Assembly (NCBI GenBank): GCA_004283055.1 | Contig: SHLP01000008.1 | Coordinates: 668-64,667 of the forward strand | Direction of reading: 5' to 3' | Length of the DNA: 64,000 bases | Source: Deltaproteobacteria bacterium | Lineage (GTDB): Bacteria; Myxococcota_A; Polyangia; Polyangiales; Houyiibacteriaceae | Shown: one piece after another, positions 1-64,000 of the stretch | How the letters are laid out: each line of letters opens with the position of its first letter | Numbering within the stretch: the stretch's first letter is position 1 | Made by a program: the position numbers and the translations under genes | Notes under the pieces: generated by a model | What the model saw: only the letters and a program-made list of their open reading frames with translations | What the model was told of the DNA's origin: nothing | Databases searched by the model: none

Positions 1-517
1 TGCCGATGACGCCCACGCGGTCGGTTGGCTTCACGCCGAATTGCACGATGGGGTTGAACACGGTGATCCCGCCGCAGAACAACGGCCCGGCTTTGTTCGG
101 GTCGACGCCGTCGGGGAGCAGCGTCGCCCACTCGGCGCTGCACCGAACTTTGTTGGCGAAGCCGCCGTAGCGCCCGACGATCGTCTGCTCGGCGCTGAGA
201 CAGAGATTGTGATCACCGCTCATACACTGATCACAGGTCATGCAGCTCGCGCTGAACCAGCCGAGGCCGACCGTGTCGCCGACTTTCACCGAGCTCACGC
301 CCTCGCCGACGGCGCCGATCGTGCCGACGACCTCGTGCCCAGGCACGATGGGATACTGCGAGAATCCCCAGTCGTTGTTCGCAACGGATAGGTCCGAATG
401 ACAGACGCCACAGGCGAGGACGTCGATCTCGACTTGCCCCCGGCCGAGATTTCCTGGGTCATACTCGAAAGGCTCGAGGGACTCGTTGGCTCCCTGCGTT
501 GCGTAGGCTCGAATCAT
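1..517 (-). CDS. Zn-dependent alcohol dehydrogenase (MDR superfamily), 5' part only; gene runs off the left edge
   Basis: Own minus-strand translation from the ATG at complement(515-517): MIRAYATQGANESLEPFEYDPGNLGRGQVEIDVLACGVCHSDLSVANNDWGFSQYPIVPGHEVVG... It carries the catalytic-zinc motifs CGVCHSD and GHEVVG. Absent from the ORF track because no stop codon lies inside the window. Confidence 0.85.
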   Translation of the reverse strand, partial: MIRAYATQGANESLEPFEYDPGNLGRGQVEIDVLACGVCHSDLSVANNDWGFSQYPIVPGHEVVGTIGAVGEGVSSVKVGDTVGLGWFSASCMTCDQCMSGDHNLCLSAEQTIVGRYGGFANKVRCSAEWATLLPDGVDPNKAGPLFCGGITVFNPIVQFGVKPTDRVGVIG

Positions 518-618
518 CGGGCGACTCTAGGGCACCGATCGCTCCATCACAACGGTATCGCTAGCTCTCCAACCGGATTTCCGATGTAGGCCAAGACATC
601 CACAGGTATGGTACCGCC

Positions 619-1431
619 ATGAAGCCCCGAACCTCATCCGCAGACTGCCCACGGCTGGAGCTCCACAACGGCGGCCTGCGAGTGTCGATGTACCTCCCCG
701 ACGCCCAACGTGGGTACTATCGGGGCACCCGCTTCGACTGGTCGGGACTCATCGAACAGGTCGAGTGCCACGGCCACCGGTTTTACGGTCCCCTGCACAT
801 CGAGCACGACACGTACCGGTTCGACGATGAGTACCGCATGGTCCACCCGGGCGAATGGGTCGTCGAACACGGACCAGCGTGGGTGGCCTTCACGCAAGCC
901 CTCCACGGCGAGCGAGGCTGGGCATACCATTACCGGAAGGCCATTAGGCTTCACGAGTGCCACAGCGCCTTTGTGATCGAGCATCGCCTCGAGAACCGCG
1001 GCGACAAGACCATCGACATCACGAACTACAACCACAACTTCACGATCATCGACGATGTGCCCTACGGCCGGGACTACGTAGTCGAGTTCCCGTTCTCCAC
1101 CGACGCGCCGATACCGCTCGGCGACATCGCCTGGTTTCGCGGCAGCCAGATCGACGTGGACCGACCGCTCGAGGACCTTGCGCTTTGGTGGCCCGTGTTC
1201 GAAGGCGACGATCCTGGCAACTACAACGCCGCCGCCGTGCGCAACCGCAGGACTGGCGCCGCAGTGGCGTTCCGTGGAGATGCGCCGATCACGCGAATGG
1301 TGTTCTGGGCCGTGGAGCGAGCGGCCTGTCCTGAGCCGTTCATCCGGATCTACTTGGAACCGGGACGAACCCAGACGTGGTCGACGACGTACCGCTTCAC
1401 CGTCGACGCTGCGCCGGACCACCCGCAATAG
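619..1431 (+). CDS. conserved hypothetical protein (270 aa), family not recognised
   Basis: Longest ORF in the region. Its composition is balanced (His/Tyr/Trp/Phe/Asn-rich), unlike the Arg/Pro/Gly-biased antisense ORF 634..1428. Divergent from the ADH gene. Confidence 0.6.
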   Translation: MKPRTSSADCPRLELHNGGLRVSMYLPDAQRGYYRGTRFDWSGLIEQVECHGHRFYGPLHIEHDTYRFDDEYRMVHPGEWVVEHGPAWVAFTQALHGERGWAYHYRKAIRLHECHSAFVIEHRLENRGDKTIDITNYNHNFTIIDDVPYGRDYVVEFPFSTDAPIPLGDIAWFRGSQIDVDRPLEDLALWWPVFEGDDPGNYNAAAVRNRRTGAAVAFRGDAPITRMVFWAVERAACPEPFIRIYLEPGRTQTWSTTYRFTVDAAPDHPQ

Positions 1432-1457
1432 GCGTCGGGCCTCCTCTCCCCGAAGCC

Positions 1458-2516
1458 CTACGGCAGCCTGTCTTCGGGGACTTGAAGTCCGCTTGGTACC
1501 GCTCTCGGGCGGGCCGCGGCGCGAGTCGTATCGCGGAGGGCACGATGGAGGAAGCGCTCGATCAAGTGCACATCATCGTCGGTGAACGGCCGTCCGCTCT
1601 GCTCGAGCTCGTGCTCGACTGCGCTTTCGAGGTCTGCCACGGAGCCGTTGTGGAAGAAGGGCTCGGTGGCGTGGGCGTTGCGCAATGGCGGAGTGCGAAA
1701 CTTACTCCTGTCGCTGGGCAACCCCGTAATCTCGGCGAGACCGTCGTCTACGACGCCCGCAGCCGGAGGCACGTTCCGATCGGCGAAGATCTCCGATTCG
1801 AACAGTGGCGGACTGTGGCACTCGTCGCAGCCCATCTCAGCGAATCGGAACATGCCGTCGACGAGCTCTTCATCGAATGCGCCGACGTGGCCCCTCACGT
1901 AGGCATCGTACAACGCGCGGTTTGACACGAACGTTCGCTCGAGAGCGGCGATCGCCGCGGCGAAGTTGTCGATCGTGATCGTCGGGTCGGCTGGGAATGC
2001 GGCGGCAAACAATTGTACGTACTTCGGAATCTGCGCCAGGCGGTCGACGAGCACGTCGGGGTCGAGGTCGAGCTCCTCCTTCGCGAGAAGCGGCAGAACG
2101 GCTTGGGCTTCCAGGGATGATTCGCCCCCATCCCAGAGGAGGGTCTCCCGAAACCCGATGTTGAATAGGGTCGGCGTGTTTCGGCGACCGAAGTTGGTAC
2201 CCTCTCGAAAAGGCCCGCCGAGCGACCCGGCGCCGTGGCCCACGGCGATGGGAAGCTGGTCGCTCAGCCCCCAGAACTCGCTGTGGCAGCTTGCGCAGGC
2301 GGTCTCGCGGTCGACCGATACGATTGGGTCGAAGAAAAGAAGCCTGCCGAGCTCGACACGCTCTTCGGGAACATCGGTCACGTCCTCTGGGAGCTTCGGG
2401 AACTCGGTGGTCGCCCACGGCACGGCAGGCCGATCGATGGCCGTCGGAGAAGCGTCACTCGCGTCGCTGCAGCTGGCGAGAAGCAATGCCAGCAACGCTG
2501 CGCGGGGCCGAAACAT
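1458..2516 (-). CDS. di-haem cytochrome c peroxidase (CCP/MauG family), lipoprotein
   Basis: Two CxxCH haem motifs (CASCH, CDECH). N-terminal signal with a lipobox-like LLASC. Conserved blocks such as RNTPTLFN and FRTPPLRN are typical of bacterial CCPs. Confidence 0.85.
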   Translation of the reverse strand: MFRPRAALLALLLASCSDASDASPTAIDRPAVPWATTEFPKLPEDVTDVPEERVELGRLLFFDPIVSVDRETACASCHSEFWGLSDQLPIAVGHGAGSLGGPFREGTNFGRRNTPTLFNIGFRETLLWDGGESSLEAQAVLPLLAKEELDLDPDVLVDRLAQIPKYVQLFAAAFPADPTITIDNFAAAIAALERTFVSNRALYDAYVRGHVGAFDEELVDGMFRFAEMGCDECHSPPLFESEIFADRNVPPAAGVVDDGLAEITGLPSDRSKFRTPPLRNAHATEPFFHNGSVADLESAVEHELEQSGRPFTDDDVHLIERFLHRALRDTTRAAARPRAVPSGLQVPEDRLP

Positions 2517-2566
2517 GGCGAGACCCTAGCACATCAGTTTTGGCACGGTGGGCCGGCCTCGGGAGC

Positions 2567-4366
2567 TCAGAACGCCGACTCATGCAAATCCATGAGGGAT
2601 AGGTCCGAGCCTTCGAGTTGCGCGAGCCGCATGTCGAGCTTTGGCAAAACAGTGCTCGCAAAGAAGCGAGCTGAAGCGACTTTGCCCTGATAAAAAGCAG
2701 CGTCGGACTCGCTGGCCAGCTCGAGCTTTTCGTTCGCAGTCACGGCTTGATCCAGCAACAAATAGGCCATGAGCAGCTCGGCGAGTGAATCCAAAAGACG
2801 GTTGGCGTTGAGACCAACCCAGTAGACCGACTCCTGCATTCGACCGAGCGCGGTCTGCATGCTGCTTTGCATGACGCTCAGCCCGTGTGCCAGCTTCGCG
2901 CGCTCTTCCACGAAAGCGGCGCCGCCGCGCTCTTCAGCGACCAACTTCGCGGCGTCGCCCAGCACGGCTTGAAGGGTCTTCCCTTGGTCCCTCGCCACTT
3001 TTCGAAAAAAGAGGTCGAGCGCCTGAATGTGTGTCGTCCCTTCGTAGAGCGTGTCGATCTTCTGGTCGCGAATGTACTGCTCGATGGGGTAGTCCTTGCA
3101 GAAGCCGGAGCCGCCAAAGGTCTGAAGCGAAACACTCAGCAGCTCGTAGGTCTTCTCCGAGCAATAGGCCTTGATGATCGGAAGCAGCAGATCGCTCTTG
3201 CGAGCGGCGTCCACACGCGCATCGTCGTCGTTTGTGGACGCAACCTCATCTTGCAGGCGGGCTCCGTAATAGATGAGCGCGCGCATTCCCTCGGCGTGCG
3301 ACTTCTGTAGCATGAGCATGCGCCGCACATCGGGGTGTTCGATGATGCGCACGCGCGGGGCTTCCTTGTCGGCCATCCGCTTCATGTCGGGCCCCTGAAC
3401 GCGTTCCTTGGCATACTCGAGCGCATTGAGATACGCGGTCGACATCGTGGACATCGACTTCAAGCCGATGCTCATCCGCGCGTATTCGATGACGTGAAAC
3501 ATCTGCCGGATGCCGTCGTGAACGTCACCGAGCAGCAAACCCCGACACGGACCGCCGGCGCCGAGCGTGAGCTCACAGGTTGCCGATGCGCTGAGGCCCA
3601 TCTTCTTTTCGATGCCGGTGACGATCGCGCCATTGCGCTCTGCGATGCGGCCTGTCTCATCGACCCAGTGCTTCGGCACCACGAACAGACTGAGGCCTTT
3701 GGTGCCTGACTGTGCGCCCGTCGGCCGCGCCAAGACGAGGTGAACGATGTTTGCAGGGCCGTCGAAGTCTCCGTTGGTGATGAAGCGCTTGGTGCCTTCG
3801 AGCTCCCAGACATCGTCGTGAAGATGTTTGGCGGTCGTACGACCTGCACCGACGTCGGAGCCTGCGTCGGGCTCCGTGAGCACCATCGTCGCACCCCAGT
3901 GGCCGTCGATCATATTGTTCACGTACCGCGATTTCTGTGTGTCGGTACCCAGCTTGTCGATCAGCGCCGCAACGAACGTGCCGAGGAGATAGAACGTTGC
4001 GGCGGAGTTGCCGCCCCAAAGCAACTCGAACGAGGCCCATCGGAGACTCGGCGGCGCGCCCACCCCACCCAAGTGCTCCGGCAGCTCGAGCCCTTGCCAG
4101 TCGGCCTCGTAGAACGCCTCGACCGCTGCGCGGACACTCGGCGGCAAGGTGACATCACCATCGTTGAGGGTCAGCGGAGTCCGGTCGCCCGGCTCGAAGC
4201 TCTCAGCAAAGGCGCCCTTCGCCAGCTTTTCCACTTCGAGAAGCACGTTGCGGGCCGTTTCTTCGTCCATGTCCGCGAACGCCCCGCTGCCCATCACGTC
4301 CTGCGTGCGGTGGTACTCGAAGAGGTTGAATTGAATGTCGCGTAGGTTGCTCTTGTAGTGGGCCAT
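2567..4366 (-). CDS. long-form acyl-CoA dehydrogenase (FadE-like, about 600 aa)
   Basis: MAHYKSNLRDIQFNLFEY... is a typical N-terminus of this family, and the ACAD middle and C-terminal domains are recognisable. The track ORF extends to 4423. The ATG at complement(4364-4366) is preceded by a GAGGAG Shine-Dalgarno, so that start is preferred. Confidence 0.85.
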   Translation of the reverse strand: MAHYKSNLRDIQFNLFEYHRTQDVMGSGAFADMDEETARNVLLEVEKLAKGAFAESFEPGDRTPLTLNDGDVTLPPSVRAAVEAFYEADWQGLELPEHLGGVGAPPSLRWASFELLWGGNSAATFYLLGTFVAALIDKLGTDTQKSRYVNNMIDGHWGATMVLTEPDAGSDVGAGRTTAKHLHDDVWELEGTKRFITNGDFDGPANIVHLVLARPTGAQSGTKGLSLFVVPKHWVDETGRIAERNGAIVTGIEKKMGLSASATCELTLGAGGPCRGLLLGDVHDGIRQMFHVIEYARMSIGLKSMSTMSTAYLNALEYAKERVQGPDMKRMADKEAPRVRIIEHPDVRRMLMLQKSHAEGMRALIYYGARLQDEVASTNDDDARVDAARKSDLLLPIIKAYCSEKTYELLSVSLQTFGGSGFCKDYPIEQYIRDQKIDTLYEGTTHIQALDLFFRKVARDQGKTLQAVLGDAAKLVAEERGGAAFVEERAKLAHGLSVMQSSMQTALGRMQESVYWVGLNANRLLDSLAELLMAYLLLDQAVTANEKLELASESDAAFYQGKVASARFFASTVLPKLDMRLAQLEGSDLSLMDLHESAF

Positions 4367-4484
4367 GAAACTCCTCGGTCGACGCGGCGGCACGTCGAGC
4401 GCTTCGTAGCCTAGCGGGCTCATCCTAAACGCTCAATTCCCTCGCAATCACGGGCAGGGGAGAGCGCTGGCGGGCGATCGAGCT

Positions 4485-4967
4485 TCAGTCGTCCGAAAGC
4501 TGGCTCTTGCGTAGGGCCTCCACGCTCTCTTCCCAGTTCCGCCCGTCAAAGTCGTAGAAGCGAAACTCCGACGGCGTCAACCCATCGAGGCACCGGATGT
4601 TGACATCAATTCGATCCGGGTGGCTCCGCGGACGGTAGAACGAGTGAATCCCACAACGGCTGCAGAAGTGGTGCTTTGCGACGTGGGTACCGAACGTGTA
4701 CGTCGTCAGCGCTTCGCTGCCCCGAAGAAGCTCGAAGTCCTCTTTGTTCACGATCAGATGAAGGTAGCCCTTCTTGCTGCAGGCGCTGCAATTGCAGCGG
4801 ACACCTTCGAGTTTCCTCACGGTCACCCGGTATCTAACCGCGCCGCAATGGCAGCCTCCCTCGACGAGCTTTGGCGTGGTCCCTGTCGTCACTCCTACGG
4901 CTCCCTCGATTCGCCCCCTTCCAACACGCTGTATTCTTAGCACGCCCTCGTTTTTCGGTCGTCCCAT
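4485..4967 (-). CDS. GFA (glutathione-dependent formaldehyde-activating / CENP-V-like) family protein
   Basis: Zinc-cysteine pattern GGCHCG ... CNCSACSKKG ... FCSRCG is characteristic of the GFA domain. The start is uncertain: the track ORF begins at 5024, and I chose the internal ATG at 4967. Confidence 0.7.
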   Translation of the reverse strand: MGRPKNEGVLRIQRVGRGRIEGAVGVTTGTTPKLVEGGCHCGAVRYRVTVRKLEGVRCNCSACSKKGYLHLIVNKEDFELLRGSEALTTYTFGTHVAKHHFCSRCGIHSFYRPRSHPDRIDVNIRCLDGLTPSEFRFYDFDGRNWEESVEALRKSQLSDD

Positions 4968-5082
4968 GTCCGTCGCGCACTGGAGTCGGGGCTTCGCCGC
5001 ACATCCCGCAGCGAAAAACACCAATCTGAGCGAAACTCGCCGAGCGTTGACAACCGTTGGGCGGTCGTGTTCCGATTTGCGA

Positions 5083-5727
5083 ATGTGGTCAGCGCTTGAT
5101 GTCTTTCATTCGAGCCTCGCCCCCTTGTTGCTGGCAATCGCGACCGGATTCACGGTCGCGGGGTGCGACGATGAGTTCCTGAACAGGATCTCCCTCGAGG
5201 TTCTTGGTGCGGGGAGCGGGTCGGGGCGAGTCACTTCGCTCGAGGACGCGGTTCCAATCGATTGCGTCATCGTTGCGGGAATGGTCCGTGGATCGTGCAG
5301 CCGGGAGGTTGACGAGGCCGGTGCGGGCGGGGCGTTTTCCCTGATGGCCGAGCCCGAGCCTGGAAGTGTCTTCTCAGGATGGGATGGTTGCAATGAGTTT
5401 GTGGGCGACCGATGCCAGCTGTCCTTCGAACCTGGCGAGGACGACGTACGTTTTCTCGTGACGGCAAGGTTCGAACCGGATGTCAATGATCCTTGCAACA
5501 TGACCTATGGGTCCAACCCGGGATATGTCTTGTGCTCGCAGACTCCAACGTCGTGTACCTTCTACACGCTGCTCAACGATGTCGATAGCTGCAACACGCG
5601 CTGCGAATCCGCTGGCGGCACCTGCCTCTCTTCGATGCCCGACACCAACGACACCTGTGTCCCGGGTGGGCCCGGCACCTGCGACGAAATCGTTGGCGAT
5701 CGCCTCTGCGAGTGCAGCAAACCCTGA
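5083..5727 (+). CDS. Cys-rich secreted lipoprotein with an InlB-B-repeat-like N-terminal domain
   Basis: The internal ATG at 5083 gives MWSALDVFHSSLAPLLLAIATGFTVAGC, a signal peptide plus lipobox VAGC. The GSGSGRVTS...IDC...C...GSVFSGWDGC...C pattern resembles the divergent InlB B-repeat domain. The C-terminal half contains about 10 Cys. The upstream part of track ORF 4774..5727 overlaps the GFA gene and was discarded. Confidence 0.65.
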   Translation: MWSALDVFHSSLAPLLLAIATGFTVAGCDDEFLNRISLEVLGAGSGSGRVTSLEDAVPIDCVIVAGMVRGSCSREVDEAGAGGAFSLMAEPEPGSVFSGWDGCNEFVGDRCQLSFEPGEDDVRFLVTARFEPDVNDPCNMTYGSNPGYVLCSQTPTSCTFYTLLNDVDSCNTRCESAGGTCLSSMPDTNDTCVPGGPGTCDEIVGDRLCECSKP

Positions 5728-5861
5728 AGCTGGACTTCCTAGCGAAGCGCGTTCGGTGATGCGCTTCCGTCGAACTTCAGAGCTCGCAGCGTTCGCAACG
5801 GCCCTCGGACGTCGCGGCCGGCTTGACCTCGCATCCTTCCACGTAAGTATGAGCTGCGACC

Positions 5862-6374
5862 ATGAACCCCGACGAACCAGTTTTCGATGCAAACGCCGCC
5901 GCGATTCTCGATGACGATTCTGATCCTCCGATGCGCGAGCGGGTCTACCGATTGCTTTCGCAGCAGCCCTACGGTGTGCTTTGCGTGCAGGGCGGTGGTC
6001 AGCCGTATGGCGCCCTGGTAGCATACGCGTTTTCCGAGGACCTTCGGCACCTCGTGTTCACCACGCCCGTCACGACGCGCAAGTATCGCCTGTTGAGCGA
6101 GTCGGCCCAGGTTGCGTTCGTCGTCGACAGTCGGTCGAGCGAGACGGACGACCTGATGGAGCTCGAAGCGGTTACCGCTACCGGGCGTGCGCATTTGATC
6201 GATCGAGGCGGCGAATTCGAGCGCTGGGCTGAGTTGCTGGTCCGCCGGCACTCGTATCTGAAATCGTTTGTGAGCGCGGCTAGCTGTGCGCTATTCCGCA
6301 TCGATGTCGTGCGCTTTTTGCACGTGGTGCGATTTCAAGAGGTGCGTCAGTGGATTCCAACGGACCAGTCCTGA
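5862..6374 (+). CDS. pyridoxamine 5'-phosphate oxidase-like FMN-binding (split-barrel) protein
   Basis: 170 aa. YGVLCVQGGGQPYGALVAYAFSEDLRHLVFTTPVTTRKY and the later beta-rich segments fit the PNPOx-like split-barrel family. The 3' end overlaps the next gene by 25 nt. Confidence 0.65.
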   Translation: MNPDEPVFDANAAAILDDDSDPPMRERVYRLLSQQPYGVLCVQGGGQPYGALVAYAFSEDLRHLVFTTPVTTRKYRLLSESAQVAFVVDSRSSETDDLMELEAVTATGRAHLIDRGGEFERWAELLVRRHSYLKSFVSAASCALFRIDVVRFLHVVRFQEVRQWIPTDQS

Positions 6375-8611
6375 TTCCCCTCGACGCCGTCGAGGCGCGC
6401 CACGAAGCAGTCATTGGAGGGAAGGCGGCCAAGCTCTCGCAGCTCGCCCGAGCAGGTTTCCCCGTGCCCCGAGGCGTCTGCCTGACCACGTGGGCTTATG
6501 AATCGTTCATCGGCGACTCCGACATCGTCAACACGATTCGCATGGAGCTGGGCCGCAAGTCGCTCGACGAGATGCGCTGGGAGGAGATCTGGGACGCAGC
6601 CCTTCGGATTCGTGCGGCCTTCATGTTGCAGCCGCTCTCCGATTTGCTGCAAAGGACCATCGCCGAGAGTCTGAGCGCTTTCGATTCCTCCACCCGGCTC
6701 GCGGTTCGCTCGTCCGCGATTGGTGAAGACTCTGCGGACCGCAGCTTCGCCGGTTTGCACGAATCGATCATCGGCGTTCGCGGCACAAACGCCGTACAAG
6801 ACGCAGTGCGTTTGGTGTGGGCGTCGCTCTGGTCCGACGCGGCCCTTTTGTATCGAAAAGAGCTAGGTCTCGATCCGGCTCGGAGCCGAATGGCGGTGCT
6901 CATCCAAGAGGCGGTGGACGACGACCGCTCTGGCGTTGCGTTTGCTCGCGACCCACGCAACACGCGCACGGAGCACGCCATTATCGAGTCGGTCCCGGGC
7001 CCGTGCAGCCTGCTGGTCGATGGCGTGGTCGACCCCGATCGCTGGGAAATCCACCGCAAGACGCGAAGCGTCATCAAGTGGCGACCTGGGCAGCGCGAGG
7101 AGTCGAACGACGATGGTCCGCTGCTCGAACCACGCGATCTCGAGAAGGTCATGGAAACCTTGCTGTCGGTGGAGCAGCTGTTTTCCTGGGCGCCCGACAT
7201 GGAGTGGACGGGGCGCTCTGAGACGCTCACCGTTTTGCAAGCGCGGCCGATCACGACCGCAGCGCCCGAAGAAGATGACACACGAAGCTGGTACCTCAGC
7301 CTGCGGCCCAGCGATGTCCGGTTGAGAGACCTGCGCAAGCGCGTGAGCGAGCAGCTCATTCCGCAATTGGAAGCGCTGGGGGAGGCTCTGGCAGCGGAGG
7401 AGCTCGACCTCCTCGACGACGAGCAGTTGGCCCAAGCGATTGGGGCTCGCGCCGACTACGTCGCCGAATGGAAGAAGATTTACTGGGATGAGTTCATCCC
7501 TTTTGCCCACGGGGTGCGTCGACTCGGGACGTATTACAACGACGCCGTGAAGCCCGACGATCCGTACGAGTTCGTCGGATTGCTCCGGGATCAGCCCTTG
7601 CTGGCGGCTCAGCGAAACCGGGCGATCGCCGTGCTGGCGCGGGATCTCGCGAGTCACGACTCGGTCCGAGCGGCGGTCGAGCAGCTGCTTCAAGGACAGG
7701 CGGGCTCGGTGAAATGGGCCGACTTCCGCCGAGAGCTGATGCAAATCGAAGACGGTGCGGCCGGTTTCGTCGAAGGCTTCGAACGTATGAGCGAGCGTTT
7801 TCTCGACGTCACGTACGACGACCAGCGGCTCTTTGACCAGCCCGAGCTCCTGCTGCGGAACATCGTCGAGCTGTCGCGCCTCCCCGATCGGCTGCCACAG
7901 GGCAGCGGGGCTTCGGGAGAATCCGCTTCGGTGCTGCAACAACGCTTGCTCGACGCTGTCGGGGCGGAACGGCACGAGGAGGCTCAGCATATCGTTGAGA
8001 CCGGACGCGTCAGCTGGAAACTTCGCGACGACGACAACCTGCTCGTCGCGCGCCTGCAGAGCCAATTGCTCCGTGCCCTCAGCGTAGCCGCCTCGCGCCT
8101 TCGAGACCGCGATCAACTGGTCGATGAGGAGAAGCCGAACGCCTCGCACCTCGAACCGCTCGTTCAAGCACTTCGGACGCGAAACGCCGCGCCCATCGCG
8201 CTCACGCCGCGCACGGCGGCTACGAAGTCCGACCCGTTGCCAATGGAAAAGGGCGAATCATCGCGCCAGCTGATCGGACAGCCCGCGTCACCCGGTCTTG
8301 CCACCGGGACCGTTCGATGCATCCGTGGGCGTGACGCTCTCAGCAAATTTCGATGCGGTGACATCCTGGTCTGCGATGCGATCGAGCCGACCATGACCCA
8401 TTTGGTGCCCCTTGCGAGCGCCATCGTCGAGCGCCGGGGTGGCATGCTGATCCACGGATCGATCATCGCGCGCGAGCTCGGCATCCCCTGTGTGAACGGC
8501 GTGCGGAACGCGGCCGACATATTGAAGGACGGGGACTTCGTCACGGTGGACGGCCACCTCGGCATCGTCACCGTGGGAGCCGCCGAGTTCGATCTGGAAC
8601 GTGATTTCTAG
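6350..8611 (+). CDS. PEP-utilising enzyme family protein: PPDK-type N-terminal ATP-grasp plus C-terminal phosphohistidine swivel domain, with no PEP/pyruvate TIM-barrel domain
   Basis: The N-terminus, IGGKAAKLSQLARAGFPVPRGVCLT, is typical of pyruvate phosphate dikinase / PEP synthase nucleotide-binding domains. The C-terminus, RRGGMLIHGSIIARELGIPCV, is the mobile His domain. A middle region of about 330 aa is unassigned. Confidence 0.8.
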   Translation: MDSNGPVLIPLDAVEARHEAVIGGKAAKLSQLARAGFPVPRGVCLTTWAYESFIGDSDIVNTIRMELGRKSLDEMRWEEIWDAALRIRAAFMLQPLSDLLQRTIAESLSAFDSSTRLAVRSSAIGEDSADRSFAGLHESIIGVRGTNAVQDAVRLVWASLWSDAALLYRKELGLDPARSRMAVLIQEAVDDDRSGVAFARDPRNTRTEHAIIESVPGPCSLLVDGVVDPDRWEIHRKTRSVIKWRPGQREESNDDGPLLEPRDLEKVMETLLSVEQLFSWAPDMEWTGRSETLTVLQARPITTAAPEEDDTRSWYLSLRPSDVRLRDLRKRVSEQLIPQLEALGEALAAEELDLLDDEQLAQAIGARADYVAEWKKIYWDEFIPFAHGVRRLGTYYNDAVKPDDPYEFVGLLRDQPLLAAQRNRAIAVLARDLASHDSVRAAVEQLLQGQAGSVKWADFRRELMQIEDGAAGFVEGFERMSERFLDVTYDDQRLFDQPELLLRNIVELSRLPDRLPQGSGASGESASVLQQRLLDAVGAERHEEAQHIVETGRVSWKLRDDDNLLVARLQSQLLRALSVAASRLRDRDQLVDEEKPNASHLEPLVQALRTRNAAPIALTPRTAATKSDPLPMEKGESSRQLIGQPASPGLATGTVRCIRGRDALSKFRCGDILVCDAIEPTMTHLVPLASAIVERRGGMLIHGSIIARELGIPCVNGVRNAADILKDGDFVTVDGHLGIVTVGAAEFDLERDF

Positions 8612-8699
8612 CTCCTGGATGGAGTGAAATGGGCGAAGTGCTCTGCTGCGCGCGGCGGCGAGGTGGCGGGATACAGAACAGCGGGCTATCTGGGCGCCC

Positions 8700-9110
8700 A
8701 TGGATCTGCAACTCACCGTCCCCGCCGTGCTGTTCCCCGCGATCAGCCTTCTCTACCTTTCGTACAACGGCCGCTTTCTAGCGCTGGCACAACTCATCCG
8801 CGACCTGCACGCGAAGTGGCAAGAGGATGGCGATGAAGCCATCTACGACCAGATCCAAAACCTCAGGCTGCGCCTCAGCTTCATCCGCTGGATGCAGATC
8901 TGCGGCGCGACTTCGTTCATCCTGGCCGCATCGAGTATGACCGCGCTTTTCTACGGCTACGAGCAGGTGGGACAGCTTCTCTTTGGCGCCTCGCTCGTGA
9001 TGCTCATCGCGTCGGTCGCGTATCTGCTGCGCGAGAACATCATTTCCGTGGAAGCGCTCGAGCTGCAGCTGGGCTCGCTGCCCCGGGTAGCCGATGAGGA
9101 GCGCGTCTAG
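8700..9110 (+). CDS. DUF2721-like small membrane protein
   Basis: 136 aa with three hydrophobic segments. The LLYLSYNGRFLALAQLIRDLH motif resembles the DUF2721 family. Confidence 0.55.
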   Translation: MDLQLTVPAVLFPAISLLYLSYNGRFLALAQLIRDLHAKWQEDGDEAIYDQIQNLRLRLSFIRWMQICGATSFILAASSMTALFYGYEQVGQLLFGASLVMLIASVAYLLRENIISVEALELQLGSLPRVADEERV

Positions 9111-9152
9111 GAAGCTTCGCGTTTCCCCTGGTGGGCCTGATATGCTCGCTCC

Positions 9153-10787
9153 ATGAGCACTCTTGGAGGGCTGGATTGGGTCGTCATCGCTTTGTACTTC
9201 GTCACCGTTTTCGGGGTCGCGGCGTGGGCGACGATCTCGGAGCGGCGGGAGCAGACGAGCTCGGCAGACTACTTCCTCGCCGGTCGCAACGTCGGCTGGT
9301 TCGTCATCGGCGCCTCGCTCTTCGCTTCGAACATCGGTTCCGAGCATCTGGTGGGGCTCGCCGGTACGGGCGCCGCGAGCGGTGTCGCGGTGGGGCAGTT
9401 CGAGATCCTCGCGTCGCTCATCCTGCTTGTGCTGGGCTGGGTCTTCGTCCCATTCTACCTTCGGAGCGGCGTCTTCACGATGCCGGAGTTCCTCGAGCGC
9501 CGGTATTCGCCAGCGGCGCGCTGGTACCTCGCGGTGATCTCGATCGTCGGGTACGTGCTGACCAAAATCTCGGTGACGATTGCCGCGGGGGGCATCGTCT
9601 TCGAGTCCCTGATGGGCATCGACTTCTGGACAGGCGCCCTCGTCGTCGTCGTCGCGACGGGGATCTACACGGTGTTGGGCGGGCTCCGAGCCGTCCTCTA
9701 CACGGACCTGCTCCAGATGTTCGTCCTGGTTGGCGGAGCGGTCGCAGTGACCTTCATTGGGCTTGGCGAGCTTGGGGGCTGGGGCGTGATGGTCGAAGAG
9801 GCCGGGCCGGGGTTCATGTCCGTCTGGAAGCCGCTCTCCGATCCGGACTTCCCGTGGACAGGAATCCTCTTCGGCGCCCCGATTCTGGGCGTCTGGTACT
9901 GGTGCACCGACCAATTCATCGTTCAGCGCGTGCTGTCGGCGGCGGATGAGGACAACGCGCGACGAGGAACGATCTTCGGTGGGCTCCTCAAGCTGCTGCC
10001 GCTCTTCATCTTCGTAGTGCCTGGCGTCGTCGCCCACGCGCTCGCATCCCGCGGCGAGATCAGCCTCGACAGCCCCGACCAGGCGCTGCCAGTCCTCATC
10101 GGCGCGCTGCTGCCGCTGGGCATCCGGGGGCTGGTGGTCGCAGGCCTTCTTGCAGCCCTGATGAGCTCGCTGTCGTCGGTCTTCAACTCCTGTTCGACTC
10201 TGTTCACCCGGGACATCTATCTCAAGCTCCGCCCGGACGCGTCAGAGGCGCGGCAGGTGAGGGTGGGTCAGACGGCGACCGCCGTGCTCGTCGGGCTCGG
10301 CCTGCTCTGGATCCCGATGATGCAGTTCATTTCCGGGCAGCTCTACCAGTACCTCCAGAGCGTCCAAGCCTACATCTCGCCGCCGATCGCCGCCGTGTTT
10401 CTCGTCGGCATCCTCTGGCGCCGGGCGAACGCCGCCGGCGCCATCGCGGCCCTCGCAACGGGATTCGTTTTCGGGACCCTCCGCCTCGTCGCCGAGCTCA
10501 CCAAAGAGACCCAGACGGGGTTTCCCCTTGCGTATGCGGAGATCAACTTCCTCCACTTCGCGGCGTTGCTTTTTCTCGTCTGCAGCGGCGTCCTCGTCGG
10601 CGTCTCCCTGCTGACTCGGGCGCCCGACGCCGATAAGCTGGAGGGCCTCACATTTGCGACCACCGCGCCGTCGGGAGACGGGCCGCCTTCACGGTGGCGA
10701 ACCCGGGATCGATGGGCCTCGGTGCTCCTCGTCGTGCTGGTCGGGTTGGTATGGTGCTACTTCAGCCCGTGGGTTCAGGCTCGATGA
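9153..10787 (+). CDS. sodium:solute symporter (SSF/SGLT family)
   Basis: 544 aa and polytopic. SADYFLAGRNVGWFVIGASLFASNIGSEHLVGLAG is the canonical SSF N-terminal signature. Confidence 0.9.
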   Translation: MSTLGGLDWVVIALYFVTVFGVAAWATISERREQTSSADYFLAGRNVGWFVIGASLFASNIGSEHLVGLAGTGAASGVAVGQFEILASLILLVLGWVFVPFYLRSGVFTMPEFLERRYSPAARWYLAVISIVGYVLTKISVTIAAGGIVFESLMGIDFWTGALVVVVATGIYTVLGGLRAVLYTDLLQMFVLVGGAVAVTFIGLGELGGWGVMVEEAGPGFMSVWKPLSDPDFPWTGILFGAPILGVWYWCTDQFIVQRVLSAADEDNARRGTIFGGLLKLLPLFIFVVPGVVAHALASRGEISLDSPDQALPVLIGALLPLGIRGLVVAGLLAALMSSLSSVFNSCSTLFTRDIYLKLRPDASEARQVRVGQTATAVLVGLGLLWIPMMQFISGQLYQYLQSVQAYISPPIAAVFLVGILWRRANAAGAIAALATGFVFGTLRLVAELTKETQTGFPLAYAEINFLHFAALLFLVCSGVLVGVSLLTRAPDADKLEGLTFATTAPSGDGPPSRWRTRDRWASVLLVVLVGLVWCYFSPWVQAR

Positions 10788-12411
10788 GCAGCGTCTGAAG
10801 CGAGCCGGCGGGGCTCGTGACGGTCGCCTCCTGCTCTCCGATCCGAACGAGGTAGGCCACATCCGCATCGCCCTCGTTGAACACATGAAGGGCGATGGTT
10901 CCGTCCGGGTTCCGAATCGCCGACGTCTGAAGACCGAGCGAGCCCTCGACGCTCGTCTCGAGGACTACTCCGCCGGGGCGGCTGTGGCGCGAGATCTGCT
11001 TCACGATGTAGAAGAGAGGCGTGTAGTAGACGCTGTCCGTCTCCCCATCGACCATCACCGGCGCGAGGCAGAAGTTGTTGACGTGGTTCGGTCCGCCGCG
11101 CTTGTCGAGGACGATGTTCCAGTCGATCCAGCCCGCGAGCCAGTGGCCCATGCCGACGACGAGGTCCCGGGCGTAGCGAAAGGCCGGAGCGTACTTCGGG
11201 TGGTCAACCTCGCGATTCGGGGCCCAGTCCCATCCCCAGTCGGTAGCCTCTTTCTCCCAATACCAAGCGTCGTCCTGCCACCAAGCGTACAGCTCTTCGC
11301 AGCCGCACGGTGGCATCAGGCACTGCTGATTGCAGGATGCCTCCGCCGAGACGCTGTCGATGGTGCCCTCGGTGTGAATGATGACCTTGTCCGGGTAGAG
11401 CTCGTGCTGTGCGTCGAGCACATCCTCGTAGACCCGGAAGGTGCTGTTGTACCAGTGGACGGCGGTGCCGTACGCAAAGGGAGACGCGACCTCGTCGCCG
11501 AAGATGACCTGCGTGTAGGCGGGCATCTCAGCGCGGTTTTGGTCGAAGATGAGAATGGGCTTTTCGAGCTCGGCCTCTTTTAGGCGGGGCCCGAGCACGC
11601 GGATGAAGTCTCGCTGCTCCGTCGGGGACATCTCCATGCTCTCCCAATTGCCGCCGTTGCCCATGGGCTCGTTGACCGGGGTGAGGGCCCAGATATCCAC
11701 GCCGGCCTCTTGGTACGCCTGGAGGTAGGCGACGAAATAGCGCGCGAAAGTGTCGTAGTGCTCCGCGAGGAGCCTACCCCCGCGGCCTGGCTCGTAGTAC
11801 TGGCCGTTGTCCTTCATCCAGGGCGGCGCGGTCCAGGGCGACGCCACGATCTGAAACGAGGCTCCGGGCACGGCCTGCGCGTCGGTGATCAGCTGAAGGA
11901 GGCCGTTCTGCCGGTCCTCATCGATCGAGAACCCAGCGAGGCTCGGGTCGGCGTCGGGGGCGTAGCTGTAGCTGTACTCGGAGAAGTCCGAGCTTCCGAC
12001 ATGCGTACGGGAGAGCGCGTAGCCCGCTCCGTCCGGCCCGAAATACGCAGCGAGCACCTCGGCCCGCTTCTCCTCCGAAAGCTTGCTGAGGGCTGCGGCC
12101 GACGCCTGGGTCAGGGACCCCCCGACCCCGAGAAACACCTGCCGCTCCCGGTTGGGGAACACATTGATCGCGGTCGTTGCCGGAGCCGATTCCGCGCTAG
12201 GCGCGACCAGCGAGACAGCTCCGGTCTCCCGCATCGAATCGCCCGCGCGCGAGGTCAGAAACACCCGTGCCCGTCGCACTTCAACCAAGTCTGGTGGCGC
12301 CGCCGCGGGCCCAGGCGTCCCCTTTCCGCACGCGGCGAGCCATGCGGCTCCAACGAATAGTGCGACTCCGACGAGGCGCGAGGGCGCCGCGGATCTTCGG
12401 ACGATGTTCAT
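10762..12411 (-). CDS. glycoside hydrolase family 30 (glucosylceramidase-like), secreted lipoprotein
   Basis: Signal plus lipobox (LAAC). GH30-type blocks are QVFLGVGGSLTQASA, SRTHVGSSDF, IWALTPVNEP and HWYNS. The 3' end overlaps the convergent symporter gene by 26 nt. Confidence 0.8.
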   Translation of the reverse strand: MNIVRRSAAPSRLVGVALFVGAAWLAACGKGTPGPAAAPPDLVEVRRARVFLTSRAGDSMRETGAVSLVAPSAESAPATTAINVFPNRERQVFLGVGGSLTQASAAALSKLSEEKRAEVLAAYFGPDGAGYALSRTHVGSSDFSEYSYSYAPDADPSLAGFSIDEDRQNGLLQLITDAQAVPGASFQIVASPWTAPPWMKDNGQYYEPGRGGRLLAEHYDTFARYFVAYLQAYQEAGVDIWALTPVNEPMGNGGNWESMEMSPTEQRDFIRVLGPRLKEAELEKPILIFDQNRAEMPAYTQVIFGDEVASPFAYGTAVHWYNSTFRVYEDVLDAQHELYPDKVIIHTEGTIDSVSAEASCNQQCLMPPCGCEELYAWWQDDAWYWEKEATDWGWDWAPNREVDHPKYAPAFRYARDLVVGMGHWLAGWIDWNIVLDKRGGPNHVNNFCLAPVMVDGETDSVYYTPLFYIVKQISRHSRPGGVVLETSVEGSLGLQTSAIRNPDGTIALHVFNEGDADVAYLVRIGEQEATVTSPAGSLQTLLIEPEPTG

Positions 12412-12617
12412 GGGCGGATTTCTACCACGCAGCGAGGCTCGCGCCTGGCGGCATCACGGAGGTGCGGCCGCACAGCGCGTCCGAGCGAAGAACCATGGTT
12501 CCGCGCTCGCAAGTGCATGAAAATACGTAGTTGTTCGACAAACGTGATCTAAGTTTCGCCGGCAGGGTCCAGGCCCTTGCGCTTTTCGAGACCACATGGT
12601 CCTCTTTATGAACCACT

Positions 12618-13664
12618 ATGCGCAGGCTCGACTCCAAAAAGTCGGCCGTCATTGATTTGGTCGAGGCGGCCTACGGTTTGCCGGCGGATGAGTCGGCATG
12701 GTTGGAACGGGTCTTGGAAGCTGCGCTGCCGGTGATGGGAGACGCCGTCTTCGCTTCCGGCATCATCTACAGCCGCCCAGCTGGCGCTCGGCGAGCTCGA
12801 GTAGAAACCTGGAAACACGTCGGCGCGCTCGGACATATGGAATGCGCGGCTCGTGAATACGCCAACAAGGCGTCCCGGGACGTCGAGTGCTTGTGGCTGC
12901 GCGCCGGCACGGCGAACACCTTGTCGCAAATCTCACCAGGGTCTCGTCGGCTTTGCCAGAGCTTTGCAGCGGAAACGGGTATCGCCTCGGACGCGCTTCT
13001 ACTCAATGCTCTCGAACCGGACGGCTGCGGCGCATGCGTCGCGATTTTCCTTCCCGTCGAAACATGCTTGACGCACTGTGCGGGCGAGCGCTGGAGGAAG
13101 CTCGGCGCGCACTTGAACGCGGGGCATCGACTTTGGCGAGCGATTGCATCGATGGACGGCGATTGCACGCCGCTTCCTTGCGGAGCCGAGGCAGTGATCG
13201 ATCCGAGCACGTTTCGAGTCATCGACGCGTCGGGCTGCAGTGAAGATTCGAGTCTGCTGGAGAACCTTCGCGACTCTGCGCGCCGAATCGACCGGGCTCG
13301 GGGCCGACTGCGAAAGACTGACTCCGATGAAGCGCTCGACACCTGGTGGGCTCTGGTTCGGGGACGATGGACGATGCTAGATTGGTTCGATTCGGACGGC
13401 CGCCGCTTCGTGCTCGGCATTCGCAACGCGCCTGAGCTCGGCGACCCCCGCGGCCTCACCGAGCGAGAGCACCAGGTCGCGACCTACGCGGCTCGCGGCG
13501 AGAGCGGCAAAATGATTGGCTACCGACTGGGCATCTCGAAGGCAACCGTCTCGAACGCGCTCGATGGCGCCATGCACAAGCTTCACGTGAAGACGAAGCC
13601 CCAGCTCGCCGAGAAGATGCGGGGCTTCGCCCGGGAGCTCAGAGACCCGGCGGACGGCAATTAA
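12618..13664 (+). CDS. LuxR-family transcriptional regulator (unassigned N-terminal domain plus C-terminal HTH)
   Basis: The C-terminus, LTEREHQVATYAARGESGKMIGYRLGISKATVSNALDGAMHKLHV, is a classic LuxR/GerE HTH. No receiver domain is recognisable. Confidence 0.8.
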   Translation: MRRLDSKKSAVIDLVEAAYGLPADESAWLERVLEAALPVMGDAVFASGIIYSRPAGARRARVETWKHVGALGHMECAAREYANKASRDVECLWLRAGTANTLSQISPGSRRLCQSFAAETGIASDALLLNALEPDGCGACVAIFLPVETCLTHCAGERWRKLGAHLNAGHRLWRAIASMDGDCTPLPCGAEAVIDPSTFRVIDASGCSEDSSLLENLRDSARRIDRARGRLRKTDSDEALDTWWALVRGRWTMLDWFDSDGRRFVLGIRNAPELGDPRGLTEREHQVATYAARGESGKMIGYRLGISKATVSNALDGAMHKLHVKTKPQLAEKMRGFARELRDPADGN

Positions 13665-14143
13665 AGGTCTGTCGCGATGCTCGAAAGCGCGTCGACCCGA
13701 ACGCTGGCACCGGCGCGAAGCGCTTCTGGATCTCCCGCAAGATCTTTAGGCCCCACCTTGAGCACGAACGCATCGGCCTTCATGTACCCGTAGACGGGCA
13801 AGCTGCGGTCGAACAGGCCGAAGAAGCGATTCTCGGAGCCCTCGAGCGCTTCGAGTCGAAAGCTCGTGATCACCTGCTGCTGCACGATGGCGACCTGCTG
13901 CGCGGTCAGGTCCGGGTGGTCGTACTTTGAAATCTGAATGAAGGCGTCCGCCTCCGGCATCGGAATACCTCCCGGCGTGTACATGTGGTTCTCGACCTTG
14001 TTCACCTCGTTGTCATCGGCGTGCAGGTACGTTTCGCCCATGAAGACGATGGGCGCGTAGCGGCTGGTGGAGAACTGGCTGTACGCGAGAAGGCCGCCCA
14101 AGACGAGCGCGACGACCAGGAGGTAGACCTTGCTTCTGTCCAT
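13661..14143 (-). CDS. hypothetical membrane-anchored protein (160 aa)
   Basis: One N-terminal TM helix (VYLLVVALVLGGLLAY) followed by a soluble domain with ordinary composition. No family recognised. Confidence 0.55.
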   Translation of the reverse strand: MDRSKVYLLVVALVLGGLLAYSQFSTSRYAPIVFMGETYLHADDNEVNKVENHMYTPGGIPMPEADAFIQISKYDHPDLTAQQVAIVQQQVITSFRLEALEGSENRFFGLFDRSLPVYGYMKADAFVLKVGPKDLAGDPEALRAGASVRVDALSSIATDL

Positions 14144-14204
14144 CGCGCCACCCTAGGCAAGCCGGCGCCCGAAGGGAAGTTACCCGCGGATATTCCTGGC
14201 GTAG

Positions 14205-15848
14205 CTACTCCGCCACCAAGACCGGCACGCCCGGTGTGCAGCCACCGATCGAGAAATCCGGCCCGACATTCTCGTAGCCATATCGCGGCCACAGGAACCG
14301 CGCATCGTCGGTGATCAGCGGTGAGTTGTACGCATCGTTGAAGAGGCGATTCGGGTCTCCGCCCTGACCGTCCCAGTCGGTGCACCAGACACCCGTCGCT
14401 TCATCCAGGCCTACGTAGAACGAGCTCGCTGGATCGTCGGTCGAGTATAGGGCCTCGATCTGCCCGTCCGAGGCATTGAGCAAGCGGGTGACGTTCTCGG
14501 TGAAGCCGCCCACACCGCCCAGTCGGTTGATCGTGATGGTCCGGCGCGCGCCCAGTGCTTCGAGCGGCGTCACGCGCAGCGGATCGGCCCAGCCGCCGAC
14601 CGACACGAATCCGCTGCTGAGCGGCACTCCGGGGCTGAATCCGGGCTCGGCGGGCGACGAGGACAGCACCTCCCGCCAGCTCGCGGAGCCGAGCGGCACG
14701 AATTGATCACTGCTCAGATCGGTGAATCGGCGATCGAGATTTCGGTCCATGCGGCGAAGCTCGCGCGCTCGTCCCCAGTAGCCGACGCCGATGTCGTCGA
14801 AGTTGGGCACGAACTCGATCGGTTCGGCCGCGATCCAGGCCGCACGGGCTTCTTCCCATGCGTCGATCGCGCCGCCGGTGAGCACGCCGGTGACTCCAAA
14901 GGACGGCATGTACCCGCCCACCGGGTCATCGGCGCGATTGCGTCCACCGAGCTCCGCGAACGCTTCGCGGTAGGCATTGAACAAGTCGGAGAACGTCTCC
15001 CCGCAGGTTCGCCCCTCCGTGCCAGGAAGCGCTGCGACCTCTTCCCAGGTCAAGCCTATCCCGGGCCTAGCACAAGCGTCGAGCCAGGCCGAAATGCCCC
15101 CGCGATCGGATGGCCCGTAGCCCGCGTAGAACGAGCCGTACACACCTACCAAGGTGGCGAACGCATCGAAGTTGATCACCGACGTCCTCAGGAACACCCT
15201 CGGATCATCGACGATGAACTGGAGCCCCTTCTGCAGGCCGTCGATGATGTCCGTTGCGTGGAACACGGGGTCGGGGGAGTTTGCAAACAGCTCGAACAAC
15301 TCGGGGTTGATCAGCGGCCCCAGGTCTCTCAGAAGTCGAATCAGGGCATCGACGCCCTCCTCCGGAACGGGTCCTTGGAGCAGCTCGACGATACCCCCAG
15401 CCTGTATGCCTTCGAGCAGCGCAGCGATCGTCGCCGCATCCTCGAACAGGCCCGTGTCGACCAGACCCACGACCGACTTGAGCATCAGTGACATGCGGGC
15501 ATCGCGCGCGCGGATGCCGCAGGGCCCCCGGCGGCAGTTGTGCACGTCAGGGCTTGCCCAAATGCTCTCGACGAAGAACGCCGTGATGCTGCCCGAGCTG
15601 CCCCCAGCCGCGCACTTGATCGCGCCGTATTCCTCGACGTGGCGCGCGAGGCTCCCGTAGTGGGCAAATAGGTTCTGCCCGTTCCCCCGAATTCCCGCGC
15701 AAGTCGTCAACGCAGCGATAGGCCGGCGCGGCGTGTACTGAGCGTGGCTATAGCCGTCACTCTGGGCACTGACCGGCGCCACACTCGCCCATGACGTCAT
15801 CGCAATGCCAACTGCAAACAAGGCCAGCCTGAATCTCCTCATCACCAC
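14205..15848 (-). CDS. secreted patatin-like phospholipase domain protein (putative)
   Basis: N-terminal signal peptide (LALFAVGIAMTSWASVAPVSA). An oxyanion-type GIRGNG lies about 27 aa before GGSSG (GxSxG), the same spacing as in patatin domains. The catalytic Asp is not confidently located. Confidence 0.55.
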   Translation of the reverse strand: MVMRRFRLALFAVGIAMTSWASVAPVSAQSDGYSHAQYTPRRPIAALTTCAGIRGNGQNLFAHYGSLARHVEEYGAIKCAAGGSSGSITAFFVESIWASPDVHNCRRGPCGIRARDARMSLMLKSVVGLVDTGLFEDAATIAALLEGIQAGGIVELLQGPVPEEGVDALIRLLRDLGPLINPELFELFANSPDPVFHATDIIDGLQKGLQFIVDDPRVFLRTSVINFDAFATLVGVYGSFYAGYGPSDRGGISAWLDACARPGIGLTWEEVAALPGTEGRTCGETFSDLFNAYREAFAELGGRNRADDPVGGYMPSFGVTGVLTGGAIDAWEEARAAWIAAEPIEFVPNFDDIGVGYWGRARELRRMDRNLDRRFTDLSSDQFVPLGSASWREVLSSSPAEPGFSPGVPLSSGFVSVGGWADPLRVTPLEALGARRTITINRLGGVGGFTENVTRLLNASDGQIEALYSTDDPASSFYVGLDEATGVWCTDWDGQGGDPNRLFNDAYNSPLITDDARFLWPRYGYENVGPDFSIGGCTPGVPVLVAE

Positions 15849-16059
15849 TCCTCTTTCATCGGGGCACTCTCCGGGTACACAACTCTCGGAACATACACCG
15901 AATTGGAGCGAAGCACGCGCCGGAATCAGGAAACGCGATCGGGCTCGCCGCCCCTGCTCACCCGTCCTCTATCGGCGTCGATACGTGTTTGCCAGGCCGC
16001 TCTACGGTTCCAACTTGCCGGCCAACTGATATAGTCCCCGCCTGAAACAAGGGATCACG

Positions 16060-16611
16060 ATGTATCGGAGAACATTCACGCGGCTGTCCCTCTTGTCTGG
16101 CGGCGCATTGATTTGGCCTGCCTGCCGGAGCGACCCGTCTGGCGCCGTCGGGACGACGGGGCTCATGTCGACCGACGAGCGGAAGACCGTGGAACGTTTC
16201 GCCGAGGTCTATCTGACGACGGACGGCACCAAGCTCAAGCCGCTATCCGAGGTTTCCTACGTCGACAACATCGACCGGAGGCTGTCGCTGTTCGACGCTC
16301 AGACGCTCGAAGAGGTGCGGCTCGCGCTGAAGCTCTTCAATTACGGTTCGATCCCGGTCGGCCTCAACTTCCGGACTTTCGTCCATCTCGATGCGGCAGC
16401 GCGCATCGACTACATCGCCCGGCTCGACGACGGGATCGCGATCCAGCGCGGCCTGTCCGCGCTCATGAAGAACCTGGTGATCAACGGGTACTGGCAGGAC
16501 ATCGAAGCGGGTCGAGCCGTTGGCTATCAGGGTCCGATCTCCGAGGAGGCGAAGATCCCGAGCCTAGGCAACGCGCCGTTGAGCCACGCTCCACCACCGA
16601 GGGCAGGGTGA
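16060..16611 (+). CDS. gluconate 2-dehydrogenase subunit 3-like small subunit
   Basis: 183 aa with an N-terminal export-type signal. It lies 4 nt upstream of a GMC oxidoreductase, and its C-terminal NGYWQD/GYQG region resembles this small-subunit family. Confidence 0.6.
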   Translation: MYRRTFTRLSLLSGGALIWPACRSDPSGAVGTTGLMSTDERKTVERFAEVYLTTDGTKLKPLSEVSYVDNIDRRLSLFDAQTLEEVRLALKLFNYGSIPVGLNFRTFVHLDAAARIDYIARLDDGIAIQRGLSALMKNLVINGYWQDIEAGRAVGYQGPISEEAKIPSLGNAPLSHAPPPRAG

Positions 16612-16615
16612 AGCC

Positions 16616-18169
16616 ATGAGCGCCCCACGGACGGCGCGGGAAACACTCCCGGTGCTCGAGGTTCTCGAGCCGGACATGATGCCCAAGGCCGGGTTGAAGC
16701 TCGATGCAGACGTGGTCGTCATCGGCTCTGGCGCGAGCGGCGCCGTCATGGCCTACGAGTTGACGCGCGCGGGGGCCAAGGTCGTCGTGCTCGAGGCTGG
16801 CCCTCATTACCCGTCCCGCGAGTTCACCGAGCACCTCACGACGACGGTGGAGACCATTTACGCAGACAGCGGCGACCAGCTGAACAAGACTGGAGATCTT
16901 TCGGTTCTGCAGGGGACCTGCGTGGGGGGGTCTACCGTCGTCAATGGCGCCATCTGCTTTCGGACGCCCGACAAAGTGCTCGAGAGCTGGGGCCGGGAGC
17001 ACGGGCTCGACAACCTCGTGCCGGACGCGCTGTCGCCGTACTTCGACCGGGTCGAGCGGAGCCTTGGAGTTCACGTCAACGAGCCGCACGAGGTCAACCT
17101 GAACGGTCGTTTGTTGATGGAAGGCGCCAAGGAGCTGGGCATCCATGCCGCCCCGGTGGCCAGGAACATTCGCCACTGCGCGCTCACCGGCCATTGCGGA
17201 GCAGGCTGCAAAACCGACCGCAAGCAATCGATGTTGGTGACTTACCTTCCGTGGGCGAGTCATCATGGGGCGAGGATTCTTAGCGGCACTCGAGCAGAAA
17301 CCATCCAGATGCAAGGAAAGCGAGCGACCGGCGTCCACGCCGTCGCCACCGACAGCCAAGGGCGACAAAGGCCGGTCGAAGTCCGAGCCGGGACCGTCGT
17401 CGTCGCCGCGGGCGCCGTGCAAACTCCGCTGCTCTTTCAAAAGAATCGACTGGCCAACAGCAGCGGGCTCGTGGGCCACAACTTCGCCTGTCATCCATCG
17501 GTCTTCATGCTGGGGGAGCATGAGCAGGACGTCTTTGCTTGGGTTGGTGCAACCTGCAGCTCCTACGCGGGCGACATCGACAACCCGCTCGACAGCGGAT
17601 ACCTCCTCGAAGCGCTCATGATCGGCCCGCAGACCGTCGTCGCCGCGACCGAAGGCGGGACCGGCGAAGACCAGGTTCGCTTCTCCGAAAACGTCAAGAA
17701 GTATCAATCCCTCATTACGCTGATCCACGACCACAACGTCGGCCGGGTGTACTGGGAAGGAAATCGAAAGCGGATTGACTACGACCTCGACGATCGGGAC
17801 TTCGTGTCGATGCAGAAAGCCTTCAAGGCTGCGTCGCGCGTCTTCTTTGCAGCCGGCGCCAAGCGGGTGTTCATGCCGACCAACCGACGCATGACCATCG
17901 AACGCGTGGACCAAATTGATTCGACGATCGACGCACTGACAAACGAGTCTCAATTTTATCGGCTTTTTTCCTACCATCCGCAGGGCACGATGCGGATGGG
18001 CCGTGACCCCGGCCAGAGCGTCGTAGCGCCGAACGGCCTCTGTCACGACCTCGACAACGTGTACGTCACCGACGCGAGCGTTTTCCCGACGAGCCTACTC
18101 GTGAACCCTCAGATGACGGTCTATGCGCTTTCGAACTACCTTGCGGACGGCATGATCGCTCGCGGTTGA
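16616..18169 (+). CDS. GMC-family FAD-dependent oxidoreductase
   Basis: DVVVIGSGASGAVMAYELTRAGAKVVVLEAG Rossmann motif. The C-terminal block HPQGTMRMG...VTDASVFPTS is typical of GMC enzymes. Confidence 0.85.
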   Translation: MSAPRTARETLPVLEVLEPDMMPKAGLKLDADVVVIGSGASGAVMAYELTRAGAKVVVLEAGPHYPSREFTEHLTTTVETIYADSGDQLNKTGDLSVLQGTCVGGSTVVNGAICFRTPDKVLESWGREHGLDNLVPDALSPYFDRVERSLGVHVNEPHEVNLNGRLLMEGAKELGIHAAPVARNIRHCALTGHCGAGCKTDRKQSMLVTYLPWASHHGARILSGTRAETIQMQGKRATGVHAVATDSQGRQRPVEVRAGTVVVAAGAVQTPLLFQKNRLANSSGLVGHNFACHPSVFMLGEHEQDVFAWVGATCSSYAGDIDNPLDSGYLLEALMIGPQTVVAATEGGTGEDQVRFSENVKKYQSLITLIHDHNVGRVYWEGNRKRIDYDLDDRDFVSMQKAFKAASRVFFAAGAKRVFMPTNRRMTIERVDQIDSTIDALTNESQFYRLFSYHPQGTMRMGRDPGQSVVAPNGLCHDLDNVYVTDASVFPTSLLVNPQMTVYALSNYLADGMIARG

Positions 18170-18194
18170 GGCGACTGCGGACTCCATGCGCGCG

Positions 18195-19310
18195 CTAGGC
18201 GGCCGTGAGCGGCACTCGGACGCAGTTGCGGCCGTCGCGTTTTGCCATGTACACGGCGTCGTCGGCCGCCTTGATGAGCTCGCTGACTTCCGCCATCGCC
18301 GAGGTTTTCGCCCCGACGCCGACGCTCACGCTGCCCAGCCACTCGCCGTTTCCGGCTCGAACCCGAAGGGCATCGACTGCGGACCGGATCCGCTCGCCTA
18401 GGTGAAGCGCACCGTCGGCACTGGTGTTTGGACAGATCACCAGGAACTCATCGCCCCCGAGCCGACAGACCACATCGTCGGTGCGGACCGCGTGGCTCAA
18501 CGCGAGAGCCAGCTTTCGCAGGACCGCGTCGCCCGCGTCGTGACCGTGGCTGTCGTTGACTTGTTTGAAGCCGTCGGCGTCGATCATGAGACAACAGATC
18601 GAGACACCGGCGATTTCCGCTTCACGCCACAGCTGACGGAGCCGCTGCATCGCGTGCCGGCGGTTCGGAAGGCCTGTCAGTGCGTCCGTTGCGGCGAGCT
18701 CCTCGAGTTGACGATTTGCACCCGAGAGCGCTCGGGTTCGCTCAGCGACCTTCTCCTCGAGGTCCTGGTTGAGCTGTAGTAGCTGCCTATTCTGCTTGGA
18801 GACCTGTTCGAAGAGCCCCGTAAGCGTCGCTACGAGAGGCTCCGTTTCGCTCGCCGCCTCGCGCTGCTGCCGTTCATAAGCTTCGGCAGGTGTGCTCCCA
18901 GCCCGTATCGCGGCAACCTGGCGTGCCATGTTCTGGTCTTGGACGAGGATGTGATAGGCGATCCAATGCACTAGGAATGAGAGCAGTGATTTCGCGGCGT
19001 CGGCGTCTTCCGGATCGACCCTCTCGGCTTGACGCGTCACGGCTTCGAGAAAGCTGGCGTGCTCCTCTCGGTGTAGCTTCAGGTGCCGCGGGTCGACGCC
19101 GACCTTGGACATCAACTCCTCCTCGTGGGCGAAGTGATAGTCGGCGTAGTCGGCAAGTTCCTTCAGCAGGCTTTCGATTTGCTGGAAGTCGAGCACGTTG
19201 TCCGAGAGCGACTCGCCGAAATGGTTGATCATCTCGATCAGGTGACGATGCTGCCCGTCCACCGGACCCAGGCCGGTGACAAAGTGCTCGGTCCAGTTGA
19301 AGGCCGCCAT
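18195..19310 (-). CDS. bacteriohemerythrin-domain diguanylate cyclase (hemerythrin-GGDEF)
   Basis: The N-terminus, WTEHFVTGLGPVDGQHRHLIEMINHF ... HFAHEEELM ... HREEH ... HWIAYHILVQD, carries the hemerythrin iron ligands. A coiled-coil linker follows. The GGDEF domain has an intact RLGGDEF and an RTDD I-site 5 residues upstream. Confidence 0.9.
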   Translation of the reverse strand: MAAFNWTEHFVTGLGPVDGQHRHLIEMINHFGESLSDNVLDFQQIESLLKELADYADYHFAHEEELMSKVGVDPRHLKLHREEHASFLEAVTRQAERVDPEDADAAKSLLSFLVHWIAYHILVQDQNMARQVAAIRAGSTPAEAYERQQREAASETEPLVATLTGLFEQVSKQNRQLLQLNQDLEEKVAERTRALSGANRQLEELAATDALTGLPNRRHAMQRLRQLWREAEIAGVSICCLMIDADGFKQVNDSHGHDAGDAVLRKLALALSHAVRTDDVVCRLGGDEFLVICPNTSADGALHLGERIRSAVDALRVRAGNGEWLGSVSVGVGAKTSAMAEVSELIKAADDAVYMAKRDGRNCVRVPLTAA

Positions 19311-19487
19311 CGTCTCCCCATTCCTCCCCAGTTATCAACCGGCGCCGGAAGCGCCGTGAAGCAGATAACCTGACAATAAGATAGACAGTTCCCAGCCAGA
19401 CCCAAAATCGGCCCTGAGCCCGGGCATTTTGGCTTGAGAAATGGATCAGTTGCGAACCATCAATGATGGCCCTAAACTAGTTCGCAT

Positions 19488-20336
19488 ATGAACCAGTTGG
19501 AAGGAATCCCAATGCCCAAAGCCCTCACCTTCGACTCCGACTCCGCCCCCGTCGACCGTCGACGCCTATACAAGCTCAGCCCGCCGAACCCGTCGCTCCG
19601 GTATCTCGAAGCCCGCGCGATCTTCGAAATCGGCTCGATCCTTCCCAACATGCCGCGGCTTATCGGCGAGCCCCGCGGCGATGGCCGAAAAGTCATCCTC
19701 ATGCCCGGCTTTCTGGCAGACGACCGTTCGATGTGGCCGCTCCAGCGCTTCCTTTCCTTCTTGGGCTACGACGCGCGCGGCTGGGGCCTCGGTCGAAACA
19801 CAGGCGACCCCGAAGCGCTCGCCGCGGCCTTCATCGCTCGGCTCGATGCGATGGAGCTCGACGACGCTGGAGTCACCTTGCTTGGCTGGAGCCTCGGCGG
19901 CGTGGTCGCTCGCATCGTCGCCATGCGACGGGCAGGCGTGGTCCGCGAGGTGATCACTCTGGGCACGCCTGTGGAGGGCGGTCCGAAGTACACGGCCGCG
20001 GGATCGATCTACGCCGAGAAGCGGGGGCTCGACCTCGACGAGTTCGAAGAGCACGTGCATCGGATGAATCGCGAGGGGCTCGGCGTCCCGCTCACGGTCA
20101 TCTACAGTCGAACCGACGCCATCGTCAGCTGGCGAGCCGCGATCGACCGCTACAATCCGCACGCACGGCACATCCACGTTCAGAGCTCGCACGTAGGCCT
20201 CGGGTTCAGCCCGCGCGTCTGGCGAATCGTCGCGCGCACCCTGCACGCGTCGTCAGAAATCACTCGAGGCCAAGCGTCTCGCTCAGCCAATCGTCGATTG
20301 CGTCGGCGACCTCCCGCCAGCGGGGCTCCGCCATGA
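19488..20336 (+). CDS. alpha/beta hydrolase (lipase/esterase-like)
   Basis: GWSLGG nucleophile elbow and an alpha/beta-fold pattern. The Arg/Pro-rich C-terminal tail overlaps the convergent gene by 77 nt and is probably stop-poor read-through. Confidence 0.7.
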   Translation: MNQLEGIPMPKALTFDSDSAPVDRRRLYKLSPPNPSLRYLEARAIFEIGSILPNMPRLIGEPRGDGRKVILMPGFLADDRSMWPLQRFLSFLGYDARGWGLGRNTGDPEALAAAFIARLDAMELDDAGVTLLGWSLGGVVARIVAMRRAGVVREVITLGTPVEGGPKYTAAGSIYAEKRGLDLDEFEEHVHRMNREGLGVPLTVIYSRTDAIVSWRAAIDRYNPHARHIHVQSSHVGLGFSPRVWRIVARTLHASSEITRGQASRSANRRLRRRPPASGAPP

Positions 20337-21060
20337 GGTTGTGCGCCTGGTCCGGAAACACCAGGAGCTCCGCCCCGTAGGCCTTGGCGGTTTGCGTCTC
20401 TTCCTCGACGGTGAACACCTCGTCCTTTCCGCCCGCGACCACCAACAACGGGGTTTCTCTCAACTTCGTCGGGTCGGCGATCGGAGTGAGCGTCGTCAAA
20501 AGCACGCCAAAGGACTCGCGAACCAACTTAGCTTCCCAGGCTTCGAGGTCTACCACGGCGTCCTCGCTGAAGAAGTTGCTCAGGACCTTGTCGGCGCTGT
20601 TCACGATGTGGTGCGTGTTGAGGGTCAAGATCGCTTTGAGGGTCGTCCGCGTGTTATGCCGCAGCGAACGAAGCAGATACGGCATCAACCCGCGCTGCGG
20701 GAGGGTCGCGAGCAAAACGGCCGCCGGCACCGTGTGGGTTTCCAACAGGCGCTGGGTGACTGCTCCCCCGAGGCTGTGGCCGATGATCGCCGGCGTTGGA
20801 GAGATCTGGGCCACCACCTCCGCAAGGCATTCAGCGTAGTCGCCGAGCGTGTAGCGATTGACGTGCGGTTTGCCGAGCGGGCTCGCTCCGTGCCCCGGAA
20901 GGCTCAGCGCGTGCACTTCGTAGCCGAGCTCCGAGAAATGCTGAAGCCAGTGCTCCCAGCACCACGCCCCGTGCCACGCGCCGTGCTGAAACAGAAGAGG
21001 TGTGTGCTTGGTGCGCTTCGCCGGATTGCGACTGATGTGTTCAAGCATGCGCCATCCCAT
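20260..21060 (-). CDS. alpha/beta hydrolase
   Basis: HTPLLFQHGAWHGAWCWE (oxyanion region), the GHSLGG nucleophile elbow, and a C-terminal DQAHN containing the catalytic His. Confidence 0.8.
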   Translation of the reverse strand: MGWRMLEHISRNPAKRTKHTPLLFQHGAWHGAWCWEHWLQHFSELGYEVHALSLPGHGASPLGKPHVNRYTLGDYAECLAEVVAQISPTPAIIGHSLGGAVTQRLLETHTVPAAVLLATLPQRGLMPYLLRSLRHNTRTTLKAILTLNTHHIVNSADKVLSNFFSEDAVVDLEAWEAKLVRESFGVLLTTLTPIADPTKLRETPLLVVAGGKDEVFTVEEETQTAKAYGAELLVFPDQAHNLMAEPRWREVADAIDDWLSETLGLE

Positions 21061-21257
21061 CCGTGCTGGAGTTCTCGCGACCCTATACCCGTGGGCGCCG
21101 AGCGTCCACCGTGACCAAACCGACGCTCGTCCTAGCGGAGACGCCGTGTCGCAGCTGCGTGCTCACTCCTTTCCGAGCACCAGGTCTCGCGGATTTTGAT
21201 CCTCGCTTTGCAGAAGACTTCCCATATACTGCGCGCTCACCTACCGGGGAGCATGTG

Positions 21258-21767
21258 ATGGCCAAAGCTGTGAAGAGGAAGAGCGCAACGAAGAGCTCCG
21301 CGAAGAAGCGGACGGCAAAGAAGTCGCCGGCCAGAAAGAAGGCGGCCAAGAAGGCTGCCAAGAAGCGCCCGGCGAAAAAGGCGCGGCCGAAGAAAGCCGT
21401 CAAAAAACGCACGACGAAGAAGGCGCGGCCAAAGAAGACATCCAAGAAGCGCACGACGAAAAAGAGGGCGCCGAAGAAGGTTGCCAAGAAGCGTACAACC
21501 AAGAAGGCGTCCAAAAAGGCGGCAAAGAAGCGCAGCAGCCGGAAGGCCGTGCTGAAAAAGCGAGCCAAGAAGACCACGGCTCGCATCAAGAAAAAGATCA
21601 CAAGAGCGGCGCAGCAGGCTGAACGGGACATGGAAGACTTGGCGAAGCTCCCGATGTTCGAACCGGATGGTCAGCTGGCAGATGCCAAAGAGCGATTGAA
21701 GGCGGAACGCAAGAAGCACGCGGCCAAAAAAAGAAGGCAGAAGAGGAAGGCCAGCAAGAAGAAGTAA
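21258..21767 (+). CDS. lysine/alanine-rich histone H1-like (nucleoid-associated) protein
   Basis: The ATG at 21258 gives MAKAVKRKSATKSSAKKRTAKKSPARKKAAKKAAKK... About two thirds of the protein is K/A/R/T/P low complexity with KKRTTKK repeats. A charged helical tail follows (AQQAERDMEDLAKL...KERLKAERKKH). The upstream part of track ORF 21063..21767 looks non-coding. Confidence 0.75.
   Translation: MAKAVKRKSATKSSAKKRTAKKSPARKKAAKKAAKKRPAKKARPKKAVKKRTTKKARPKKTSKKRTTKKRAPKKVAKKRTTKKASKKAAKKRSSRKAVLKKRAKKTTARIKKKITRAAQQAERDMEDLAKLPMFEPDGQLADAKERLKAERKKHAAKKRRQKRKASKKK
21402..21527 (+). repeat. three in-frame tandem 42-bp (14-aa) repeats inside the H1-like gene
   Basis: KKRTTKKARPKKTS / KKRTTKKRAPKKVA / KKRTTKKASKKAAK, read directly from the sequence. 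Confidence 0.8.
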
Positions 21768-21899
21768 GCAGTTGCGGCACCCGCTTCGTGATGGTGACCT
21801 TGACCCCCAGCCTCGAACCGTCAACCATTGGGCCGTCGTCGGGGCTCTGGCAGGCACCGGCCATCGCTTTCGGCCCGCCCATCAACTACGGTCCGCCTC

Positions 21900-23252
21900 A
21901 TGACTAAGCCTTCGGGAATGAACATACCTCATGTCGTCGTCGTTGGCGGTGGCTTCGGTGGCATGAGTGTCGTCTCGGCGCTGGCCCGAACCCCGGCCCG
22001 GGTTACCCTCATCGACCGGCGCAACCATCACCTCTTTCAGCCGTTGCTGTATGAGGTCGCGACCGCGGCGTTGTCTCCCGCCCAGATCGCCGTTCCGCTC
22101 CGGCACGTCTTTCGACGACAGAAAAACGCAAGTGTCATCCTCGGCGATGTGACCTCGGTCGAGCTCGATATGAAGACGGTGGTCGTCGATGGAGAGCAGG
22201 TGCCCTTCGATTATCTCGTCTTGGCAACGGGGTCGACGCATCACTACTTCGGGAACGACTCCTGGTCGACTCGCGCGCCGGGCTTGAAGTCCATCGATGA
22301 CGCCTTGGAGATCCGGCGGCGCTTCTTGCTGACCTTCGAGCGGGCGGAACGCTGCTCGGATCCAGAAGAGCGGCAACGCTTGCTGACGACCGTCATCGTG
22401 GGGGGTGGGCCCACCGGGATCGAGCTTGCCGGCACCATGTCGGAAGTCGCAAAGCGCGTCCTGCAAGGGGAGTTCCGTAGCCTCGATCCATCTTGTCTCC
22501 AGATTGTCCTGGCCGAGGGGGCGGATCGCTTGCTTCCCGCGCTTGCGCCGGAGCTTTCGGCACGCGCGAAGACCGACCTCGAAAAGCTCGGCGTCGACGT
22601 CCGCTTGAAGACGCTCGTCACGGAGATCGACGAACGAGGCGTCGCGCTCGAGAGCGGCGAGCGCATTGGGTCGGCAAATGTCGTCTGGGCAGCTGGGGTC
22701 TGCGGCGCCCCCGTTGAAGGAGGCCTGGACGCGTTCTTGCGCGATGACAAGAGGCTTCGCGTGGAGCCCGACCTGTCGCTCACCGGCCATCCTCGGGTCT
22801 TTGCGATTGGCGATTTGGCGTACGTCGAGAGCAACGGAGCGCCGGTTCCCGGACTCGCCCCCGCGGCGCTGCAAATGGGTAAGCACGTCGGGAAGATTCT
22901 CGCTCGAGAAATCGGACGCGGCGCATCCGTCGAAAGCCGCACTGCGTTCGAGTACTGGGACAAGGGAACCCTCGCCACTATCGGGCGGGGCAAGGCCGTC
23001 GCAGATATCGGGCGTTTCAAGTTCGGTGGAGTCGTCGCATGGCTGCTCTGGGTGTTCGTCCACATCGCGTTTCTCGTGGGCTTCCGAAGCAGAGTCATGG
23101 TGCTCTTCGAGTGGGGCTACGCTTACATCACTTTCCGTCGGGGGGCGCGGCTGATTACGGGCGGAAAGACCGCCGCAGCGGAGCTCGATGCGAGCTCGGA
23201 CATTGGGAAGAAACGGGCTGCGGACGAGCCGGCCCTGTCCGCGAGCACCTGA
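21900..23252 (+). CDS. ndh: type II NADH dehydrogenase (NDH-2), FAD-dependent pyridine nucleotide-disulfide oxidoreductase
   Basis: HVVVVGGGFGGMSVVSALAR...LIDRRNHHLFQPLLYEVATA is the NDH-2 signature, followed by a second Rossmann motif, VIVGGGPTGIELAG. The internal ATG at 21900 is preferred over the track start at 21828. Confidence 0.85.
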   Translation: MTKPSGMNIPHVVVVGGGFGGMSVVSALARTPARVTLIDRRNHHLFQPLLYEVATAALSPAQIAVPLRHVFRRQKNASVILGDVTSVELDMKTVVVDGEQVPFDYLVLATGSTHHYFGNDSWSTRAPGLKSIDDALEIRRRFLLTFERAERCSDPEERQRLLTTVIVGGGPTGIELAGTMSEVAKRVLQGEFRSLDPSCLQIVLAEGADRLLPALAPELSARAKTDLEKLGVDVRLKTLVTEIDERGVALESGERIGSANVVWAAGVCGAPVEGGLDAFLRDDKRLRVEPDLSLTGHPRVFAIGDLAYVESNGAPVPGLAPAALQMGKHVGKILAREIGRGASVESRTAFEYWDKGTLATIGRGKAVADIGRFKFGGVVAWLLWVFVHIAFLVGFRSRVMVLFEWGYAYITFRRGARLITGGKTAAAELDASSDIGKKRAADEPALSAST

Positions 23253-23255
23253 CGC

Positions 23256-23816
23256 CTACTTGCGCACGTAGGTAGTCGTAAATCGAAGCGTGGACGGTAG
23301 CTTGTCCGCGGTGACCGTGGTCCTCATCGATAGCTTCCCGTCAGCGGAGATCGTAAAAATGTTGGTCGAGACCCCCCGGTCGCCGATGAGCTTCTGCTCG
23401 AGCGCTCCATCGGGTGTGATTCGGTGACTCACCTCGAGCTCGTTTCCGTTTCGAGGATTACGCCACGGAACCCGCTTGCCGGTCGCCGGCGCGGAGACCT
23501 TCGGCTGTCCCGTTCGCGCAACGGTGATCGTATCGCTTCCGAGGGAGATCCGGAGCTCGTCGGTGGGGAGATTCGGCTCCCGTAGACGCCGTCGGGCAAT
23601 GCCTCGGATGAAGACGTTCATCTCGTCGACCGCCTCGTCGATTGCGCGCTCGACCTCCTGCATCTCCTCTTGCCCGCCTGCGAACCGGTAGGTGCCGAGC
23701 AAGGGGAGGGGCTCCGCGTCGCTGGCCTTGGCCTGCGCCGTTCCCCCGGGCGCCCACGGCGAGACGAGAACAGCTGCGGCGAGTGAGAACAAAGCCAATG
23801 TGCTCCGAGGAGGCAT
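23256..23816 (-). CDS. hypothetical secreted protein (186 aa)
   Basis: The internal ATG at complement(23814-23816) gives MPPRSTLALFSLAAAVLVSPWAPGGTAQA (signal peptide), followed by a beta-rich domain. The longer track ORF (to 24188) overlaps the DUF3604 gene start and has Arg/Ser/Pro-biased composition. Confidence 0.55.
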   Translation of the reverse strand: MPPRSTLALFSLAAAVLVSPWAPGGTAQAKASDAEPLPLLGTYRFAGGQEEMQEVERAIDEAVDEMNVFIRGIARRRLREPNLPTDELRISLGSDTITVARTGQPKVSAPATGKRVPWRNPRNGNELEVSHRITPDGALEQKLIGDRGVSTNIFTISADGKLSMRTTVTADKLPSTLRFTTTYVRK

Positions 23817-23922
23817 ACACGGCGATATAAGGCAAAGCTGCCCTCTGCAAAGCCTGGGTTCCCAGCTCACCATCCGATCTCGAGGGCTTGCCGTACCCGT
23901 TTTACGCTCGAGAAACCGGGGC

Positions 23923-26127
23923 ATGGCTCTGATGAAAAAGATCGTGCCAGCTCTCGTGCTCACCGTGGTGCTTGCGGCGCTGGTCCTGTGGCACGTGCTC
24001 GGCGGGGGCAATCCGCAGCTCGATGGCGAGGTTACGAATGCTGCGTTGAGCGACGCGCTCGTGGAGGCTAGAGACGCTCGGTCGAGCTCCGAGACAGGGA
24101 GGATTCTATTTGGCGACATGCACGTGCATACGACGCTCTCCGTCGATGCATTCCAGCAGAGCCTGCCGCTGCTGGGCGGGGAGGGCATTCATCCCCCGGC
24201 TGACGCATGTGACTTCGCGCGCTTTTGCTCTCAGCTCGATTTTTACGCGCTCACTGACCACGCGGAGGCGCTCACCCCGCGCACGTGGCGGATGGTCAAG
24301 GACTCGGTCCGACAGTGCAATGCGGTCGGCGAAAGGATCACTCCGGACCTCGTTGCATTTACTGGGTTCGAATGGTCGCAGACGGGTTTGACTCCCGAAA
24401 CCCACTTCGGGCACAAGAACGTCATCTACAGGCACACGGATGAGGATCGGCTGCCAGCCCGACAGATCGGTGCACCCGGCTTGGTCGACCGCAACTTCCG
24501 AAACTGGCGCACCCTGCTGATCAACATCCAGCTTCCGTTTTTCGCGTATCCGGATCAACAGCCTTACAACGACGTCATCTATCACGTGCGCGAAGGGATG
24601 TCGGTTCCGGAATGCCCGACCGGCGTCGCATCCCCTGAGATTCCCGCGGACTGCCGCGAGGTGGCCGAAACGCCTCGCGATCTATTTCAAAAGCTCGATG
24701 AGTGGGGACACGAGGCGCTGGTCATTCCGCACGGTACGACCTGGGGCTTCTACACGCCGCGCGAATACCTGTGGGATAAGCAGCTAGCCGCAGACCAAGA
24801 CGACCCGAGGCGGCAGCGCCTGATCGAGGTGTTTTCCGGCCACGGCAACGCAGAGGAATACCGTCCGTACCGCCCGCTTACTCGAACCGCGGAGGGGCTC
24901 GAGTGCCCCGCGCCGACCGAGGCGTTCGAGCCCTGCTGCTGGCGCGCCGGCGAGATCGTCCGAAGCCGCTGTGATGATCCCGACTCGATGCAATGCGCGC
25001 AGGACGTGCAGGCCGCCCGTACCAATTACCTCGATGCGGGCACCGCTGGACACGCAACGCTGCCCGGTACGGCGCTCGCCGAATGGGGCAACTGCGGTCA
25101 GTGCACCGATTGCTTCAACCCTGCGTTTCTCCACAGGCCGGGGGGCTCCGTCCAGTACATGCTCGCCAGAGGCCATTTCGGCGCGGCCGAGACGCCGCGT
25201 CACGTGACGCTCGGCTTCATGAGCTCGAGCGACAACCACGCGTCGCGACCGGGCACGGGGTACAAGGAGCTCGCGCGTCACCGAATGACGGAGGCGCGCG
25301 GTGCCATCAACGAAGAGTGGCAGCGCCGCACCTTCGGCCTGCCAGAAAAGACCCAGGCTTCGGTGAAGCTGGGCCCAGAGGACGTCGCCGCGATGCCGCC
25401 GTTTCGCACCATCTGGGTCGAGCGGCAGGCCTCCTTTTTCATGACCGGCGGGCTCGTGGCCGTGCACGCGCCCGAGCGAACGCGAGAGGCGATTTGGGAT
25501 AGCCTCATGAGGCGCGAGGTCTACGGAACCTCGGGGGACCGAATCCTTCTCTGGTTCGACTTGCTCAATGCCGGCGCAGCGCCCGTTCCGATGGGCAGCG
25601 AGCTCAGCTTCGCATCGACGCCGAAGTTTCGGGTCAAGGCGGCGGGCTCGTTCGAGCAAAAGCCGGGTTGCCCCGACAGTGTCGTCGACGCCCTCGGCGC
25701 AGAGCGCGTCGAAAACGTCTGTGCCAGCGAGTGTTACTACCCAAGCGACGAGCGCCGCGCCATATCCCGAATCGAGGTCGTTCGGATCGCGCGGCAGATG
25801 CAGGACTCCGAATCGATCGACGAGCTCATCGACGATCCGTGGCTCACTTTTCCGTGTCCGCCGGGCGCCGCCGTCTGCGAAGTCGAGTTCGAAGATTCCG
25901 CTTTCCTCGAGTCGTCACGCGAGCTCCTTTACTACGTGCGTGCGGTCCAAGAGCCCACGCCCGCCGTCAACGCCGGCGGGCTTCGCTGCGACGACGACGG
26001 GAAGTGCGAGCCTTGCTATGGCGGTTACCGAACGGACTGGGACGACGACTGTCTCTCGATGAACGAAGAGCGTGCCTGGTCCTCGCCGATCTACCTCACA
26101 CCCGTGGCGCGAGCAGAGGCGCGCTAG
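23923..26127 (+). CDS. DUF3604-like membrane-anchored metal-dependent (PHP-like) protein
   Basis: The ATG at 23923 gives MALMKKIVPALVLTVVLAALVLW (TM anchor). ILFGDMHVHTTLSVDAF and LTDHAEA are the metal-binding signatures I associate with DUF3604. The track start at 23692 was discarded. Confidence 0.65.
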   Translation: MALMKKIVPALVLTVVLAALVLWHVLGGGNPQLDGEVTNAALSDALVEARDARSSSETGRILFGDMHVHTTLSVDAFQQSLPLLGGEGIHPPADACDFARFCSQLDFYALTDHAEALTPRTWRMVKDSVRQCNAVGERITPDLVAFTGFEWSQTGLTPETHFGHKNVIYRHTDEDRLPARQIGAPGLVDRNFRNWRTLLINIQLPFFAYPDQQPYNDVIYHVREGMSVPECPTGVASPEIPADCREVAETPRDLFQKLDEWGHEALVIPHGTTWGFYTPREYLWDKQLAADQDDPRRQRLIEVFSGHGNAEEYRPYRPLTRTAEGLECPAPTEAFEPCCWRAGEIVRSRCDDPDSMQCAQDVQAARTNYLDAGTAGHATLPGTALAEWGNCGQCTDCFNPAFLHRPGGSVQYMLARGHFGAAETPRHVTLGFMSSSDNHASRPGTGYKELARHRMTEARGAINEEWQRRTFGLPEKTQASVKLGPEDVAAMPPFRTIWVERQASFFMTGGLVAVHAPERTREAIWDSLMRREVYGTSGDRILLWFDLLNAGAAPVPMGSELSFASTPKFRVKAAGSFEQKPGCPDSVVDALGAERVENVCASECYYPSDERRAISRIEVVRIARQMQDSESIDELIDDPWLTFPCPPGAAVCEVEFEDSAFLESSRELLYYVRAVQEPTPAVNAGGLRCDDDGKCEPCYGGYRTDWDDDCLSMNEERAWSSPIYLTPVARAEAR

Positions 26128-26141
26128 CGAAAGGCTGAATC

Positions 26142-27590
26142 ATGGCAAGCGCAAGCAAGCAACAGAGGATTCTCATCGTCGGAAGCGGCGCGGCTGGGAC
26201 GGCGGCGGCCTGCTCGCTCGCGAGACACCCCGAGTTCTCGGTCGAGGTTTGGGAGGCTGCAGCGCAGGCCGGAGGCGTCGCGACCAGCGAGGTCCTTTCC
26301 GCGAACGGCTCGCCAGGCACCTGGCTCAACGACGGAGTGCAGGGCGGCAGCCCGACGTATCGCAACACGCTGTGGCTTCACGAGGAGGCAGGAATCAGCC
26401 CTAGGCCCGTCGACTTCCGCGTGTCCTTCGGGCGAGACGGCACGGCGTGGAACAACACGGCTTCGACGCCACTCGTCGACCGCCTTCGGCCCGACATTCA
26501 GCGCTTTGGAAAGCTGCTCGAGTGGATCGACCGGGCCGAGCCGTTATCCGCTCTCGTTCCGATCGGGCTCGTCCTGAGAGCGGGTCGGTTCTCGAAGGAT
26601 TTCCGCGACCACATGCTGTATCCGCTGGTGGCCCTCTTCTTCGGGACAGGGAATCAGACGCGTCGCGTGTCGGCTGCCCTAATATCGCGGGTGTTCCGAG
26701 ACGAGAAGCTGCGCCTCTTCGACTTCGATCCCGAGCGTCTGCTCTCCCAGCGCCCCCCCATGTTCGCATTCGACAGGCTCTCCGAGATCTACGAGAAGAT
26801 GGTCGAGATGACGGAGCGGACAGGGCGCGGCGTCTTTCATTTCGATCGCCCGGTCGAGCGAATCGAGCGCAGCTCCGACGGGGTCCATGCGACCGACGCA
26901 CGCGGCGCTGTCGAACATTTCGACGCCGTGGTGTTTGCATGTCCGGCAAACGTCGCGCTGCGCGCTCTCTCTAAGCCTAGCCTTCGAGAACGGGCCGTGC
27001 TCGGCTCGGTTCAATACTTCGACGACATCACGGTCACCCACACCGATCGCGCGTACATGGAGCGGTACTACGAGCTCGACGACGAGCGTGGAGATCAGTA
27101 CTTCGTCCGCACGTACCCCGACACCAGCGATCGAATCGAGATGTCCTTCGACCTTTCCCACTACCAGCCGCAGCTCGAGTCTTCGATTTACCAAACCATC
27201 TTCCTCGATCGAGCATCCGACGAGAGCCGATGGACGATTGATGAGATAGACCCCGGGCAGATCCTGTTCTCGAAGCCATGGACTCAGTTTTCGCACACGT
27301 GGCAGCACTACGTGCGGGTCGTTCCGTGGCTCCGATTTCTTCAAGGGCGCCAACGCACGTATTACGCTGGTTCTTGGACGCTCGCCAACACGCACGAAGT
27401 CGCTACGATTTCCGGCTTTGCGGCTGCATATCGTCTCGGAGCTGCCTATCCCATCGAAAAAGACGAGCTCGCACTGGCTCAGTTCGAGACGTACCTCGGC
27501 GTCGTTCACGGCATCGCGTTCGAGCGAGCTTCCTCCGTCTTGAGCGGCGATGAGCTGAGCGAGGGTGGGGCGTCTACGTTGCGGGCGTAG
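26142..27590 (+). CDS. NAD/FAD-binding amine-oxidase-fold oxidoreductase (type often linked to cfa/photolyase gene sets)
   Basis: ILIVGSGAAGTAAACSLAR...VEVWEAAAQAGG dinucleotide-binding motif. 482 aa. Begins 14 nt after the DUF3604 stop. Confidence 0.8.
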   Translation: MASASKQQRILIVGSGAAGTAAACSLARHPEFSVEVWEAAAQAGGVATSEVLSANGSPGTWLNDGVQGGSPTYRNTLWLHEEAGISPRPVDFRVSFGRDGTAWNNTASTPLVDRLRPDIQRFGKLLEWIDRAEPLSALVPIGLVLRAGRFSKDFRDHMLYPLVALFFGTGNQTRRVSAALISRVFRDEKLRLFDFDPERLLSQRPPMFAFDRLSEIYEKMVEMTERTGRGVFHFDRPVERIERSSDGVHATDARGAVEHFDAVVFACPANVALRALSKPSLRERAVLGSVQYFDDITVTHTDRAYMERYYELDDERGDQYFVRTYPDTSDRIEMSFDLSHYQPQLESSIYQTIFLDRASDESRWTIDEIDPGQILFSKPWTQFSHTWQHYVRVVPWLRFLQGRQRTYYAGSWTLANTHEVATISGFAAAYRLGAAYPIEKDELALAQFETYLGVVHGIAFERASSVLSGDELSEGGASTLRA

Positions 27591-27981
27591 AGAGCGATGA
27601 CGCTGTGCTGGACAGGTTTACGAGTCGAATACGAATCGGACCTTTCGCGGTGGTTGGATCGACCCGCCTTCCCCCCTGCAAGACCTCGGCTTTCCCTGCT
27701 GCGACCAGGCGTCGCGCCGCCTGCCTAGCGGGCTCGATGAGAGCTCGCCAGCGCTTCTGATCGACGCGCCGAGCGGCTTCACTCGGGCAGATCGTCTTGC
27801 CTCGACGCTCCATCAGAAGCGAGACAATCGAATCTTCGAGCGCCTGATCGAGCGCCGTCACACGGTCCCGTCGGCACCGTGCGCTGCAGAATCGGACTTG
27901 GTCCCAGCACTTCGACCACTTGGCGCGCCAGGTAAACCGCCGCCCACACTTCGCGCAGATTTTCGTCGGTGTTGACGCCAT
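27574..27981 (-). CDS. DUF2256 zinc-ribbon / DUF3253 fusion protein
   Basis: The N-terminus, KICAKCGRRFTWRAKWSKCWDQVRFCSARCR, matches the DUF2256 pattern. The remainder (CPSEAARRV...WRALIEPARQAARRLVAAGKAEVLQGGRRVDPTTAKGPIRIRL) matches the DUF3253 pattern. Confidence 0.75.
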   Translation of the reverse strand: MASTPTKICAKCGRRFTWRAKWSKCWDQVRFCSARCRRDRVTALDQALEDSIVSLLMERRGKTICPSEAARRVDQKRWRALIEPARQAARRLVAAGKAEVLQGGRRVDPTTAKGPIRIRLVNLSSTASSLSTPAT

Positions 27982-28022
27982 CCCCCACCTCTCTAGGAAC
28001 TGTCAGGAGGATCGTCGAGCAG

Positions 28023-29522
28023 ATGCATGTGGTCTGGTTCAAGCGCGACTTGCGGATTCGCGACCATCGACCTCTTGCCGAGGCGGCTGCACGAGGCAGG
28101 GTTTTATGCCTTTACGTCTACGAGCCGGAGCTCTTTGCTACGCCCGAGCTCGGCGCCCTTCAGCTCGGTTTCATCAACGAGTCGATCCTCGAGCTACGAG
28201 AGAGTCTTCGCGAGCTCGGAGGCGAATTGACTCTGCGCGTTGGCAGGATGCCCGAGGTGCTCGAGGAGCTTCACCGCGAGCATCCAATCAGCGCGATTCA
28301 TAGTCACCGAGAAACCGGCAATCGCGTCACATTCGACCGCGACCTTCGCGTTGCGGACTGGGCCAGGCACCACGGCATTCAGTGGCACGAGTGGAACCAG
28401 TTCGGAGTGATTCGAAAGCTGGGAACGCGAGATGGATGGGCGGCTCGTTGGGCTCGCTTCATGTCGAAGCCGACGATCAAAACTCCAGGCGTCATCGCTG
28501 CACCCACCGGCATTCGAGCTGGCGAGCCCCGTGGCTTCGCGGAGCTCGGGCTCACGCCGGCATCGCAGCACGAGGTGCAGCATGGTGGAGAGACTCGTGC
28601 CCACGAAACGCTCGGATCGTTCCTCCGCGAGCGCGGCGCCGGCTACCGGCACGAGATGTCGAGCCCTGTTCACGCGTGGCAGTCCTGCAGTCGGCTCAGC
28701 CCTCACCTCGCCTGGGGCAACATCTCTCTCAAGACGATCTTCCAAGAGACCAAAGCGCGCTCGGTGGAGGTCAAGGCCTTGCGAAAGGCGAAAGCGGACA
28801 TCGATCGGCGCTGGCTTCAGTCGCTCAGCTCGTTTCAGTCTCGGCTTCGGTGGCACTGTCATTTCATGCAGAAGCTCGAAGACGAGCCCGAGCTCGAGTT
28901 CCATGCGCTCAACCGTGCGCTGGACGGCTTGCGCGCCGACGACTTCCGCGAGGACTACTTCGAAGCGTGGGCAACCGGGCGCACGGGCTACCCGCTGGTC
29001 GATGCGTGCATGCGCGGACTTCTCGAAACCGGTTGGATGAACTTCCGAATGCGCGCCATGCTCATGTCTTTTGCGAGCTACCATCTGTGGTTGCCCTGGA
29101 GGCCAACGGCGCTTCACCTGGCGGCGAATTTTCTCGACTTCGAGCCAGGGATTCATTTCAGCCAGGCACAGATGCAGTCCGGCGTGACCGGCATCAACGC
29201 CGTGCGAATCTACTCGCCGATTAAGCAGGTCGCCGATCAAGATCCAGAAGGCGCTTTCATCAAGCGATTCGTGCCCGAGCTGGAGGCTGTCCCGCCCGAG
29301 CACATTGCGGAGCCCCACCGAATGCCACGCTCTGTTCAGCAGGAGCTGGGATGCGTGATCGGGAAGCACTATCCCGCGCCTATCGTCGAGCACGGGCCCG
29401 CTTACTCCCAGGCTCGTGCCCGCATCTACGCGGCCCGTCGAAGCCCAGAGGTTCGCGCCGCCTCCGAGCAGGTCTACGCCAAGCATGGGAGCCGCAGGCG
29501 GCCCAACCGCCGCCCTAACTAG
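28023..29522 (+). CDS. cryptochrome/photolyase family (CPF) flavoprotein, subclass undetermined
   Basis: The photolyase N-terminus is MHVVWFKRDLRIRDHRPL. The FAD-binding domain blocks are SRLSPHLAWGNIS, TGYPLVDACMRGLLETGWMNFRMRAM and GINAVRIYSPIKQ. The ATG at 28023 is preferred because the track start at 27969 would overlap the divergent gene. Confidence 0.85.
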   Translation: MHVVWFKRDLRIRDHRPLAEAAARGRVLCLYVYEPELFATPELGALQLGFINESILELRESLRELGGELTLRVGRMPEVLEELHREHPISAIHSHRETGNRVTFDRDLRVADWARHHGIQWHEWNQFGVIRKLGTRDGWAARWARFMSKPTIKTPGVIAAPTGIRAGEPRGFAELGLTPASQHEVQHGGETRAHETLGSFLRERGAGYRHEMSSPVHAWQSCSRLSPHLAWGNISLKTIFQETKARSVEVKALRKAKADIDRRWLQSLSSFQSRLRWHCHFMQKLEDEPELEFHALNRALDGLRADDFREDYFEAWATGRTGYPLVDACMRGLLETGWMNFRMRAMLMSFASYHLWLPWRPTALHLAANFLDFEPGIHFSQAQMQSGVTGINAVRIYSPIKQVADQDPEGAFIKRFVPELEAVPPEHIAEPHRMPRSVQQELGCVIGKHYPAPIVEHGPAYSQARARIYAARRSPEVRAASEQVYAKHGSRRRPNRRPN

Positions 29523-31408
29523 CCTGAGTCCGCTTCCCTGCGCAACGACTCGGCGTCCCAGCCCAGGTCCTTGAAGTCGTCTGGTCGAGTCAGGTCCTGC
29601 TGCATCGTCTCTTCCAGGAATCGAATGTGTTCCCGCGCGGCGCTGAGGTACTGGCCGCGATCGTGTCGAAGCGCAGCGAGCTCCCGGAGCGATACCTCGT
29701 CGTGGCGCCGAAACTTCTGCGCGGCTCGGTGAGCGTGATGCGCGCGGACGCCGAGCGCTCGCAGTGCGGCCACCCCCATCTGAAGAGAGGTCTCGAAGGT
29801 CTCGCGATAGACGTGTGGGACTCCAGCCTCCAAGAGCTCGTAGGCCTCTACCCGTCCCCTGGCTCTTGCAAGAATCGTCAGGTGCGGAAAGTGCTTCTGG
29901 ATGGTTTCGATGAGGCTGAGGGCGCGCGCATGGTCGTCGATCGCGACGAGGATCACCTCGGCTTTGTCGGCGCCGGCCGAGCGGAGCAGATCCAGCCGCG
30001 AAGCGTCGCCGTAGTAGACCTCGAGCCCCAAGTTGCGGAGCAGATCGACGTGATCGGAGTCGAACTCGAGGACGGTGGTTCCGATTCCGTTGGCCCGAAG
30101 CAATCGTCCAACGATGCCTCCTACGCGACCGAACCCTGCGATGATGACGGGCTTGGACTCTTCCATCGCGTCCGGCTCTCGCTCACGCTGCTCCCGCGTT
30201 CCGAACCGAGGCTGAAGGAGCTTGTCGTTCAAGAGCATCAGGACCGGGGTTGCGGCCATCGAGACGGCTACGGCGGCGACCAGCGTTTGCGTCGTCTCCG
30301 AATCGATCACCCCTTGTTGGGCGGCAAACGAAAAGAGTACGAACGCGAACTCCCCGCCCTGCGCGAGCGAAAAGGCAAACAGGAGGTTTTGATCGAAACT
30401 CATGCCGTAGAACCGTCCGAGAGCGACGAGCACTGCGAACTTGATGACGATCAGCGCACCAACCAGAGCGACGACGCGGGCCGGGTCGCTGAGGATCAGC
30501 CCGAAGTCGACCGAAGCCCCTACCGCGATGAAAAACACGCCGAGGAGCAACGCCTTGAAGGGAGCAACGTCGGCTTCCAGCTCATGCCTATACTCGCTGT
30601 CCGCGAGCACGACGCCAGCGAGGAAGGTGCCGAGCGCGGGGCTCAGTCCCACCTGCGCCATCAGCAGCGCGATCCCGATCACGAGCAGTAGAGCGGCCGC
30701 CGTGAAGATCTCGCTCTGCCTCGTCCTGGCGATGAATCGAAACACGGGGCGCATCAGATATCGGCCCCCGACGAAAATGCCCGCGACCGCGCCCAAGACC
30801 GCGAGGGTCTGCCCCCAGGCCGGGAGGCCGTCCACCCACGACGAGGAGTGGTCTGCCTGCTCGCCGAGCTGTGAGCCCGCCTCCGGGCCAAGCGCGAGCA
30901 GGGGAAGGATCGCCAGCATGGGGATCACGGCAATGTCTTGAAACAAGAGTACGGAAAACGCGCTCTGACCGCCGTCCGAATTGACCAGGCCTTTCTCGGC
31001 GAGTGTTTGAAGCACGATCGCGGTCGACGAGAGCGCGAGGATCATCCCGATCGCAAGCGCCGTGTTCCAAGTGTAGCCCGCGGCCATGGAGAGCGCAGTG
31101 AGGAGCGCGGCGGTGACTCCCAGCTGCAAGCCACCCAGTCCAACGATGGGCCCGCGCATGCGCCACAGCAAAGACGGCCGGAGCTCGAGGCCAATGAGAA
31201 AAAGCATCATCACGACGCCGAACTCGGCGAAGTGCATCACGTCCTTGCCCTCGGCGCCGATGAGACCCAGCCCAAACGGACCGATCGCCATGCCGGCTAG
31301 GAGGTACCCTAGAACTGAGCCCAGTCCGAGCCGCTTCGCGATCGGCACGGCAACGACCGCTGCGCCGAGATAGACGAACGCTTGAAAGAAGAAACCTTGC
31401 CCGTGCAT
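29519..31408 (-). CDS. KefB/KefC-type glutathione-regulated K+ efflux antiporter (CPA2) with a C-terminal RCK/TrkA-N domain
   Basis: 629 aa. About 13 TM segments resemble the Kef N-terminus (FFFQAFVYLGAAVVAVPIAKRLGLGSVLGYLLAGMAIGP), followed by the Rossmann-like IIAGFGRVGGIVGRLL. Confidence 0.85.
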   Translation of the reverse strand: MHGQGFFFQAFVYLGAAVVAVPIAKRLGLGSVLGYLLAGMAIGPFGLGLIGAEGKDVMHFAEFGVVMMLFLIGLELRPSLLWRMRGPIVGLGGLQLGVTAALLTALSMAAGYTWNTALAIGMILALSSTAIVLQTLAEKGLVNSDGGQSAFSVLLFQDIAVIPMLAILPLLALGPEAGSQLGEQADHSSSWVDGLPAWGQTLAVLGAVAGIFVGGRYLMRPVFRFIARTRQSEIFTAAALLLVIGIALLMAQVGLSPALGTFLAGVVLADSEYRHELEADVAPFKALLLGVFFIAVGASVDFGLILSDPARVVALVGALIVIKFAVLVALGRFYGMSFDQNLLFAFSLAQGGEFAFVLFSFAAQQGVIDSETTQTLVAAVAVSMAATPVLMLLNDKLLQPRFGTREQREREPDAMEESKPVIIAGFGRVGGIVGRLLRANGIGTTVLEFDSDHVDLLRNLGLEVYYGDASRLDLLRSAGADKAEVILVAIDDHARALSLIETIQKHFPHLTILARARGRVEAYELLEAGVPHVYRETFETSLQMGVAALRALGVRAHHAHRAAQKFRRHDEVSLRELAALRHDRGQYLSAAREHIRFLEETMQQDLTRPDDFKDLGWDAESLRREADSG

Positions 31409-31417
31409 CGGTTGAGC

Positions 31418-32047
31418 TCAACCCTTCATGACGTCGTCGACCGCGCTTTCGGGGCCCAGTTGCTGGTGTGAGGAGAGAGGGTCTAGCGCACCATCTCGGA
31501 CTGTCTCGATTCTGCGGCGATAACTCACCGCATGCGCACGTATAGCCTCCGCATGCATGTCGAGGGTTCCGTAGACGACGAAGGGGGACAGATAGTCCAT
31601 TCCGCACAGCCTTGCCGTCTGCTCGATCGGGCGGAGGAGTTGGGAGACGGTGAAGCGGTTGTGTCCGCCAGGCTGGTACGCGCTTTTGCCGCCGCCGGTG
31701 GTGATCGCGCTCATCATCCACTTGCCATGGAGCGCATCGCCTCCACTGCCGTAGGCCCATCCATGCGTGAGAACGAGATCTTCCCACTGCTTGATGAGCG
31801 CCGGTGTGCTGTACCAGTAAAACGGATGGTGCAAGACGATGACATCGTGCTCGAGGAGGAGCTGCTGCTCCGTTGCGACGTCAATGTCGAAGTCCGGATA
31901 CTCCTCATACAGGTCGTGGACGGTGACGCCGTCAATTCCCTCGAGGCCGCGAATCAAGACACGGTTGACACGAGAGGTCTCGAGAGCCGGGTGCGCGAAG
32001 AGTACGAGGACACGGCGACGGCCACCCATGGACTCTAAACCTGACAC
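31418..32047 (-). CDS. KefF/KefG-type flavodoxin-like NAD(P)H oxidoreductase (Kef ancillary protein)
   Basis: VLVLFAHPALETSRVNRVL...HDLYEEYPDFDIDV..EQ.LL..HDVIVLHHPFYWYSTPALIKQWED closely matches the KefF/KefG family. The gene ends 9 nt upstream of the antiporter gene. Confidence 0.8.
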   Translation of the reverse strand: MSGLESMGGRRRVLVLFAHPALETSRVNRVLIRGLEGIDGVTVHDLYEEYPDFDIDVATEQQLLLEHDVIVLHHPFYWYSTPALIKQWEDLVLTHGWAYGSGGDALHGKWMMSAITTGGGKSAYQPGGHNRFTVSQLLRPIEQTARLCGMDYLSPFVVYGTLDMHAEAIRAHAVSYRRRIETVRDGALDPLSSHQQLGPESAVDDVMKG

Positions 32048-32093
32048 TCTGCGACGTTAATCCGGATGTCGCGTCGGGTCCATCGCGCCGGCC

Positions 32094-32414
32094 CTAGTCC
32101 AGGATCAGCTTGATCAGCGCGTTGAGGGTCTGATGACCTTCCACGGCGTGGCGAAGGGGAAGGGCGCCGTTGACCTCGTACGTGTTGCGGCGCCCTTCGC
32201 GTGTGCGCGAGACGTATCCGGCGGCCTCGAGCTCGGAGACGATGCGCTGCACGGCGCGCTCGGTGATTCCAACCTTCTCGGCGACGTCGCGCATGCGTGC
32301 CTCGGGGTCTTGAACCAAGCAGAGCAGGACATGCGAGTGGTTCGTCAGAAATGTCCACGCGGCCTCGGGCGCCCGATCCTTGGTTTTCGTCTTCGCCACT
32401 CGGAAACCCTTCAT
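32094..32414 (-). CDS. small winged-helix transcriptional regulator (106 aa), paralogue of 44275..44574
   Basis: AAWTFLTNHSHVLLCLVQDPEARMRDVAEKVGITERAVQRIVSELEAAGYVSRTREGRRNTYEV is an HTH followed by a wing. First gene of the kefG-kefC-type operon. Confidence 0.7.
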   Translation of the reverse strand: MKGFRVAKTKTKDRAPEAAWTFLTNHSHVLLCLVQDPEARMRDVAEKVGITERAVQRIVSELEAAGYVSRTREGRRNTYEVNGALPLRHAVEGHQTLNALIKLILD

Positions 32415-32424
32415 TCGGACGATA

Positions 32425-32434
32425 CACGATCGTG
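32425..32434. promoter_or_regulatory. perfect 10-bp palindrome CACGATCGTG, 11 nt upstream of the wHTH regulator start
   Basis: Read directly from the sequence. It lies at the edge of an AT-enriched 140-nt divergent intergenic region (regulator / purE). The operator role is inference. Confidence 0.3.
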
Positions 32435-32556
32435 ATTTCCTGAGTCAAATCGCGTGCTAATCGTCGGTCCGCGAAAAAAATCTCACAAAAGGACTTGCGT
32501 AGGGCTGAATTGACGATAAATGATACGCGAAATCCACTTCATGAATAAAGAAGCGC

Positions 32557-33066
32557 ATGATGAGTCCTTCCACCAACAAACCCCTTGAACCAGCTCAGGT
32601 CGCCGTGATCATGGGGAGCAAAAGCGATTGGCCGACGATGAAGCACGCCGCGGAGGTTTTGGAGCAGCTCCAAATCCCGCACGAAAGCAAGGTGGTCTCG
32701 GCGCACAGGACGCCCGACCTCCTCTTTCGTTTCTGCGAGCAAGCCGAGGAGCGGGGTATCGAGGTGATCATTGCGGGAGCGGGGGGAGCGGCGCACCTGC
32801 CGGGCATGGCGGCATCCAAGACCTTGCTCCCGGTTCTGGGCGTTCCGGTTCGGAGCAGCTCGCTCAACGGAATCGATTCCCTTCTGTCCATCGTTCAGAT
32901 GCCCAAAGGGGTGCCCGTGGGGACCCTTGCCATCGGCGACGCGGGCGCTGCGAACGCCGCACTGCTCGCAGCGGCGATGCTTGCACGCGGCGATGACGCA
33001 CTTCGGATCCGGCTCGACGCGTTTCGGTCGGCGCAGGTTGCAAAAGTTTTGGAGGCAGAGCTATGA
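32557..33066 (+). CDS. purE: N5-carboxyaminoimidazole ribonucleotide mutase
   Basis: [21 protein letters not shown]...VVSAHRTPD...[28 protein letters not shown] is the canonical PurE sequence. Confidence 0.92.
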
Positions 33067-34346
33067 GCACGCATCACCTACCCGGGGCTACCGTTGGAAT
33101 CATCGGTGGCGGTCAACTCGCACGCATGATGGCTCTCGAGGCGAGACGAATGGGCTACCGGGTGAGCGTCCTGGCTCCGCGGGCCGACGACCCCGCGGTC
33201 CCGCTCGCAGACCTCTGGATTCCGGGTCAACTCGACGACGTCGAGGCGGCGCAACGGCTCGCAGAGTCGGCTGACGTGGTGACGGTCGACTCCGAGCACG
33301 TTCCTGCGTCGCTGCTCTCCGACATCGAGCGCCTGCGACCGGTTCGCCCGTCGGCCGCGGTCCTCCGCACGATTCAAGATCGGGGCGAGCAGAGACGCTT
33401 CCTCGAGCGTATCAGCGCGCCGCAGCCTCGCTGTGTCGCCGTAGACTCCGTTGCGGAGCTTGCAGAAGCCGCGAACACGGTCGGTTTCCCCTGTGTGCTC
33501 AAGAGCCGTCACGCCGGCTACGACGGGAAAGGCCAGGCTGTCATCCGAAGCGCCGATCAGCTGGAAGCGAGCTGGGAGAAGGTGGGTCGCGCTCCGTCCA
33601 TGCTCGAGGAATTCGTCCCATTCGACGCGGAAATCTCGGTGCTGCTCGCCCGAGCCCCAAACGGGGAAATGCGTTTCTACCCGGCCGCGTACAACGTTCA
33701 TCGCCGTCACGTCCTCCACGCGACGATGGCCCCTGCACCCATTGAGCGGTCCGTCGAGCAGGACGCGAGGGAGATCGCGCGGTCGATCGCGGAGGAGCTC
33801 GACCATGTAGGCATGTTGGCGGTCGAGATGTTTCTCGTGGGCTCGAAGCTCCTCGTCAACGAGGTTGCGCCACGGCCGCACAACAGCGGCCACTACACCT
33901 TCGGAGCCTGCGCGACCTCGCAGTTCGAGCAGCACGTTCGAGCCGTGCTCGGCCTCCCGCTCGGCGACCCCTCTCTCTCGCGCCCGGCCGTCATGCTCAA
34001 CTTGTTTGGCGACCTCTGGCGCGACGGTAACCCCGATTGGATGCCGGTCCTTTCACGGCCGGAAGCACGGCTTCACCTTTACGGGAAGACCGAGCCGCGG
34101 CCGGGCCGAAAGATGGGTCACGTGCTCCTGCTCGACGATGACCCGCATCGTGCGCTTCAGAACGGCGAAGCCATGTTGGATTCGCTGGCGGCAGACCGGT
34201 CGAGAAACCAATGGAGCTCGCCGACGGGCTCGAAGCGAGCCGCAGGCACTCGGCTTTCGCCGATCTGCATAGCGCTCAAGATCGGGGCTTTCTCGCGGCC
34301 TGCCACGAGAAAAGCGGCTCGACGGCAGCTCTCGAGCACTGGGTAG
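33063..34346 (+). CDS. purK: N5-carboxyaminoimidazole ribonucleotide synthase (ATP-grasp)
   Basis: ATGA overlap with pur[16 protein letters not shown]..., the ATP-grasp core and GRKMGHV near the C-terminus. About 45 extra C-terminal residues overlap the convergent pgl gene, so the true 3' end is uncertain. Confidence 0.88.
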
Positions 34347-34900
34347 GTCATTGTGATGCGAACCTCGGGCCGACCGTGGGGCACCGCAACGACCCAGCGC
34401 TCGCGCTCCTCCAGGGCGGGCTGGTCAGGCAACAGGGATGCGATGTGACCGTCCGCCCCGAGGCCGAGCAGGTTGATGTCGAACAGGGGCTTTGCGGGGT
34501 GCAACACCGATCCGCCATAGGCTTCCTGCAGCGTCCTCTCGTAGCGCAACGCAGCTTCCTCTGGAGCTCCGTCGACCGGAACCGGAAACACATTCTGTGC
34601 TGGCACCGGAGCTTTTGCCAGCATCGCCTCGACGGTCATTCGGTAGTTGCTGTCCGGGTCGTCGTGGGGGACGAAGCGTTCATCGCCCCAGTACCAAAAG
34701 ACGCGGTTCCATGGGAAACGAGGTCGGAGCTCGGAGGACGCCAGAAGCCCGTAGAGCGTTTTGGGCGTTGAACCGCCGGAGAGTGCGACCCGAAATGGAC
34801 CCTCCGACGCAAGCGCCAGGTTCGTCATCCACTCGGCGACGTGGCGTGCCAGGGCTCGACGATCATCTAGGATTTCAACTCGTCCCTTTAGTCCGCTCAC
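34157..34900 (-). CDS. pgl: 6-phosphogluconolactonase
   Basis: [16 protein letters not shown]...[25 protein letters not shown]...[15 protein letters not shown] are the family signatures. 4-nt overlap with the upstream gnd. Confidence 0.85.
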
Positions 34901-35919
34901 TTCGCCGGCTTTTCGAGATGCCCGCCGAACTGGTGCCGCATGGCGGAAAGAATCTTGTCCGCAAAATCCGCTTCGCCACGGGAGCTGAACCGCTCATACA
35001 GGGCCGAGGACAGCACGTGTGCCGGCACCGCTTCATCGATGGCGGCTTTGATCGTCCACCGCCCCTCGCCGGAGTCGGAAACGCGCCCTTCGAACGCGGA
35101 GAGCGAAGGATCTTCGATCAGCGCGGCCGCCGTGAGATCGAGGAGCCATGAGGCGATGACACTGCCGCGTCGCCATAGCTCGGCGATGTCGGGAAGATCG
35201 AAGTCGTATTGATAGTGCTCGGGGTCGCGGAGGGGGGTGGTTTCGGCGTCGACGGCTCCCGTCTTCTTGCCGATGTCGGCCGCTTTGAGCACCGCCATCC
35301 CTTCGGCATATGCGGCCATCACGCCGTACTCGATTCCGTTGTGCACCATCTTGACGAAGTGGCCGGCGCCGCTCGGCCCGCAGTGCAAATAGCCCTGCTC
35401 GCTCGTGCCTTGGGACCCGTCCCGTCCCGGGGTGCGCGGGATGTCGCCGCGGCCCGGAGCCAGCGTGGTGAAGATCGGATCCAAATGCTCCACCGTCTTC
35501 CTCTCACCGCCGATCATCATGCAGTAGCCCCGCTCGAGCCCCCAGACGCCACCGCTGGTGCCGACATCCACGTAGTGAATGCGGCGGGGACCGAGCTCTT
35601 TTGCCCGGCGGATGTCATCGATGTAATAGCTGTTGCCGCCGTCGATGATGATATCGCCTTGCTCCAGATGAGGAACCAGAGCGGCAATCGTCTCGTCGAC
35701 CACGCCAGCCGGAACCATCAACCAGACCGACCTCGGTTTCGTCAGCTTCTTCGCAAGATCTTCCAGGGACGAAGCGCCGATAGCGCTCTCAGTGACCAGC
35801 TCTGCAACCGCCTCCACGGAGACGTCGTAGGCCACGCACTCATGACCGCCCCTCAGCAGACGACGCACCATGTTCGCTCCCATACGGCCAAGGCCGATCA
35901 TTCCGAGTTGCATGCGCAA
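34897..35919 (-). CDS. gnd: 6-phosphogluconate dehydrogenase, decarboxylating (short, about 340-aa form)
   Basis: [20 protein letters not shown]...[13 protein letters not shown] and [19 protein letters not shown] are the characteristic blocks. Confidence 0.88.
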
Positions 35920-35959
35920 GTGCTCCCTCCTGGAGGCAAGATACCGCCGGACCCGAGCG

Positions 35960-37117
35960 TTAGTCGAGCGCCGACCTTTCGCGATCGAGCAGTTGGCGTT
36001 TTCTCTCTATTCCCCATCGGTAGCCGCTCAGCTCACCGTCGCTGCGGAGCACGCGGTGGCAGGGGATGATGACCGCGACGGGGTTGGCCGCGCAGGCGCC
36101 GGCGACGGCTCTTGCGGAATTGGGCTGCCCGATGCGCACCGCGATCTCTTTGTACGATGCGGTCTGTCCAGCCGGCAAGCCACGCACGGTCTGCCACACC
36201 AGCTCCTGAAACGCGGTGCCTCGGACATCCAGCGGAAGCGCGAAAAGCTCGGAACCCGCGTCCACATAATCCACGGTCTGCTCCACCCAGCGTTCGAAGT
36301 CCGAGCCGAGCTCTGCCAATGCGAACGCCGCCTTAGGAAATCGACGTTTCAGATCCTCGATGAGCGCGTCGCGCGTCGCACCGAATAGCACTGCGCAAAT
36401 ACCACGGTCGGTTGCTGCGACCACCACGAGGCCCAGAGAGGAATCGCCGAACGCGTATCGAATCTCGACGTCCTGCCCACCTTTTCGTAGACGGGTCGCC
36501 GTCATCCCGTGCCTGCCCTTGCTCGCTTCGTAGAACCGGCTGGATGTGCCGTACCCCGAATCGTAGATCGCCGCTGTGACGTCCTTGCTCGTTTCCAAGT
36601 TCACCGCGGCCACCCTGGCCCGGTGGGCCATTGCATATTGCTTCGGGGTGACTCCGACGATTCGCTTGAACACCCTGCTGAAGTGGAAGGGGCTCGAGCC
36701 GACGGCCTTTGCCAACTCACCGAGCGTTGGCTCCTTTTCCGCACCTTCGATCAGCCGGCACGCCTCGACGATCCGCTCCCGCTGCCGCTCATGCGGCGGC
36801 GTCGACTCGGGCGCGCAGCGCTTGCAGGCCCGGAAGCCAGCTCGCCTGGCGTCCGCGGGTGATTCGTAGAATGAGACGTTCTTTCGTAGAGGAGTCCGTG
36901 CGCCGCAGGAGGGCCGGCAGAAGACCCCAGTCGTGCAAACCGCGTATACGAAGGCGCCGTCCTCGCGGGCAGTCCGTTCCGACACCGCTTGCCAGCGGTA
37001 GTCGTCGAGGTCTACGGTCGATCGTGTCGATGGACGGGGCACCGGGTCGAAGTGTCGCACGAGAGGCCTTCCTGCTGCTGAGGCATTCCCAGTAAACGTT
37101 CCTGGGAGCGAGGTCAT
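35960..37117 (-). CDS. ada: bifunctional Ada: methylphosphotriester-DNA methyltransferase / AraC-type regulator / O6-methylguanine-DNA methyltransferase
   Basis: The Ada zinc domain is [19 protein letters not shown]...FRACKRCAP, followed by an AraC HTH. The C-terminal MGMT active site is IIPCHRV. The internal ATG at complement(37115-37117) is preferred because the track start at 37294 would cross the glgB promoter region. Confidence 0.85.
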
Positions 37118-37300
37118 CCCGATTCTTGCGGCCGAAATCGAAGGAGGCGGCCAATGCGTCCACCGCCCATGTGTTCGGAATCGAGTTGCAGTGCTCGGGA
37201 ACTTGGCCCAGCACTTGACGGTCCGTCGTATGAAAGGGAAACCTCCTCCAGCCCTCCACGGTTTCGCAATCGTGGAGCCTTTCCTCTCGAGCAAGAGACC

Positions 37301-39340
37301 ATGAACACCTCCAAGTTTGAATCACCGGAGCAGAGAGTCGCGCGCCAGATCGGGCGGGACTCATTTCTCGAGGGCTACGGTTCCGTCATCGAGCGGCGCA
37401 TCCGGGCCGCAGATGCGACCCGCCTTCGGATCACAGAGGGCCGAATGGACCTAGCCGAGTTGGCCTCGGGGCACGAGTACTTCGGTTTGCACTTCCAGGA
37501 CGGCCGCTGGGTGCTTCGCGAGTGGGCCCCTAACGCGGTGTCGATTCATTTGAAGGGGCCATTCTCGGATTGGCAGCCGGATCCTCGCTATGCATTCGTG
37601 CGTCAAGGAGGCGAGGGTGTGTGGCAGGTAGAGCTTCCCGAGGCGACTCTCTCTCACGGGGACCCGTATCGGCTCGAGGTTCGTTGGCCGGGCGGCGTCG
37701 GCGATCGCCTGCCCGCGTGGACCCGGCGGGTGGTGCGTGACGAGAAGTCGAACAGCTTCAACGCCGAGGTTTGGCGCCCGTCGAGCCCTTACACCTGGCG
37801 TCATGCGCGGCCGGCACGCCCGTCTGGTCCGCTGCTCGTCTACGAAGCCCACGTCGGGATGGCGCAAGCCGAGCCCAAAGTGGGCAGCTATGAAGAGTTC
37901 CGCACGGACGTCTTGCCGCGAATTCGTGATGCCGGCTACGAGGCAGTGCAGATCATGGCGCTTGCCGAGCATCCCTACTACGCCTCGTTCGGGTACCAGG
38001 TCTCGAGTTATTTTGCCTGTTCGTCGCGCTACGGGACGCCAGAAGAGCTCAAGGCCCTGGTCGACGAGGCGCACGGAATGGGGCTCCGGGTCTTCATGGA
38101 TCTCGTCCATTCCCACGCCGTTCGAAACGAGGTCGAGGGGATCTCTTCGCAGGACGGCTCTCCGAGCCTGTATTTCCACGAAGGCCCGCGCGGCGAGCAT
38201 CCCGCCTGGAACTCCCGCTGCTTCGACTACGCCAAGCCCCAGGTCCTCCACTTTCTGCTTTCCAACTGCCGTTTTTGGATGGACGAGTTCCGCATGGACG
38301 GCTTTCGATTCGACGGCGTCACGAGCATGCTCTACCTGGACCACGGCCTACAGCGGGCCTTCACAGGCTATGACGACTACTTCGGCCCGAATCTAGACGA
38401 AGACGCGCTGACGTACTTGACCCTCGCCAACGAGCTCATCCACGATATCTGGCCGGACGCGGTCACCATCGCCGAGGACGTGTCCGGATACCCGGGGCTG
38501 GCCTTGCCTCTCTCGGAGGGAGGCGCGGGCTTCGACTACCGCTTTGCGATGGGCGTCGCTGACACCTGGATCGAGCTCACCAAAGATGTGCCTGACGAGG
38601 AATGGCCGATTGGCAAGCTCTGGCATGAGCTGACCAACCGCCGGCGCGACGAAGGGACCATCAGCTACGCGGAGTCCCACGACCAGGCCTTGGTCGGGGA
38701 TCAGACGCTCATCTTTCGCCTCATCGGCGCGCATATGTACGACAGCATGTCGACCCAGACCGAGAACCTTTCGGTCGAGCGCGGCGTCGCCTTACACAAA
38801 ATGATTCGTCTCGCGACCTTGGGGACCGCGGGCCAAGGGTACCTCAACTTCATGGGCAACGAGTTCGGGCACCCGGAGTGGATCGACTTCCCCCGTGAGG
38901 GAAACCAATGGTCCTACAGTTACGCCCGTAGGCAATGGGGGCTTGCTGAAGATGAAAACCTACGCTTCCACCATCTTGCTGCATTTGATCGCGACTTGAT
39001 CGCCGTGGCACGCGCGTACGGCATTCCGGACGGCCTGGACGAGTTCCTGCTCCACAGCGACGAAGACAGCAAGGTCTTGGCCTGGCTGCGTGGCGGGCTC
39101 GTCTTTGCGATGAACTTCCATCCGAGTAGCTCGTTCACCGACTACAGGATCCCCGCTGCGCCGGGCACTTACCGCACGGTCCTCGATACCGACCGGTCCG
39201 AATACGGAGGGTTCAGCCGGCAGGCCGCCGAGATCTCCCATCATTCGATGCCCGATCGAATCGAGCGCCACTTCCTGAGCCTGTACTTGCCATCGCGGAC
39301 CGCGCTGGTGCTCGCGCCGGTGGCCGGGACCGCGCCGTGA
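37301..39340 (+). CDS. glgB: 1,4-alpha-glucan branching enzyme, eukaryote-like type (GH13 subfamily 8-like)
   Basis: VYEAHVGMA...SYEEFRTDVLPRIRDAGYEAVQIMALAEHPYYASFGYQVSSYFACSSRYGTPEELKALVDEAHGMGLRVFMDLVHSH...FRMDGFRFDGVTSMLY is nearly collinear with animal/fungal glycogen branching enzymes as I remember them. The ATG at 37301 is preferred over the track start at 37154. Confidence 0.85.
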   Translation: MNTSKFESPEQRVARQIGRDSFLEGYGSVIERRIRAADATRLRITEGRMDLAELASGHEYFGLHFQDGRWVLREWAPNAVSIHLKGPFSDWQPDPRYAFVRQGGEGVWQVELPEATLSHGDPYRLEVRWPGGVGDRLPAWTRRVVRDEKSNSFNAEVWRPSSPYTWRHARPARPSGPLLVYEAHVGMAQAEPKVGSYEEFRTDVLPRIRDAGYEAVQIMALAEHPYYASFGYQVSSYFACSSRYGTPEELKALVDEAHGMGLRVFMDLVHSHAVRNEVEGISSQDGSPSLYFHEGPRGEHPAWNSRCFDYAKPQVLHFLLSNCRFWMDEFRMDGFRFDGVTSMLYLDHGLQRAFTGYDDYFGPNLDEDALTYLTLANELIHDIWPDAVTIAEDVSGYPGLALPLSEGGAGFDYRFAMGVADTWIELTKDVPDEEWPIGKLWHELTNRRRDEGTISYAESHDQALVGDQTLIFRLIGAHMYDSMSTQTENLSVERGVALHKMIRLATLGTAGQGYLNFMGNEFGHPEWIDFPREGNQWSYSYARRQWGLAEDENLRFHHLAAFDRDLIAVARAYGIPDGLDEFLLHSDEDSKVLAWLRGGLVFAMNFHPSSSFTDYRIPAAPGTYRTVLDTDRSEYGGFSRQAAEISHHSMPDRIERHFLSLYLPSRTALVLAPVAGTAP

Positions 39341-41292
39341 GCGACCGTGGTCACGACTGGAAGCCGGAGCAGGCCCGCAAGTCCTTGCGCCGTTTGCTTC
39401 CGGAGCTCGAAGCCGCGTTTGCTCCCGAGCTCGAGCCGCTGGCCTTCGACTGGCACCGTTTCAAGAATCGGCTTCATCGCGAATGGGAGCGCCTGTTCTC
39501 GTATCTGCACGAGCTCTACGGCTGGCAGTACGATTTTCACTACACCCTGGAGCGCGTTCTTCGCTCACTGATCCAGTCCTGGCTCGAGCGCCCCGAAGCC
39601 TTGCGCCGCCTCGATGAGAAGCGTGAGGCGGACACCAACTGGTTCCAGTCCCAGGAAATGGTGGGCATCGTCCTCTACGTCGATCTCTTCAGCGACCACT
39701 TGGCGAAGCTCAAAGACCACATCCCGTACTTCAAGAAGCTGGGGCTCACCTATCTCCACCTCATGCCTCTCTTCGTCTCTCCCCATGGAGAAAACGACGG
39801 CGGGTACGCGGTAAGCGACTACCGCTCCATCAACCCCGACCTCGGAAGCATCGACGACCTCGAAGAAGTCACTTCGGCGCTGCGGGAGGAGGGCATCAGC
39901 GTGGTGCTGGACCTGGTGTTCAATCATACCTCCGACGAGCACCAGTGGGCCATGAAGGCCAAGTCCGGCGATCCGGACTTCATGGCCTTCTACTTCACCT
40001 TCCCCGATCGCGAGTTACCCGATCAATTCCAGCGCTATCTTCGCGACATCTTCCCCGAGGCGCGTGCCGGCAGCTTTACGTGGAACGAGGAGCTGGGGCG
40101 CTGGGTATGGACCACGTTCAACAGCTATCAGTGGGACTTGAACTACGCCAACGCGGAGGTCTTTCGTGCCATGTCGGAAGAGATGCTCTTCCTCGCGAAT
40201 CGAGGCGTAGAGGTTCTGCGATTGGACGCCGTTGCGTTTCTGTGGAAGCGGCTCGGCACCGACTGCGAGAATCAGCCCGAGGCGCACACGATCATCCGCG
40301 CATTCAACGCCATGGCGCGGATTGCCGCGCCGGCATTGCTCTTCAAGTCGGAGGCGATCGTCCATCCAAACGAGGTGATTCGATACGTCCACCCCGACGA
40401 GTGCCAGCTTTCGTACAACCCGCTGCTGATGGCGCTTCTTTGGGAGGCCCTCGCGACCCAGGACGCGCGGCTTCTCGGGCACTCGATGCGCACTCGGTAT
40501 CGTCTGCCCGCAGGTTGCGCCTGGGTGAATTACCTGCGCTGCCACGATGACATTGGATGGACTTTCGACGACGATGACGCGCGCAGCATCGGGATCGACC
40601 CGTCCGCGCATCGACGGTTTCTGAGCCGGTTCTACACCGGCGAATTCCCGGGCTCCTACGCGCGAGGAACGAAGTTCCAGCAAAACGCACTCACGGGAGA
40701 CGTCCGCGTTGCGGGGACGCTTTCGTCGCTGGCGGGTCTCGAGGATGCACTCGAACGCAACGACAGCGAGCTCATTGAACGCGCGGTCCGGCGTATCACC
40801 TTGCTGATGGGCATTCAGGTCAGCATCGGCGGGCTGCCGCTTCTGTATGCGGGCGACGAGTACGGAATGATCAACGACTACACGTATCTGAGCGATCCGC
40901 GAAAGGTAAACGACAGCCGCTGGGTGCACCGCTGCCGAAAGCGCTGGAAGGCGCAAGAGGATCTCGCTGACATCGACACGATCGAGTGGCGCTTCTTCCG
41001 TGAGACCTCGAAGCTATTCAAGCTTCGAAAACAGCTTCGAGCGCTGTACGACGGAGGCATGGAGGTGGTCGAGACGGGCAACCCCCATCTGTTTGCCTAC
41101 CTTCGGTCGCACGCCGATCAGCGAGTGCTGGTAGTCGCGAATTTCTCCGAAACGACCCAAGCTGCCGACGCTCGCTGCCTCGTTTCCTGGGTTCCCAAAG
41201 GTGAGGCGCTCGACCACTTGAGTGGGCAGCGCGTCACGCTCGTCGACGGGCTCGTCCTCGAACACCATCGCTCGGTCTGGCTGGAGGTCTGA
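39337..41292 (+). CDS. amylosucrase (GH13 subfamily 4-like sucrose:alpha-1,4-glucan glucosyltransferase)
   Basis: GLTYLHLMPLF..P.G.NDGGYAVSDYR.INPDLG, VLDLVFNHTS.EH.WA, WVWTTFNSYQWDLNY.N..VFRAM..EMLFLAN.GVEVLRLDAVAFLWK..GT.CENQPEAH and FKSEAIVHP match my recollection of Neisseria polysaccharea amylosucrase almost block for block. The GTG start overlaps the glgB stop (GTGA). Confidence 0.85.
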   Translation: MSDRGHDWKPEQARKSLRRLLPELEAAFAPELEPLAFDWHRFKNRLHREWERLFSYLHELYGWQYDFHYTLERVLRSLIQSWLERPEALRRLDEKREADTNWFQSQEMVGIVLYVDLFSDHLAKLKDHIPYFKKLGLTYLHLMPLFVSPHGENDGGYAVSDYRSINPDLGSIDDLEEVTSALREEGISVVLDLVFNHTSDEHQWAMKAKSGDPDFMAFYFTFPDRELPDQFQRYLRDIFPEARAGSFTWNEELGRWVWTTFNSYQWDLNYANAEVFRAMSEEMLFLANRGVEVLRLDAVAFLWKRLGTDCENQPEAHTIIRAFNAMARIAAPALLFKSEAIVHPNEVIRYVHPDECQLSYNPLLMALLWEALATQDARLLGHSMRTRYRLPAGCAWVNYLRCHDDIGWTFDDDDARSIGIDPSAHRRFLSRFYTGEFPGSYARGTKFQQNALTGDVRVAGTLSSLAGLEDALERNDSELIERAVRRITLLMGIQVSIGGLPLLYAGDEYGMINDYTYLSDPRKVNDSRWVHRCRKRWKAQEDLADIDTIEWRFFRETSKLFKLRKQLRALYDGGMEVVETGNPHLFAYLRSHADQRVLVVANFSETTQAADARCLVSWVPKGEALDHLSGQRVTLVDGLVLEHHRSVWLEV

Positions 41293-41294
41293 GG

Positions 41295-41315
41295 GCGCTA
41301 CGCACCCGGTAGCGC
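41295..41315. terminator. hairpin between convergent genes (7-bp stem GCGCTAC/GTAGCGC, 7-nt loop)
   Basis: Read directly from the sequence. Lies in the 41-nt gap between the amylosucrase and CrtI-like stops. There is no U-tract, so function as a terminator is uncertain. Confidence 0.35.
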
Positions 41316-41333
41316 GAGCTTGGAGCTGGGCAA

Positions 41334-42812
41334 CTACGCATTCGCAATCGCCTCCGCGGTTCGTACGCCGCCCAGCGCGACGGCTAGTGTGCTCTGGCCG
41401 AGCAGGACCGAGTCGCCCACGAGATAGAGGCCGGGCGCAGCCTGCCGTGGCCAAAGCGCCCGAGGTCGGTAGTGCTTCCATCCAACACGTCTTGGCACCC
41501 CGCCCACGTAACCCAAATGCCGTCCAGTGAATCGAGCGAACGTCCGAGGGCTTGCCGTCATTTGGAATCTCGCATGGTCGAGAAGCTCGGGCGCGCGCCG
41601 TCTGATCGTCTCTCGCATTCGGTCTTGAATGTCCGCGATGTAGGTGCCCTGTTCCTCCGCACCGAGGGCGCGGAGCCTTTTCATCGGAACGTGCGTGGAA
41701 ACCGTTGCGGTTCGCTGTCCTGCCGGAGCCCGCTCGTGCTCGTCGGCTGCGCTGATCGAACAAAATACGTGGTTGCCTTCGAGGAACGGCGCGTTCTCGT
41801 CATCGACGAGCTGCAAATGGTGCGCCGATGGTCCACTCAGGGCGTCGGAGTCGACGGCGAGGTAGAGCATGGCCGCTCCCCATCCAGACTCCACGGCCGC
41901 CTCGACATCCTGAGTCGCGCCGTTCATCTCTGGTCCGGCCATTGTCGACAGCGATTGCGGCAGGACATTGGCGACGACGGTTTGCGCTCGGAGCTCCCCG
42001 CTTCGGGTGTCGACGCGCCAGGTTCCGGCTTCGCGTCTAAGGCCGCGGACCCGGTTGGCGAGCGACACTCTGCCGCCCGCGCGGTCGATCGCCGCGGTCA
42101 GCGCCCAGGCCAGGCTCCCAATGCCTCCGTGCACGTGGCCGGTGCCGCGAAAGAAGTAGTCGACCGCGGCCATCGCAAAAGGCGCTTCGGCCTCGGTCGA
42201 GCTCGCCTGCACGGTGATTTGGCTGACTGCGTCCAAGTAGACGCGGAGTGGGGCCCAGTCTCTCAGGCCATGACTCGACACGACTTCGGAAAGCGGTCGC
42301 CCCATCCACTGAACGACAGGCGCGTACGACAACGACCGGCCGAGATGCCGCAAGACGGCCGTGGCGCTCAGGGGCGGAAGGAGGGCAGGGTCCTCGAAGA
42401 GCTTCCATAGCGCGTTCGCAACGCCGCGCTGAGTCGCGAAGAACGAACGCAGCGCTTCTGGATTCGCGCCTGGGAGCTCCGCGAACCGCCGAACGAACGC
42501 GTCGGGGTCTGGCGGAACGGCGAGCGACCATTGCCCGGTTCGAAGCTCGACGAGCGGGTCGAGCGTCTCGAAGCGTACGCCCAGGTCCCACTTGTCATTC
42601 CAGTTCGAGAAAAGCTGACCGTCACCGAGTCCCGAAAACAACGTGGCCCCCGCTTCGAATTGATAGCCGCTTCGCGTAAAGGTACTCGCGCAGCCACCGG
42701 GATAGCGAAGCGTTTCGCACAAGACGACGTCGGCGCCGAGCTCGGCCAAGCGCAGAGCAGCTGCGAGGCCACCGAACCCAGCCCCAACCACGACGACGTC
42801 GGCCTTTTCCAT
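41334..42812 (-). CDS. phytoene desaturase (CrtI/CrtD) family FAD-dependent oxidoreductase
   Basis: DVVVVGAGFGGLAAALRLAELGADVVLCE...YPGGCASTF.R.GY.FEAGATL and the C-terminal block LYLVGDSV..GQS are typical of the CrtI family. Confidence 0.75.
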   Translation of the reverse strand: MEKADVVVVGAGFGGLAAALRLAELGADVVLCETLRYPGGCASTFTRSGYQFEAGATLFSGLGDGQLFSNWNDKWDLGVRFETLDPLVELRTGQWSLAVPPDPDAFVRRFAELPGANPEALRSFFATQRGVANALWKLFEDPALLPPLSATAVLRHLGRSLSYAPVVQWMGRPLSEVVSSHGLRDWAPLRVYLDAVSQITVQASSTEAEAPFAMAAVDYFFRGTGHVHGGIGSLAWALTAAIDRAGGRVSLANRVRGLRREAGTWRVDTRSGELRAQTVVANVLPQSLSTMAGPEMNGATQDVEAAVESGWGAAMLYLAVDSDALSGPSAHHLQLVDDENAPFLEGNHVFCSISAADEHERAPAGQRTATVSTHVPMKRLRALGAEEQGTYIADIQDRMRETIRRRAPELLDHARFQMTASPRTFARFTGRHLGYVGGVPRRVGWKHYRPRALWPRQAAPGLYLVGDSVLLGQSTLAVALGGVRTAEAIANA

Positions 42813-42883
42813 CCGAACTCGCTCTAAGGCCGAATGCGGAAAACGTCAGCGATCATTCGCCGATGTGTTAGTTTCGCAAGCAA

Positions 42884-43819
42884 ATGCTGCGAAATCGACG
42901 CGCTTTCGGAGGCTGGCTCACGGCCGCCATCGTTTTTTCTCTCCTCCCCGTGCCAGCTCTTGCGCAAGAAACCGAAGGTCAGAAGTCGATCTACGATATG
43001 CCGCCGGTCGAGGAGAGCCACATCGCAGCCAAGTACAAGGCCACGCTCGAGAAGCCGCCGAACGTCGAGTGGTTCCTCGGAGCCGAGCTCGGCTTCCTCG
43101 CCGTCGCCAGCCACATCGTCCAGCTCGGCAACGACGGGACGCGGTTCAACTACCGCGATCAGGGCGGCCAGGACGTCCTCTTTCCCTTCTTCCGTCTCAG
43201 CACCGAGCTCAAGTTCAAGGGCCGACATACGATTGTGTTCCTCTACCAGCCGCTGAAGCTGAGCGGGGAAACCGTATTGAGTCAGGAGACGACCTTCGAT
43301 GACGTGGTCTTCCCAGCGGGAACTCCTCTGAATTCGACCTACAGTTTCCCGTTTTGGCGAATCAGCTACTTGTACGACTTCCTGCGGCGCTCGGGCGACG
43401 AGGTCTCGATCGGCTTTTCGCTCCAAATCAGAAATTCGACGATCACGTTCACCTCGGCGGACGGCACGCTGCGCGCCGATCGCCGCAACATTGGGCCGGT
43501 GCCTGCGCTGAAATTTCGAGGTCGCTGGGCCTTTGACAGCGGGGTCTGGTGGGGGACCGAAATCGACGGGATCTACGCGCCGATCAGCGGGATCAACGGA
43601 AGTAGTAACGAAGTCACGGGGGCCTTGCTCGATGCGAGCCTTCGCGTGGGCTACGACTTCTCGGATCGGGTCGCCGGCTTTTTCAACGTGCGCTACCTGG
43701 CGGGTGGCGCCGTCGGAACCGACAGCACTCCGGACCCGGGGAGCGACGGCTACACCAAGAACTGGCTCAACTTCATCACGTTTAGCCTCGGCGTCGAGTT
43801 CCGAGCCATCCAGCGCTAG
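42884..43819 (+). CDS. hypothetical secreted, beta-rich (possible outer-membrane barrel) protein
   Basis: Signal peptide (WLTAAIVFSLLPVPALAQE). Alternating hydrophobic/aromatic strands run throughout (FRLSTELKF, TIVFLYQPLKL, WRISYLYDF, FSLGVEFRA). The antisense ORF 42824..43861 has Arg/Pro/Asp-biased composition and was rejected. Confidence 0.55.
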   Translation: MLRNRRAFGGWLTAAIVFSLLPVPALAQETEGQKSIYDMPPVEESHIAAKYKATLEKPPNVEWFLGAELGFLAVASHIVQLGNDGTRFNYRDQGGQDVLFPFFRLSTELKFKGRHTIVFLYQPLKLSGETVLSQETTFDDVVFPAGTPLNSTYSFPFWRISYLYDFLRRSGDEVSIGFSLQIRNSTITFTSADGTLRADRRNIGPVPALKFRGRWAFDSGVWWGTEIDGIYAPISGINGSSNEVTGALLDASLRVGYDFSDRVAGFFNVRYLAGGAVGTDSTPDPGSDGYTKNWLNFITFSLGVEFRAIQR

Positions 43820-44265
43820 ACGCCCAAGCCCGTGCCTGCGTCGAGTGTCCGGTACAGCCAATAGGTCACCAGGCCGGCTCTCGCCGACCAGGCAAGCGTC
43901 CTGAGCCAGTTGGTGCGGACGAGCATTCGCCAGGTTCCCTCGTCGAACCCCGACCCGAGCTGGCTGTGAGCGGGGACCTGCAGAAGAAAGGTCGAGGCCC
44001 AGATAAATGCGATCAGCCCGATGCCGAGCCAGATCTGCGCTGGAGTCTGGACTCGAAGCGGCGCCCAGAGAAAAGCCACGCTGGAAATCGCCTCAGCGAT
44101 CATCAGGGGCGCGACGATGATCGAGATCGAGCTCGAATGGTGCGCATGAAACGCAGGAAAGGACGCGGTGTCCATCCGAGCGAACCCCGGATACTGGACC
44201 AGCTGCACGAACCAGATGATGCCCGTCATCGCCCAGGTGGTCGCGACTTGGATGAGAAGCGTCAT
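43816..44265 (-). CDS. hypothetical integral membrane protein (4 TM, 149 aa)
   Basis: Four clear hydrophobic helices. Lies 9 nt downstream of the wHTH regulator gene on the same strand. Confidence 0.6.
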   Translation of the reverse strand: MTLLIQVATTWAMTGIIWFVQLVQYPGFARMDTASFPAFHAHHSSSISIIVAPLMIAEAISSVAFLWAPLRVQTPAQIWLGIGLIAFIWASTFLLQVPAHSQLGSGFDEGTWRMLVRTNWLRTLAWSARAGLVTYWLYRTLDAGTGLGV

Positions 44266-44274
44266 TCGAACATC

Positions 44275-44574
44275 TCAGGACCGGACCACCCGCACGAGCT
44301 CGCCGACCGAGTGTTCGGACTCGATGGGGTGGCGAAGCGGAATTCCTTCGTTGACTTCGTAATGGGTGCGGCGTCCCTGACGGGTTCGAACGATCACACC
44401 GGCCTCTTCCAGCTCTCTCAAGATGCGCTGCACAGCGCGCTCGGTGACCCCCACGGCCTGCGCAATCTCCCGCACGCGCACGTTCGCGTCGCGTGCGATG
44501 CAGACCAGCACATGCCCGTGATTACTGAGAAAAGTCCACGCCGCGGGGGATTCTGAGCTACCATTTCTCTTCAT
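44275..44574 (-). CDS. small winged-helix transcriptional regulator (99 aa), paralogue of 32094..32414
   Basis: AAWTFLSNHGHVLVCIARDANVRVREIAQAVGVTERAVQRILRELEEAGVIVRTRQGRRTHYEV aligns without gaps to the 32.1-kb regulator. Confidence 0.7.
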   Translation of the reverse strand: MKRNGSSESPAAWTFLSNHGHVLVCIARDANVRVREIAQAVGVTERAVQRILRELEEAGVIVRTRQGRRTHYEVNEGIPLRHPIESEHSVGELVRVVRS

Positions 44575-44597
44575 ATGACTTCTTTTACATAAAACAC

Positions 44598-44623
44598 AAT
44601 ACAGGTATTGACAAGCCTGTATT
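44598..44623. promoter_or_regulatory. perfect inverted repeat AATACAGG-N10-CCTGTATT enclosing a TTGACA box (candidate operator/divergent promoter)
   Basis: Arms at 44598-44605 and 44616-44623. The spacer tattgacaag reads TTGACA on the + strand and TTGTCA on the - strand. It sits in a strikingly AT-rich 70-nt gap between the regulator and the ABC gene. Confidence 0.5.
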
Positions 44624-44644
44624 TTATATCATGTTTCGAAAATC

Positions 44645-46327
44645 ATGAATGAAAGGCCTGCAGCGACCCAGGGTGCCCGTCCGTCTCCGCTTCGCCGCGC
44701 GCGCCAGCTGCTCGCGCTCGACGGGCAGGACATCGGCGTCATCGTCGTGTACGGCGTGGCCCTCGGCCTTCTTTCGCTCGCGGTGCCAGTCGCGGTCCAA
44801 TCGCTCGTCAACACCGTCGCCTTCGGGTCGCTGATTCAGCCCCTCGTCGTCCTGACGGCCCTCCTCGCGGTCGCCCTCATAGGCGCCGCCATCCTACGCG
44901 CGCTTCAAGTGCGCGTGGCGGAGATGCTGCAGCGCAGGCTGTTTGTCCGCATCGTGACGGAAATCGGCGCTCGTCTTCCGCGCGTGAGCGGCACGGCGCT
45001 TCGGGATGCGAACGGGCCCGAGCTGCTGAACCGTTTCTTCGACGTGTTCACTACCCAAAAGAGCGTGGCTTCCTTGCTCCTCGGCGGCGTTGACGCCGTC
45101 CTCATCGCGCTGGTCGGGTTGATCGTCCTCGCGTTCTATCATCCAGCGCTCCTCGCCTTCGACATCGTGCTGATCATTGGTGCGGTGTTGGTTCTGATTC
45201 CGCTCGGGCGCGGGGGCACGCGCACGAGCGTCGCCGAGTCCAAAGCCAAGTATGCCGTGGCCGGATGGCTCGAGGAGATGGCGAGGCATCCGCTGTCGTT
45301 CAAGCTTGCGGGAGGCGAGGAGCTCGCGCGAACCCAAGTGGAGACGCTGGCGAAGTCGTATCTCGACAAGCGGGATCGCCACTTCCGAGTCGTGTTTCGC
45401 CAACTGGTGGGTGCCTTCACCATCGAAGTCGTGGCTAGCGTCGCCTTGCTCGCCGTGGGCGGTTTGCTCGTCATCGAGCGCCAGCTGTCCATTGGTCAGC
45501 TCGTCGCCGCTGAGCTCATCGTGACCGCCGTCGTTGCGTCGATCGCAAAGCTGGGTGGCAAAGTCGAGATCTTTTACGATCTGGTCGCCGCCGTCGACAA
45601 GCTTGGAGAAATTCTCGACCTGCCCTTGGAGCGCCCTGATGGCGAAATCTTGCCGCCCGGGGGTGGGCCTCGCATTGGGCTCGTCGTCGACGAGGTGGAA
45701 ATCGAGTCAGAGCCAGGTGTGGCGCCGGTTCGAGTCTCATTCAAGGTCGCGCCCGGCGAGCGCTTGGCGCTAGATGGGGCGGAGCGCGATACCAACGCCG
45801 CAATCGACGCGATCTTTGGACTGCGCGCGCCTTCCGCAGGTGTGATCGAAATGGACGGGCATGACGCGCGAGACCTTTCTCTGCGCGAGCTCCGCCGGCG
45901 CGTCGCGCTCGTCCGCGGCACGGAAATTTTTCCGGGCTGCATTCTCGACAACCTGCGCGCTGCAAACGCCGACCTCACGGCGGAGGAAGCATGGGACGCT
46001 CTGAGTCAGGTCGGCCTGGCGGACGCGGTGAAGTCTCTTCCCGAGGGCCTGCAAACGCCAATCCTTCGAGATGGGTCGCCGCTGTCCCGCACCCAAGCGA
46101 TTACGCTCACCATCGCTAGAGCCGTTGCAGGTAAGCCCTCGCTGCTGATTCTCGACCGAACCCTGGATCGGATCGACTCGGAGGCTGGCATCCGCGTTGC
46201 AGACCGCTTGTCGGCGAATCGCGAGAGCGCGCTTCTGGTCGTTGCGGCGGACCCCGCCGTTCGAGGACGCATGGATCGCTTCATTCAGATTTCGGGCACC
46301 GTTCTGCACGAAGGAGAGGCAGCATGA
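44645..46327 (+). CDS. ABC-exporter-like protein (type-1 TMD plus NBD-fold domain with all ATPase motifs degenerate)
   Basis: The N-terminal 6-TM exporter domain is intact. The C-terminal domain is collinear with ABC NBDs, but the motifs differ. The Walker A position reads LDGAERDTN, the signature reads LSRTQ, and Walker B reads LLILDR. The H-loop region reads VVAADP. Confidence 0.8.
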   Translation: MNERPAATQGARPSPLRRARQLLALDGQDIGVIVVYGVALGLLSLAVPVAVQSLVNTVAFGSLIQPLVVLTALLAVALIGAAILRALQVRVAEMLQRRLFVRIVTEIGARLPRVSGTALRDANGPELLNRFFDVFTTQKSVASLLLGGVDAVLIALVGLIVLAFYHPALLAFDIVLIIGAVLVLIPLGRGGTRTSVAESKAKYAVAGWLEEMARHPLSFKLAGGEELARTQVETLAKSYLDKRDRHFRVVFRQLVGAFTIEVVASVALLAVGGLLVIERQLSIGQLVAAELIVTAVVASIAKLGGKVEIFYDLVAAVDKLGEILDLPLERPDGEILPPGGGPRIGLVVDEVEIESEPGVAPVRVSFKVAPGERLALDGAERDTNAAIDAIFGLRAPSAGVIEMDGHDARDLSLRELRRRVALVRGTEIFPGCILDNLRAANADLTAEEAWDALSQVGLADAVKSLPEGLQTPILRDGSPLSRTQAITLTIARAVAGKPSLLILDRTLDRIDSEAGIRVADRLSANRESALLVVAADPAVRGRMDRFIQISGTVLHEGEAA

Positions 46328-47661
46328 GGGAGTCATCGGTCAACTCCGAACGCTGGTCGGGCTTCGAACGCCACACGCTTCCCGAGTCGCTGGGCGTGCC
46401 GGCGCCGCGACGAACCATCGTCGTAGCTAAGACACTGGTTGCGGTCTTCCTGCTGTTCACCGTTGCTGCGCTTCTTGCGCCCTGGACCCAGAACATCCGA
46501 GGGCGTGGGCGGGTGTTCGCATATGCGCCCGAACAGCGACAGCAGCCCATCGAGGCGACCATCTCCGGGCGCGTCGAGAAGTGGTTCGTCCAAGAGGGCA
46601 CCCAGGTCAAGAAGGGCGATCCCATCGTGAAGCTGACCGACAACGATGAGTCGATTCTCGACCGTCTCGGGGCGGAGCGAGAAGCGATCGAGCTCCGTCG
46701 GATGGCGCAGTCGCAGCGCGTCGGGTCGCTGAGCAACCGGATCGAGTCGATTCGTCGCTCGCAGCGCGCGGAGATTTCGGCCGCCGAATCGAACGTTCAA
46801 ATCGCTCAGCGCGGCGTCGACGCAGCCGTGCAGGATGTTGGCGCAGCGACCGCCGAGGTCGAAACCAACGAGCTCAACCTTCGCCGCCAGCGCGGCCTCT
46901 TCGACGACGGCCTCGCCTCCCAACGCGAGTTCGAGCTTGCGGAGCTTGCCGCGCGGCAGAGCAGGGCCAAGCTCGCATCGGCGAACGCGAAGCTCGCAGC
47001 TTCAAAAAACAGGCTCGCGCAAAGCCGCGCCGCGCTACGACGGGTCATTGCGTCCACCGAGGCGGAAGTCGAAAACGCCGAGGCGAGCTGGCGGAGTGCA
47101 GAGACGGAGGTCGCATCCACCAACGCGGCGCTGGCACGCCTCGACGTGGGCATTTCACGTCAACAGGCCCAGACGATTACGGCGCCCCTCGACGGGACGA
47201 TTCTTCGCGTCGTCGGGCGTCTAGGAGGAGAGCAGGTCAGCCAAGGCGAGGTCCTGGCTGTGCTCGTGCCTCTGACCGAAGATCGCGCGGTCGAGCTCTA
47301 CGTCGATGGCAACGATGCCGCCCTGATCAAACCCGGCAGCCCAGTCCGTCTTCAGTTCGAAGGTTGGCCGGCGGTGCAGTTCTCCGGCTGGCCGTCGGTC
47401 GCGGTCGGGACGTTTGGCGGGCGGGTTGCGTTCGTGGATGCAAGCGACGACGGGCGCGGAGACTTCCGCATCGTCGTCGTGCCCGACGCGGCGGACAGCC
47501 CCTGGCCCGCGGCGAGCTATCTGCGTCAAGGCGTCCTGGCCAAGGGCTGGGTTCTGCTCAAGCGGGTCTCGCTCGGCTTTGAGATCTGGCGGCAGTTCAA
47601 TGGCTTTCCGCCCACGACGGACCCACCCCCGATGGCCACGACTGGCAAGGAGGCCAAGTGA
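46324..47661 (+). CDS. HlyD-family membrane fusion protein
   Basis: N-terminal TM anchor, a GDPIVKL lipoyl-like motif, a long Ala/Arg/Glu coiled-coil hairpin, and the beta-barrel block ITAPLDGTILRV. ATGA overlap with the ABC gene. Confidence 0.85.
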   Translation: MRESSVNSERWSGFERHTLPESLGVPAPRRTIVVAKTLVAVFLLFTVAALLAPWTQNIRGRGRVFAYAPEQRQQPIEATISGRVEKWFVQEGTQVKKGDPIVKLTDNDESILDRLGAEREAIELRRMAQSQRVGSLSNRIESIRRSQRAEISAAESNVQIAQRGVDAAVQDVGAATAEVETNELNLRRQRGLFDDGLASQREFELAELAARQSRAKLASANAKLAASKNRLAQSRAALRRVIASTEAEVENAEASWRSAETEVASTNAALARLDVGISRQQAQTITAPLDGTILRVVGRLGGEQVSQGEVLAVLVPLTEDRAVELYVDGNDAALIKPGSPVRLQFEGWPAVQFSGWPSVAVGTFGGRVAFVDASDDGRGDFRIVVVPDAADSPWPAASYLRQGVLAKGWVLLKRVSLGFEIWRQFNGFPPTTDPPPMATTGKEAK

Positions 47662-49097
47662 GCGCTGCCGCGCGCTTGGGCGTTCTTGTCTTAGGAGCGC
47701 TTACGCCAGCCCTTGCATTCGCGAACGAGGAGCCGGGAGGGCCGCTTCATTTCGAGGAGGTTCTGCAATCGGTCAAGGCGCACGATCCGCGAATACGGCA
47801 AGCGGTTGCGCAGCTTCGCAAGGCCGAGTCCAAAACGATGGAGGCCCGTGGCGCGTTTGATCCAAGGATCGACGGCGACGGGAAGATCCTCACCGGCGCG
47901 TACTACGACACGCGCAGTGCCGACGTGGAGCTTCGGCAGCCGACGACGCTGTGGGGCTCGGAGATATTCGTGGGCTATCGCGTCGGGCTTGGCATCAATG
48001 AGCGCTGGCCGACGTATCGGGACGATCAGACGCTCTCCAGCGGCGAGGTCCGAGCGGGAATCGAGGTGCCAATCTGGCGGGGTGGGCTCACCGACCCCGA
48101 CCGTGCCGAGCGTGCCCGCGCGATTCAACTCGAAGAAGCTGCTGGTCAAGGCCTGTCGGCCGCACAGCTCAACCTCGAGCTCGCGGCCGCGCGGACGTAC
48201 TGGAGCTGGGTAGGCACGGGGCGGAACCGAGAGGTTGCCAGATCCTTACTCGACCTGGCCGAGCAGCGAGACGCTCAGCTCCGCCGTCGTCTCAAGGCCG
48301 GTTCAATCGCTTCCTTCGATGTATTGGACAACGAGCGAATCCTGCTCGAGCGAAAGGCGTTCCTCGTCGCGGCCGAGCGCGCCTTCCAGAAAGCGACCTT
48401 CGACCTGTCGCTCTTCTTCCGCGACTCGGAGGGGCTTCCTATCGTTGCTGACGCTCAGCGCCTTCCCGAGACGCTGTCCGTCGAGCCGCTCGAAGGGCTT
48501 TCGGTAGAGCGTGCGGTGGACGAAGTCCTCGCATGCCACCCCGAGCTCGAGCGAGCGCGTGCCGAGCTCGAAGCCGCCGAGGTCGATCAAAGGCTCGCCC
48601 GCAACGAGCTTGGGCCCGAGCTCAGGGCGCGATTCGTATACTCGCGCGATCTCGGCGCTCTAACCGACACCGATCTCGATTTCACGCTTCCGGGCAACGT
48701 GTACGAGGCGGGACTGGCTCTTTCGATGCCCTTGATTTTTCGCGAGGAGCGCGGCAGGGCCGGGCTCGCTCGAGCGGAGGTTGCCGAGAAGCAGGCGCGG
48801 GTGCGCTTGGTCTCGGACCAGCTCCGCGCGAGAACGCTCGACGCGGCGTCGGCCGTAGAGGCCGCTCAGCAAAGAGCCAAGCTGACCGACGCGGTGGTCG
48901 ATACGGCCGCAGAGCTCGCCGAGGGCGAGCGACGCCGATTCGAGGTCGGGTCGAGCAACCTCATCTTCGTCAATCTGCGCGAGCAGCAGGCGGCCATGGC
49001 GCAGATGCGCTTCATCGAGGCCCTTGCGCTCGCCGAGATTGAGCGCACGCGCTGGGAGACGACCACGCGCGTCCAGTGCGGCGACGTCGCTCGCTGA
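47658..49097 (+). CDS. TolC-family outer membrane factor
   Basis: Signal peptide, then two repeats of the OEP helical/beta pattern (LHFEEVLQSV..HDPRI..A...L..A....). GTGA overlap with the MFP gene. Confidence 0.85.
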   Translation: MSAAARLGVLVLGALTPALAFANEEPGGPLHFEEVLQSVKAHDPRIRQAVAQLRKAESKTMEARGAFDPRIDGDGKILTGAYYDTRSADVELRQPTTLWGSEIFVGYRVGLGINERWPTYRDDQTLSSGEVRAGIEVPIWRGGLTDPDRAERARAIQLEEAAGQGLSAAQLNLELAAARTYWSWVGTGRNREVARSLLDLAEQRDAQLRRRLKAGSIASFDVLDNERILLERKAFLVAAERAFQKATFDLSLFFRDSEGLPIVADAQRLPETLSVEPLEGLSVERAVDEVLACHPELERARAELEAAEVDQRLARNELGPELRARFVYSRDLGALTDTDLDFTLPGNVYEAGLALSMPLIFREERGRAGLARAEVAEKQARVRLVSDQLRARTLDAASAVEAAQQRAKLTDAVVDTAAELAEGERRRFEVGSSNLIFVNLREQQAAMAQMRFIEALALAEIERTRWETTTRVQCGDVAR

Positions 49098-49179
49098 AGC
49101 AACGCAGCGCTCATCCGGTGACAAGGGGCTTGCAGAAGTCACTAGAAGGCCTAACAGATACTCCTGAAGGGAAATCGCC

Positions 49180-49650
49180 ATGGAGCTCAACACCGGTATC
49201 TCATCCGACCACCGCGAAAAGTTGGCAGCCGAGCTTTCGAGGCTCTTGGCTGACAGCTACACCCTCTATCTCAAGACCCACAACTTCCACTGGAACGTGA
49301 CTGGGCCGATGTTCCAAACTCTCCACTCGATGTTCGAGCTACACTACACCGAGCTCGCGATGGCGGTCGACACCATCGCCGAGCGCATTCGGGCCCTCGG
49401 TGTTCTCGCGCCCGGAAGCTACGCGGCCTTTGGAAGGCTAGCGAGCGTCCCAGACACCGACGCGGCTCCAAACGCGCTCGAGATGATCAGGCTGCTCGTC
49501 GAAGCGCACGAGACGGTGATTCGCACCGCGCGCGAGGTGGTGCGTGCCGCAGAAGATGCCGGCGATCAGGCGACGGCCGACCTCGGGACGCAGCGCCTCC
49601 AGCTTCACGAAAAGACGGCTTGGATGCTTCGGAGTCTGCTCGAGGACTGA
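49180..49650 (+). CDS. dps: Dps (DNA-binding ferritin-like protein)
   Basis: LSRLLADSYTLYLKTHNFHWNVTGPMFQTLHSMFELHYTELAMAVDTIAERIRALG carries the canonical Dps ferroxidase-site residues. Confidence 0.9.
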   Translation: MELNTGISSDHREKLAAELSRLLADSYTLYLKTHNFHWNVTGPMFQTLHSMFELHYTELAMAVDTIAERIRALGVLAPGSYAAFGRLASVPDTDAAPNALEMIRLLVEAHETVIRTAREVVRAAEDAGDQATADLGTQRLQLHEKTAWMLRSLLED

Positions 49651-49661
49651 GTCGTCCGTTC

Positions 49662-49686
49662 CGGAGCGATTTGGCAAACCGCTCCG
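49662..49686 (+). terminator. hairpin after dps (7-bp stem CGGAGCG/CGCTCCG, 11-nt loop)
   Basis: Read directly from the sequence, 12 nt after the dps stop. There is no U-tract, so it may be a partial terminator or attenuator ahead of 49706. Confidence 0.35.
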
Positions 49687-49705
49687 CAGGCCCTAAGGAG
49701 GGTCG

Positions 49706-50482
49706 ATGGCTAAAGGGGTTCGCGACGTGATACGGCGCGCTGCACGTGGCAGCTCGTGGTCACACTTCATGGACTATGCGTCGCCCGCCTTGTTCGAAGT
49801 CATGCCCATGCGAGCGCTTCTCGCTCAGGGAAAGGAATTTGTCTCCAATGGGTCAGACGGGCATCGCTACGCCAAAGTGCGAGAAGGGATCGCGTCGTCA
49901 CTTCGCGCGCGCGGCCTCGATGTCGAGCTGGGGCCTCAGGAAAACAAGGCGAGGGGCCTCGTTCCGGCTGAGCTCTCCGAAGACGCCAGGCGGCAGACGG
50001 GCGATCGCATCCTCGAAATCTACTTCACGCAGATCTTTGCGGGCGATGAAACGATTCTCGACCTGCGCGGCGATTCTTTCTCGACATCCGAAGGGGCCAG
50101 TCTTCAGTGGCGCCCGAAGGCGTTTTACGTGCAATGGCAATCCGACTTCCTGCAAGGGCTTCGAGACCTCTACGCCGGATTTTACCTCGACGAGGAGGCA
50201 CGCTTCGAAGCGGGCTTGCACCGGCTCGGCCTTCAGAATTCCGGCGATGCGCTCGTGAGCCATCTCGGCAGCGGCGATCAGCGCAGTGTCCGGTTCGAGA
50301 CCAGCGCGTTTCACACGAGCTTTCACGACACCTTTTTGGCCTGCCGCGACCGAGGCGTGGCGCTTCATCGGAACTTCCTCGCGCTCGGCATCTATTTGGT
50401 GTGCCTCTACGACGTGCTCGAGTCGCTCGAGCTAGAGTTTGATGTGCGCGGCGCGTTTGAGAGATCGTGCGTGAGCTGTTAG
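49706..50482 (+). CDS. uncharacterised protein, paralogue A of an unrecognised ~260-aa family
   Basis: Shares long collinear blocks with 59980..60771 (YFTQIFAGD / YFTQLFQGD; LRDLYAGFYLDEEARFEAGLHRLG / VRDVYAGFFIDDQAQFQAGLRKLG; RNFLALGIYLVCLYDVLESLELEFDVRGAFERS / RNFVAFGLYLLSLHELLESLDCSFDVRSAFMRS). Confidence 0.65.
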   Translation: MAKGVRDVIRRAARGSSWSHFMDYASPALFEVMPMRALLAQGKEFVSNGSDGHRYAKVREGIASSLRARGLDVELGPQENKARGLVPAELSEDARRQTGDRILEIYFTQIFAGDETILDLRGDSFSTSEGASLQWRPKAFYVQWQSDFLQGLRDLYAGFYLDEEARFEAGLHRLGLQNSGDALVSHLGSGDQRSVRFETSAFHTSFHDTFLACRDRGVALHRNFLALGIYLVCLYDVLESLELEFDVRGAFERSCVSC

Positions 50483-50488
50483 CAGCCG

Positions 50489-51454
50489 ATGAGCCTACCA
50501 CCGCCAAAATCTCGAAAACTGCTTCTCACTGGCGCGACCGGTTTCGTCGGCCGGCATCTCGATGCGGCACTTACCGAGACGAGCTGGCAGGTCATTCGTG
50601 CGACCAGAAATCCAAAGACGGCTTCGCAGCCCGGCTGGGTCTACCTCGACGTCTCCGACCCGAGCTCGATCGACCCGGCTATCGCGGGCTGCGACGCTGC
50701 CGTCTACCTGATCCACTCGATCGACGACTCCGAGGATTATCCGGAACGCGAAGCGCTCGGAGCCAAAGCGTTTCTCGCGGCGGCCGAGCGGGCTGGCGTG
50801 CGACGCATCGTCTACCTCGGCGGCGTTGCGCCAAGGGAAAAACCGTCGAGGCATCTTCTGAGCCGATTGAACACGGGCGAGATTCTGCGGTCGGGGGCGG
50901 TCTCGACCGTCGAGCTTCGATGCGGGCTCATCATTGGTGCGGGAGGCAGCTCGTGGATGATGGTCCGCGATCTTGCCGCGAGACTCCCCGCGATGCTTTT
51001 GCCTCGCTGGCTTCAGTTCTCGTCGTGGCCCGTGTGGATCGAAGACGTCGTTCTCGCGATCGCGCGCGCGCTCGATCTGCCAGGCCAACAGAGCGTGTGG
51101 TACGACGTGCCGGGGCGAGAGCGAATGACCCATGCCAACTTCCTTTCGCGCATCGCCAAGAGCATGGGCAAAGACCCAAGGCTCATCGGCGTGCCGGTGA
51201 TCACGCCGAGGCTCTCGAGCTACTGGATCGCGCTCGTGACCCGGGCGGATTTGGCGCTCGCGCAGGAGCTCGTCCAAGGGCTCCAAAGCGACTTGGATCC
51301 GAGCGGCGAAACGATCTGGGAGCGCCTCGGTGACGAGCGCCCAACGGAGTTCCAGACTTCTGTGTACCAGGCGCTCGAAGACGAGACAGCCGCCAGTGTC
51401 CCGACGCCGAAATTGGTGCGACGAATGCGTGACCGATTGAAGGGCGACGCCTAG
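50489..51454 (+). CDS. NAD(P)-binding (NmrA/atypical SDR-like) protein
   Basis: LLLTGATGFVGRHL glycine-rich motif and an extended-SDR layout. Starts 6 nt after paralogue A. Confidence 0.8.
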   Translation: MSLPPPKSRKLLLTGATGFVGRHLDAALTETSWQVIRATRNPKTASQPGWVYLDVSDPSSIDPAIAGCDAAVYLIHSIDDSEDYPEREALGAKAFLAAAERAGVRRIVYLGGVAPREKPSRHLLSRLNTGEILRSGAVSTVELRCGLIIGAGGSSWMMVRDLAARLPAMLLPRWLQFSSWPVWIEDVVLAIARALDLPGQQSVWYDVPGRERMTHANFLSRIAKSMGKDPRLIGVPVITPRLSSYWIALVTRADLALAQELVQGLQSDLDPSGETIWERLGDERPTEFQTSVYQALEDETAASVPTPKLVRRMRDRLKGDA

Positions 51455-52081
51455 GTGGAGCGGCTCGAGCGAGTCGAGGCCGTCGCGCTCGCCGCTTCAG
51501 TGGCAGCGTTTTGCGTGGCGATGGGTCTGCGCGAAGTCCTCAACATCTGGATCGGAACCGGCGCCGCCGCGCTGACCGCCTTGCTTGCGCTGTGGTTCGG
51601 CGCGCGTCCTGTGCTTCGATCCAACTTTCGGTCGCCCGCTGCGAAGAATCTGCTCGTCGGGCTTTCCGTCGGGGTACTGATGTCGATCGCGACCTGGTGG
51701 CTGTATCCCATCAGCGTGTCACTATTCCCGCCGATTCAAACCGAGGTCGAGACGCTCTACGCCCTGCTTCGTCAAGCTCCGGGGCCGGTTCGTGCCTTCC
51801 CCGTGCTCCTCTTGGTGGTTGCGGCGGAAGAGCTCGTCTGGCGCGGCGTTGCGATCGATCTCTTCTCGAAATCGCTCGGCCCCTGGCGCGCGATGGTGGT
51901 CTCGGCTCTTCTGTATGTTCTTCCGCAGGTCGCGCTGCGGTCGCCCTTGCTCATCATCGTCGCTCTGTGCTGCGGCCTCCTGTGGGGAGCTTTGCGGGTA
52001 CAAACCAAGGGCCTCGCCGCGCCGTTGGTTGCTCACCTGGTCTGGAACAATCTGGTGTTCGTCTGGCACCCCGTGGCCTGA
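51455..52081 (+). CDS. CPBP-family intramembrane glutamic endopeptidase (CAAX protease-like)
   Basis: Polytopic. Motif 1 is AAEELVWRG and motif 3 is VAHLVWNN. The GTG start immediately abuts the preceding stop. Confidence 0.75.
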   Translation: MERLERVEAVALAASVAAFCVAMGLREVLNIWIGTGAAALTALLALWFGARPVLRSNFRSPAAKNLLVGLSVGVLMSIATWWLYPISVSLFPPIQTEVETLYALLRQAPGPVRAFPVLLLVVAAEELVWRGVAIDLFSKSLGPWRAMVVSALLYVLPQVALRSPLLIIVALCCGLLWGALRVQTKGLAAPLVAHLVWNNLVFVWHPVA

Positions 52082-52099
52082 GAGGCGCGGCAGCGGTTC

Positions 52100-53320
52100 C
52101 TAGGTGATTGTGAATGACGGCTCTTCTCCGCGGAGGATACGGGTCAGGTCGCCCCGAACCACTCGATTTCCAACCTCCGAGACAAGCTGGCTTGCACCGG
52201 GTACGCGGCGGCGAATCCATTCGAATGGCGCGACCGCTGCGCGAATCGGATAGACCGAGTACTGCCAGAGATCGTTGGGGATGCCGAGGTCGTCTGCGAT
52301 CTCTGGGCCGTTGAATGCGCGCGCGAGCCCGTTGTGGATCCGACTCACCGCAAGCGCGACGACGGGGGGTGCCTTCCCGTTCGCGTTCTGCCCCGGCACC
52401 TTCAGAAGCTGCTCGGTCAAGGCGCGCGAATCGTCGTCGGGCCCGGGCTGTACCAGCCGAAGAAGATCGGCGAGGCGCCGAGTCTTCCCTTCGCTTCCGA
52501 GCTGCTCGAGCAGCCACGGGTCGACGCCGCTCAAGTGTCCACAGTATCGCCACAACGCGAGAATGGCTTCTCGCTCCTCCGCAGTGAGGTAAAAACCGAG
52601 ACGCTGCGCACCGTCCATCATGAGGAGCGAAAACTCCAACAGAGTCCCAAACATGTCGGCCTGGTTGATCGGCAGTCCCCACAGATCGGTGCGCCACCTG
52701 CCCGAGTCCAAGCAAGCGCGCCGCACGTGTGAATGGATCAAACTCACGCGCAGTGAGATCTCCCTGCCCGGGCGTCCAGGTCGAAGACCGTCGACCTGCG
52801 TGGCCTCACTAACGAAGCGCGCCGTCTCGGCGAGCCGCCGCTGAGGGCGGCCGATGAGCTCCCCGGTAAACGCCAGCGGTTTGACGGCTGCGCTCGAGTG
52901 ATACCCGTTGATGAGAGACCACGCGCTGAGGACGATCATGCCGAGGACTCCGAATCGCTGGTAGGCAAGCGCTCCGCTGCGGATCTGATCAAAGTCGACC
53001 CAGGCTGGAAGCGCATCGGCGCGCTCGAAGAATGCTCTGAGCTCTAATGAAGCTTCCGGAACCGCTGAAATGCCGTCGCGAAGAGCGCGTTCGAACTGGG
53101 ACTGGGCCCACTCGCCGTGGCGTTCGATCCATCGAACGAGCGCATCGGACAGCGGGTCTCCAGCGAGGTAAAAGCCTGCGTAGCGATCGGAATCGTCTCC
53201 GAAGCGCCGCCGGGCTTCCTCCCTGTTTTGATACCGATTTGGGTAGTCGGACTCGTTCATGGGCACGGTCAACCTAAGGCTCGGAGAGACATGCGGCCAG
53301 GTCCGGGCCGGCAGGCTCAT
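52100..53320 (-). CDS. DUF2236 / MpaB-family oxygenase domain protein
   Basis: About 400 aa. The pattern LRVSLIHSHVRR ... WG.PINQ.DM..TL..F resembles the DUF2236 (MpaB / rubber-oxygenase-like) family. ATGA overlap with the upstream DUF1295 gene. Confidence 0.7.
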   Translation of the reverse strand: MSLPARTWPHVSPSLRLTVPMNESDYPNRYQNREEARRRFGDDSDRYAGFYLAGDPLSDALVRWIERHGEWAQSQFERALRDGISAVPEASLELRAFFERADALPAWVDFDQIRSGALAYQRFGVLGMIVLSAWSLINGYHSSAAVKPLAFTGELIGRPQRRLAETARFVSEATQVDGLRPGRPGREISLRVSLIHSHVRRACLDSGRWRTDLWGLPINQADMFGTLLEFSLLMMDGAQRLGFYLTAEEREAILALWRYCGHLSGVDPWLLEQLGSEGKTRRLADLLRLVQPGPDDDSRALTEQLLKVPGQNANGKAPPVVALAVSRIHNGLARAFNGPEIADDLGIPNDLWQYSVYPIRAAVAPFEWIRRRVPGASQLVSEVGNRVVRGDLTRILRGEEPSFTIT

Positions 53321-54204
53321 TGCCGAGGTGGGCGGGGAATCAGCACCGGCGTCTGGTCCTTGTACCGGCGATAGCCTTCTTCATCGCCCCATCGTTCATC
53401 GGACCGCTTCTCGAGGAGCGGAATGCCGCTTACGCGTGTGAGCAACACGATCACGAAGATTGGAGAGATCATCGTGGCCCATTGCCAGCCAACGAGCGTC
53501 GAGGCTGCGATCAGAGCCACTCCAAACCAAAGGACGATTTCGCCGAAATAGTTCGGGTGCCGTGACCAGGCCCAGAGCCCGGTGTCAACGTACCGCCCCG
53601 GGTTCGCCGCGCGAAACTCGCTTTTCTGAAGGTCGGCGATGACTTCAATCGCAAAGCCGGTCGCCCAGACCACAAGGCCGATTGCGTCGAGCAGGCCGAA
53701 CGGTGACGGCTTCACCGTCGTGATCGCGGCAAGCGCCGCGCAAAGCGTCAAAAACACCCAAAAGCCTTGAAGGGTCCAGGCGATCAGAAACCGCGAGGCG
53801 CTCGGCTTGATTTCGTCGAAGCGGGGATCGGAGCCCGCATTTTGGATGCGCCGGAATAGAAAGCTACCGAGGCGCGAGGCCCAAATGAAAACCAAAAGCG
53901 CGAGGAGGATGGAGCGGCCATCGTTCGGGCGGGAAGCGAAGAGAGCAAAACCCGTGACCAGCATGTACGTCAGGCTGCCCACGAGATCGTAGTAGTGCTC
54001 GGTCTGTTTCAAGTAAGCCGGCACAAATGCAAGCCACTGCACGCCGAACGCGATCGCAGCGCACGAGAAGAGGATCGAGATACCGCCCGTTTGTGCGCCG
54101 CCATGCCCCCCGGCCCAGGCTACGACGGCAGCGACCGTCACCGCGCCCGAGATCACCCCCGCTGCAAGCGCAACTCGTTGAAATCCCATGAGTCCTTGGG
54201 CCAT
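53317..54204 (-). CDS. DUF1295 membrane protein (steroid 5-alpha-reductase / ICMT-like fold)
   Basis: YYDLVGSLTY, FIWASRLGSFLFRR, DPRFD and GLWAWSRHPNYFGEI..W.G are DUF1295 hallmarks. The ATG at complement(54202-54204) was chosen, and the longer track ORF (to 54393) was discarded. Confidence 0.8.
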   Translation of the reverse strand: MAQGLMGFQRVALAAGVISGAVTVAAVVAWAGGHGGAQTGGISILFSCAAIAFGVQWLAFVPAYLKQTEHYYDLVGSLTYMLVTGFALFASRPNDGRSILLALLVFIWASRLGSFLFRRIQNAGSDPRFDEIKPSASRFLIAWTLQGFWVFLTLCAALAAITTVKPSPFGLLDAIGLVVWATGFAIEVIADLQKSEFRAANPGRYVDTGLWAWSRHPNYFGEIVLWFGVALIAASTLVGWQWATMISPIFVIVLLTRVSGIPLLEKRSDERWGDEEGYRRYKDQTPVLIPRPPRQ

Positions 54205-54411
54205 AGCAGCAGAGGGTGCCGTTTGTCGAACGTCCCCCGAGACGGGCAGGGGACACTCTGGTGGGCGCCCGCGTCCGTCGCGGTTACCGCATCCGGAAGG
54301 GGCACACGGGAAGCTGACGGCGAGCATGGAGTCGGCTACGATCCTCGCAGCAGGCGGGTATTCGAGCTTTCGCAAAGAAATGCAGCGGTTCATGGAGTCC
54401 AGGAGTCGAAA

Positions 54412-54876
54412 ATGGCGAGACGCACAGTTCAGACATTCGTTTTCGCGCTGGTAGCCGTCGCATGGACCGTACCCGCGACCGCCGACGAAGAAACGGCGAG
54501 TCCTCCTGCGGTCCTAACGGTCGACGTTACGAACATACCAAACGAAAAAGGACAGATCGGCTGCTCGCTGTACTCGAAGGAAGACGGTTTTCCCTCCAAG
54601 CCCGACAAAGCCGATGCCAAGGTGTTCGTCAAGTCCAAGGCCGGGAAGGCGAGCTGCGTCTTCAAAGGACTCGAGCCAGGGAAGTACGCGGTCTCCGTCA
54701 TGCACGACGAGGACAAGAACGGAGAGCTCAAAACCAGCATGGTTGGGCGCCCAAAGGAATGGTGGGGCGTCTCGAACAACGTCCCGCCGGAGCGCTTCGG
54801 CCCTCCGAAGTACGAGGCTGCCCTGTTTTCGTACACTGGCAATCCCAAGACGATTAAGGTTAGGCTCCGGATCTAG
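54412..54876 (+). CDS. DUF2141 secreted protein
   Basis: The ATG at 54412 gives a signal peptide (MARRTVQTFVFALVAVAWTVPATA). NEKGQIGCSLY...FP......A........G.A.C.F..L.PG.YAVSV.HDEDKNGEL resembles DUF2141. Confidence 0.7.
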   Translation: MARRTVQTFVFALVAVAWTVPATADEETASPPAVLTVDVTNIPNEKGQIGCSLYSKEDGFPSKPDKADAKVFVKSKAGKASCVFKGLEPGKYAVSVMHDEDKNGELKTSMVGRPKEWWGVSNNVPPERFGPPKYEAALFSYTGNPKTIKVRLRI

Positions 54877-54906
54877 CCGCGGGTCTTCCGCGCCCCGGAC
54901 CCCTCA

Positions 54907-56457
54907 GTGATGACCTACGATCGGCGATACTTAGCGGACGACGTCCGCGCAGGCATCGTGGTGTTTCTCGTGGCCTTGCCTCTTTGCCTCGGGATCGCAC
55001 TCGCGTCCGGCGCGCCCCTTTTCAGCGGCCTCATCGCGGGGATTGCGGGCGGGCTCGTGGTCACGGTCGTCAGTAAATCGAGACACGGGGTGAGCGGGCC
55101 GGCGGCGGGTCTCGCGGTGATGGTAGCCGCGGGCATCGAAACGCTCGGGTTCGAGGCCTATCTGCTGGCGGTGATCATCTGTGGGGTAGTCCAGCTCGTC
55201 GCCGCCTTTCTCAAGGCCGGCGTCATCGCGCACTACTTCCCCTCGAGCGTCATCAAGGGGATGCTGGCCGGCATCGGGATCATCCTCATCCTGAAGCAGA
55301 TCCCGCACGCGTTCGGATACGACCAGTCTTGGGAGGGCGAGCTCGAGTTCTTTCAAAGCGACGGCCGCAACACGTTCAGCGAAATCGGCTATGCGCTGCG
55401 GGCGCTGAGCCCGGGCGCCATCATCGTGACCGCGTTGTCGCTGGGCGTTCTGCTTCTCTGGCAGGGTCCAAGATTCAAGCGCACCCGCCTTGCAAAGGCG
55501 ATCCCCGCACCGCTCCTCGTCGTGCTGCTTGGCGTAGGGCTCAATCGCGCCTTCGGTGCGTTCCGGCCCGACCTATCCATTTCCGCCGAGCACCTCGTCC
55601 GCGTTCCGCTCTCAGCCTCACTCGGGGAGTTCTTCTCGAATTTCGTACGGCCCGACTTCTCGCAGATCACGAACCCCGAGATCTACGTCGTGGGACTGAC
55701 CCTGGCGCTCATCGCGAGCATCGAGACTCTGCTGTCGGTCGAGGCCACCGACAATCTCGACCCAGAGAAGCGCGTCACCCCCACCAACCAAGAGCTCAAA
55801 GCGCAGGGTCTTGGCAACATCGTCTCTGGCCTACTCGGCGGCATTCCGGTTACCCAGGTCATCGTGCGAAGCACGGCAAACATCGAATCTGGCGGCAAGA
55901 CGCGCCTCGCTTCGTTCATTCACGGCGTTCTGCTTCTGATCTGCGTAGCTACGATTCCAAATCTACTCAATGAAATCCCGCTCGCGAGTCTGGCCGCCAT
56001 TCTGTTGGTGATCGGGTACAAGCTCGCCCGCGTGTCCCTGTTCAAGGCGATGTGGAAAGAGGGGTTCTGGCAGTTCGTCCCCTTTGTTGTGACGGTCGTA
56101 GGGCTGGTCTTCACGGACTTGCTCACAGGCATCATGCTCGGCATGGCCGTCGCGTTTTTCGAGATCCTGATCTACAACTATCAGCTCAGCTTTTACCGGG
56201 AGGAGACGAGCGAGGGGTGCTTCACGATTCGTCTCACCGAGCACATGACTTTCCTCAACAAAGCGTCGCTCAAGCGTCTCCTTCGGGAAGTTCCGCCGGA
56301 CTCTGCCGTGACCATCGACATGTCGACGACCCGGATTCTCGATCACGACGTGCGCGAGGTCATCGAGGACTTCGCGACGCACGCGGAGGCTGACGGGATC
56401 GACGTCACCGTGCTCGGCTCGACGCGGCCGACGATCGCGCTCACCGACAGCTCCTGA
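54907..56457 (+). CDS. SulP-family anion transporter with a C-terminal STAS domain
   Basis: DVRAGIVVFLVALPLCLGIALASGAP is the typical SulP N-terminus. About 11 TM segments follow, and the C-terminal 110 aa look STAS-like. Confidence 0.88.
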   Translation: MMTYDRRYLADDVRAGIVVFLVALPLCLGIALASGAPLFSGLIAGIAGGLVVTVVSKSRHGVSGPAAGLAVMVAAGIETLGFEAYLLAVIICGVVQLVAAFLKAGVIAHYFPSSVIKGMLAGIGIILILKQIPHAFGYDQSWEGELEFFQSDGRNTFSEIGYALRALSPGAIIVTALSLGVLLLWQGPRFKRTRLAKAIPAPLLVVLLGVGLNRAFGAFRPDLSISAEHLVRVPLSASLGEFFSNFVRPDFSQITNPEIYVVGLTLALIASIETLLSVEATDNLDPEKRVTPTNQELKAQGLGNIVSGLLGGIPVTQVIVRSTANIESGGKTRLASFIHGVLLLICVATIPNLLNEIPLASLAAILLVIGYKLARVSLFKAMWKEGFWQFVPFVVTVVGLVFTDLLTGIMLGMAVAFFEILIYNYQLSFYREETSEGCFTIRLTEHMTFLNKASLKRLLREVPPDSAVTIDMSTTRILDHDVREVIEDFATHAEADGIDVTVLGSTRPTIALTDSS

Positions 56458-56465
56458 CCCCGATC

Positions 56466-57470
56466 CTACGCCGCGTCCGCGCGGACCTCTTCGACCGCTT
56501 CGCCCAAGGCCTCCCGGAGCGGCGTGTATTGCATCCCCAGCTCACGTTTGGCGCGGGTCCCATCGAAGATCAGCGAGCCTGCGGCCGTTGTCTTGAGGAT
56601 GTCGACAGGGATCGCGGGACGCGTCTTCGTCCAGCGTGCCCATTGCTCGAGCAGCCGCGCGATGGGGATGAGCAAGCGTTCGGGAAGATTGATTCGAGGC
56701 ACCGGCACGTTGGCGAGGTCGCCTATGATCGAGAAGTAGTCTCTCGTAGTGGCGCGCTCGGTGCCGATCAGGTAGCGCCGCCCGGTGCTGTCCGGGCTCA
56801 GAAGCGCGCGGACGATGGCTTCCGCGGCGTCGCCGACATGAAGATACGTATAGGTCGTGTCGGCCCCGACGAGCACGGGAAGCCTGCGTTCAACGGCGCG
56901 GCGCACCTCCATGGTCGGCCGTGGGTCGCCGGCTCCGATCACGGCCGCCAAGTGAACGACAGTAAGCGGAAGACCTCGTTCGGCGTGCATGCGCCAGCCG
57001 ATTTGATCGGCGTGGTGCTTGCTTCTGGCGTAGTGCGACGGATGCGGTCCCGGAGCGGTCTCCTCGTCGAAGGGGATATCTGCCGGTATGCCGAACGCGA
57101 GTGGAGTGCTCACTTGAACCACTTTGTGCGCTTGGGCGCGCAGCGCGGCTCGAAACACGTTCTGGGCCCCCTGGGTGTTTAGCTCGTCGTACAGCTCGGG
57201 GCGCAGGCTCCAGAAGTCCCGATACCCTGCGAGATTGATGATACCCCAGGCCCCCTTCACCAGCGGAGTCAGCGACGCAGGCTCGCAGATGTCGCCTCGC
57301 ACACAGCTCACCCGCTCGTCCAAGGCGCCGAGCTCGCTTGCGTCCTTCTCCGAGCGCACGAGGCATCGAAGCACGAGGTCTGGCTCCTCGAGCAAACGCT
57401 CCAGGACGTACCCTCCGACGAAGCCAGTTGCGCCGGTGACCGCGATGGTTCGGATCGAGGCTTCCACCAC
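56466..57470 (-). CDS. NAD-dependent epimerase/dehydratase-family (extended SDR) oxidoreductase
   Basis: IAVTGATGFVGGYVLERLL glycine motif, and YARSK matches YxxxK. Confidence 0.8.
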   Translation of the reverse strand: MVEASIRTIAVTGATGFVGGYVLERLLEEPDLVLRCLVRSEKDASELGALDERVSCVRGDICEPASLTPLVKGAWGIINLAGYRDFWSLRPELYDELNTQGAQNVFRAALRAQAHKVVQVSTPLAFGIPADIPFDEETAPGPHPSHYARSKHHADQIGWRMHAERGLPLTVVHLAAVIGAGDPRPTMEVRRAVERRLPVLVGADTTYTYLHVGDAAEAIVRALLSPDSTGRRYLIGTERATTRDYFSIIGDLANVPVPRINLPERLLIPIARLLEQWARWTKTRPAIPVDILKTTAAGSLIFDGTRAKRELGMQYTPLREALGEAVEEVRADAA

Positions 57471-57547
57471 CTGAGTCTAGAGTCTCGGAAAAAATCGCCA
57501 AGCCGAGGCTTGCTCGCCTGGACGATCGCTCTAACGTTGGCACGTCA

Positions 57548-58627
57548 ATGGAGCTGAAAGCGTCTACGAGAGGTCCAAGCGCGAAAAGCCTATCGACGAT
57601 CGGGATCGCCCTGCGTATGGCAGAGGCGGGCTTGTTTCCAGAGCTGGTCCTCCGAGCCGGCACACGCCATCTGCTCCAGAGGCGACTTCGGGAGAGCGTC
57701 AGCGGTTCGGTCGAGGCGCGAGAGCGGGAGCAGACCGCGCTCATGGATAGCTTAGCCGGCGGTCCTATCGCGATTGATGTCGCAGCGGCGAACGAGCAGC
57801 ACTACGAGGTCCCTGCACCTTTCTTCGAGCTCGTTCTCGGCCCACGGCTCAAATACAGCTGTTGCCATTGGGACAACCGCACGCCAAACCTCGCCGCCGC
57901 GGAAGACGCCATGCTGGAGCTCACCGCACGGCGCGCGAAAATCCAAGACGGTATGCGGATACTCGACCTCGGCTGCGGCTGGGGGTCGTTCACGCTCTGG
58001 GCAGCGGAGAAGTTTCCGAACTCCAACATTTTGGCGGTGTCGAACTCCCACATCCAGCGCGCATTCATCGAAGGGCGTGCCACCGAGCGGGCGCTCACCA
58101 ACGTTCGCGTGGAGACCACAGACATCAACGATTTTCAACCGGACGAACCGTTCGACAGAGTCGTGTCGATCGAGATGATGGAGCATGTGCGTAACCATCG
58201 TGCGCTCTTCGAGCGAATCGCAGCCTGGCTTGCCGATGACGGCCTGGCCTTTTCTCACATCTTCTGCCATCGGTCGCACGCGTATACCTACGAGCACCGC
58301 GACCCGAGCGACTGGATGGCCAAGAACTTCTTCACGGGCGGGATGATGCCCTCGGAGGGAATGTTTCAGCGGTACCAGGACGATCTAGTCTTGCGCGAGC
58401 AGTGGCGAGTGAATGGAAGGCACTACCACCGCACCTGTGACGCCTGGCTCGAACGCCTCGACCAGAATCGAGACACCGCTCTGCGGATTCTTGCCGACGG
58501 ATACGGCTCGGATGCCTCGCGCTGGTTCCACCGCTGGAGGTTGTTTTTCATCGCCTGTTCGGAGCTTTTCGAGTACCGGAATGGTGCGGAATGGTTCGTG
58601 TCGCACTATTTATGGGAAAAGCGTTGA
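57548..58627 (+). CDS. cyclopropane-fatty-acyl-phospholipid synthase family SAM-dependent methyltransferase
   Basis: HYEVPAPFFELVLGPRLKYSCCHW ... MRILDLGCGWGSFTLWAAE (SAM motif I) ... DRVVSIEMMEHV are the family blocks of CFA/mycolic-acid synthase-type enzymes. Confidence 0.85.
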   Translation: MELKASTRGPSAKSLSTIGIALRMAEAGLFPELVLRAGTRHLLQRRLRESVSGSVEAREREQTALMDSLAGGPIAIDVAAANEQHYEVPAPFFELVLGPRLKYSCCHWDNRTPNLAAAEDAMLELTARRAKIQDGMRILDLGCGWGSFTLWAAEKFPNSNILAVSNSHIQRAFIEGRATERALTNVRVETTDINDFQPDEPFDRVVSIEMMEHVRNHRALFERIAAWLADDGLAFSHIFCHRSHAYTYEHRDPSDWMAKNFFTGGMMPSEGMFQRYQDDLVLREQWRVNGRHYHRTCDAWLERLDQNRDTALRILADGYGSDASRWFHRWRLFFIACSELFEYRNGAEWFVSHYLWEKR

Positions 58628-58629
58628 GC

Positions 58630-59424
58630 TCACGGCGTGATCTCTTTTCCGCGGAAATCGAAGATCTTGCCGCTGTCGTCGGGCTCGAGTGAATCGATCA
58701 CTCGGAGAAGCGCGGCGACGGATTTGCTCGGGGGCAGCAGCTGCGTCTCAGGTACGTTTCGTTGGAACGGCTTCGAAAGGCCGGTGTCTACGGTGCCAGG
58801 ATGAAGCCCGACGACGATTGCATGCGGGGCGACTCTCGCGAGCTCGATCGAAATGTTTTTGGTGAACATGTTCTGAGCGGCTTTCGAACCGCGATACGCG
58901 TACCATCCTCCCAGGCGGTTGTCCGAAATGCTTCCGACGCGCGCGGAGAGGCTCGCGAAAACCGACCGCTTGCGGTGTCGAAGGAAGTCGTGGAAGTGCT
59001 TTGCAATCAGCAGGGGACCAAAAGCGTTGACCTCGAACGCGTGACGCAGCGGCTCGGGTTCAACCTGGGCAAGCTTCTTTTCCGGGCCGAAGCCCGGTCC
59101 ATGAAGGATGCCTGCAACGTTGAGGATCAGCTCCAACTGCTCTGTCTCGCCCGCTACGGCTTCCGCCGCGGCAGCGATGGACGTCTCCTCTCGAACGTCG
59201 AGCGCGATCGCCCGAAGACGTCCGGGATGCTGAGCTGCGAGCTCCTGAAGCTCAGCGGCGTCGTCCGGTCGCCGGCATGTCGCGATGACGCGACCGCCGG
59301 GCTGCCTCTCCAGCAGCTGTCGAACGAGCTCCAAGCCGATACCGCGGCTCGCTCCTTGGACCAACGAGGTGCCACCGAGCTGCATCACTCGCCGCATTGT
59401 TCGATACGGGCGCGGCTCTGCCAA
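58630..59424 (-). CDS. classical SDR-family oxidoreductase
   Basis: VQGASRGIGLELVRQLL (TGxxxGIG-type motif), NVAG and YRGSK (YxxxK). The start is uncertain because there are several in-frame Met codons. Confidence 0.8.
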   Translation of the reverse strand: MAEPRPYRTMRRVMQLGGTSLVQGASRGIGLELVRQLLERQPGGRVIATCRRPDDAAELQELAAQHPGRLRAIALDVREETSIAAAAEAVAGETEQLELILNVAGILHGPGFGPEKKLAQVEPEPLRHAFEVNAFGPLLIAKHFHDFLRHRKRSVFASLSARVGSISDNRLGGWYAYRGSKAAQNMFTKNISIELARVAPHAIVVGLHPGTVDTGLSKPFQRNVPETQLLPPSKSVAALLRVIDSLEPDDSGKIFDFRGKEITP

Positions 59425-59528
59425 GACGCGACGCCCCTGTCGGGCGGCTCAAAGACGCAGCGCAGCGATTTGAGTCCAAGGCCCCGCAAAGGGAAGAAAT
59501 TCCGACTGTCCATCATTTGTCCACCACT

Positions 59529-59560
59529 TTGCTTGACATAACTTAGACAGATCCTAAAAG
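59529..59560 (+). promoter_or_regulatory. candidate promoter TTGACA-N16-TAAAAG overlapped by two 11-bp-spaced nAnnTnnACAn-like repeats
   Basis: TTGACA at 59533-59538 and TAAAAG at 59555-59560. GGAGG at 59568-59572 lies 6 nt before the ATG at 59579. Repeat 59540-59550 (aAacTtagACAg register) matches the pattern fully. Repeat 59529-59539 matches T and ACA but not the first A. Confidence 0.35.
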
Positions 59561-59578
59561 CGTGACTGGAGGTATCAC

Positions 59579-59806
59579 ATGAACCAGTCATCCACGGGGT
59601 CAGCCCAGAAGGTCAGTTTCCGCAGCGCGCTCGCCGTCCTCGGCTCCGCCAAGCTGCTCTTCTTTCTCGCCGCAGGCCTCTCCTACCTTTTGTCGATCTG
59701 GCTCTGGTTTTCAGGCGATCGCGAGCGCGGCCTCTTCGTTGGGCTCTGGGTTCCGTCGATTCTGTCAGCCGGTGCCCTCCTGCTGAGCCGGGGTCACCAT
59801 GAATGA
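59579..59806 (+). CDS. small membrane protein (75 aa, 2 TM)
   Basis: Preceded by a GGAGG Shine-Dalgarno. Two hydrophobic helices (LLFFLAAGLSYLLSIWLWF; LFVGLWVPSILSAGALLL). First gene of a tightly packed 4-gene operon. Confidence 0.5.
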   Translation: MNQSSTGSAQKVSFRSALAVLGSAKLLFFLAAGLSYLLSIWLWFSGDRERGLFVGLWVPSILSAGALLLSRGHHE

Positions 59807-59975
59807 TCTCGACCTTCTGATCGCTGGTGCGATGGTCTCGTTTCTCTCGGTGGCCGGCGCCTACATCGCGGTCCGTCACCGCGCGAACGAAGAGCCCGTG
59901 CGCTCGTTCGCGCCGCCCGCCGAGGGCCCTTCTTCCTCCTCGGTGCACGCTCAAGATCGTCCAACGCCAAGGTAG
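59799..59975 (+). CDS. small membrane protein (58 aa, 1 TM), not in the supplied ORF track
   Basis: Own translation: MNDLDLLIAGAMVSFLSVAGAYIAVRHRANEEPVRSFAPPAEGPSSSSVHAQDRPTPR. The start overlaps the preceding stop by 8 nt, and the stop lies 4 nt before the next start. It is below the 60-aa cut-off of the track. Confidence 0.35.
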   Translation: MNDLDLLIAGAMVSFLSVAGAYIAVRHRANEEPVRSFAPPAEGPSSSSVHAQDRPTPR

Positions 59976-59979
59976 CTCG

Positions 59980-60771
59980 ATGTCCGCGTATGAGATGCAC
60001 GTGGCGAAGCTCTTCCGAGGCGCCCCCCAGCCCAGAAGCGAGTGGAGCGGCGTACTCGACCTAGTGACCCCGGGCCTCGACCTTCTCGCGCCGCAGGAGC
60101 TGTTTCAGCAGTCGCTCGAGCTCGTCAGCAATGCTGCGAATACACGCCGCTACGCCTCGGTGCGCGACACAGCACAGGCCACGCTTCGAAGCGCCCGGGT
60201 TGACATTCTCGTGGAGGAGCAGCGAAGGAAGATCCGACTCGTCCCTTCGTCGGATTTGAAACGCACGCAGCGCCGTTGGCTGGGACAGCTCGTTCTGCAG
60301 CTCTATTTCACGCAGCTCTTCCAAGGCGACACCGCCGTGATCGACCTCTGGCCGAGCCGACTCGGCATCAACGCCGCAGGGGATGCGATTTGGAACCCTC
60401 GACCGTTGTATGTTCGCTGGGACGCAGAATTCATTGGCGCCGTCCGAGACGTGTACGCGGGGTTTTTCATAGACGACCAAGCGCAGTTCCAGGCTGGCTT
60501 GCGCAAGCTTGGCGTAGAGGCCGCGGGTGGCCTCGCGCTGCGCCACTTAGGGGAGGGGACCCAGAGGGGCGTTCGCTTCAGCACCGCCCACCTGGGCGCC
60601 ACGCTGCGTGAGATCTCCGACCTGAACCTGAACCTGAGCCGTGCCGGTACACTCAGCCGAAACTTCGTCGCCTTTGGTCTCTACCTACTCTCGCTCCACG
60701 AGTTGCTCGAATCGCTCGACTGCTCGTTTGACGTACGCAGCGCCTTCATGCGCAGCTATCGAAGATTTTGA
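59980..60771 (+). CDS. uncharacterised protein, paralogue B of the 49706..50482 family
   Basis: The internal ATG at 59980 gives MSAYEMHVAKLF... The C-terminal ~190 aa are collinear with paralogue A. The upstream part of track ORF 59827..60771 overlaps the small ORFs in another frame. Confidence 0.65.
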   Translation: MSAYEMHVAKLFRGAPQPRSEWSGVLDLVTPGLDLLAPQELFQQSLELVSNAANTRRYASVRDTAQATLRSARVDILVEEQRRKIRLVPSSDLKRTQRRWLGQLVLQLYFTQLFQGDTAVIDLWPSRLGINAAGDAIWNPRPLYVRWDAEFIGAVRDVYAGFFIDDQAQFQAGLRKLGVEAAGGLALRHLGEGTQRGVRFSTAHLGATLREISDLNLNLSRAGTLSRNFVAFGLYLLSLHELLESLDCSFDVRSAFMRSYRRF

Positions 60772-60772
60772 C

Positions 60773-61426
60773 ATGCGCTGGGCTGGAGCGGGCCTCGGGT
60801 TGATTCTTTTGCTGGCCGCACTCGGGGCCATCGTGCTCGGAGGTGGGACAGTGGCGTACGAAAGCCCGACATACTCGGTCAGCCAAACTCTGGGCAACGT
60901 CGAAATCCGTGAGTATCGCCCTTACTTGGTCGCCGAAACGGTAGTCGGCGGCACTCCAGACACCGCCGGGAATGAGGGCTTTCGGATTCTCGCGAAGTAC
61001 ATCTTCGGCAGCAACCGCGGTACGCGCAAGATCGCAATGACGGCCCCCGTTAGCCAAAAGAAGGTCGGGGGGACGAAAATCGCCATGACCTCGCCGGTCA
61101 CACAGGAGAAAGTGGGCGATGAGTTCGTGGTTCAGTTCATGATGCCCTCCGAATACACAATCGAAGAGCTGCCCGAGCCCGACGACACGCGGATCAGTTT
61201 CCGACAAGTCCCGGCCCGCACCTTTGCGGCGGTTAAATATTCAGGCTCGTGGTCGCAGGGGAACTATCAGAAACACCTGGCACTGCTGCTCGATGAGTTG
61301 CGATCGGCAGGGTACGAGGCGATCGGCGAACCGATCTGGGCGCGCTACGATGCGCCGTTCAAACCTTGGTTCTTGAGGCGGAACGAAATCCTCACTGCAT
61401 TTGAGGCGCCGCCCGGGGAGCGCTGA
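60773..61426 (+). CDS. SOUL haem-binding-family protein with an N-terminal membrane anchor/signal
   Basis: The ATG at 60773 lies 1 nt after the preceding stop. YESPTYSV......VEIREY.PYLVAET.V ... GFRILAKYIFG.N......IAMTAPV ... matches the SOUL/HEBP family pattern. Confidence 0.75.
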   Translation: MRWAGAGLGLILLLAALGAIVLGGGTVAYESPTYSVSQTLGNVEIREYRPYLVAETVVGGTPDTAGNEGFRILAKYIFGSNRGTRKIAMTAPVSQKKVGGTKIAMTSPVTQEKVGDEFVVQFMMPSEYTIEELPEPDDTRISFRQVPARTFAAVKYSGSWSQGNYQKHLALLLDELRSAGYEAIGEPIWARYDAPFKPWFLRRNEILTAFEAPPGER

Positions 61427-63047
61427 GCGGTTTGGGCCGAAGCAAGCCGCGCGGTGCGACCGTGAAGATCGTCTCCTCGCGCAGACCGAGCTCCCGGAAA
61501 ACAGCGTTGGCACAAAGCAGCCCAGATACAAAGGCGGCTTCCATGTGGGTCATCGGGTAGGGCAGACGCACCCAATCGCCGGCCATGAGCAAGCCTTGAA
61601 TGGGCGACTCCGCCGTGGGCCGGAGCGCATGTTGTCCCGGAGCAAACGCTGGGAAATCGCGGCGGACCTGCAGGACTTCATTCGAAATGCACAGACCCTG
61701 TAGCTCGGGAAAGTAGTGATAAAGCTCTTCCAGGAAAACCGCGCGAAGTTCCTCGTCCCCATCGATGTCGCGCGGCAGCGCGTAGCTATGAAGCTCCAAG
61801 ACGGCGCCGCCGTTTACTTCGACCCAGGCCGACGCTTCGTCGGTGACGCGGTGGTAGAGCGTCACCGAGTCCAGCACGCGCTTGCGATCCACGTTGATGA
61901 AGGTGGGCAGGCCGGACCGAACGTCTCGATTGACCCAAATTCGCCAAACCGCGTAACCGTGCGAAGTGCGCAGCGCTAGCATCTTGCCAACGAAATCGGG
62001 GTCCGCCTCCTGCAGCCATTCGGAGCCTTCGATAATTGCCTGCATCCCCGGAATGTCCGCGGCCAGCACGACCCAGTCGTATTCCTCGTGTCCAATCTGA
62101 AAACGTTTGCTCTCGCCCGTTTCGATGCGGGACACGGGGGAGCCCATTCGAAGGTCGACCCCGTGCTCCTCGAGATGCGCGCGAATCGGAGCCAGGAGCG
62201 TCGTTTCGTAGTCGCCGGCCGGGTAGTCGTAGATGAGGCCGTGATCATGGCTGAGATAGTAGAAGTGAAATGCGCGAAGCACGTCTGCCGTCGAGAGGTC
62301 AGCCTCGTCGGAAAAGAAGGCGCGGGCAAACGTTCGAAACGAAAGCCGTAGCTCCGGCGGGAGATCGGCCTCGTCGCAGTATCGGCCGAAGGGAATCGAA
62401 TCGAATGCTTCATAGGTGCGTTCCATGTCGAAGCGAACGAACGAATCGAGCCGCTCGCGCGTCTGCTTGCGAATGACATCGCGCCAGCGATAAAAGCCGC
62501 GGCGACCGAGGTCTACGATGTTGAGCGCAGGGACCGTGTCTACGTCTCCGTAGCTCTGCGGATGAAGGTCGGAATGAAGGATCAGGTAGTCTTCAATTGC
62601 GCTGAAATCTTTGCGGATGCCCAGGCGGTCCAGGAACTCGTTCAAGTTGTAGTACTGCCGAAAGAACGCGTGAAACCCATGCTCGACAGTCTGCTCGGTG
62701 TCCCCCACCGGGACCGTCCAGGCGCCAATCTTTCCGCCGAGATACGCGTTGCGCTCGAAAAGAGTCACTTCGACGCCGCGCTCGGCAAGCGAGGAAGCGG
62801 CCCCGATGCCAGCGAGTCCGCCTCCAAGAACGGCCACCCTCGGCGTGCCGCCGCGGAGATCCTTCGGCAATGCCCGATCGCTCGGCTCGACTTCGTGGCG
62901 ATATCCGCCCAGCTTGCGCTCGACGAGTCGACCGAGGGCTCGCTTCGGCCGACCACCCCGCATGGCGAGCCAAATCAACAGGGCCACGAGGGCTGCCGCC
63001 CACCACCAAATGCTCACTTCGACACCCTCTTTTCCTGTACCATGCAA
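61392..63047 (-). CDS. FAD-dependent oxidoreductase, carotenoid desaturase-like (possibly CrtU/isorenieratene-synthase-like)
   Basis: N-terminal TM helix, the RVAVLGGGLAGIGAASSLAERGVEVTLFERNAYLGGK Rossmann motif, and an HGFHAFFRQYYNL block that I associate with CrtU-type enzymes. The track start is a TTG at 63047, and GTG at complement(63015-63017) is an alternative. Confidence 0.7.
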   Translation of the reverse strand: MHGTGKEGVEVSIWWWAAALVALLIWLAMRGGRPKRALGRLVERKLGGYRHEVEPSDRALPKDLRGGTPRVAVLGGGLAGIGAASSLAERGVEVTLFERNAYLGGKIGAWTVPVGDTEQTVEHGFHAFFRQYYNLNEFLDRLGIRKDFSAIEDYLILHSDLHPQSYGDVDTVPALNIVDLGRRGFYRWRDVIRKQTRERLDSFVRFDMERTYEAFDSIPFGRYCDEADLPPELRLSFRTFARAFFSDEADLSTADVLRAFHFYYLSHDHGLIYDYPAGDYETTLLAPIRAHLEEHGVDLRMGSPVSRIETGESKRFQIGHEEYDWVVLAADIPGMQAIIEGSEWLQEADPDFVGKMLALRTSHGYAVWRIWVNRDVRSGLPTFINVDRKRVLDSVTLYHRVTDEASAWVEVNGGAVLELHSYALPRDIDGDEELRAVFLEELYHYFPELQGLCISNEVLQVRRDFPAFAPGQHALRPTAESPIQGLLMAGDWVRLPYPMTHMEAAFVSGLLCANAVFRELGLREETIFTVAPRGLLRPKPLSAPRAAPQMQ

Positions 63048-63075
63048 GCAATTCGGAGCAATGCATGGGCCTTCG

Positions 63076-63108
63076 CTGTCTAGATGGTGTCAAGGTCTTG
63101 TCAGGTCC
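63076..63108. promoter_or_regulatory. three tandem 11-bp direct repeats (cTGTctAgaTg / gTGTcaAggTc / tTGTcaggtcc), CarH/LitR-operator-like
   Basis: Read directly from the sequence. On the minus strand the first two match nAnnTnnACAn perfectly, and the third keeps only ACA. They lie in the 99-nt divergent gap between the CrtU-like and lycopene cyclase genes. Confidence 0.45.
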
Positions 63109-63126
63109 AGGGGAAGGCCATATAGG
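63098..63126 (+). promoter_or_regulatory. candidate sigma70-type promoter TTGTCA-N17-TATAGG for the lycopene cyclase gene
   Basis: -35 at 63098-63103 (inside repeat 3) and -10 at 63121-63126. A GGGGAG Shine-Dalgarno at 63139-63144 precedes the ATG at 63147. Confidence 0.4.
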
Positions 63127-63146
63127 CCTAAAATGGCCGGGGAGCG

Positions 63147-64000
63147 ATGACCAACCTGCACGATCTCGCCGTGCTGGGGAGCGGGCCGGCTGCGCTGGCG
63201 GTCGCGTCGGCCTGCGTTCAACGAGGGGCGTCGGTCCTTCTCATCGCCCCCGAGCCGCACGCGGCTTGGCTTCCAAACTACTGCCTTTGGGCCGACGAAG
63301 TGCCCGTCGCGCTTCAAGATCTGACCGAGCAGTTCTGGCCCCGAGCAGCCGTGGCCACCACGCTTGCTCGTCGGAGCCTCGACCGTTCGTACGTCAAGCT
63401 CGACACCTTCGCGCTCCAGCAGCATTTCTGGGACGCGTTCCGCGGGGGGTCCGTCGGCGTGGTACCGAAGCGCGCGGTGCGTTTGGAGCACCAGCCCAGC
63501 TCCACCACGGTTCACACGGAGGACGGAACCGAGCACCGGGTCCGGGTGGTGATCGACGCATCGGGAGCAGGCACGCCCTTCGTGCGACGCGTTCACGCTC
63601 GGCCGCCGGCCTACCAAACCGCGTACGGCCTTCTCTTGGACGCGCCGCAGCACCGTTTCGATTCCTCGCAGTTGGTGCTCATGGATTTCCGACCCGGACC
63701 GACCGCCAGCCTGGAGCCGCCGTCCTTTTTGTACGTGCTCCCACTCGACGATGGTCGATTGTTCCTCGAGGAGACCTCGCTCGCGCGCCGACCAGCGATG
63801 TCGATGGGCACGCTGCGTGAGCGCCTGGAAACGCGCTTGACGTCGCTCGGCCTTGCTCGGAGCAGGCGTATCGGGCAAGAGCGATGCTCGATCGCGATGG
63901 GGCTAGGCTTGCCTGCACCTGTGCAATCTCTGGTCCCCTTCGGGGCTGCAGCGGGGATGGTGCATCCTGCGTCCGGCTACCTGATGGCCCATGTCCTGCG
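63147..64000 (+). CDS. lycopene cyclase family protein (CrtL/CrtY-type), 3' end beyond the window
   Basis: Own translation: MTNLHDLAVLGSGPAALAVASACVQRGASVLLIAPEP...LPNYCLWADEV ... FLYVLPLDDGRLFLEETSLA ... PFGAAAGMVHPASGY. These are the dinucleotide motif and the lycopene-cyclase conserved blocks. Not in the ORF track because no stop lies in the window. Confidence 0.8.
   Translation, partial: MTNLHDLAVLGSGPAALAVASACVQRGASVLLIAPEPHAAWLPNYCLWADEVPVALQDLTEQFWPRAAVATTLARRSLDRSYVKLDTFALQQHFWDAFRGGSVGVVPKRAVRLEHQPSSTTVHTEDGTEHRVRVVIDASGAGTPFVRRVHARPPAYQTAYGLLLDAPQHRFDSSQLVLMDFRPGPTASLEPPSFLYVLPLDDGRLFLEETSLARRPAMSMGTLRERLETRLTSLGLARSRRIGQERCSIAMGLGLPAPVQSLVPFGAAAGMVHPASGYLMAHVL

Follow-up and report, generated by a model that had tools for sequence, protein, structure and literature searches.

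The locus described here lies in a 64-kb stretch of DNA (64,000 nucleotides, hereafter the window) from a bacterium of the order Polyangiales, and all coordinates refer to that stretch. Three open reading frames on its forward strand, at 44645–46327, 46324–47661 and 47658–49097, encode an ABC-exporter-like protein, a HlyD-family membrane-fusion or adaptor protein (MFP; 445 aa, with an N-terminal TM anchor) and a TolC-family outer-membrane factor (OMF; 479 aa, with a GTG start, a signal peptide and no lipobox Cys). These are exactly the frames given in an earlier note on this DNA, which had described three translationally coupled genes of the ABC-HlyD-TolC type. The overlaps read from the sequence, ATGA at 46324–46327 between the ABC-like and MFP genes and GTGA at 47658–47661 between the MFP and OMF genes, agree with that description, as do the Pfam domains of the products. 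Such overlaps of start and stop codons suggest that the three proteins are made together. SD-like sequences (GAAGGAG and AAGGAGG) are found upstream of the MFP and OMF genes, and there is no SD sequence ahead of the ABC start codon in the 70-bp control region.

The MFP has the lipoyl/barrel-sandwich part, coiled-coil hairpin and N-terminal anchor of the HlyD family, and it scores above the Pfam cut-offs for HlyD_3 (46.1 bits), Biotin_lipoyl_2 (37.5) and HlyD_D23 (32.4); with the type_I_hlyD model (TIGR01843) it reaches 89 bits, below the cut-off of 208. The OMF shows the two OEP repeats (Pfam OEP, 136.9 bits) and the signal peptide expected of a TolC/OEP protein, its N-terminal hydrophobic signal ending in AFA-NE. 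The dN/dS values are 0.11 for the MFP and 0.14 for the OMF. The set of proteins that makes up a T1SS, an ABC protein with a HlyD-type MFP and a TolC-type OMF, is present as one overlapping operon, known here from the genes alone.

A winged-helix regulator of 99 aa, ArsR/MarR-like, is encoded on the reverse strand (44275–44574) and transcribed divergently from the operon. It matches Pfam HTH_24 (35.6 bits) and MarR (31.7 bits), and its best NCBIfam match, ArsR/SmtB HTH_metalloreg (NF033788), scores 35.9 bits, below the cut-off of 55. A forward-strand ORF that overlaps this gene (43966–44556) was rejected as its antisense shadow. The AT-rich 70-bp control region (44575–44644) contains an imperfect 48-bp palindrome, with 19-nt arms (44587–44605 and 44616–44634) that are 79% complementary, centred on a TTGACA hexamer. 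This palindrome is nearly invariant in 26 orthologous loci, in which the coding dS is 0.6–1.6. A consensus sigma-70 scan of the control region found no standard promoter, so the promoter is one that we infer; the region probably acts as operator plus promoter, and the divergent regulator is probably a local repressor of the operon. Of 80 related loci, 45 have the regulator gene next to the ABC gene, in most cases divergently oriented. The earlier note had missed the regulator and operator, as well as two features described below: the reversed order of domain conservation throughout the family and the loss of a C39-like domain.

The AF2 model of the ABC-like protein (pLDDT 86.8) predicts with high confidence both the six-helix membrane domain (TMD) and the NBD fold (PF00005) of a type IV, or type I exporter, half-transporter. 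Foldseek matches it with a probability of 1.0 and TM scores of 0.76–0.87 to HlyB, PCAT1, TmrAB, MsbA and Sav1866, with values of 0.87 for HlyB (8dck_A, the best superposition; rmsd 2.8 Å), 0.87 for PCAT1 and 0.86 for TmrAB, and NCBIfam exporter models align over residues 22–550. Residues 1–335 (44645–45649, forward strand) form the TMD according to AF2, Foldseek, conservation and dN/dS; it consists of six long TM helices (residues 27–59, 64–113, 133–165, 167–214, 224–277 and 283–324) and an intracellular domain with coupling helices. Pfam ABC_membrane gives only 19.9 bits, below its cut-off of 28. Just 13 residues precede the conserved TMD, and an N-terminal C39 peptidase or C39-like domain is absent. 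Residues 336–560 (45650–46327, forward strand) comprise a variable linker followed by a pseudo-NBD, recognized by Pfam ABC_tran (35.2 bits over residues 364–504, cut-off 25), by alignment to BSEP and by the model, in which it has the alpha/beta topology of an NBD.

The exporter domain had been described as an ordinary 6-TM one. The six-TM exporter fold is there, but the domain is not ordinary, because its sequence is unusually strongly conserved, more tightly constrained than anything else in the system. In a set of 150 representatives (about 45% identity), ranked with a profile derived from the dead clade described below, 109 TMD positions are at least 80% conserved, and the intracellular domain hardly varies between phyla over its whole length, both coupling helices included. 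Conserved polar residues mark the periplasmic ends of the TM helices (Gln52, Asn56, Tyr165-His166-Pro167, Gly284-Gln285), and Glu290 in TM6, a family-specific polar residue in or near the membrane where PCAT1 has Asn, is 95% conserved. Glu290, His166 and Asp173 might take part in PMF coupling, but contact with the adaptor or binding of a substrate would explain their conservation just as well.

In the pseudo-NBD, all seven motifs (A-loop, Walker A, Q-loop, signature, Walker B Glu, D-loop and H-loop) are replaced. The earlier note had claimed as much for every catalytic element on the strength of the strings LDGAERDTN, VALVRGTE, LSRTQ, LLILDR and VVAADP; we read the same strings, and a phmmer alignment to both NBDs of BSEP, which fixed the positions of Walker A, Q-loop, signature, Walker B and H-loop, places them at the motif positions. 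The Walker A position reads G-AERDTNA, one residue shorter than GxxGxGK[ST], and an invariant Thr stands at the Lys position in close orthologues. The Walker B (LLILD-R), Q-loop (LVR-GTE) and H-loop (VVAADP) replacements are common to the whole clade. The signature LSGGQ has changed to LSRTQ, the SALD position of the D-loop is DRID and variable among orthologues, and the A-loop aromatic and the D-loop Asp are likewise not conserved. HMM and structural alignment did not locate intact motifs in the protein. Judging from these replacements, the ATP-driven ABC engine of a T1SS would be lacking. A frameshift had been discounted, and the 560-codon frame is indeed uninterrupted while the other two frames carry stops at the Walker A position. 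Sequence error is not the cause either, as independent assemblies show the same sequence, with proteins 99–100% identical and the motifs not restored.

A Polyangiales/Sandaracinaceae clade of about 50 leaves has the dead motif state without exception, and more than 120 clusters at 68–99% identity share it. The whole clade is under purifying selection, as the proposed check of orthologues required us to ask: within the ABC-like protein, dN/dS is 0.03–0.07 for the TMD, 0.13–0.22 for the NBD and 0.3–0.5 for the linker. The NBD evolves 3–4 times faster than the TMD and is the fastest-evolving folded part. Conservation within it falls mostly on glycines of the fold core and on the groove into which the coupling helices bind, and it carries clade-specific conserved blocks (DAIFGL, IExDGHDxRDL, LVRGxEIFPG, DNLRA, LDRTLD). 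Such motif loss under purifying selection suggests a secretion-type machine running without ATP. The core claim, a tripartite operon with a maintained pseudo-ATPase, has thus withstood the tests proposed for its refutation by alignments, independent assemblies and orthologues. On canonical motifs in orthologues the answer is divided: the close clade is dead throughout, but distant orthologues at 47–51% identity (in Cystobacter, Archangium, Myxococcus and Planctomycetes) keep GK[ST], often with D-E or His as well.

Because the distant orthologues keep motifs, the family forms a spectrum, of which the window protein represents the fully dead end. Since many relatives, cultured Myxococcus, Cystobacter and Archangium among them, keep GK[ST], and some of them D-E and His, the family probably descends from a working ATPase, and ATPase activity may persist in some members. 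Walker A, D-E and His occur together in 22 of 228 family members, the catalytic Glu in 59 and the Q-loop Gln in only 7, while 62 keep Walker A and lack the catalytic Glu, Gln and His; these family statistics are biased towards degenerate members, as the ranking profile came from the dead clade. Identity among the 228 is 53% in the TMD versus 39% in the NBD, and among the fully intact members 54% versus 47%. The family tree has about 33 changes of Walker A state. With motifs lost across the family and the operon kept, ATP chemistry appears to have been repeatedly dispensable. The ABC-MFP-OMF order is kept in most of the 80 loci, which come from several phyla (Myxococcota, Planctomycetota, Acidobacteriota and others); the MFP gene lies downstream of the ABC gene in 70 and the OMF gene is third in the operon in 61–68, with no OMF gene detected in several of the Planctomycetota loci. 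In longer relatives an N-terminal domain has a C39-like fold that lacks a conserved Cys and is structurally closest to the CLD of HlyB (3zua). The wider family is uncharacterised, and our literature search found no prior description of this dead-ATPase export system.

It had been claimed that neither a second ABC gene nor an obvious cargo gene lies at the locus, and both statements hold. The 64-kb window contains no other ABC gene and no GxxGxGK[ST] in any frame, and in 79 of the 80 loci the ABC-like gene has no other ABC gene within ±10 kb of it; the exception, L073, has two further ABC genes beside the operon. T1SS cargo is recognizable by a C-terminal signal, RTX repeats or a GG-leader peptide and is usually linked. 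No such gene is linked to this operon: there is no RTX repeat cluster in the 64 kb, and across related loci we found no GG-leader peptide genes and no conserved neighbour besides the regulator.

HlyB is an obligatory ATPase with canonical Walker A and B, Q-, H- and D-loops and signature. The window operon resembles HlyB-HlyD-TolC (and T1SS of the PrtD/LssB type) in its one-operon ABC-MFP-OMF layout, anchored HlyD-family adaptor and TolC-family channel, but its ABC-like protein has neither the canonical motifs nor the CLD, the operon has no linked cargo of the RTX or C-terminal-signal kind, and NCBIfam T1SS models give the protein 90–130 bits against cut-offs of 510–725. The closest sequence relatives are PCAT1 and the NHLP bacteriocin exporters (TIGR03796/TIGR03797), and among PDB entries it is PCAT1 that matches the TMD best. 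Of the NCBIfam models TIGR03797 (NHLM_micro_ABC2) scores highest, at 151.4 bits, but the equivalog cut-off is 709.4, and relatives with intact motifs also reach only 160–200 bits. In contrast to those exporters, the window system has no peptidase domain, GG-leader peptide genes or second ABC subunit, and its NBD is dead. Heterodimeric exporters such as TM287/288, TmrAB, Rv1273c/72c and BSEP, among the top Foldseek and phmmer matches, share the type IV fold and have one NBD in which the catalytic Glu, His and signature are replaced; they retain Walker A in both NBDs and one full consensus site, with the partner gene adjacent (PMC7756269). The window protein differs in lacking Walker A, in its equally dead signature and in having no partner gene in the 64-kb window.

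SbmA/BacA (SLiPT) provide a likeness of another kind, an ABC-exporter-type TMD that works on a proton gradient without ATP (PMC8442886, PMC13316013), ATP-free transport being what we propose for the window protein too. SbmA is an importer that lacks an NBD altogether and does not belong to a tripartite assembly, whereas the window protein keeps a complete pseudo-NBD and has no Pfam match to SbmA_BacA (PF05992) at E ≤ 1. The genetic layout, with its divergent wHTH regulator and palindromic putative operator, is that of EmrAB-TolC (MFS) and AcrAB-TolC (RND). Those tripartite pumps combine a PMF-driven inner-membrane component with a HlyD-family or MFP adaptor and TolC, and are controlled by a wHTH repressor, encoded divergently or next to them, that acts at a palindromic operator; EmrAB-TolC uses HlyD-family adaptors. 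The inner-membrane component of the window system differs in having an ABC fold, not that of MFS or RND.

The best explanation as a whole, to which we give not quite an even chance, is an ATP-independent, regulated, T1SS-like tripartite exporter, PMF-coupled or facilitated, with a structural or regulatory pseudo-NBD. Its inner-membrane subunit would descend from ABC exporters of the HlyB/PCAT type, having lost the C39-like domain and all nucleotide chemistry, and would act as a homodimer. The strongly conserved TMD and intracellular domains would carry out transport without ATP and feed the adaptor/TolC duct, by coupling to the PMF or by facilitated export down a gradient. The pseudo-NBD would persist as a structural module that packs against the coupling helices, possibly also with a regulatory or ligand-sensing role, and the divergent ArsR/MarR-like repressor would set expression from the 48-bp palindrome over the promoter. 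PMF coupling is a conjecture. To our knowledge SbmA/BacA are the only established precedent for ATP-free transport by an ABC-type TMD, and it counts against the proposal that we know of no polypeptide export without ATP in T1SS-type machines.

A broader version of this proposal is possible, though we hold it more tentatively. A widespread T1SS-derived family, ranging over Myxococcota, Planctomycetota, Acidobacteriota and some Proteobacteria, might have made ATP dispensable, the TMD becoming a secondary (proton-coupled) or gated passive transporter and the NBD a pseudo-enzyme scaffold; in that case the Polyangiales clade might represent a surviving stage on the way from primary ABC exporters to the NBD-less SbmA type, and be the first homodimeric ABC exporter with two dead nucleotide sites. 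ABC exporters are defined by ATP-driven dimerisation of their NBDs, and the degenerate exporter sites known to us always stand beside one working site. Here an apparent homodimer-type exporter is predicted to have no nucleotide site, yet it is conserved, selected and part of a complete secretion operon. It would offer a natural system for asking what the membrane domain of an ABC exporter does alone, how a T1SS-like duct is energised without ATP and how primary transporters evolve into secondary ones, a step postulated for SbmA/BacA.

The earlier note had proposed a scaffold or regulator, another energy source or an unlinked partner, options that cannot be separated by sequence alone; the last is weakened by the dead signature motif and by the 79 loci without a second ABC gene in 10 kb. 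In its explicit form, which we consider unlikely, the window protein is the inactive half of a heterodimer and the ATP chemistry comes from a canonical ABC half-transporter whose gene lies at another place in the genome, as in TM287/288, TmrAB or NHLP ABC1/ABC2. Myxobacterial genomes encode many ABC exporters, locus L073 has its two further ABC genes beside the operon, and NHLM_micro_ABC2 is the second subunit of a two-ABC system, even if the match is far below cut-off. Known degenerate sites, moreover, sit in heterodimers or full transporters with one active site (PMC7756269). However, a consensus site is built from the Walker A, Walker B and H-loop that one NBD provides and the signature and D-loop provided by its partner; because LSRTQ and the D-loop are dead too, neither composite site could be canonical. 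The absence of neighbouring ABC genes extends over several phyla, translational coupling ties the ABC-like gene to MFP and OMF genes of its own, and known T1SS ABC proteins are homodimers (8dck).

Slightly less probable again is a pseudo-NBD repurposed as a sensor or gate, in which another ligand or a partner protein opens and closes a passive TMD-MFP-OMF channel in the manner of CFTR or SUR, without nucleotide. The purifying selection on the pseudo-NBD and its clade-specific blocks would fit this, and the 62 relatives with Walker A but no catalytic Glu, Gln or His look like binders, not hydrolysers; but no ligand site is identifiable, the conserved glycines and coupling-helix groove suit a purely structural role equally well, and the NBD is the part of the folded protein that changes fastest. 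We regard it as more doubtful still that the ABC-like protein transports nothing and is a membrane anchor or assembly platform for a HlyD/TolC duct that tethers the envelope or takes periplasmic substrates. The loss of all energy-coupling motifs, the lack of a linked cargo gene and the conserved polar residues at the periplasmic TM ends, where the adaptor would make contact, are in its favour, yet a single TM helix is enough for anchoring, and a near-invariant intracellular domain with its coupling helices across phyla is hard to explain for a passive anchor.

A decaying copy or a sequencing or assembly artefact, which the absent motifs and the faster NBD might have brought to mind, is refuted by the intact frame, the independent assemblies, the dead state shared among the clusters, dN/dS well below 1 in every domain and the conserved operon and regulator. 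Several hundred genes annotated as 'ABC transporter ATP-binding protein' or 'bacteriocin exporter' are flagged by these comparisons, and at least one large clade among them is predicted to be unable to bind ATP.

The three open reading frames of the export operon were found, on re-reading the window, at exactly the coordinates that the earlier note had claimed for them: 44645-46327 (gene 1, a 560-residue ABC-like protein), 46324-47661 (gene 2, an HlyD-type membrane-fusion or adaptor protein, MFP) and 47658-49097 (gene 3, a TolC-type outer-membrane factor, OMF). As described there, neighbouring genes overlap: the ATGA at 46324-46327 holds both the gene 1 stop codon and the gene 2 start (GCATGAGG), and 47658-47661 holds the gene 2 stop together with the GTG start of gene 3 (AAGTGAGC). 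Genes 2 and 3 are preceded by the Shine-Dalgarno-like sequences GAAGGAG and AAGGAGG, respectively. The gene 1 product matches Pfam ABC_tran with 35.2 bits (cut-off 25) over residues 364-504 and ABC_membrane weakly, that of gene 2 matches HlyD_3, Biotin_lipoyl_2 and HlyD_D23, and that of gene 3 matches OEP with 136.9 bits. A terminator scan found no intrinsic terminator 3' of the OMF gene. The ABC-MFP-OMF order is retained in almost all of the 80 loci fetched for relatives of gene 1, and the close loci also retain the 4-nt gene overlaps. An OMF gene was not detected downstream of the ABC-like and MFP genes in L051, L054, L058, L061, L064, L065, L067, L068 and L077, loci that come from Planctomycetota, Phycisphaerae and one alphaproteobacterial bin.

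The AlphaFold2 model of the ABC-like protein (58-sequence alignment, mean pLDDT 86.8, pTM 0.77) consists of six long transmembrane helices with intracellular extensions, followed by an alpha/beta nucleotide-binding domain (NBD). When this model was compared with the PDB using Foldseek, only type-IV ABC exporters matched with probability 1.0. The best superposition was on HlyB in the HlyB/D complex (8dck_A, TM 0.87, rmsd 2.8 A), followed by PCAT1 (TM 0.86-0.87) and TmrAB (0.86), with sequence identities of 18-23%. Because of these superpositions, the protein is, as modeled, a true and structurally complete homologue of the ABC half-transporters of type I secretion systems (T1SS) and peptide exporters. 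Homology places it in the HlyB/PCAT lineage of ABC-superfamily half-transporters, within a T1SS-type operon.

The catalytic motifs present a different picture. The strings quoted in the earlier note as replacing them all proved correct, and in a phmmer alignment to the two BSEP NBDs they fall at the expected sites: GAERDTNA against GSSGCGKST at Walker A, LVRGTE against IVSQEP at the Q-loop, LSRTQ against LSGGQ or LSRGE at the signature, LLILDR against LLLDEA at Walker B, and VVAAD against IVIAH at the H-loop. Beyond that earlier claim, the A-loop aromatic residue and the D-loop Asp are likewise unconserved, so all seven NBD motifs are gone. Since every ATPase criterion failed, the protein should be classed neither as an ABC ATPase nor as part of a canonical T1SS. 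Exporters with a degenerate site are known; they retain Walker A and, thanks to an adjacent partner, one active site (PMC7756269). We found no account in the literature of a T1SS-type or homodimeric exporter with two dead NBD sites, in a search of incomplete coverage that leaves an earlier mention possible. No NCBIfam model reaches its cut-off for the ABC-like protein or any other family member, including those with intact motifs; the nearest ones, LssB, NHLP and HlyB-type exporters, score 130-210 bits against cut-offs of about 700, which rules out a curated family assignment.

A search of 5.8 billion proteins returned more than 3,000 matches to the ABC-like protein, the best 120 of which are 68-99% identical to it, 526-565 residues long and derived from metagenome bins of Polyangiales and Myxococcales. 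In a 13-sequence alignment (69-100% identity), residues 20-330 are almost invariant and the NBD-like half is more variable, with the blocks DAIFGL, IExDGHDxRDL, LVRGxEIFPG, DNLRA and LDRTLD retained. The earlier note had asked whether orthologues share the motif loss. In the window's clade they do: none of the 78 near-full-length proteins, from the 35 closest loci onwards, restores the consensus set there. A GTDB scan of one genome per species yielded 257 relatives, from which the 80 loci were fetched. The hosts of these loci are Myxococcota, including isolates of Myxococcus, Cystobacter, Archangium and Polyangium, as well as Planctomycetota and Phycisphaerae, Acidobacteriota, an Oligoflexia bin and a few proteobacterial bins. 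One locus labelled 'Comamonas sp. KCTC 72670' (L045, BNCN01000001.1) encodes an ABC-like protein that shares 92% identity with the one from Myxococcus vastator (L048); judging by this identity, the record is probably mislabelled or contaminated and not evidence for a betaproteobacterial host. The MAG JBGUEF01 (isolate 35D-01) contains three distinct operon copies with dead motifs (L006, L025 and L033, respectively 84%, 70% and 77% identical to the window protein), which are either paralogues or the product of a mixed bin.

Searched with a profile, 1.84 billion cluster representatives yielded 2,367 matches at E < 1e-30, the best 150 of which score 500-664 bits. Most of these relatives (P0121-P0270) are 700-760 residues long owing to an N-terminal extension of about 170 residues, which had no match in Pfam or PDB profile searches and was identified solely by structure prediction and Foldseek. 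It is predicted to adopt a C39-like fold (pLDDT 89), with the C39-like domain of HlyB (3zua) and the peptidase domain of PCAT1 as best matches. This extension has no conserved Cys, so in much of the family the peptidase, like the ATPase, appears from the models to be a pseudo-domain. The window's protein lacks the C39-like domain. Among 228 family members scored for motifs, with representatives ranked by a profile of the motif-less clade, strict Walker A occurs in 131, and only 22 combine Walker A, D-E and the H-loop His. At the Q-loop position Arg dominates (155 of the 228), with Lys in 20 members and Gln in only 7; the position that follows the Walker B Asp most often holds Gly (72), then Glu (59), Arg (44) and Asp (18). 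On a quick neighbour-joining tree of the membrane domain (TMD), built from identity distances, a minimum of about 33 changes of Walker A state is needed, compared with 73 for shuffled states, and the window protein falls inside a clade of about 50 leaves, all without Walker A. Cultured Cystobacterineae orthologues (47-51% identity) retain GK[ST], and often D-E or His; the family therefore forms a spectrum, of which the Polyangiales/Sandaracinaceae clade is the fully dead end.

Pairwise Nei-Gojobori dN/dS ratios over 24 close orthologues have medians of 0.07 for the TMD, 0.22 for the C-terminal domain without ATPase motifs (pseudo-NBD), 0.51 for the linker (residues 331-362), 0.11 for the MFP and 0.14 for the OMF. 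Between the window and its seven nearest relatives, the TMD has a ratio of 0.03-0.05 and the pseudo-NBD one of 0.13-0.18. The ratio of the pseudo-NBD is higher than that of the TMD yet low, so this domain is maintained, under looser constraint than the TMD. A complete HlyB-like fold that lacks all nucleotide chemistry has been fixed in the clade under purifying selection. Family-wide, the TMD has a pairwise identity of 53% and the NBD one of 39% (54% vs 47% in fully intact members, 52% vs 35% in fully dead ones). The NBD is normally the best-conserved part of ABC transporters, so this pattern is inverted. Across the 150 representatives, 109 positions of the TMD and intracellular domain reach at least 80% conservation, including both coupling-helix regions, PELLNRFFD and HPLSFK. 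Among these positions are also family-specific polar residues at or near the periplasmic helix ends (Gln52, Asn56, Tyr165-His166-Pro167, Asp173, Gly284-Gln285 and Glu290); Glu290 in TM6 aligns with an Asn of PCAT1 and is just as conserved in members that lack Walker A as in those that have it. Across the family, the ATP motifs have repeatedly been dispensable and the membrane and intracellular domains are unusually constrained.

We tentatively favour, as quite plausible, an ATP-independent homodimer. The membrane domain would carry the function without ATP, exporting into the HlyD/TolC duct either by proton coupling or by facilitated passage down a gradient; the pseudo-NBD could be a regulatory module or a structural clamp holding the coupling helices. 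EmrAB-TolC is a tripartite pump driven by the proton-motive force (PMF) with HlyD-family adaptors, early steps of HlyA secretion have been reported to be PMF-dependent, and extracellular folding has been proposed as a ratchet for T1SS substrates. SbmA/BacA provides the precedent of an ABC-type membrane domain driven by the proton gradient (PMC8442886, PMC13316013). If ATP independence were demonstrated, the novelty of the system would be considerably greater.

Pairing of the ABC-like protein with an unlinked canonical partner is unlikely. The earlier note had seen no second ABC gene in the locus; indeed, there is none in the 64-kb window, nor a GxxGxGK[ST] in any frame, and further ABC genes lie nearby in only one of the 80 loci (L073). 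This alternative is weakened by the absence of a partner gene from the other 79 loci and by the dead signature and D-loop, which make a consensus composite site impossible. The upstream 728-aa and 651-aa ORFs would fit a linked heterodimer partner by size but are GlgB-like and alpha-amylase-family enzymes. That the pseudo-NBD acts as a gate sensing a ligand or partner seems quite doubtful, and that the ABC-like protein is a mere anchor for a periplasm-fed duct or an envelope tether is decidedly improbable, being hard to reconcile with the invariant intracellular domain. Decay or artefact has a negligible probability: dN/dS and clade-wide conservation rule out a decaying pseudogene, and a frameshift is ruled out by stops in both alternative frames at the Walker A position, observed earlier and again here, and by the agreement of independent assemblies.

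Clustering of all ORFs in the 80 loci leaves four conserved genes only, those for the ABC-like protein, MFP, OMF and a 99-aa winged-helix (wHTH) protein. The earlier note had seen no obvious cargo gene next to the operon; the clustering, together with the absence of RTX repeat clusters from the 64-kb window, rules out a linked cargo. The wHTH regulator (ArsR/MarR-like; 44275-44574, - strand) is divergent from the operon and matches HTH_24 and MarR; its best NCBIfam match, ArsR/SmtB, is below cut-off. The 70-bp intergenic region, which hardly varies among 26 orthologous loci with synonymous divergence of 0.6-1.6, contains an imperfect 48-bp palindrome (44587-44634) that has TTGACA at its centre and arms of 19 nt. 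We read this palindrome as a putative operator and promoter; a consensus sigma-70 scan called no standard promoter. The wHTH gene and the intergenic region fall outside the coordinates given in the earlier note (44645-49097) but are part of the export system. The operon is translationally coupled and conserved with its adaptor, channel, local regulator and putative operator, with no linked partner or cargo.

Ten nucleotides past the regulator stop codon starts a gene for a predicted multi-pass membrane protein of 149 aa (43816-44265, - strand), conserved in the 13 closest loci only and without a family match, which may be co-transcribed with the regulator. A 196-aa + strand ORF directly upstream of the operon (43966-44556) was rejected as an antisense shadow of the regulator gene. 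An Arg-rich, low-complexity 345-aa ORF (42824-43861, - strand) seems likewise to be a shadow, in this case of ORF 42884-43819 on the + strand; the latter encodes a protein with a signal peptide that is conserved in 13-14 close loci and has no Pfam match. The DNA has a GC content of 63%. Further upstream, the GlgB-like branching enzyme and alpha-amylase-family genes (37154-41292, + strand; stop/start overlap at 39337-39340) are unrelated to the operon and syntenic in the four closest loci only. The downstream region (49180-54393) encodes ferritin/Dps-like, unknown 258-aa, NAD-dependent epimerase-like and CAAX protease (Rce1-like) proteins, an MpaB/Lcp-family oxygenase and a DUF1295/ICMT-like membrane protein, all conserved among close relatives only, with no family-wide link to the operon. 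In L081, where the ABC gene (P0162) has intact motifs, the wHTH gene is replaced by one for a divergent LysR regulator, and LysR-type neighbours occur in about 10 loci. On the same strand as this ABC gene and 88 nt upstream of it lies a 103-aa ORF (7601-7912, +) whose product resembles HPF/RaiA-type proteins by eye.

Follow-up and report, generated by a model that had tools for sequence, protein, structure and literature searches.

A conserved gene triad in Myxococcota pairs two membrane mini-proteins with a predicted UbiB-like protein behind a putative CarH-type operator

We analysed a 64-kb stretch of Myxococcota DNA, hereafter the window, and focused on four tightly packed genes, g1 to g4. 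The genes and their promoter are as follows.

59533-59572, forward strand: promoter and ribosome binding site, with -35 TTGACA (59533-59538), -10 TAAAAG (59555-59560) and Shine-Dalgarno (SD) sequence GGAGG (59568-59572)
59579-59806, forward strand: g1, 75 aa
59799-59975, forward strand: g2, 58 aa
59980-60771, forward strand: g3 ("paralogue B"), 263 aa counted from ATG
60773-61426, forward strand: g4, 217 aa

A first-pass annotation had placed the genes at these coordinates and re-reading of the open reading frames agreed. At the g1 stop and g2 start the two genes share 8 nt (ATGAATGA), a 4-nt gap separates g2 from g3 and a 1-nt gap separates g3 from g4. The SD of g3 lies inside the last codons of g2. 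All four ORFs have coding-type GC3 (0.73-0.76) and low GC2, a signal that overlapping alternative ORFs lack. Hydropathy analysis identified TM-length hydrophobic windows in g1 (two), g2 (one) and g4 (one, N-terminal) but none in g3, matching the segments previously assigned to g1, g2 and g4. Scanning the window for Rfam families and tRNAs gave no hits.

Direct reading found the promoter as first described, with a 16-nt spacer between TTGACA and TAAAAG, GGAGG downstream and the ATG at 59579. A generic promoter scan missed it because the -10 rule of the scan demands T at position 6. The -35, the -10 (CTAGAA/TAAAAG) and GGAGG are conserved across loci, and in the 25 loci compared no other non-coding element is as well conserved as the promoter. 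This phylogenetic footprint is better evidence than the generic scan. We conclude that g1-g2-g3-g4 are expressed from one promoter, as the single, tightly coupled transcription and translation unit originally proposed.

The g1 product is a two-TM hairpin with a near-invariant motif, WLWFSGDRERGLFVGLWVPSILS. Homologues fall into 581 clusters, all of ~75 aa; every one is named hypothetical and none has a Pfam domain. The g2 product has a single TM segment, a conserved juxtamembrane motif (RHRANExPVxSY) and then a variable tail. Its acidic N-terminus is probably outside. Neither protein matched Pfam (E<=0.1) or NCBIfam (E<=0.01), in line with the earlier view that both lack a recognisable family. 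The g1 hairpin is architecturally comparable to the C-terminal two-TM hairpin of E. coli UbiB. The similarity is not significant and we retain it as an architectural analogy alone.

The g1-g2-g3 order is kept in 24 other species-level Myxococcota genomes, and g3 identity among the triad-bearing loci falls as low as 45%. The g1/g2 overlap reads RTGANTGA without exception (24/24 loci). Median pN/pS values of 0.33 (g1), 0.47 (g2) and 0.44 (g3) point to purifying selection on all three genes. Together with the coding GC3, this recurrence and selection argue that g1 and g2 encode real mini-proteins. By contrast, g4 directly follows g3 in only 7/24 loci. In the remaining loci the SOUL gene comes after carH or is missing from the flank. 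Of the four-gene order, relatives keep g1-g2-g3 throughout and g4 only in part. On this comparison the conserved core is the triad, and g4 appears to be an optional, accessory member of the operon.

Consistent with its initial assignment to the SOUL/HEBP family, g4 matched Pfam SOUL (PF04832) far above the gathering score (E 3.1e-46; 158 bits against a cut-off of 27). The match spans profile positions 1-171 of 173, hence the whole domain, and the protein carries a duplicated KIAMTAPV motif. However, g4 is bacterial, is encoded in a putative light regulon and has an N-terminal signal anchor or signal peptide. This hydrophobic segment, also anticipated from the start, is kept in 11 orthologues. 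The first-pass annotation went further. It envisaged the four products as a membrane-tethered tetrapyrrole-binding complex, with the SOUL protein at its heart, that could sense or detoxify photosensitising porphyrins. The strong SOUL match and the 1-nt gap between g3 and g4 suit this model, as does the light-type operator described below, given a photosensitiser theme; protoporphyrin IX is the photosensitiser of the Myxococcus light response. Several observations oppose it. The SOUL gene adjoins the triad in only 7/24 loci, and g4 is only loosely linked to g1-g3. Furthermore, the signal-anchor-like segment suggests that the SOUL domain is probably periplasmic, whereas g3, with no hydrophobic segment, is probably cytoplasmic. 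Therefore, a physical complex of all four proteins around a tetrapyrrole binder is unlikely, and g4 is probably not a stoichiometric subunit. Enzymes of carotenoid, retinal and lipid metabolism recur alongside g3-type proteins, and haem enzymes do not. To our knowledge, haem binding has not been demonstrated for many SOUL-fold proteins. Overall, we regard the tetrapyrrole model as decidedly improbable.

The g3 protein, previously described as an unknown soluble partner, gave no match in Pfam (E<=0.1, including PF03109, ABC1) or NCBIfam. The g3-type family comprises 472 clusters at 50% identity and is without annotation. Structural comparison was done with two independent AF2 models (pLDDT 85.4 and 91.6). 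For both, Foldseek placed COQ8A (ADCK3) on top (E 3e-5 and 4e-5, TMq 0.60-0.64). The mycobacterial ABC1 proteins MSMEG_1954 and Rv3197 came next (overall range E 3e-5 to 4e-3, TMq 0.5-0.64), while canonical kinases reached a TM of only ~0.2. The fold match is moderate (TM ~0.6, rmsd 5-7 Å). UbiB/COQ8/ABC1K (PF03109) is the best and only convincing structural match, and the alpha-E helix and catalytic-loop segment are common to both. The models thus predict a UbiB/COQ8/ABC1-like fold for g3, that is, an atypical protein-kinase-like fold with UbiB-specific helical elements. Hence, the partner is recognisable by fold, as UbiB/COQ8-like without the nucleotide-binding lobe.

The differences from UbiB are substantial. 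At 263 aa, g3 is shorter than the ~380 aa UbiB kinase-like domain. The N-lobe beta sheet is absent from both models, with helices only before residue 95. Two g3-family alignments lack the conserved Lys and the Ala-rich loop, which is PKL motif I of the UbiB family as defined in PMC7263595. Because there is no N-lobe, the ATP-gated-pocket mechanism of COQ8 is inapplicable to g3 as such. Sequence comparison gave local agreement only. In BLASTP against E. coli UbiB, QLYFTQLF paired with QVFFTQVF, and D122 of g3 with the Asp of HADMHPGN. In hhalign, the g3 family aligned weakly and collinearly with E. coli UbiB alone and with a 4-sequence UbiB alignment; the latter alignment had a probability of 8% and agreed with the BLASTP pairing. 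PF03109 weakly matched 2/150 family representatives (best E 7e-4; 19 bits against a cut-off of 22.9), and a g3 profile searched against PDB sequences found nothing meaningful. At the scale of a database search, g3 has no significant sequence homology to UbiB, and we claim none.

Could g3 nonetheless be an active UbiB-type ATPase or kinase, with a nucleotide site rebuilt from its N-terminal helices or a partner protein? D122 occupies the catalytic-loop position and is nearly invariant among 150 family representatives, and D135 and D148 are conserved in B-type g3 proteins. Against this, the catalytic-loop Asn position is Arg (R127) in g3. D148 aligns with the IDCG Asp of UbiB (DFG-equivalent) and is not conserved in the wider family. 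Given also the missing N-lobe sheet, Ala-rich loop and invariant Lys, we consider an active enzyme very improbable.

A second g3-type gene lies elsewhere in the window, next to its constant partner.

49706-50482, forward strand: paralogue A of g3, 37% identical to g3
50489-51454, forward strand: NAD_binding_10/NmrA-like gene, constant partner of paralogue A

This locus (49706-51454) contains no mini-ORFs and no operator. The pairing of paralogue A with the NAD(P)-binding partner recurs in Acidobacteria and Bradymonadia loci and in P0218. In relatives, rhodopsin-Blh operons end with another g3 paralogue. Distant members of the g3 family can occur in unrelated gene contexts, as seen for one of them. 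One neighbourhood of a distant member has no Pfam hits on record, and cluster look-ups for distant members returned only the name "hypothetical protein", with no taxa.

An alternative is that g1-g2-g3 form a signalling device and not a lipid chaperone. As a pseudokinase bound to the membrane, g3 would then pass a signal (membrane, light or oxidative) on to a regulator, much as an anti-sigma factor or a pseudokinase scaffold does. A kinase-like fold stripped of catalytic equipment would fit such a role. So would the predicted cytoplasmic motif of g2, which resembles a docking peptide, and locus L002 has an ECF sigma factor gene at a distance of 3 kb. Yet the nearest structures are lipid handlers of the UbiB family, not signalling kinases. 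Enzymes are consistently linked to the triad and no regulator is. Moreover, the A-type paralogue invariably has an enzyme-like NAD(P)-binding protein as its translationally coupled partner. We think a signalling device quite unlikely.

The genes around the triad, and two paralogous regulator-like genes further away, are listed below.

32094-32414 and 44275-44574: two paralogous small MarR-like wHTH genes
56466-57470, reverse strand: HpnA/3-beta-HSD-like NAD-dependent epimerase/reductase, conserved neighbour
57548-58627, forward strand: CMAS/CFA-synthase-like SAM methyltransferase, conserved neighbour
58630-59424 (probable start near 59385), reverse strand: short-chain dehydrogenase (SDR; Pfam adh_short), divergent
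61392-63047, reverse strand: FAD-dependent oxidoreductase (amine-oxidase/HpnE/phytoene-desaturase-like), convergent
63132-63998, forward strand: lycopene cyclase (Pfam PF05834, E 3e-56), truncated by the window end

Among the triad's neighbours the short-chain dehydrogenase is the most constant, lying divergently upstream of g1 in ~21/25 loci. The 3' end of the FAD-oxidoreductase gene overlaps g4 by 35 nt, and this convergent layout is shared by L005-L009, L030 and L043. The lycopene cyclase gene is divergent from the FAD-oxidoreductase gene, a pairing conserved in L005-L007, L023 and L030. A photolyase gene is also present in the window. For the CMAS, SDR and HpnA-like enzymes, fatty-acyl or hopanoid/sterol-type lipids could be as likely substrates as carotenoids. 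The CFA-synthase-like, SDR and FAD-oxidase genes also brought to mind the SigmaE/ChrR singlet-oxygen, furan-fatty-acid regulon (UfaM/UfaD/UfaO-type). This candidate was set aside as the main interpretation; the window has no ChrR/ECF pair or matching promoter, and the predicted operator is of CarH type.

Two candidate operators were identified in the window.

59507-59549, no strand assigned: candidate operator at the g1 promoter; four TnGACA/TGTCnA half-sites with 11-bp phasing and dyad symmetry (TGTCCA 59507, TGTCCA 59518, TTGACA 59533, TAGACA 59544)
63077-63104, reverse strand: second candidate operator; three tandem 11-bp repeats (CTGACA, TTGACA, TAGACA)

The first overlaps the -35 and spacer and is conserved in 25/25 aligned promoters. 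The second sits between the FAD-oxidoreductase and lycopene cyclase (crtY) genes and is conserved in L005, L006 and L030. The motif has 3 matches in the window against 0.05-0.2 expected, and these are confined to the g1 promoter and the FAD-oxidoreductase/crtY intergenic region. Across 547 kb there are 60 matches, compared with ~1 expected. Nearly all are at promoters of this gene set, and the targets include rhodopsin-Blh-g3-like operons and carotenoid genes.

In CarH operators, 11-bp nnnnTnnACAn units follow one another in tandem and the -35 TTGACA falls within one of them; such operators occur in Myxococcales including Sorangiineae and Nannocystineae (PMC9304148). This published direct-repeat pattern fits the repeats at 63077-63104 and those at 59533-59549, which are accompanied by an inverted pair (59507-59523). 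The light-inducible Myxococcales Pcrt promoters controlled by CarH/CarA have the same 11-bp-phased TnnACA, the same TTGACA -35 within a repeat and, likewise, carotenoid targets. Unlike them, the candidate g1 operator is symmetric, with 2+2 inverted half-sites. In relatives, carH is linked to the gene cluster. We found carH genes (MerR_1 + B12-binding_2) inside the homologous cluster in five loci (L014, L018, L019, L028 and L032), and in L028 the operator motif lies directly upstream of carH (8342). These matches were found with a T. thermophilus CarH sequence and validated by Pfam domains. Together, the observations suggest that the predicted operators are of CarH type. Because the -35 and spacer lie inside an 11-bp-phased TnGACA array of the kind bound by CarH, darkness probably keeps the operon repressed and light probably induces it. 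The suspected link to light or photosensitiser stress fits this operator, and also fits the lycopene cyclase, the photolyase and the rhodopsin/Blh genes of relatives.

A different regulator, such as one of the small winged-helix proteins of the window, might instead bind the TnGACA operator in response to a non-light cue (oxidative or membrane stress). Searches with the T. thermophilus sequence and then with the L014 protein found no carH in the window, in which the two MarR-like wHTH genes are present. In addition, the inverted 2+2 arrangement at the g1 promoter departs from the classic CarH site, with its 3-4 tandem repeats in one orientation. However, the three FAD-oxidoreductase/crtY repeats run in tandem with a single orientation, which is precisely the published CarH layout, and plasticity in operator design, including inverted repeats at a CarA/CarH site, is on record (PMC9304148). 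The carH genes embedded in the cluster, one of them directly behind the motif, and the rhodopsin/Blh and carotenoid genes among the targets also weigh against another regulator. We judge this alternative unlikely.

Our preferred interpretation, held tentatively and at slightly below even confidence, is that the operon encodes a light-induced, membrane-anchored "half-UbiB" module that acts on isoprenoid or pigment lipids, with the SOUL protein as an accessory. CarH, an AdoB12-dependent photoreceptor-repressor, would hold the operon off in the dark until light lifts repression. The convergent FAD-oxidoreductase, the adjoining lycopene cyclase and the rhodopsin/Blh operons of relatives would respond to light in the same way. 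Termination-reinitiation at the invariant ATGAnTGA overlap would yield g1 and g2 in fixed proportion. The RHRANExPVxSY tail of g2 would be cytoplasmic, as would g3, in which the helical part and C-lobe of UbiB are predicted to be kept and the ATP-binding N-lobe lost. Unlike UbiB, g3 would have its membrane anchor on separate micro-proteins; g1 and g2 may dock it to the inner membrane, a role that in E. coli UbiB falls to the protein's own C-terminal TM hairpin.

What might such a complex do? For COQ8, a role in chaperoning or extracting isoprenoid-lipid intermediates has been described (bioRxiv 10.64898/2026.02.03.703536; PMC8346625), and both UbiB/COQ8 and g3 are associated with membrane isoprenoid-lipid pathways. 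We infer that g1, g2 and g3 may form an ATP-independent chaperone or scaffold. During light stress this would extract hydrophobic isoprenoid lipids (carotenoid or retinal-type pigments, or related membrane lipids) or present them to enzymes encoded nearby (SDR, methyltransferase, reductase, desaturase or cyclase). In this scheme g4 would have joined the operon later, in one clade, as a SOUL-fold ligand binder, either exported or anchored, under the same light regulon. The chloroplast plastoglobule offers an analogy. Its proteome has a similar mix of ABC1K, SOUL and NAD(P)-binding 'flavin reductase-related' proteins, methyltransferases and a carotenoid cleavage enzyme, gathered around neutral isoprenoid lipids under light stress, and ABC1K and SOUL are listed in papers as plastoglobule proteins. 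However, plant plastoglobule ABC1Ks are full-length, unlike g3, and lipid droplets are invoked here by analogy only.

A broader proposal is that g3-type proteins are an unrecognised class of ATP-independent half-UbiB chaperones for carotenoid or retinal-type pigments, switched on by light via CarH. One paralogue would be kept at the membrane by g1 and g2. Another, encoded in rhodopsin-Blh operons, would pass beta-carotene or retinal between enzyme and opsin, and a third would pair with an NAD(P)-dependent enzyme. We think this generalisation doubtful.

UbiB/COQ8 proteins are ancient and disease-relevant, and their mechanism is still debated. With the helical/C-lobe half and no ATP-binding lobe, the predicted g3 family is a minimal system in which to ask what that half binds. 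If the half-UbiB pigment-chaperone reading is true, it would reveal a stand-alone function for the conserved part of the UbiB fold outside the nucleotide-binding lobe. The g1/g2 pair, with its invariant overlapping stop and start, is a clean case of obligatory co-translation and adds to the catalogue of small membrane proteins. Mini-proteins, a UbiB-like protein, SOUL, NAD_binding_10 and rhodopsin/Blh are putative targets never listed for CarH. Provided that the operators are correctly assigned, the CarH regulon of uncultured Myxococcota extends well beyond carotenoid genes. Such a regulon would take in rhodopsin/Blh, SOUL and lipid-modifying enzymes, and so provide a testable map of a bacterial light response.

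The four genes lie on the forward strand, exactly where the first-pass annotation had placed them, junctions included.

59579-59806 (+): g1, mini membrane protein, 75 aa
59799-59975 (+): g2, mini membrane protein, 58 aa
59980-60771 (+): g3 ("paralogue B"), 263 aa counted from ATG
60773-61426 (+): g4, SOUL/HEBP gene, 217 aa

Adjacent genes are separated by an 8-nt overlap (g1/g2), a 4-nt gap (g2/g3) and a 1-nt gap (g3/g4). All four have the coding pattern of a 63% G+C genome (GC3 0.73-0.76, low GC2). ORFs overlapping them in other frames lack a coding-type GC pattern. Hydropathy identified transmembrane (TM)-length segments in g1 (two), g2 (one) and g4 (one, N-terminal) and none in g3. Neither Pfam nor NCBIfam gave a match to g1, g2 or g3. 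The four genes very probably form an operon.

A profile search, with one genome per species, recovered 47 loci. Nearly all are from uncultured Myxococcota; a few are from Acidobacteria, Holophagales and Bradymonadia. Using tblastn mapping and ORF extraction, we found the g1-g2-g3 order (the triad) in 24 other species-level genomes, with g3 identity down to 45%. In 24/24 loci, the stop codon of g1 overlaps the start of g2 within RTGAnTGA. Spacing between g2 and g3 ranges from -4 to +15 nt, usually with a GAGG-type Shine-Dalgarno (SD) sequence within the last g2 codons. Across loci, g1 retains a near-invariant WLWFSGDRERGLFVGLWVPSILS core. In g2, the TM helix and a juxtamembrane RHRANExPVxSY motif are retained, and the tail beyond them varies. 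Median pN/pS was 0.33, 0.47 and 0.44 for g1, g2 and g3, respectively. Homologues of g1 fall into 581 clusters, all of ~75 aa and all unnamed. Hence, given the triad order, invariant overlap, pN/pS and g1 clusters, both mini-ORFs are real genes. Their conservation, on which the operon proposal had been made to depend, is therefore established. Constant neighbours of the triad are a divergent short-chain dehydrogenase, a CMAS/CFA-synthase-like methyltransferase and an HpnA/3-beta-HSD-like reductase.

The proposed four-gene order was upheld for g1-g2-g3 but not for SOUL. Of the 24 loci, only 7 have SOUL immediately behind g3; apart from L030, these belong to the clade closest to the window. SOUL is several kb from g3, directly after carH, in L014, L018 and L019. 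In ~14 loci SOUL is missing from the flank, and a convergent CMAS gene or DUF427 gene comes after g3. The conserved core is three genes, and SOUL is an add-on. Its travelling companion is the convergent FAD-oxidoreductase gene, not the triad; the two genes share 35 nt at their 3' ends (61392-61426). This layout recurs in L005-L009, L030 and L043.

Identification of g4 as a SOUL protein was correct (full-length SOUL/HEBP domain, PF04832, E 3e-46). All g4 orthologues (n=11) have a K/R-preceded hydrophobic stretch, ~22 residues long, ahead of this domain. Such stretches are a signature of exported or signal-anchored proteins, so the SOUL domain and g3 are probably on opposite sides of the membrane. 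The four-protein tetrapyrrole complex envisaged by the first-pass annotation is thus unlikely; SOUL is outside the conserved core and probably across the membrane from g3. Separately, g4 residues about 85-110 (61025-61110) contain a tandemly duplicated KIAMT(A/S)PV(S/T)Q motif, kept in 11/11 orthologues.

We modelled g3 twice with AlphaFold, using 34 homologues (pLDDT 85.4, pTM 0.84) or 150 diverse family representatives (pLDDT 91.6, pTM 0.89). Both models have four helices over the first ~70 residues, then a helix / small-sheet / helix domain. Foldseek against the PDB ranked human COQ8A/ADCK3 top for both (E 3e-5 and 4e-5, TMq 0.60-0.64), followed by the mycobacterial ABC1 proteins MSMEG_1954 and Rv3197. 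Ordinary protein kinases scored a TM of only ~0.2. By BLASTP, g3 84-155 aligns with E. coli UbiB 245-317, placing QLYFTQLF opposite QVFFTQVF. In addition, D122 and R127 are opposite the Asp and Asn of HADMHPGN, and D148 is opposite the Asp of IDCG. A profile alignment of the g3 family with four UbiB-family sequences was collinear and statistically weak. Both models lack the N-lobe beta sheet, and g3-family alignments lack the Ala-rich loop and invariant Lys (motifs as defined in PMC7263595). Hence, g3 most likely adopts a UbiB-like fold and is outside PF03109. By the same models and alignments, ATP binding by g3 is very improbable. Its family, wholly unannotated, comprises 472 clusters at 50% identity, across which near-invariance is confined to D122 and a set of aromatic and Gly residues.

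The proposed g1 promoter region consists of TTGACA (59533-38), 16 nt, TAAAAG (59555-60), GGAGG (59568-72) and ATG (59579). Aligning 25 loci over the 110 nt that precede g1 yielded TGTCYA-N5-TGTCYA-N9-TTGACA-N5-TAGACA-N4/5-CTAGAA...GGAGG...ATG. Conservation of the -35, -10 and SD in this footprint bears out the promoter candidate proposed earlier. Four TnGACA half-sites, the -35 among them, show 11-bp phasing and dyad symmetry. Within the window, T.GACA-N5-T.GACA occurs only at the g1 promoter and at 63077-63104 (expected 0.05); the latter site separates the FAD-oxidoreductase gene from the divergent lycopene cyclase gene.

63077-63104 (-): second CarH-type candidate operator; three tandem 11-bp repeats (CTGACA, TTGACA, TAGACA)
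63132-63998, divergent from the FAD-oxidoreductase gene: lycopene cyclase gene, cut by the window end

The window and 51 loci (547 kb) contain 60 matches, against roughly one expected. These sit at g1 promoters, FAD-oxidoreductase/lycopene cyclase promoters and upstream of rhodopsin-Blh-g3' operons; matches also precede a long NAD_binding_10 gene and a carH gene. As separate observations, L032 (5729-5995) carries an 88-aa g1-g2 fusion ORF, L025 (5842-5997) lacks g2 and its g1 is truncated, and in L034 the operator directly precedes g3. Either faulty assembly or genuine decay could account for these variants.

CarH is a photoreceptor and repressor that depends on AdoB12. Its binding sites are tandem 11-bp direct repeats, nnnnTnnACAn; at the Myxococcus Pcrt promoter, the -35 TTGACA is inside one repeat (PMC9304148). 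This operator design reaches Sorangiineae and Nannocystineae, with considerable plasticity (PMC9304148). Searches with CarH sequences located carH homologues inside the cluster in L014, L018, L019, L028 and L032, and Pfam confirmed their MerR_1 and B12-binding_2 domains. Gene order in carH loci is g1-g2-g3, DUF427, NAD_binding_10, fasciclin, carH, SOUL. Hence, in L014, L018, L019 and L032, SOUL is linked to carH where it is unlinked to g3. The stretch downstream of the triad in L014 (2819-7142), and likewise in L018, L019 and L032, includes a 475-aa NAD_binding_10 protein with an operator upstream. We did not find carH in the 64-kb window. CarH probably controls the operon. Given the match to CarH operators and carH in related clusters, with none in the window, we infer on good grounds that light and B12 would regulate it.

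The g3 family has three genomic settings: the triad, A-type, and B-type without mini-ORFs. Paralogue A is at 49706-50482 and is 37% identical to g3. A-type genes, including this one, always have an NAD_binding_10/NmrA-like gene within a few nt downstream. The pairing extends to Acidobacteria, Holophagales and Bradymonadia, and a distant metagenomic member overlaps its partner by 4 nt. No TnGACA operator was found at the paralogue A block. Genes for Dps-ferritin, paralogue A, NAD_binding_10 and CAAX-protease run across 49180-52081, and convergent genes for an MpaB/Lcp-like oxygenase and DUF1295 come next (52100-54393). Conservation of this block extends to L037, L038, L041 and L049.

Four species-representative MAGs (L001/L017, L013, L016 and, partially, L012) have the B-type copy (g3') at the end of a rhodopsin / beta-carotene dioxygenase (Blh) operon. 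In L001/L017 (3009-6861), L013 and L016, the cluster is DAO-like / bacteriorhodopsin / Blh with the g3-type paralogue last, and TnGACA repeats precede the rhodopsin gene. This setting, and the lycopene cyclase beside the window's cluster, points to isoprenoid pigments as a common theme. The light theme of the first-pass annotation also stands, through the CarH-type operator, lycopene cyclase, photolyase, and rhodopsin/Blh in relatives.

Overall, the window resembles an island for photoprotection and lipid modification. It encodes a DNA photolyase/cryptochrome and two more amine-oxidase / CrtI-like FAD enzymes (27969-29522; 41334-42812; 26142-27590). Other genes encode paralogous ~100-aa winged-helix (MarR/TrmB-like) proteins sharing WTFL(T/S)NH(S/G)HVL (32094-32414 and 44275-44574, both -), a hemerythrin-GGDEF diguanylate cyclase (18195-19310, -) and a lysine/alanine-rich histone-H1-like ORF with AKKxxAKK repeats (21063-21767, +).

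Among known systems, g3 is closest to the UbiB/COQ8/ABC1K family (likeness in fold, not membership), the operator to CarH-controlled Pcrt promoters and g4 to SOUL/HEBP proteins. Plant plastoglobules offer an analogy, no more: in light stress, their isoprenoid lipids are accompanied by ABC1K and NAD(P)-binding proteins and by a SOUL protein. In our literature search we came across neither a UbiB-like family without an N-lobe, nor the g1/g2 micro-proteins, nor any mention of triad/SOUL cluster genes as CarH targets.

The N-terminus of g2 is acidic and RHR directly follows its TM helix. By the positive-inside rule, the conserved tail should face the cytoplasm, where g3 resides. We propose that g1 and g2, made in fixed ratio via termination-reinitiation, would tether g3 at the membrane, and that SOUL would belong to the same regulon as a ligand-binding protein in its own right. 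The role of g3 is modelled on COQ8, a protein that extracts isoprenoid-lipid intermediates and presents them (bioRxiv 10.64898/2026.02.03.703536; PMC8346625). Tentatively, g3 might be an ATP-independent lipid or pigment chaperone/scaffold, serving, in the light, the nearby enzymes that modify lipids and isoprenoids.

Follow-up and report, generated by a model that had tools for sequence, protein, structure and literature searches.

Operators of the CarH family are composed of 11-bp direct repeats of the form nAnnTnnACAn or nnnnTnnACAn, each repeat accommodating one DNA-binding domain (PMC8156234, PMC9304148). The Thermus operator has three repeats in tandem, one of which covers the -35 element, the operator of Bacillus megaterium has four, and those of myxobacteria have three to five, pseudo-repeats included (PMC8156234, PMC9304148). 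A single site in a divergent intergenic region of Sorangium cellulosum has been proposed to control both of the promoters there (PMC8156234, PMC9304148). In the Myxococcales, CarH is separated from CarA by an intact Wx9EH motif and the lower-ligand histidine, and CarA is found in Cystobacterineae only (PMC9304148). CrtL-type cyclases occur in Nannocystineae (PMC9304148). Of two Sorangiineae with unlinked carH that were examined, S. amylolyticus had no site and L. luteola had one, upstream of carH only (PMC9304148). A first-pass annotation of the DNA described here, made from the sequence alone, had proposed a CarH/LitR-type operator over divergent carotenoid promoters; the Thermus consensus and the architecture of three repeats over a -35 element that it drew on are as published (PMC8156234, PMC9304148).

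The divergent carotenoid genes

The window (the whole stretch of DNA that was analyzed, 64 kb in length) is identical to positions 1178-65177 of contig JAHHMP010000028.1 (68,953 bp; MAG GCA_018679225.1), from which the sequence outside the window was taken. The genes on either side of the predicted operator are:

61392..63017, minus strand, CrtU-like flavoprotein (plant-type PDS/isorenieratene-synthase-like), 541 aa, with an N-terminal membrane helix; monocistronic, divergent from crtL
63147..64000, plus strand, 5' part of a CrtL-type lycopene beta-cyclase (410 aa in full), first gene of the series crtL, crtI-family, crtB

The cyclase matches Pfam PF05834 (1e-56) and NCBIfam carotene-cycl (278 bits versus a cutoff of 209.5), and the 3,776 bp from the right edge of the window to the end of the contig complete crtL and continue with a crtI-family desaturase gene, crtB, a glyoxalase gene and a fragment of a CoA-transferase gene. 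The divergent gene encodes a protein of the amine-oxidase fold and family, of which the best solved relative is plant phytoene desaturase (5mog, 3e-19); none of the NCBIfam equivalogs reaches its cutoff with this protein, and many of its homologues in JGI are named isorenieratene synthase (CrtU). Three homologues of 728-739 aa with 47-49% identity (P0265, P0267, P0268) have a fused lycopene-cyclase domain (PF18916), a fusion that supports a functional tie of the flavoprotein to cyclization. Because of the annotation of the homologues and the gene fusion, "CrtU-like" is a fair label, its basis being these two kinds of evidence and not experiment. The first-pass annotation had recognized both flanking genes, in agreement with the domain matches and the homologue names, but had begun the crtU-like gene at TTG 63047; an exact-sequence look-up of the 541-aa product in public assemblies places the start at GTG 63017, which is preceded by GAGGG, so the intergenic region is 129 bp long.

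Elsewhere in the window, a second flavoprotein with the amine-oxidase fold (492 aa) is encoded at 41334-42812 on the minus strand, unlinked to the carotenoid genes. Two winged-helix regulators of the MarR/HTH_24 type, each of about 100 aa and with similar domain matches, are encoded on the minus strand at 32094-32414 and 44275-44574; one adjoins a flavodoxin-like quinone reductase and a Na+/H+ exchanger, and the other is upstream of an ABC/HlyD/OEP efflux operon. A scan of the window with Rfam found no riboswitch or other RNA.

Tandem 11-bp repeats in the intergenic region

The plus strand at 63076-63108 reads CTGTCTAGATG GTGTCAAGGTC TTGTCAGGTCC, which constitutes three 11-bp repeats arranged head to tail. 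Their minus-strand sequences are:

63076..63086, minus strand, DR1, CATCTAGACAG, full nAnnTnnACAn, single-repeat score 13.2 bits
63087..63097, minus strand, DR2, GACCTTGACAC, full nAnnTnnACAn, 13.5 bits, containing TTGACA at 63093..63088
63098..63108, minus strand, pseudo-repeat dr3, GGACCTGACAA, only ACA kept, 5.3 bits

Thus the array consists of tandem repeats in strict 11-bp phase, two of them full and one reduced to ACA, as expected of a CarH-type operator, and a re-reading of the sequence confirmed this composition as it had been described at the first pass. All repeats of the site are in a single orientation. The pattern TGTNNANNTNNTGTNNANNTNNTGT (13 bases) occurs once in the 64 kb when both strands are searched, and no match was found in any of 100 dinucleotide shuffles. 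With a position matrix derived from 87 repeats in 29 genomes other than the window's own, the site scores 32.0 bits, compared to a null maximum per 64 kb of 8.2 +/- 2.9 and a top value of 20.6 in 200 Markov-randomized runs; when the 129-bp intergenic region was shuffled 20,000 times, none of the shuffled sequences reached 32 bits and the maximum was 19.3. The array is thus far in excess of chance, by the pattern (0/100, 64 kb) as well as by the matrix (0/20,000, intergenic).

Conservation of the array in related Myxococcota

Species-representative genomes were scanned with the CrtU-like flavoprotein, which yielded 35 loci; the relatives among them are Polyangiales or Sandaracinaceae-like Myxococcota MAGs. 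In nearly all of the loci that retain the upstream region, the cyclase is again the divergent partner and the array is located between the two genes. An array is present at the same position in 26 of the 29 related Myxococcota loci with the upstream region retained, and the matrix score is at least 27 bits in 26. A regular expression for two repeats, in a count that omits the window's own genome (L001-L003), matches 17 of 28 related loci at the same place and on the same strand, with zero matches on the opposite strand. The two closer relatives, with 95% and 88% protein identity, also carry the array, which in the latter (L050, from MAG GCA_905148035.1) reads TTGTCTAGATG GTGTCGAGGTC TTGTCAAGAAC.

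Alignment of the arrays in register revealed four 11-bp slots that are conserved across the clade. Slot 0 is cTTGTCAAGG, with 90-100% conservation per base over the first eight positions; slot -1 is TGTCnAGGT, slot -2 is GTCTAnAT, and slot -3 is weaker (GTnCA). Slot 0 contains TTGTCAA/TTGACAA in 24 of 29 loci, a near-palindrome that can be read as a -35 hexamer in either direction. Of the four slots, the three strong ones are present in the window, and the weaker fourth repeat that is frequent in relatives is not. When the three strong slots are pooled, the conserved columns are TGT (0.71, 0.94 and 0.95), A7 (0.93) and T10 (0.74), and these coincide with the positions that the CarH consensus specifies. 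The slot occupied by DR2 is TGGACA or TAGACA in relatives, as opposed to TTGACA in the window.

Predicted promoters of the two transcription units

Both the conserved -35-like TTGTCAA and the elements that resemble a -10 either overlap the repeats or adjoin them. Within dr3, two -35-like hexamers overlap, TTGTCA (63098-63103) on the plus strand for crtL and CTGACA (63103..63098) on the minus strand for the crtU-like gene. Downstream toward crtL are:

63121..63126, plus strand, predicted -10 element TATAGG of crtL-crtI-crtB, 17 nt past TTGTCA
63139..63144, plus strand, Shine-Dalgarno sequence GGGGAG of crtL, with the ATG at 63147

All elements of this predicted plus-strand promoter, as well as GGGGAG and ATG, were found where the first-pass annotation had placed them, and an element [C/T]ATA[A/T/C][G/A] is kept at equal distance from TTGTCA in relatives. 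A strict sigma-70 scan of 62900-63300 called no promoter, TATAGG being passed over because its final T is absent; the assignments of both promoters are therefore predictions based on conservation only, as are the transcription start sites that they would specify, and the -10 elements are weak.

Toward the crtU-like gene, the minus strand of slot 0 offers TTGACA in 24 of 29 loci and CTGACA in the window. Located 22 bp downstream of slot 0 on this strand are positions 5-10 of slot -2, the slot occupied by DR1, which are TAGAC[A/G]-like in most relatives; TAGACA in DR1 (63082..63077) is a possible -10 element of the crtU-like gene, and the resulting geometry of -35, 16-nt spacer and -10 equals that at the second operator described below. 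If this geometry is right, the crtU-like promoter would be wholly within the repeats and the crtL promoter would share its -35 element, and consequently a single CarH oligomer would silence both. The minus-strand TTGACA that the first-pass annotation had pointed out in repeat 2 does exist at 63093..63088 but is species-specific, the clade-wide TTGACA being that of the third slot; it was rejected as the -35 element of the crtU-like gene because no -10 element follows 16-19 nt further on and because relatives do not conserve the hexamer.

A second predicted operator near the SOUL operon

The only other notable match to the matrix in the window is at 59529-59561 (16 bits, a score reached by 4 of 20,000 local shuffles), in the intergenic region between a short-chain dehydrogenase (SDR) gene and orf75, where the plus strand reads CTGTCCATCAT TTGTCCACCAC t TTGCTTGACAT AACTTAGACAG ATCCTAAAAGC. 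The features of this region are:

58630..59385, minus strand, SDR gene, divergent from orf75
59506..59527, minus strand, left arm of the second operator, GTGGTGGACAA ATGATGGACAG, two TnnACA repeats toward the SDR gene, back-to-back with the right arm
59529..59561, plus strand, right arm of the second operator, full TnnACA repeats TTGCTTGACAT and AACTTAGACAG and pseudo-repeat ATCCTAAAAGC, toward orf75
59533-59538 and 59555-59560, plus strand, TTGACA and TAAAAG with a 16-nt spacer, predicted promoter of the orf75-orf58-orf263-SOUL operon, inside the right arm
59579..61426, plus strand, orf75-orf58-orf263-SOUL operon (orf75, 59579-59806; orf58, 59799-59975; orf263, 59980-60771)
60773-61426, plus strand, SOUL haem-binding protein gene, last in the operon

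This back-to-back architecture is kept, with both arms, in at least eight relatives (L004, L005, L006, L008, L016, L018, L033, L049). The region 59506-59561 is predicted to be a second, weaker, conserved CarH-type operator, with the SDR gene as its probable second target.

In some relatives a carH-like gene is found among the genes of this operon. In L018 it is inside the operon (12302-13222), in the order orf75-orf58-X-carH-SOUL, and in L015 (12258-13160) and L035 (11597-12499) it is directly beside the SOUL gene. Where L018 has carH, the window has orf263, which matches no family, and L049, the 95% relative, has a remnant of 30 aa. Judging from these gene orders, the mid-operon position before SOUL is an evolutionarily fluid slot, and carH appears to have entered and left the SOUL operon in the course of evolution.

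The carotenoid divergon is adjoined at 51455-59385 by a series of genes of the kind that photo-oxidative or membrane-lipid stress islands typically contain, and their order is kept in relatives: the series includes an Rce1-like protease, an MpaB/Lcp-type oxygenase, DUF1295 and DUF2141 proteins, a SulP transporter, an NAD-dependent epimerase, a methyltransferase resembling cyclopropane-fatty-acid synthase, and the SDR. A DNA photolyase (PF00875 and PF03441) is encoded at 27969-29522 on the plus strand; because there is no 11-bp repeat array upstream of it, it is apparently outside the CarH regulon as the motif defines it.

Search for the regulator gene

No MerR or B12-binding gene was recognized among the ORFs of the window, tblastn with four CarH-like proteins found none, and a profile of 120 CarH-like proteins compared to all ORFs of at least 40 aa gave a best E-value in the window of 1.9, so that the absence of such a regulator from the 64 kb, as reported at the first pass, holds. 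A regular expression for the MerR signature identified no regulator in the window or the contig. The same annotation had guessed that carH might be just beyond the right edge; since there is no CarH homologue on the 68.9-kb contig, including the 3,776 bp to the right of the window with the five genes and gene parts listed above, nor in any conspecific fragment, this guess fails. The left flank, judged from conspecific contigs, likewise contains no regulator. Two protein searches with CarH were made, and the best 120 matches of each were listed. P0100, the sole match among those listed to bear the name "Deltaproteobacteria bacterium", was rejected as the carH of this MAG as it belongs to another (GCA_018679075.1), P0069 and P0059 were rejected as both derive from a metagenome assembly, and P0083 was set aside for want of a bin assignment; the second search, with P0100, returned no match attributable to this MAG among the matches listed.

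CarH-like proteins of the clade

In five related loci (L007, L015, L018, L035, and L036 from Bacteroidetes), a gene for a MerR-domain protein is beside the flavoprotein gene. The four myxobacterial proteins (L007, L015, L018, L035), when aligned, all possess the RxWERRY motif, the Wx9EH motif and the cobalt-ligand histidine; the best NCBIfam match of the L007 and L015 proteins is CarH (1e-37 to 1e-41). Pfam MerR matches are on record for the CarH-like regulators of relatives. The RxWERRY motif has the variants IRVWERRY in the L015/P0100 type and LRMWEKRY in L007, and Wx9EH is intact as W-KRGDLRIVH-EH (L007) and W-HQGQLKISH-EH (L015), in alignment with the motif of Thermus CarH. Proteins of the L007 type fully match the classic B12 motif (EDHELG-x41-SVT-x26-GG). 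The L015/P0100 type, which with 205 clusters at E<=1e-60 is the dominant CarH-like subfamily of the clade and is without a PF02310 match, has HxHxxG-x41-SxA-x26-G[I/V] instead of the classic D/ExHxxG-x41-SxT/V-x22-27-GG, with the histidine and the spacing kept. The proteins with a degenerate motif include P0100, P0061 and those of L015, L018 and L035. As most CarH-like proteins of the clade have a degenerate Rossmann B12 motif, dependence on B12 is not guaranteed. The best solved relatives of P0061 are Thermus CarH/LitR (5c8d and 3whp, 1e-28).

The motif was found at the regulator's own promoter in relatives only, where it recurs upstream of CarH-like genes with four different gene neighborhoods. 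In L007, the 190 bp before carH contain two arrays (37 and 22.6 bits), a repeat pair is located 100 bp upstream of carH in L018, and unlinked fasciclin-carH operons (L044, L045, L046, L047) have repeat pairs of 20-25 bits in their promoter regions, compared to a chance rate for such pairs at the same threshold of about 0.4 per randomized 64 kb. The most informative relative is MAG GCA_905148035.1, a near relative with a syntenic crtB-crtI-crtL/crtU-like locus, an 88% identical CrtU-like protein and the operator kept (L050), in which the carH-like gene for P0061 is unlinked, on contig L044, with an array of its own.

Upstream of the fasciclin-carH operons of L044 (approximately 415-450) and L047 (approximately 3045-3080), two tandem copies of CTAGAAC[G/A]TGTTCCA are found beside the CarH-type repeats, each containing the palindrome GAAC-N2-GTTC; they look like the site of another regulator. 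A short distance downstream of the flavoprotein gene, tblastn detected stretches of 25-26 aa in L009 (11604-11681) and L016 (21516-21590) that are 69-84% identical to the C-terminal end of CarH of the L007 type. In L016 the match is truncated where the locus ends; in L009 it may represent a diverged or decayed carH.

Alternative explanations of the repeats

Direct repeats with a TGTCA core are also known from the Pho box. In E. coli it is CTGTCATAWAWCTGTCAY, with pairs of CTGTCAT repeats, A at position 6 and T at position 7, and 4-bp AT-rich spacers. A Pho box or another site of the OmpR/PhoB family that replaces the -35 element, where the regulator would activate crtL, resembles CTGTCTAGATGGTGTCAAGG in its core (TGTCA), its period (11 bp), its orientation toward the -10 element and its position at -35. 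In the matrix, though, A occupies position 7 (0.93) and position 6 varies, the spacers are rich in G, the repeats number three and are not paired, it is carotenoid genes that flank the site, the motif is found again before carH in four contexts, and there are no pho or pst genes in the annotated part of the window (about 36 kb), all of which makes this reading highly improbable. Equally improbable is the notion that a dedicated repressor does not exist and that the repeats are nothing but overlapping TTGACA/TTGTCA-like hexamers belonging to a pair of divergent promoters: each repeat does contain a -35-like hexamer (TAGACA, TTGACA, CTGACA), and TTGTCAA reads as a -35 element on both strands, but promoters do not need three to four of these in strict 11-bp phase with conserved A7 and T10, and the same arrays are found at unrelated promoters beside carH genes.

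The most serious variant among the rivals retains a CarH-like protein but deprives it of B12 and light sensing, the site being bound either by a CarA-like protein or by a constitutive repressor that needs an antirepressor. It draws on the properties of the dominant subfamily of the clade, which is without a PF02310 match and departs from the Rossmann motif at three of four positions. Opposed to it are the intact Wx9EH motif and lower-ligand histidine, which are the criteria that separate CarH from CarA (PMC9304148), and the end-to-end alignment of the clade proteins with Thermus CarH, so that it is considered unlikely, if less so than the two readings above. An operator of the CarA type in particular was rejected, as the repeats of the site are in one orientation and all of the regulators found have an intact Wx9EH.

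Proposed mechanism and significance

The preferred interpretation, to which a probability of about 0.82 is assigned, is that 63076-63108 is a CarH-family operator for light-relieved repression of the divergent carotenoid promoters. This reading, in essence that of the first-pass annotation, is strengthened because the motif is as published and the array is conserved in place across the clade, and also because the motif is upstream of CarH-like genes in relatives and the CrtU annotation and fusions concern the flanking gene; the target genes are carotenoid genes, the classic CarH regulon. The degenerate third repeat, the absent fourth repeat, the weak -10 elements and the lack of a strict sigma-70 call are counted against it, as are the failure to find a CarH homologue on the contig or in conspecific fragments and the degenerate Rossmann motif of most CarH-like proteins in the clade. 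The regulator of this genome is predicted to be a CarH protein, in which family a MerR-type DNA-binding domain is joined to an adenosylcobalamin-binding light sensor, and its gene would be elsewhere in the genome. In the dark, the adenosylcobalamin-loaded oligomer (a tetramer in Thermus thermophilus) would contact each repeat with one DNA-binding domain, all from the same face of the helix, with a footprint of approximately 63076-63108 that would cover the shared -35 element (63098-63103) of two face-to-face divergent promoters and probably span the whole crtU-like promoter, and RNA polymerase would be kept off both crtL-crtI-crtB and the crtU-like gene. In the light, photolysis of the cofactor would cause the oligomer to disassemble and to lose DNA binding, and the carotenoid genes would be transcribed. 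Through the second operator (59506-59561), the SDR gene and the orf75-SOUL operon may be under common control with the carotenoid genes.

A further, speculative proposal, rated as improbable, is that in these uncultured Polyangiales-like Myxococcota the CarH subfamily with the degenerate B12 motif controls a photo-oxidative-stress island and not carotenoid genes alone. The island would comprise the crtU-like gene, crtL-crtI-crtB, the SOUL haem-binding protein, two tiny membrane proteins and the SDR, with the cyclopropane-synthase-like methyltransferase as a possible further member, and its control would employ two architectures, a one-way tandem array common to face-to-face promoters and a back-to-back 2+3 array. 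If this is true, the change in the cofactor pocket might imply that another corrinoid is bound, that the photochemistry differs or that control does not depend on light.

The CarH operator is a well-known kind of switch, and the understanding of its mechanism is unchanged. The modest twists at this locus are a regulator that is apparently unlinked, a -35 element that two face-to-face promoters would have in common and a predicted second operator of back-to-back form, to which the variant CarH subfamily of the clade can be added. With the predicted operator, the regulon of the B12 photoreceptor CarH would reach a lineage of uncultured myxobacteria, probably from marine or sediment habitats, whose regulator gene appears not to be linked to the target genes, a situation for which the published survey has few or no sites; it points to CarH targets other than carotenoid genes, and it provides a phylogenetically footprinted operator for asking how one CarH oligomer silences two overlapping divergent promoters. 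For annotation, the 33-bp matrix can define CarH regulons in Myxococcota MAGs.

Comparison with known systems

The site resembles the E. coli Pho box (PhoB) in its TGTCA-core direct repeats, their 11-bp spacing and their location at the -35 position, and differs from it in conserved positions, spacer composition, repeat number, gene context and association with carH. With the CarH/CarA operator at Pcrt (PB) of Myxococcus xanthus, it has in common the 11-bp repeats, a TTGACA inside one of them and a light-released repressor, as predicted here (PMC9304148). The M. xanthus operator is about 55 bp long, with five repeats (DR1-dr2-DR3-DR4-dr5), and is also read by the B12-independent CarA via inverted repeats (PMC9304148), whereas no CarA-type protein or palindrome was seen at this locus. 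As in the carH/crtB operator of Thermus thermophilus CarH (LitR), a divergent intergenic site is predicted to control carotenoid genes (PMC8156234, PMC9304148); unlike in Thermus, the regulator gene is outside the divergon and the contig, the third repeat is a pseudo-repeat, and the two face-to-face promoters appear to share a -35 region. The sites Pcrt-Sc1/Sc2 of S. cellulosum and Pcrt-Ho of Haliangium ochraceum (Perez-Castano et al. 2022; PMC9304148) are likewise myxobacterial and outside the Cystobacterineae. There, carH adjoins the carotenoid genes (PMC9304148), whereas none is on the contig of the window, and the gene pair of the window is crtL and the crtU-like gene in place of crtI-carH or crtE-crtD. 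Their likeness to the array described here is in the three or four 11-bp repeats that mix full repeats with pseudo-repeats, and in the divergent region where one site is proposed to serve both promoters (PMC9304148).
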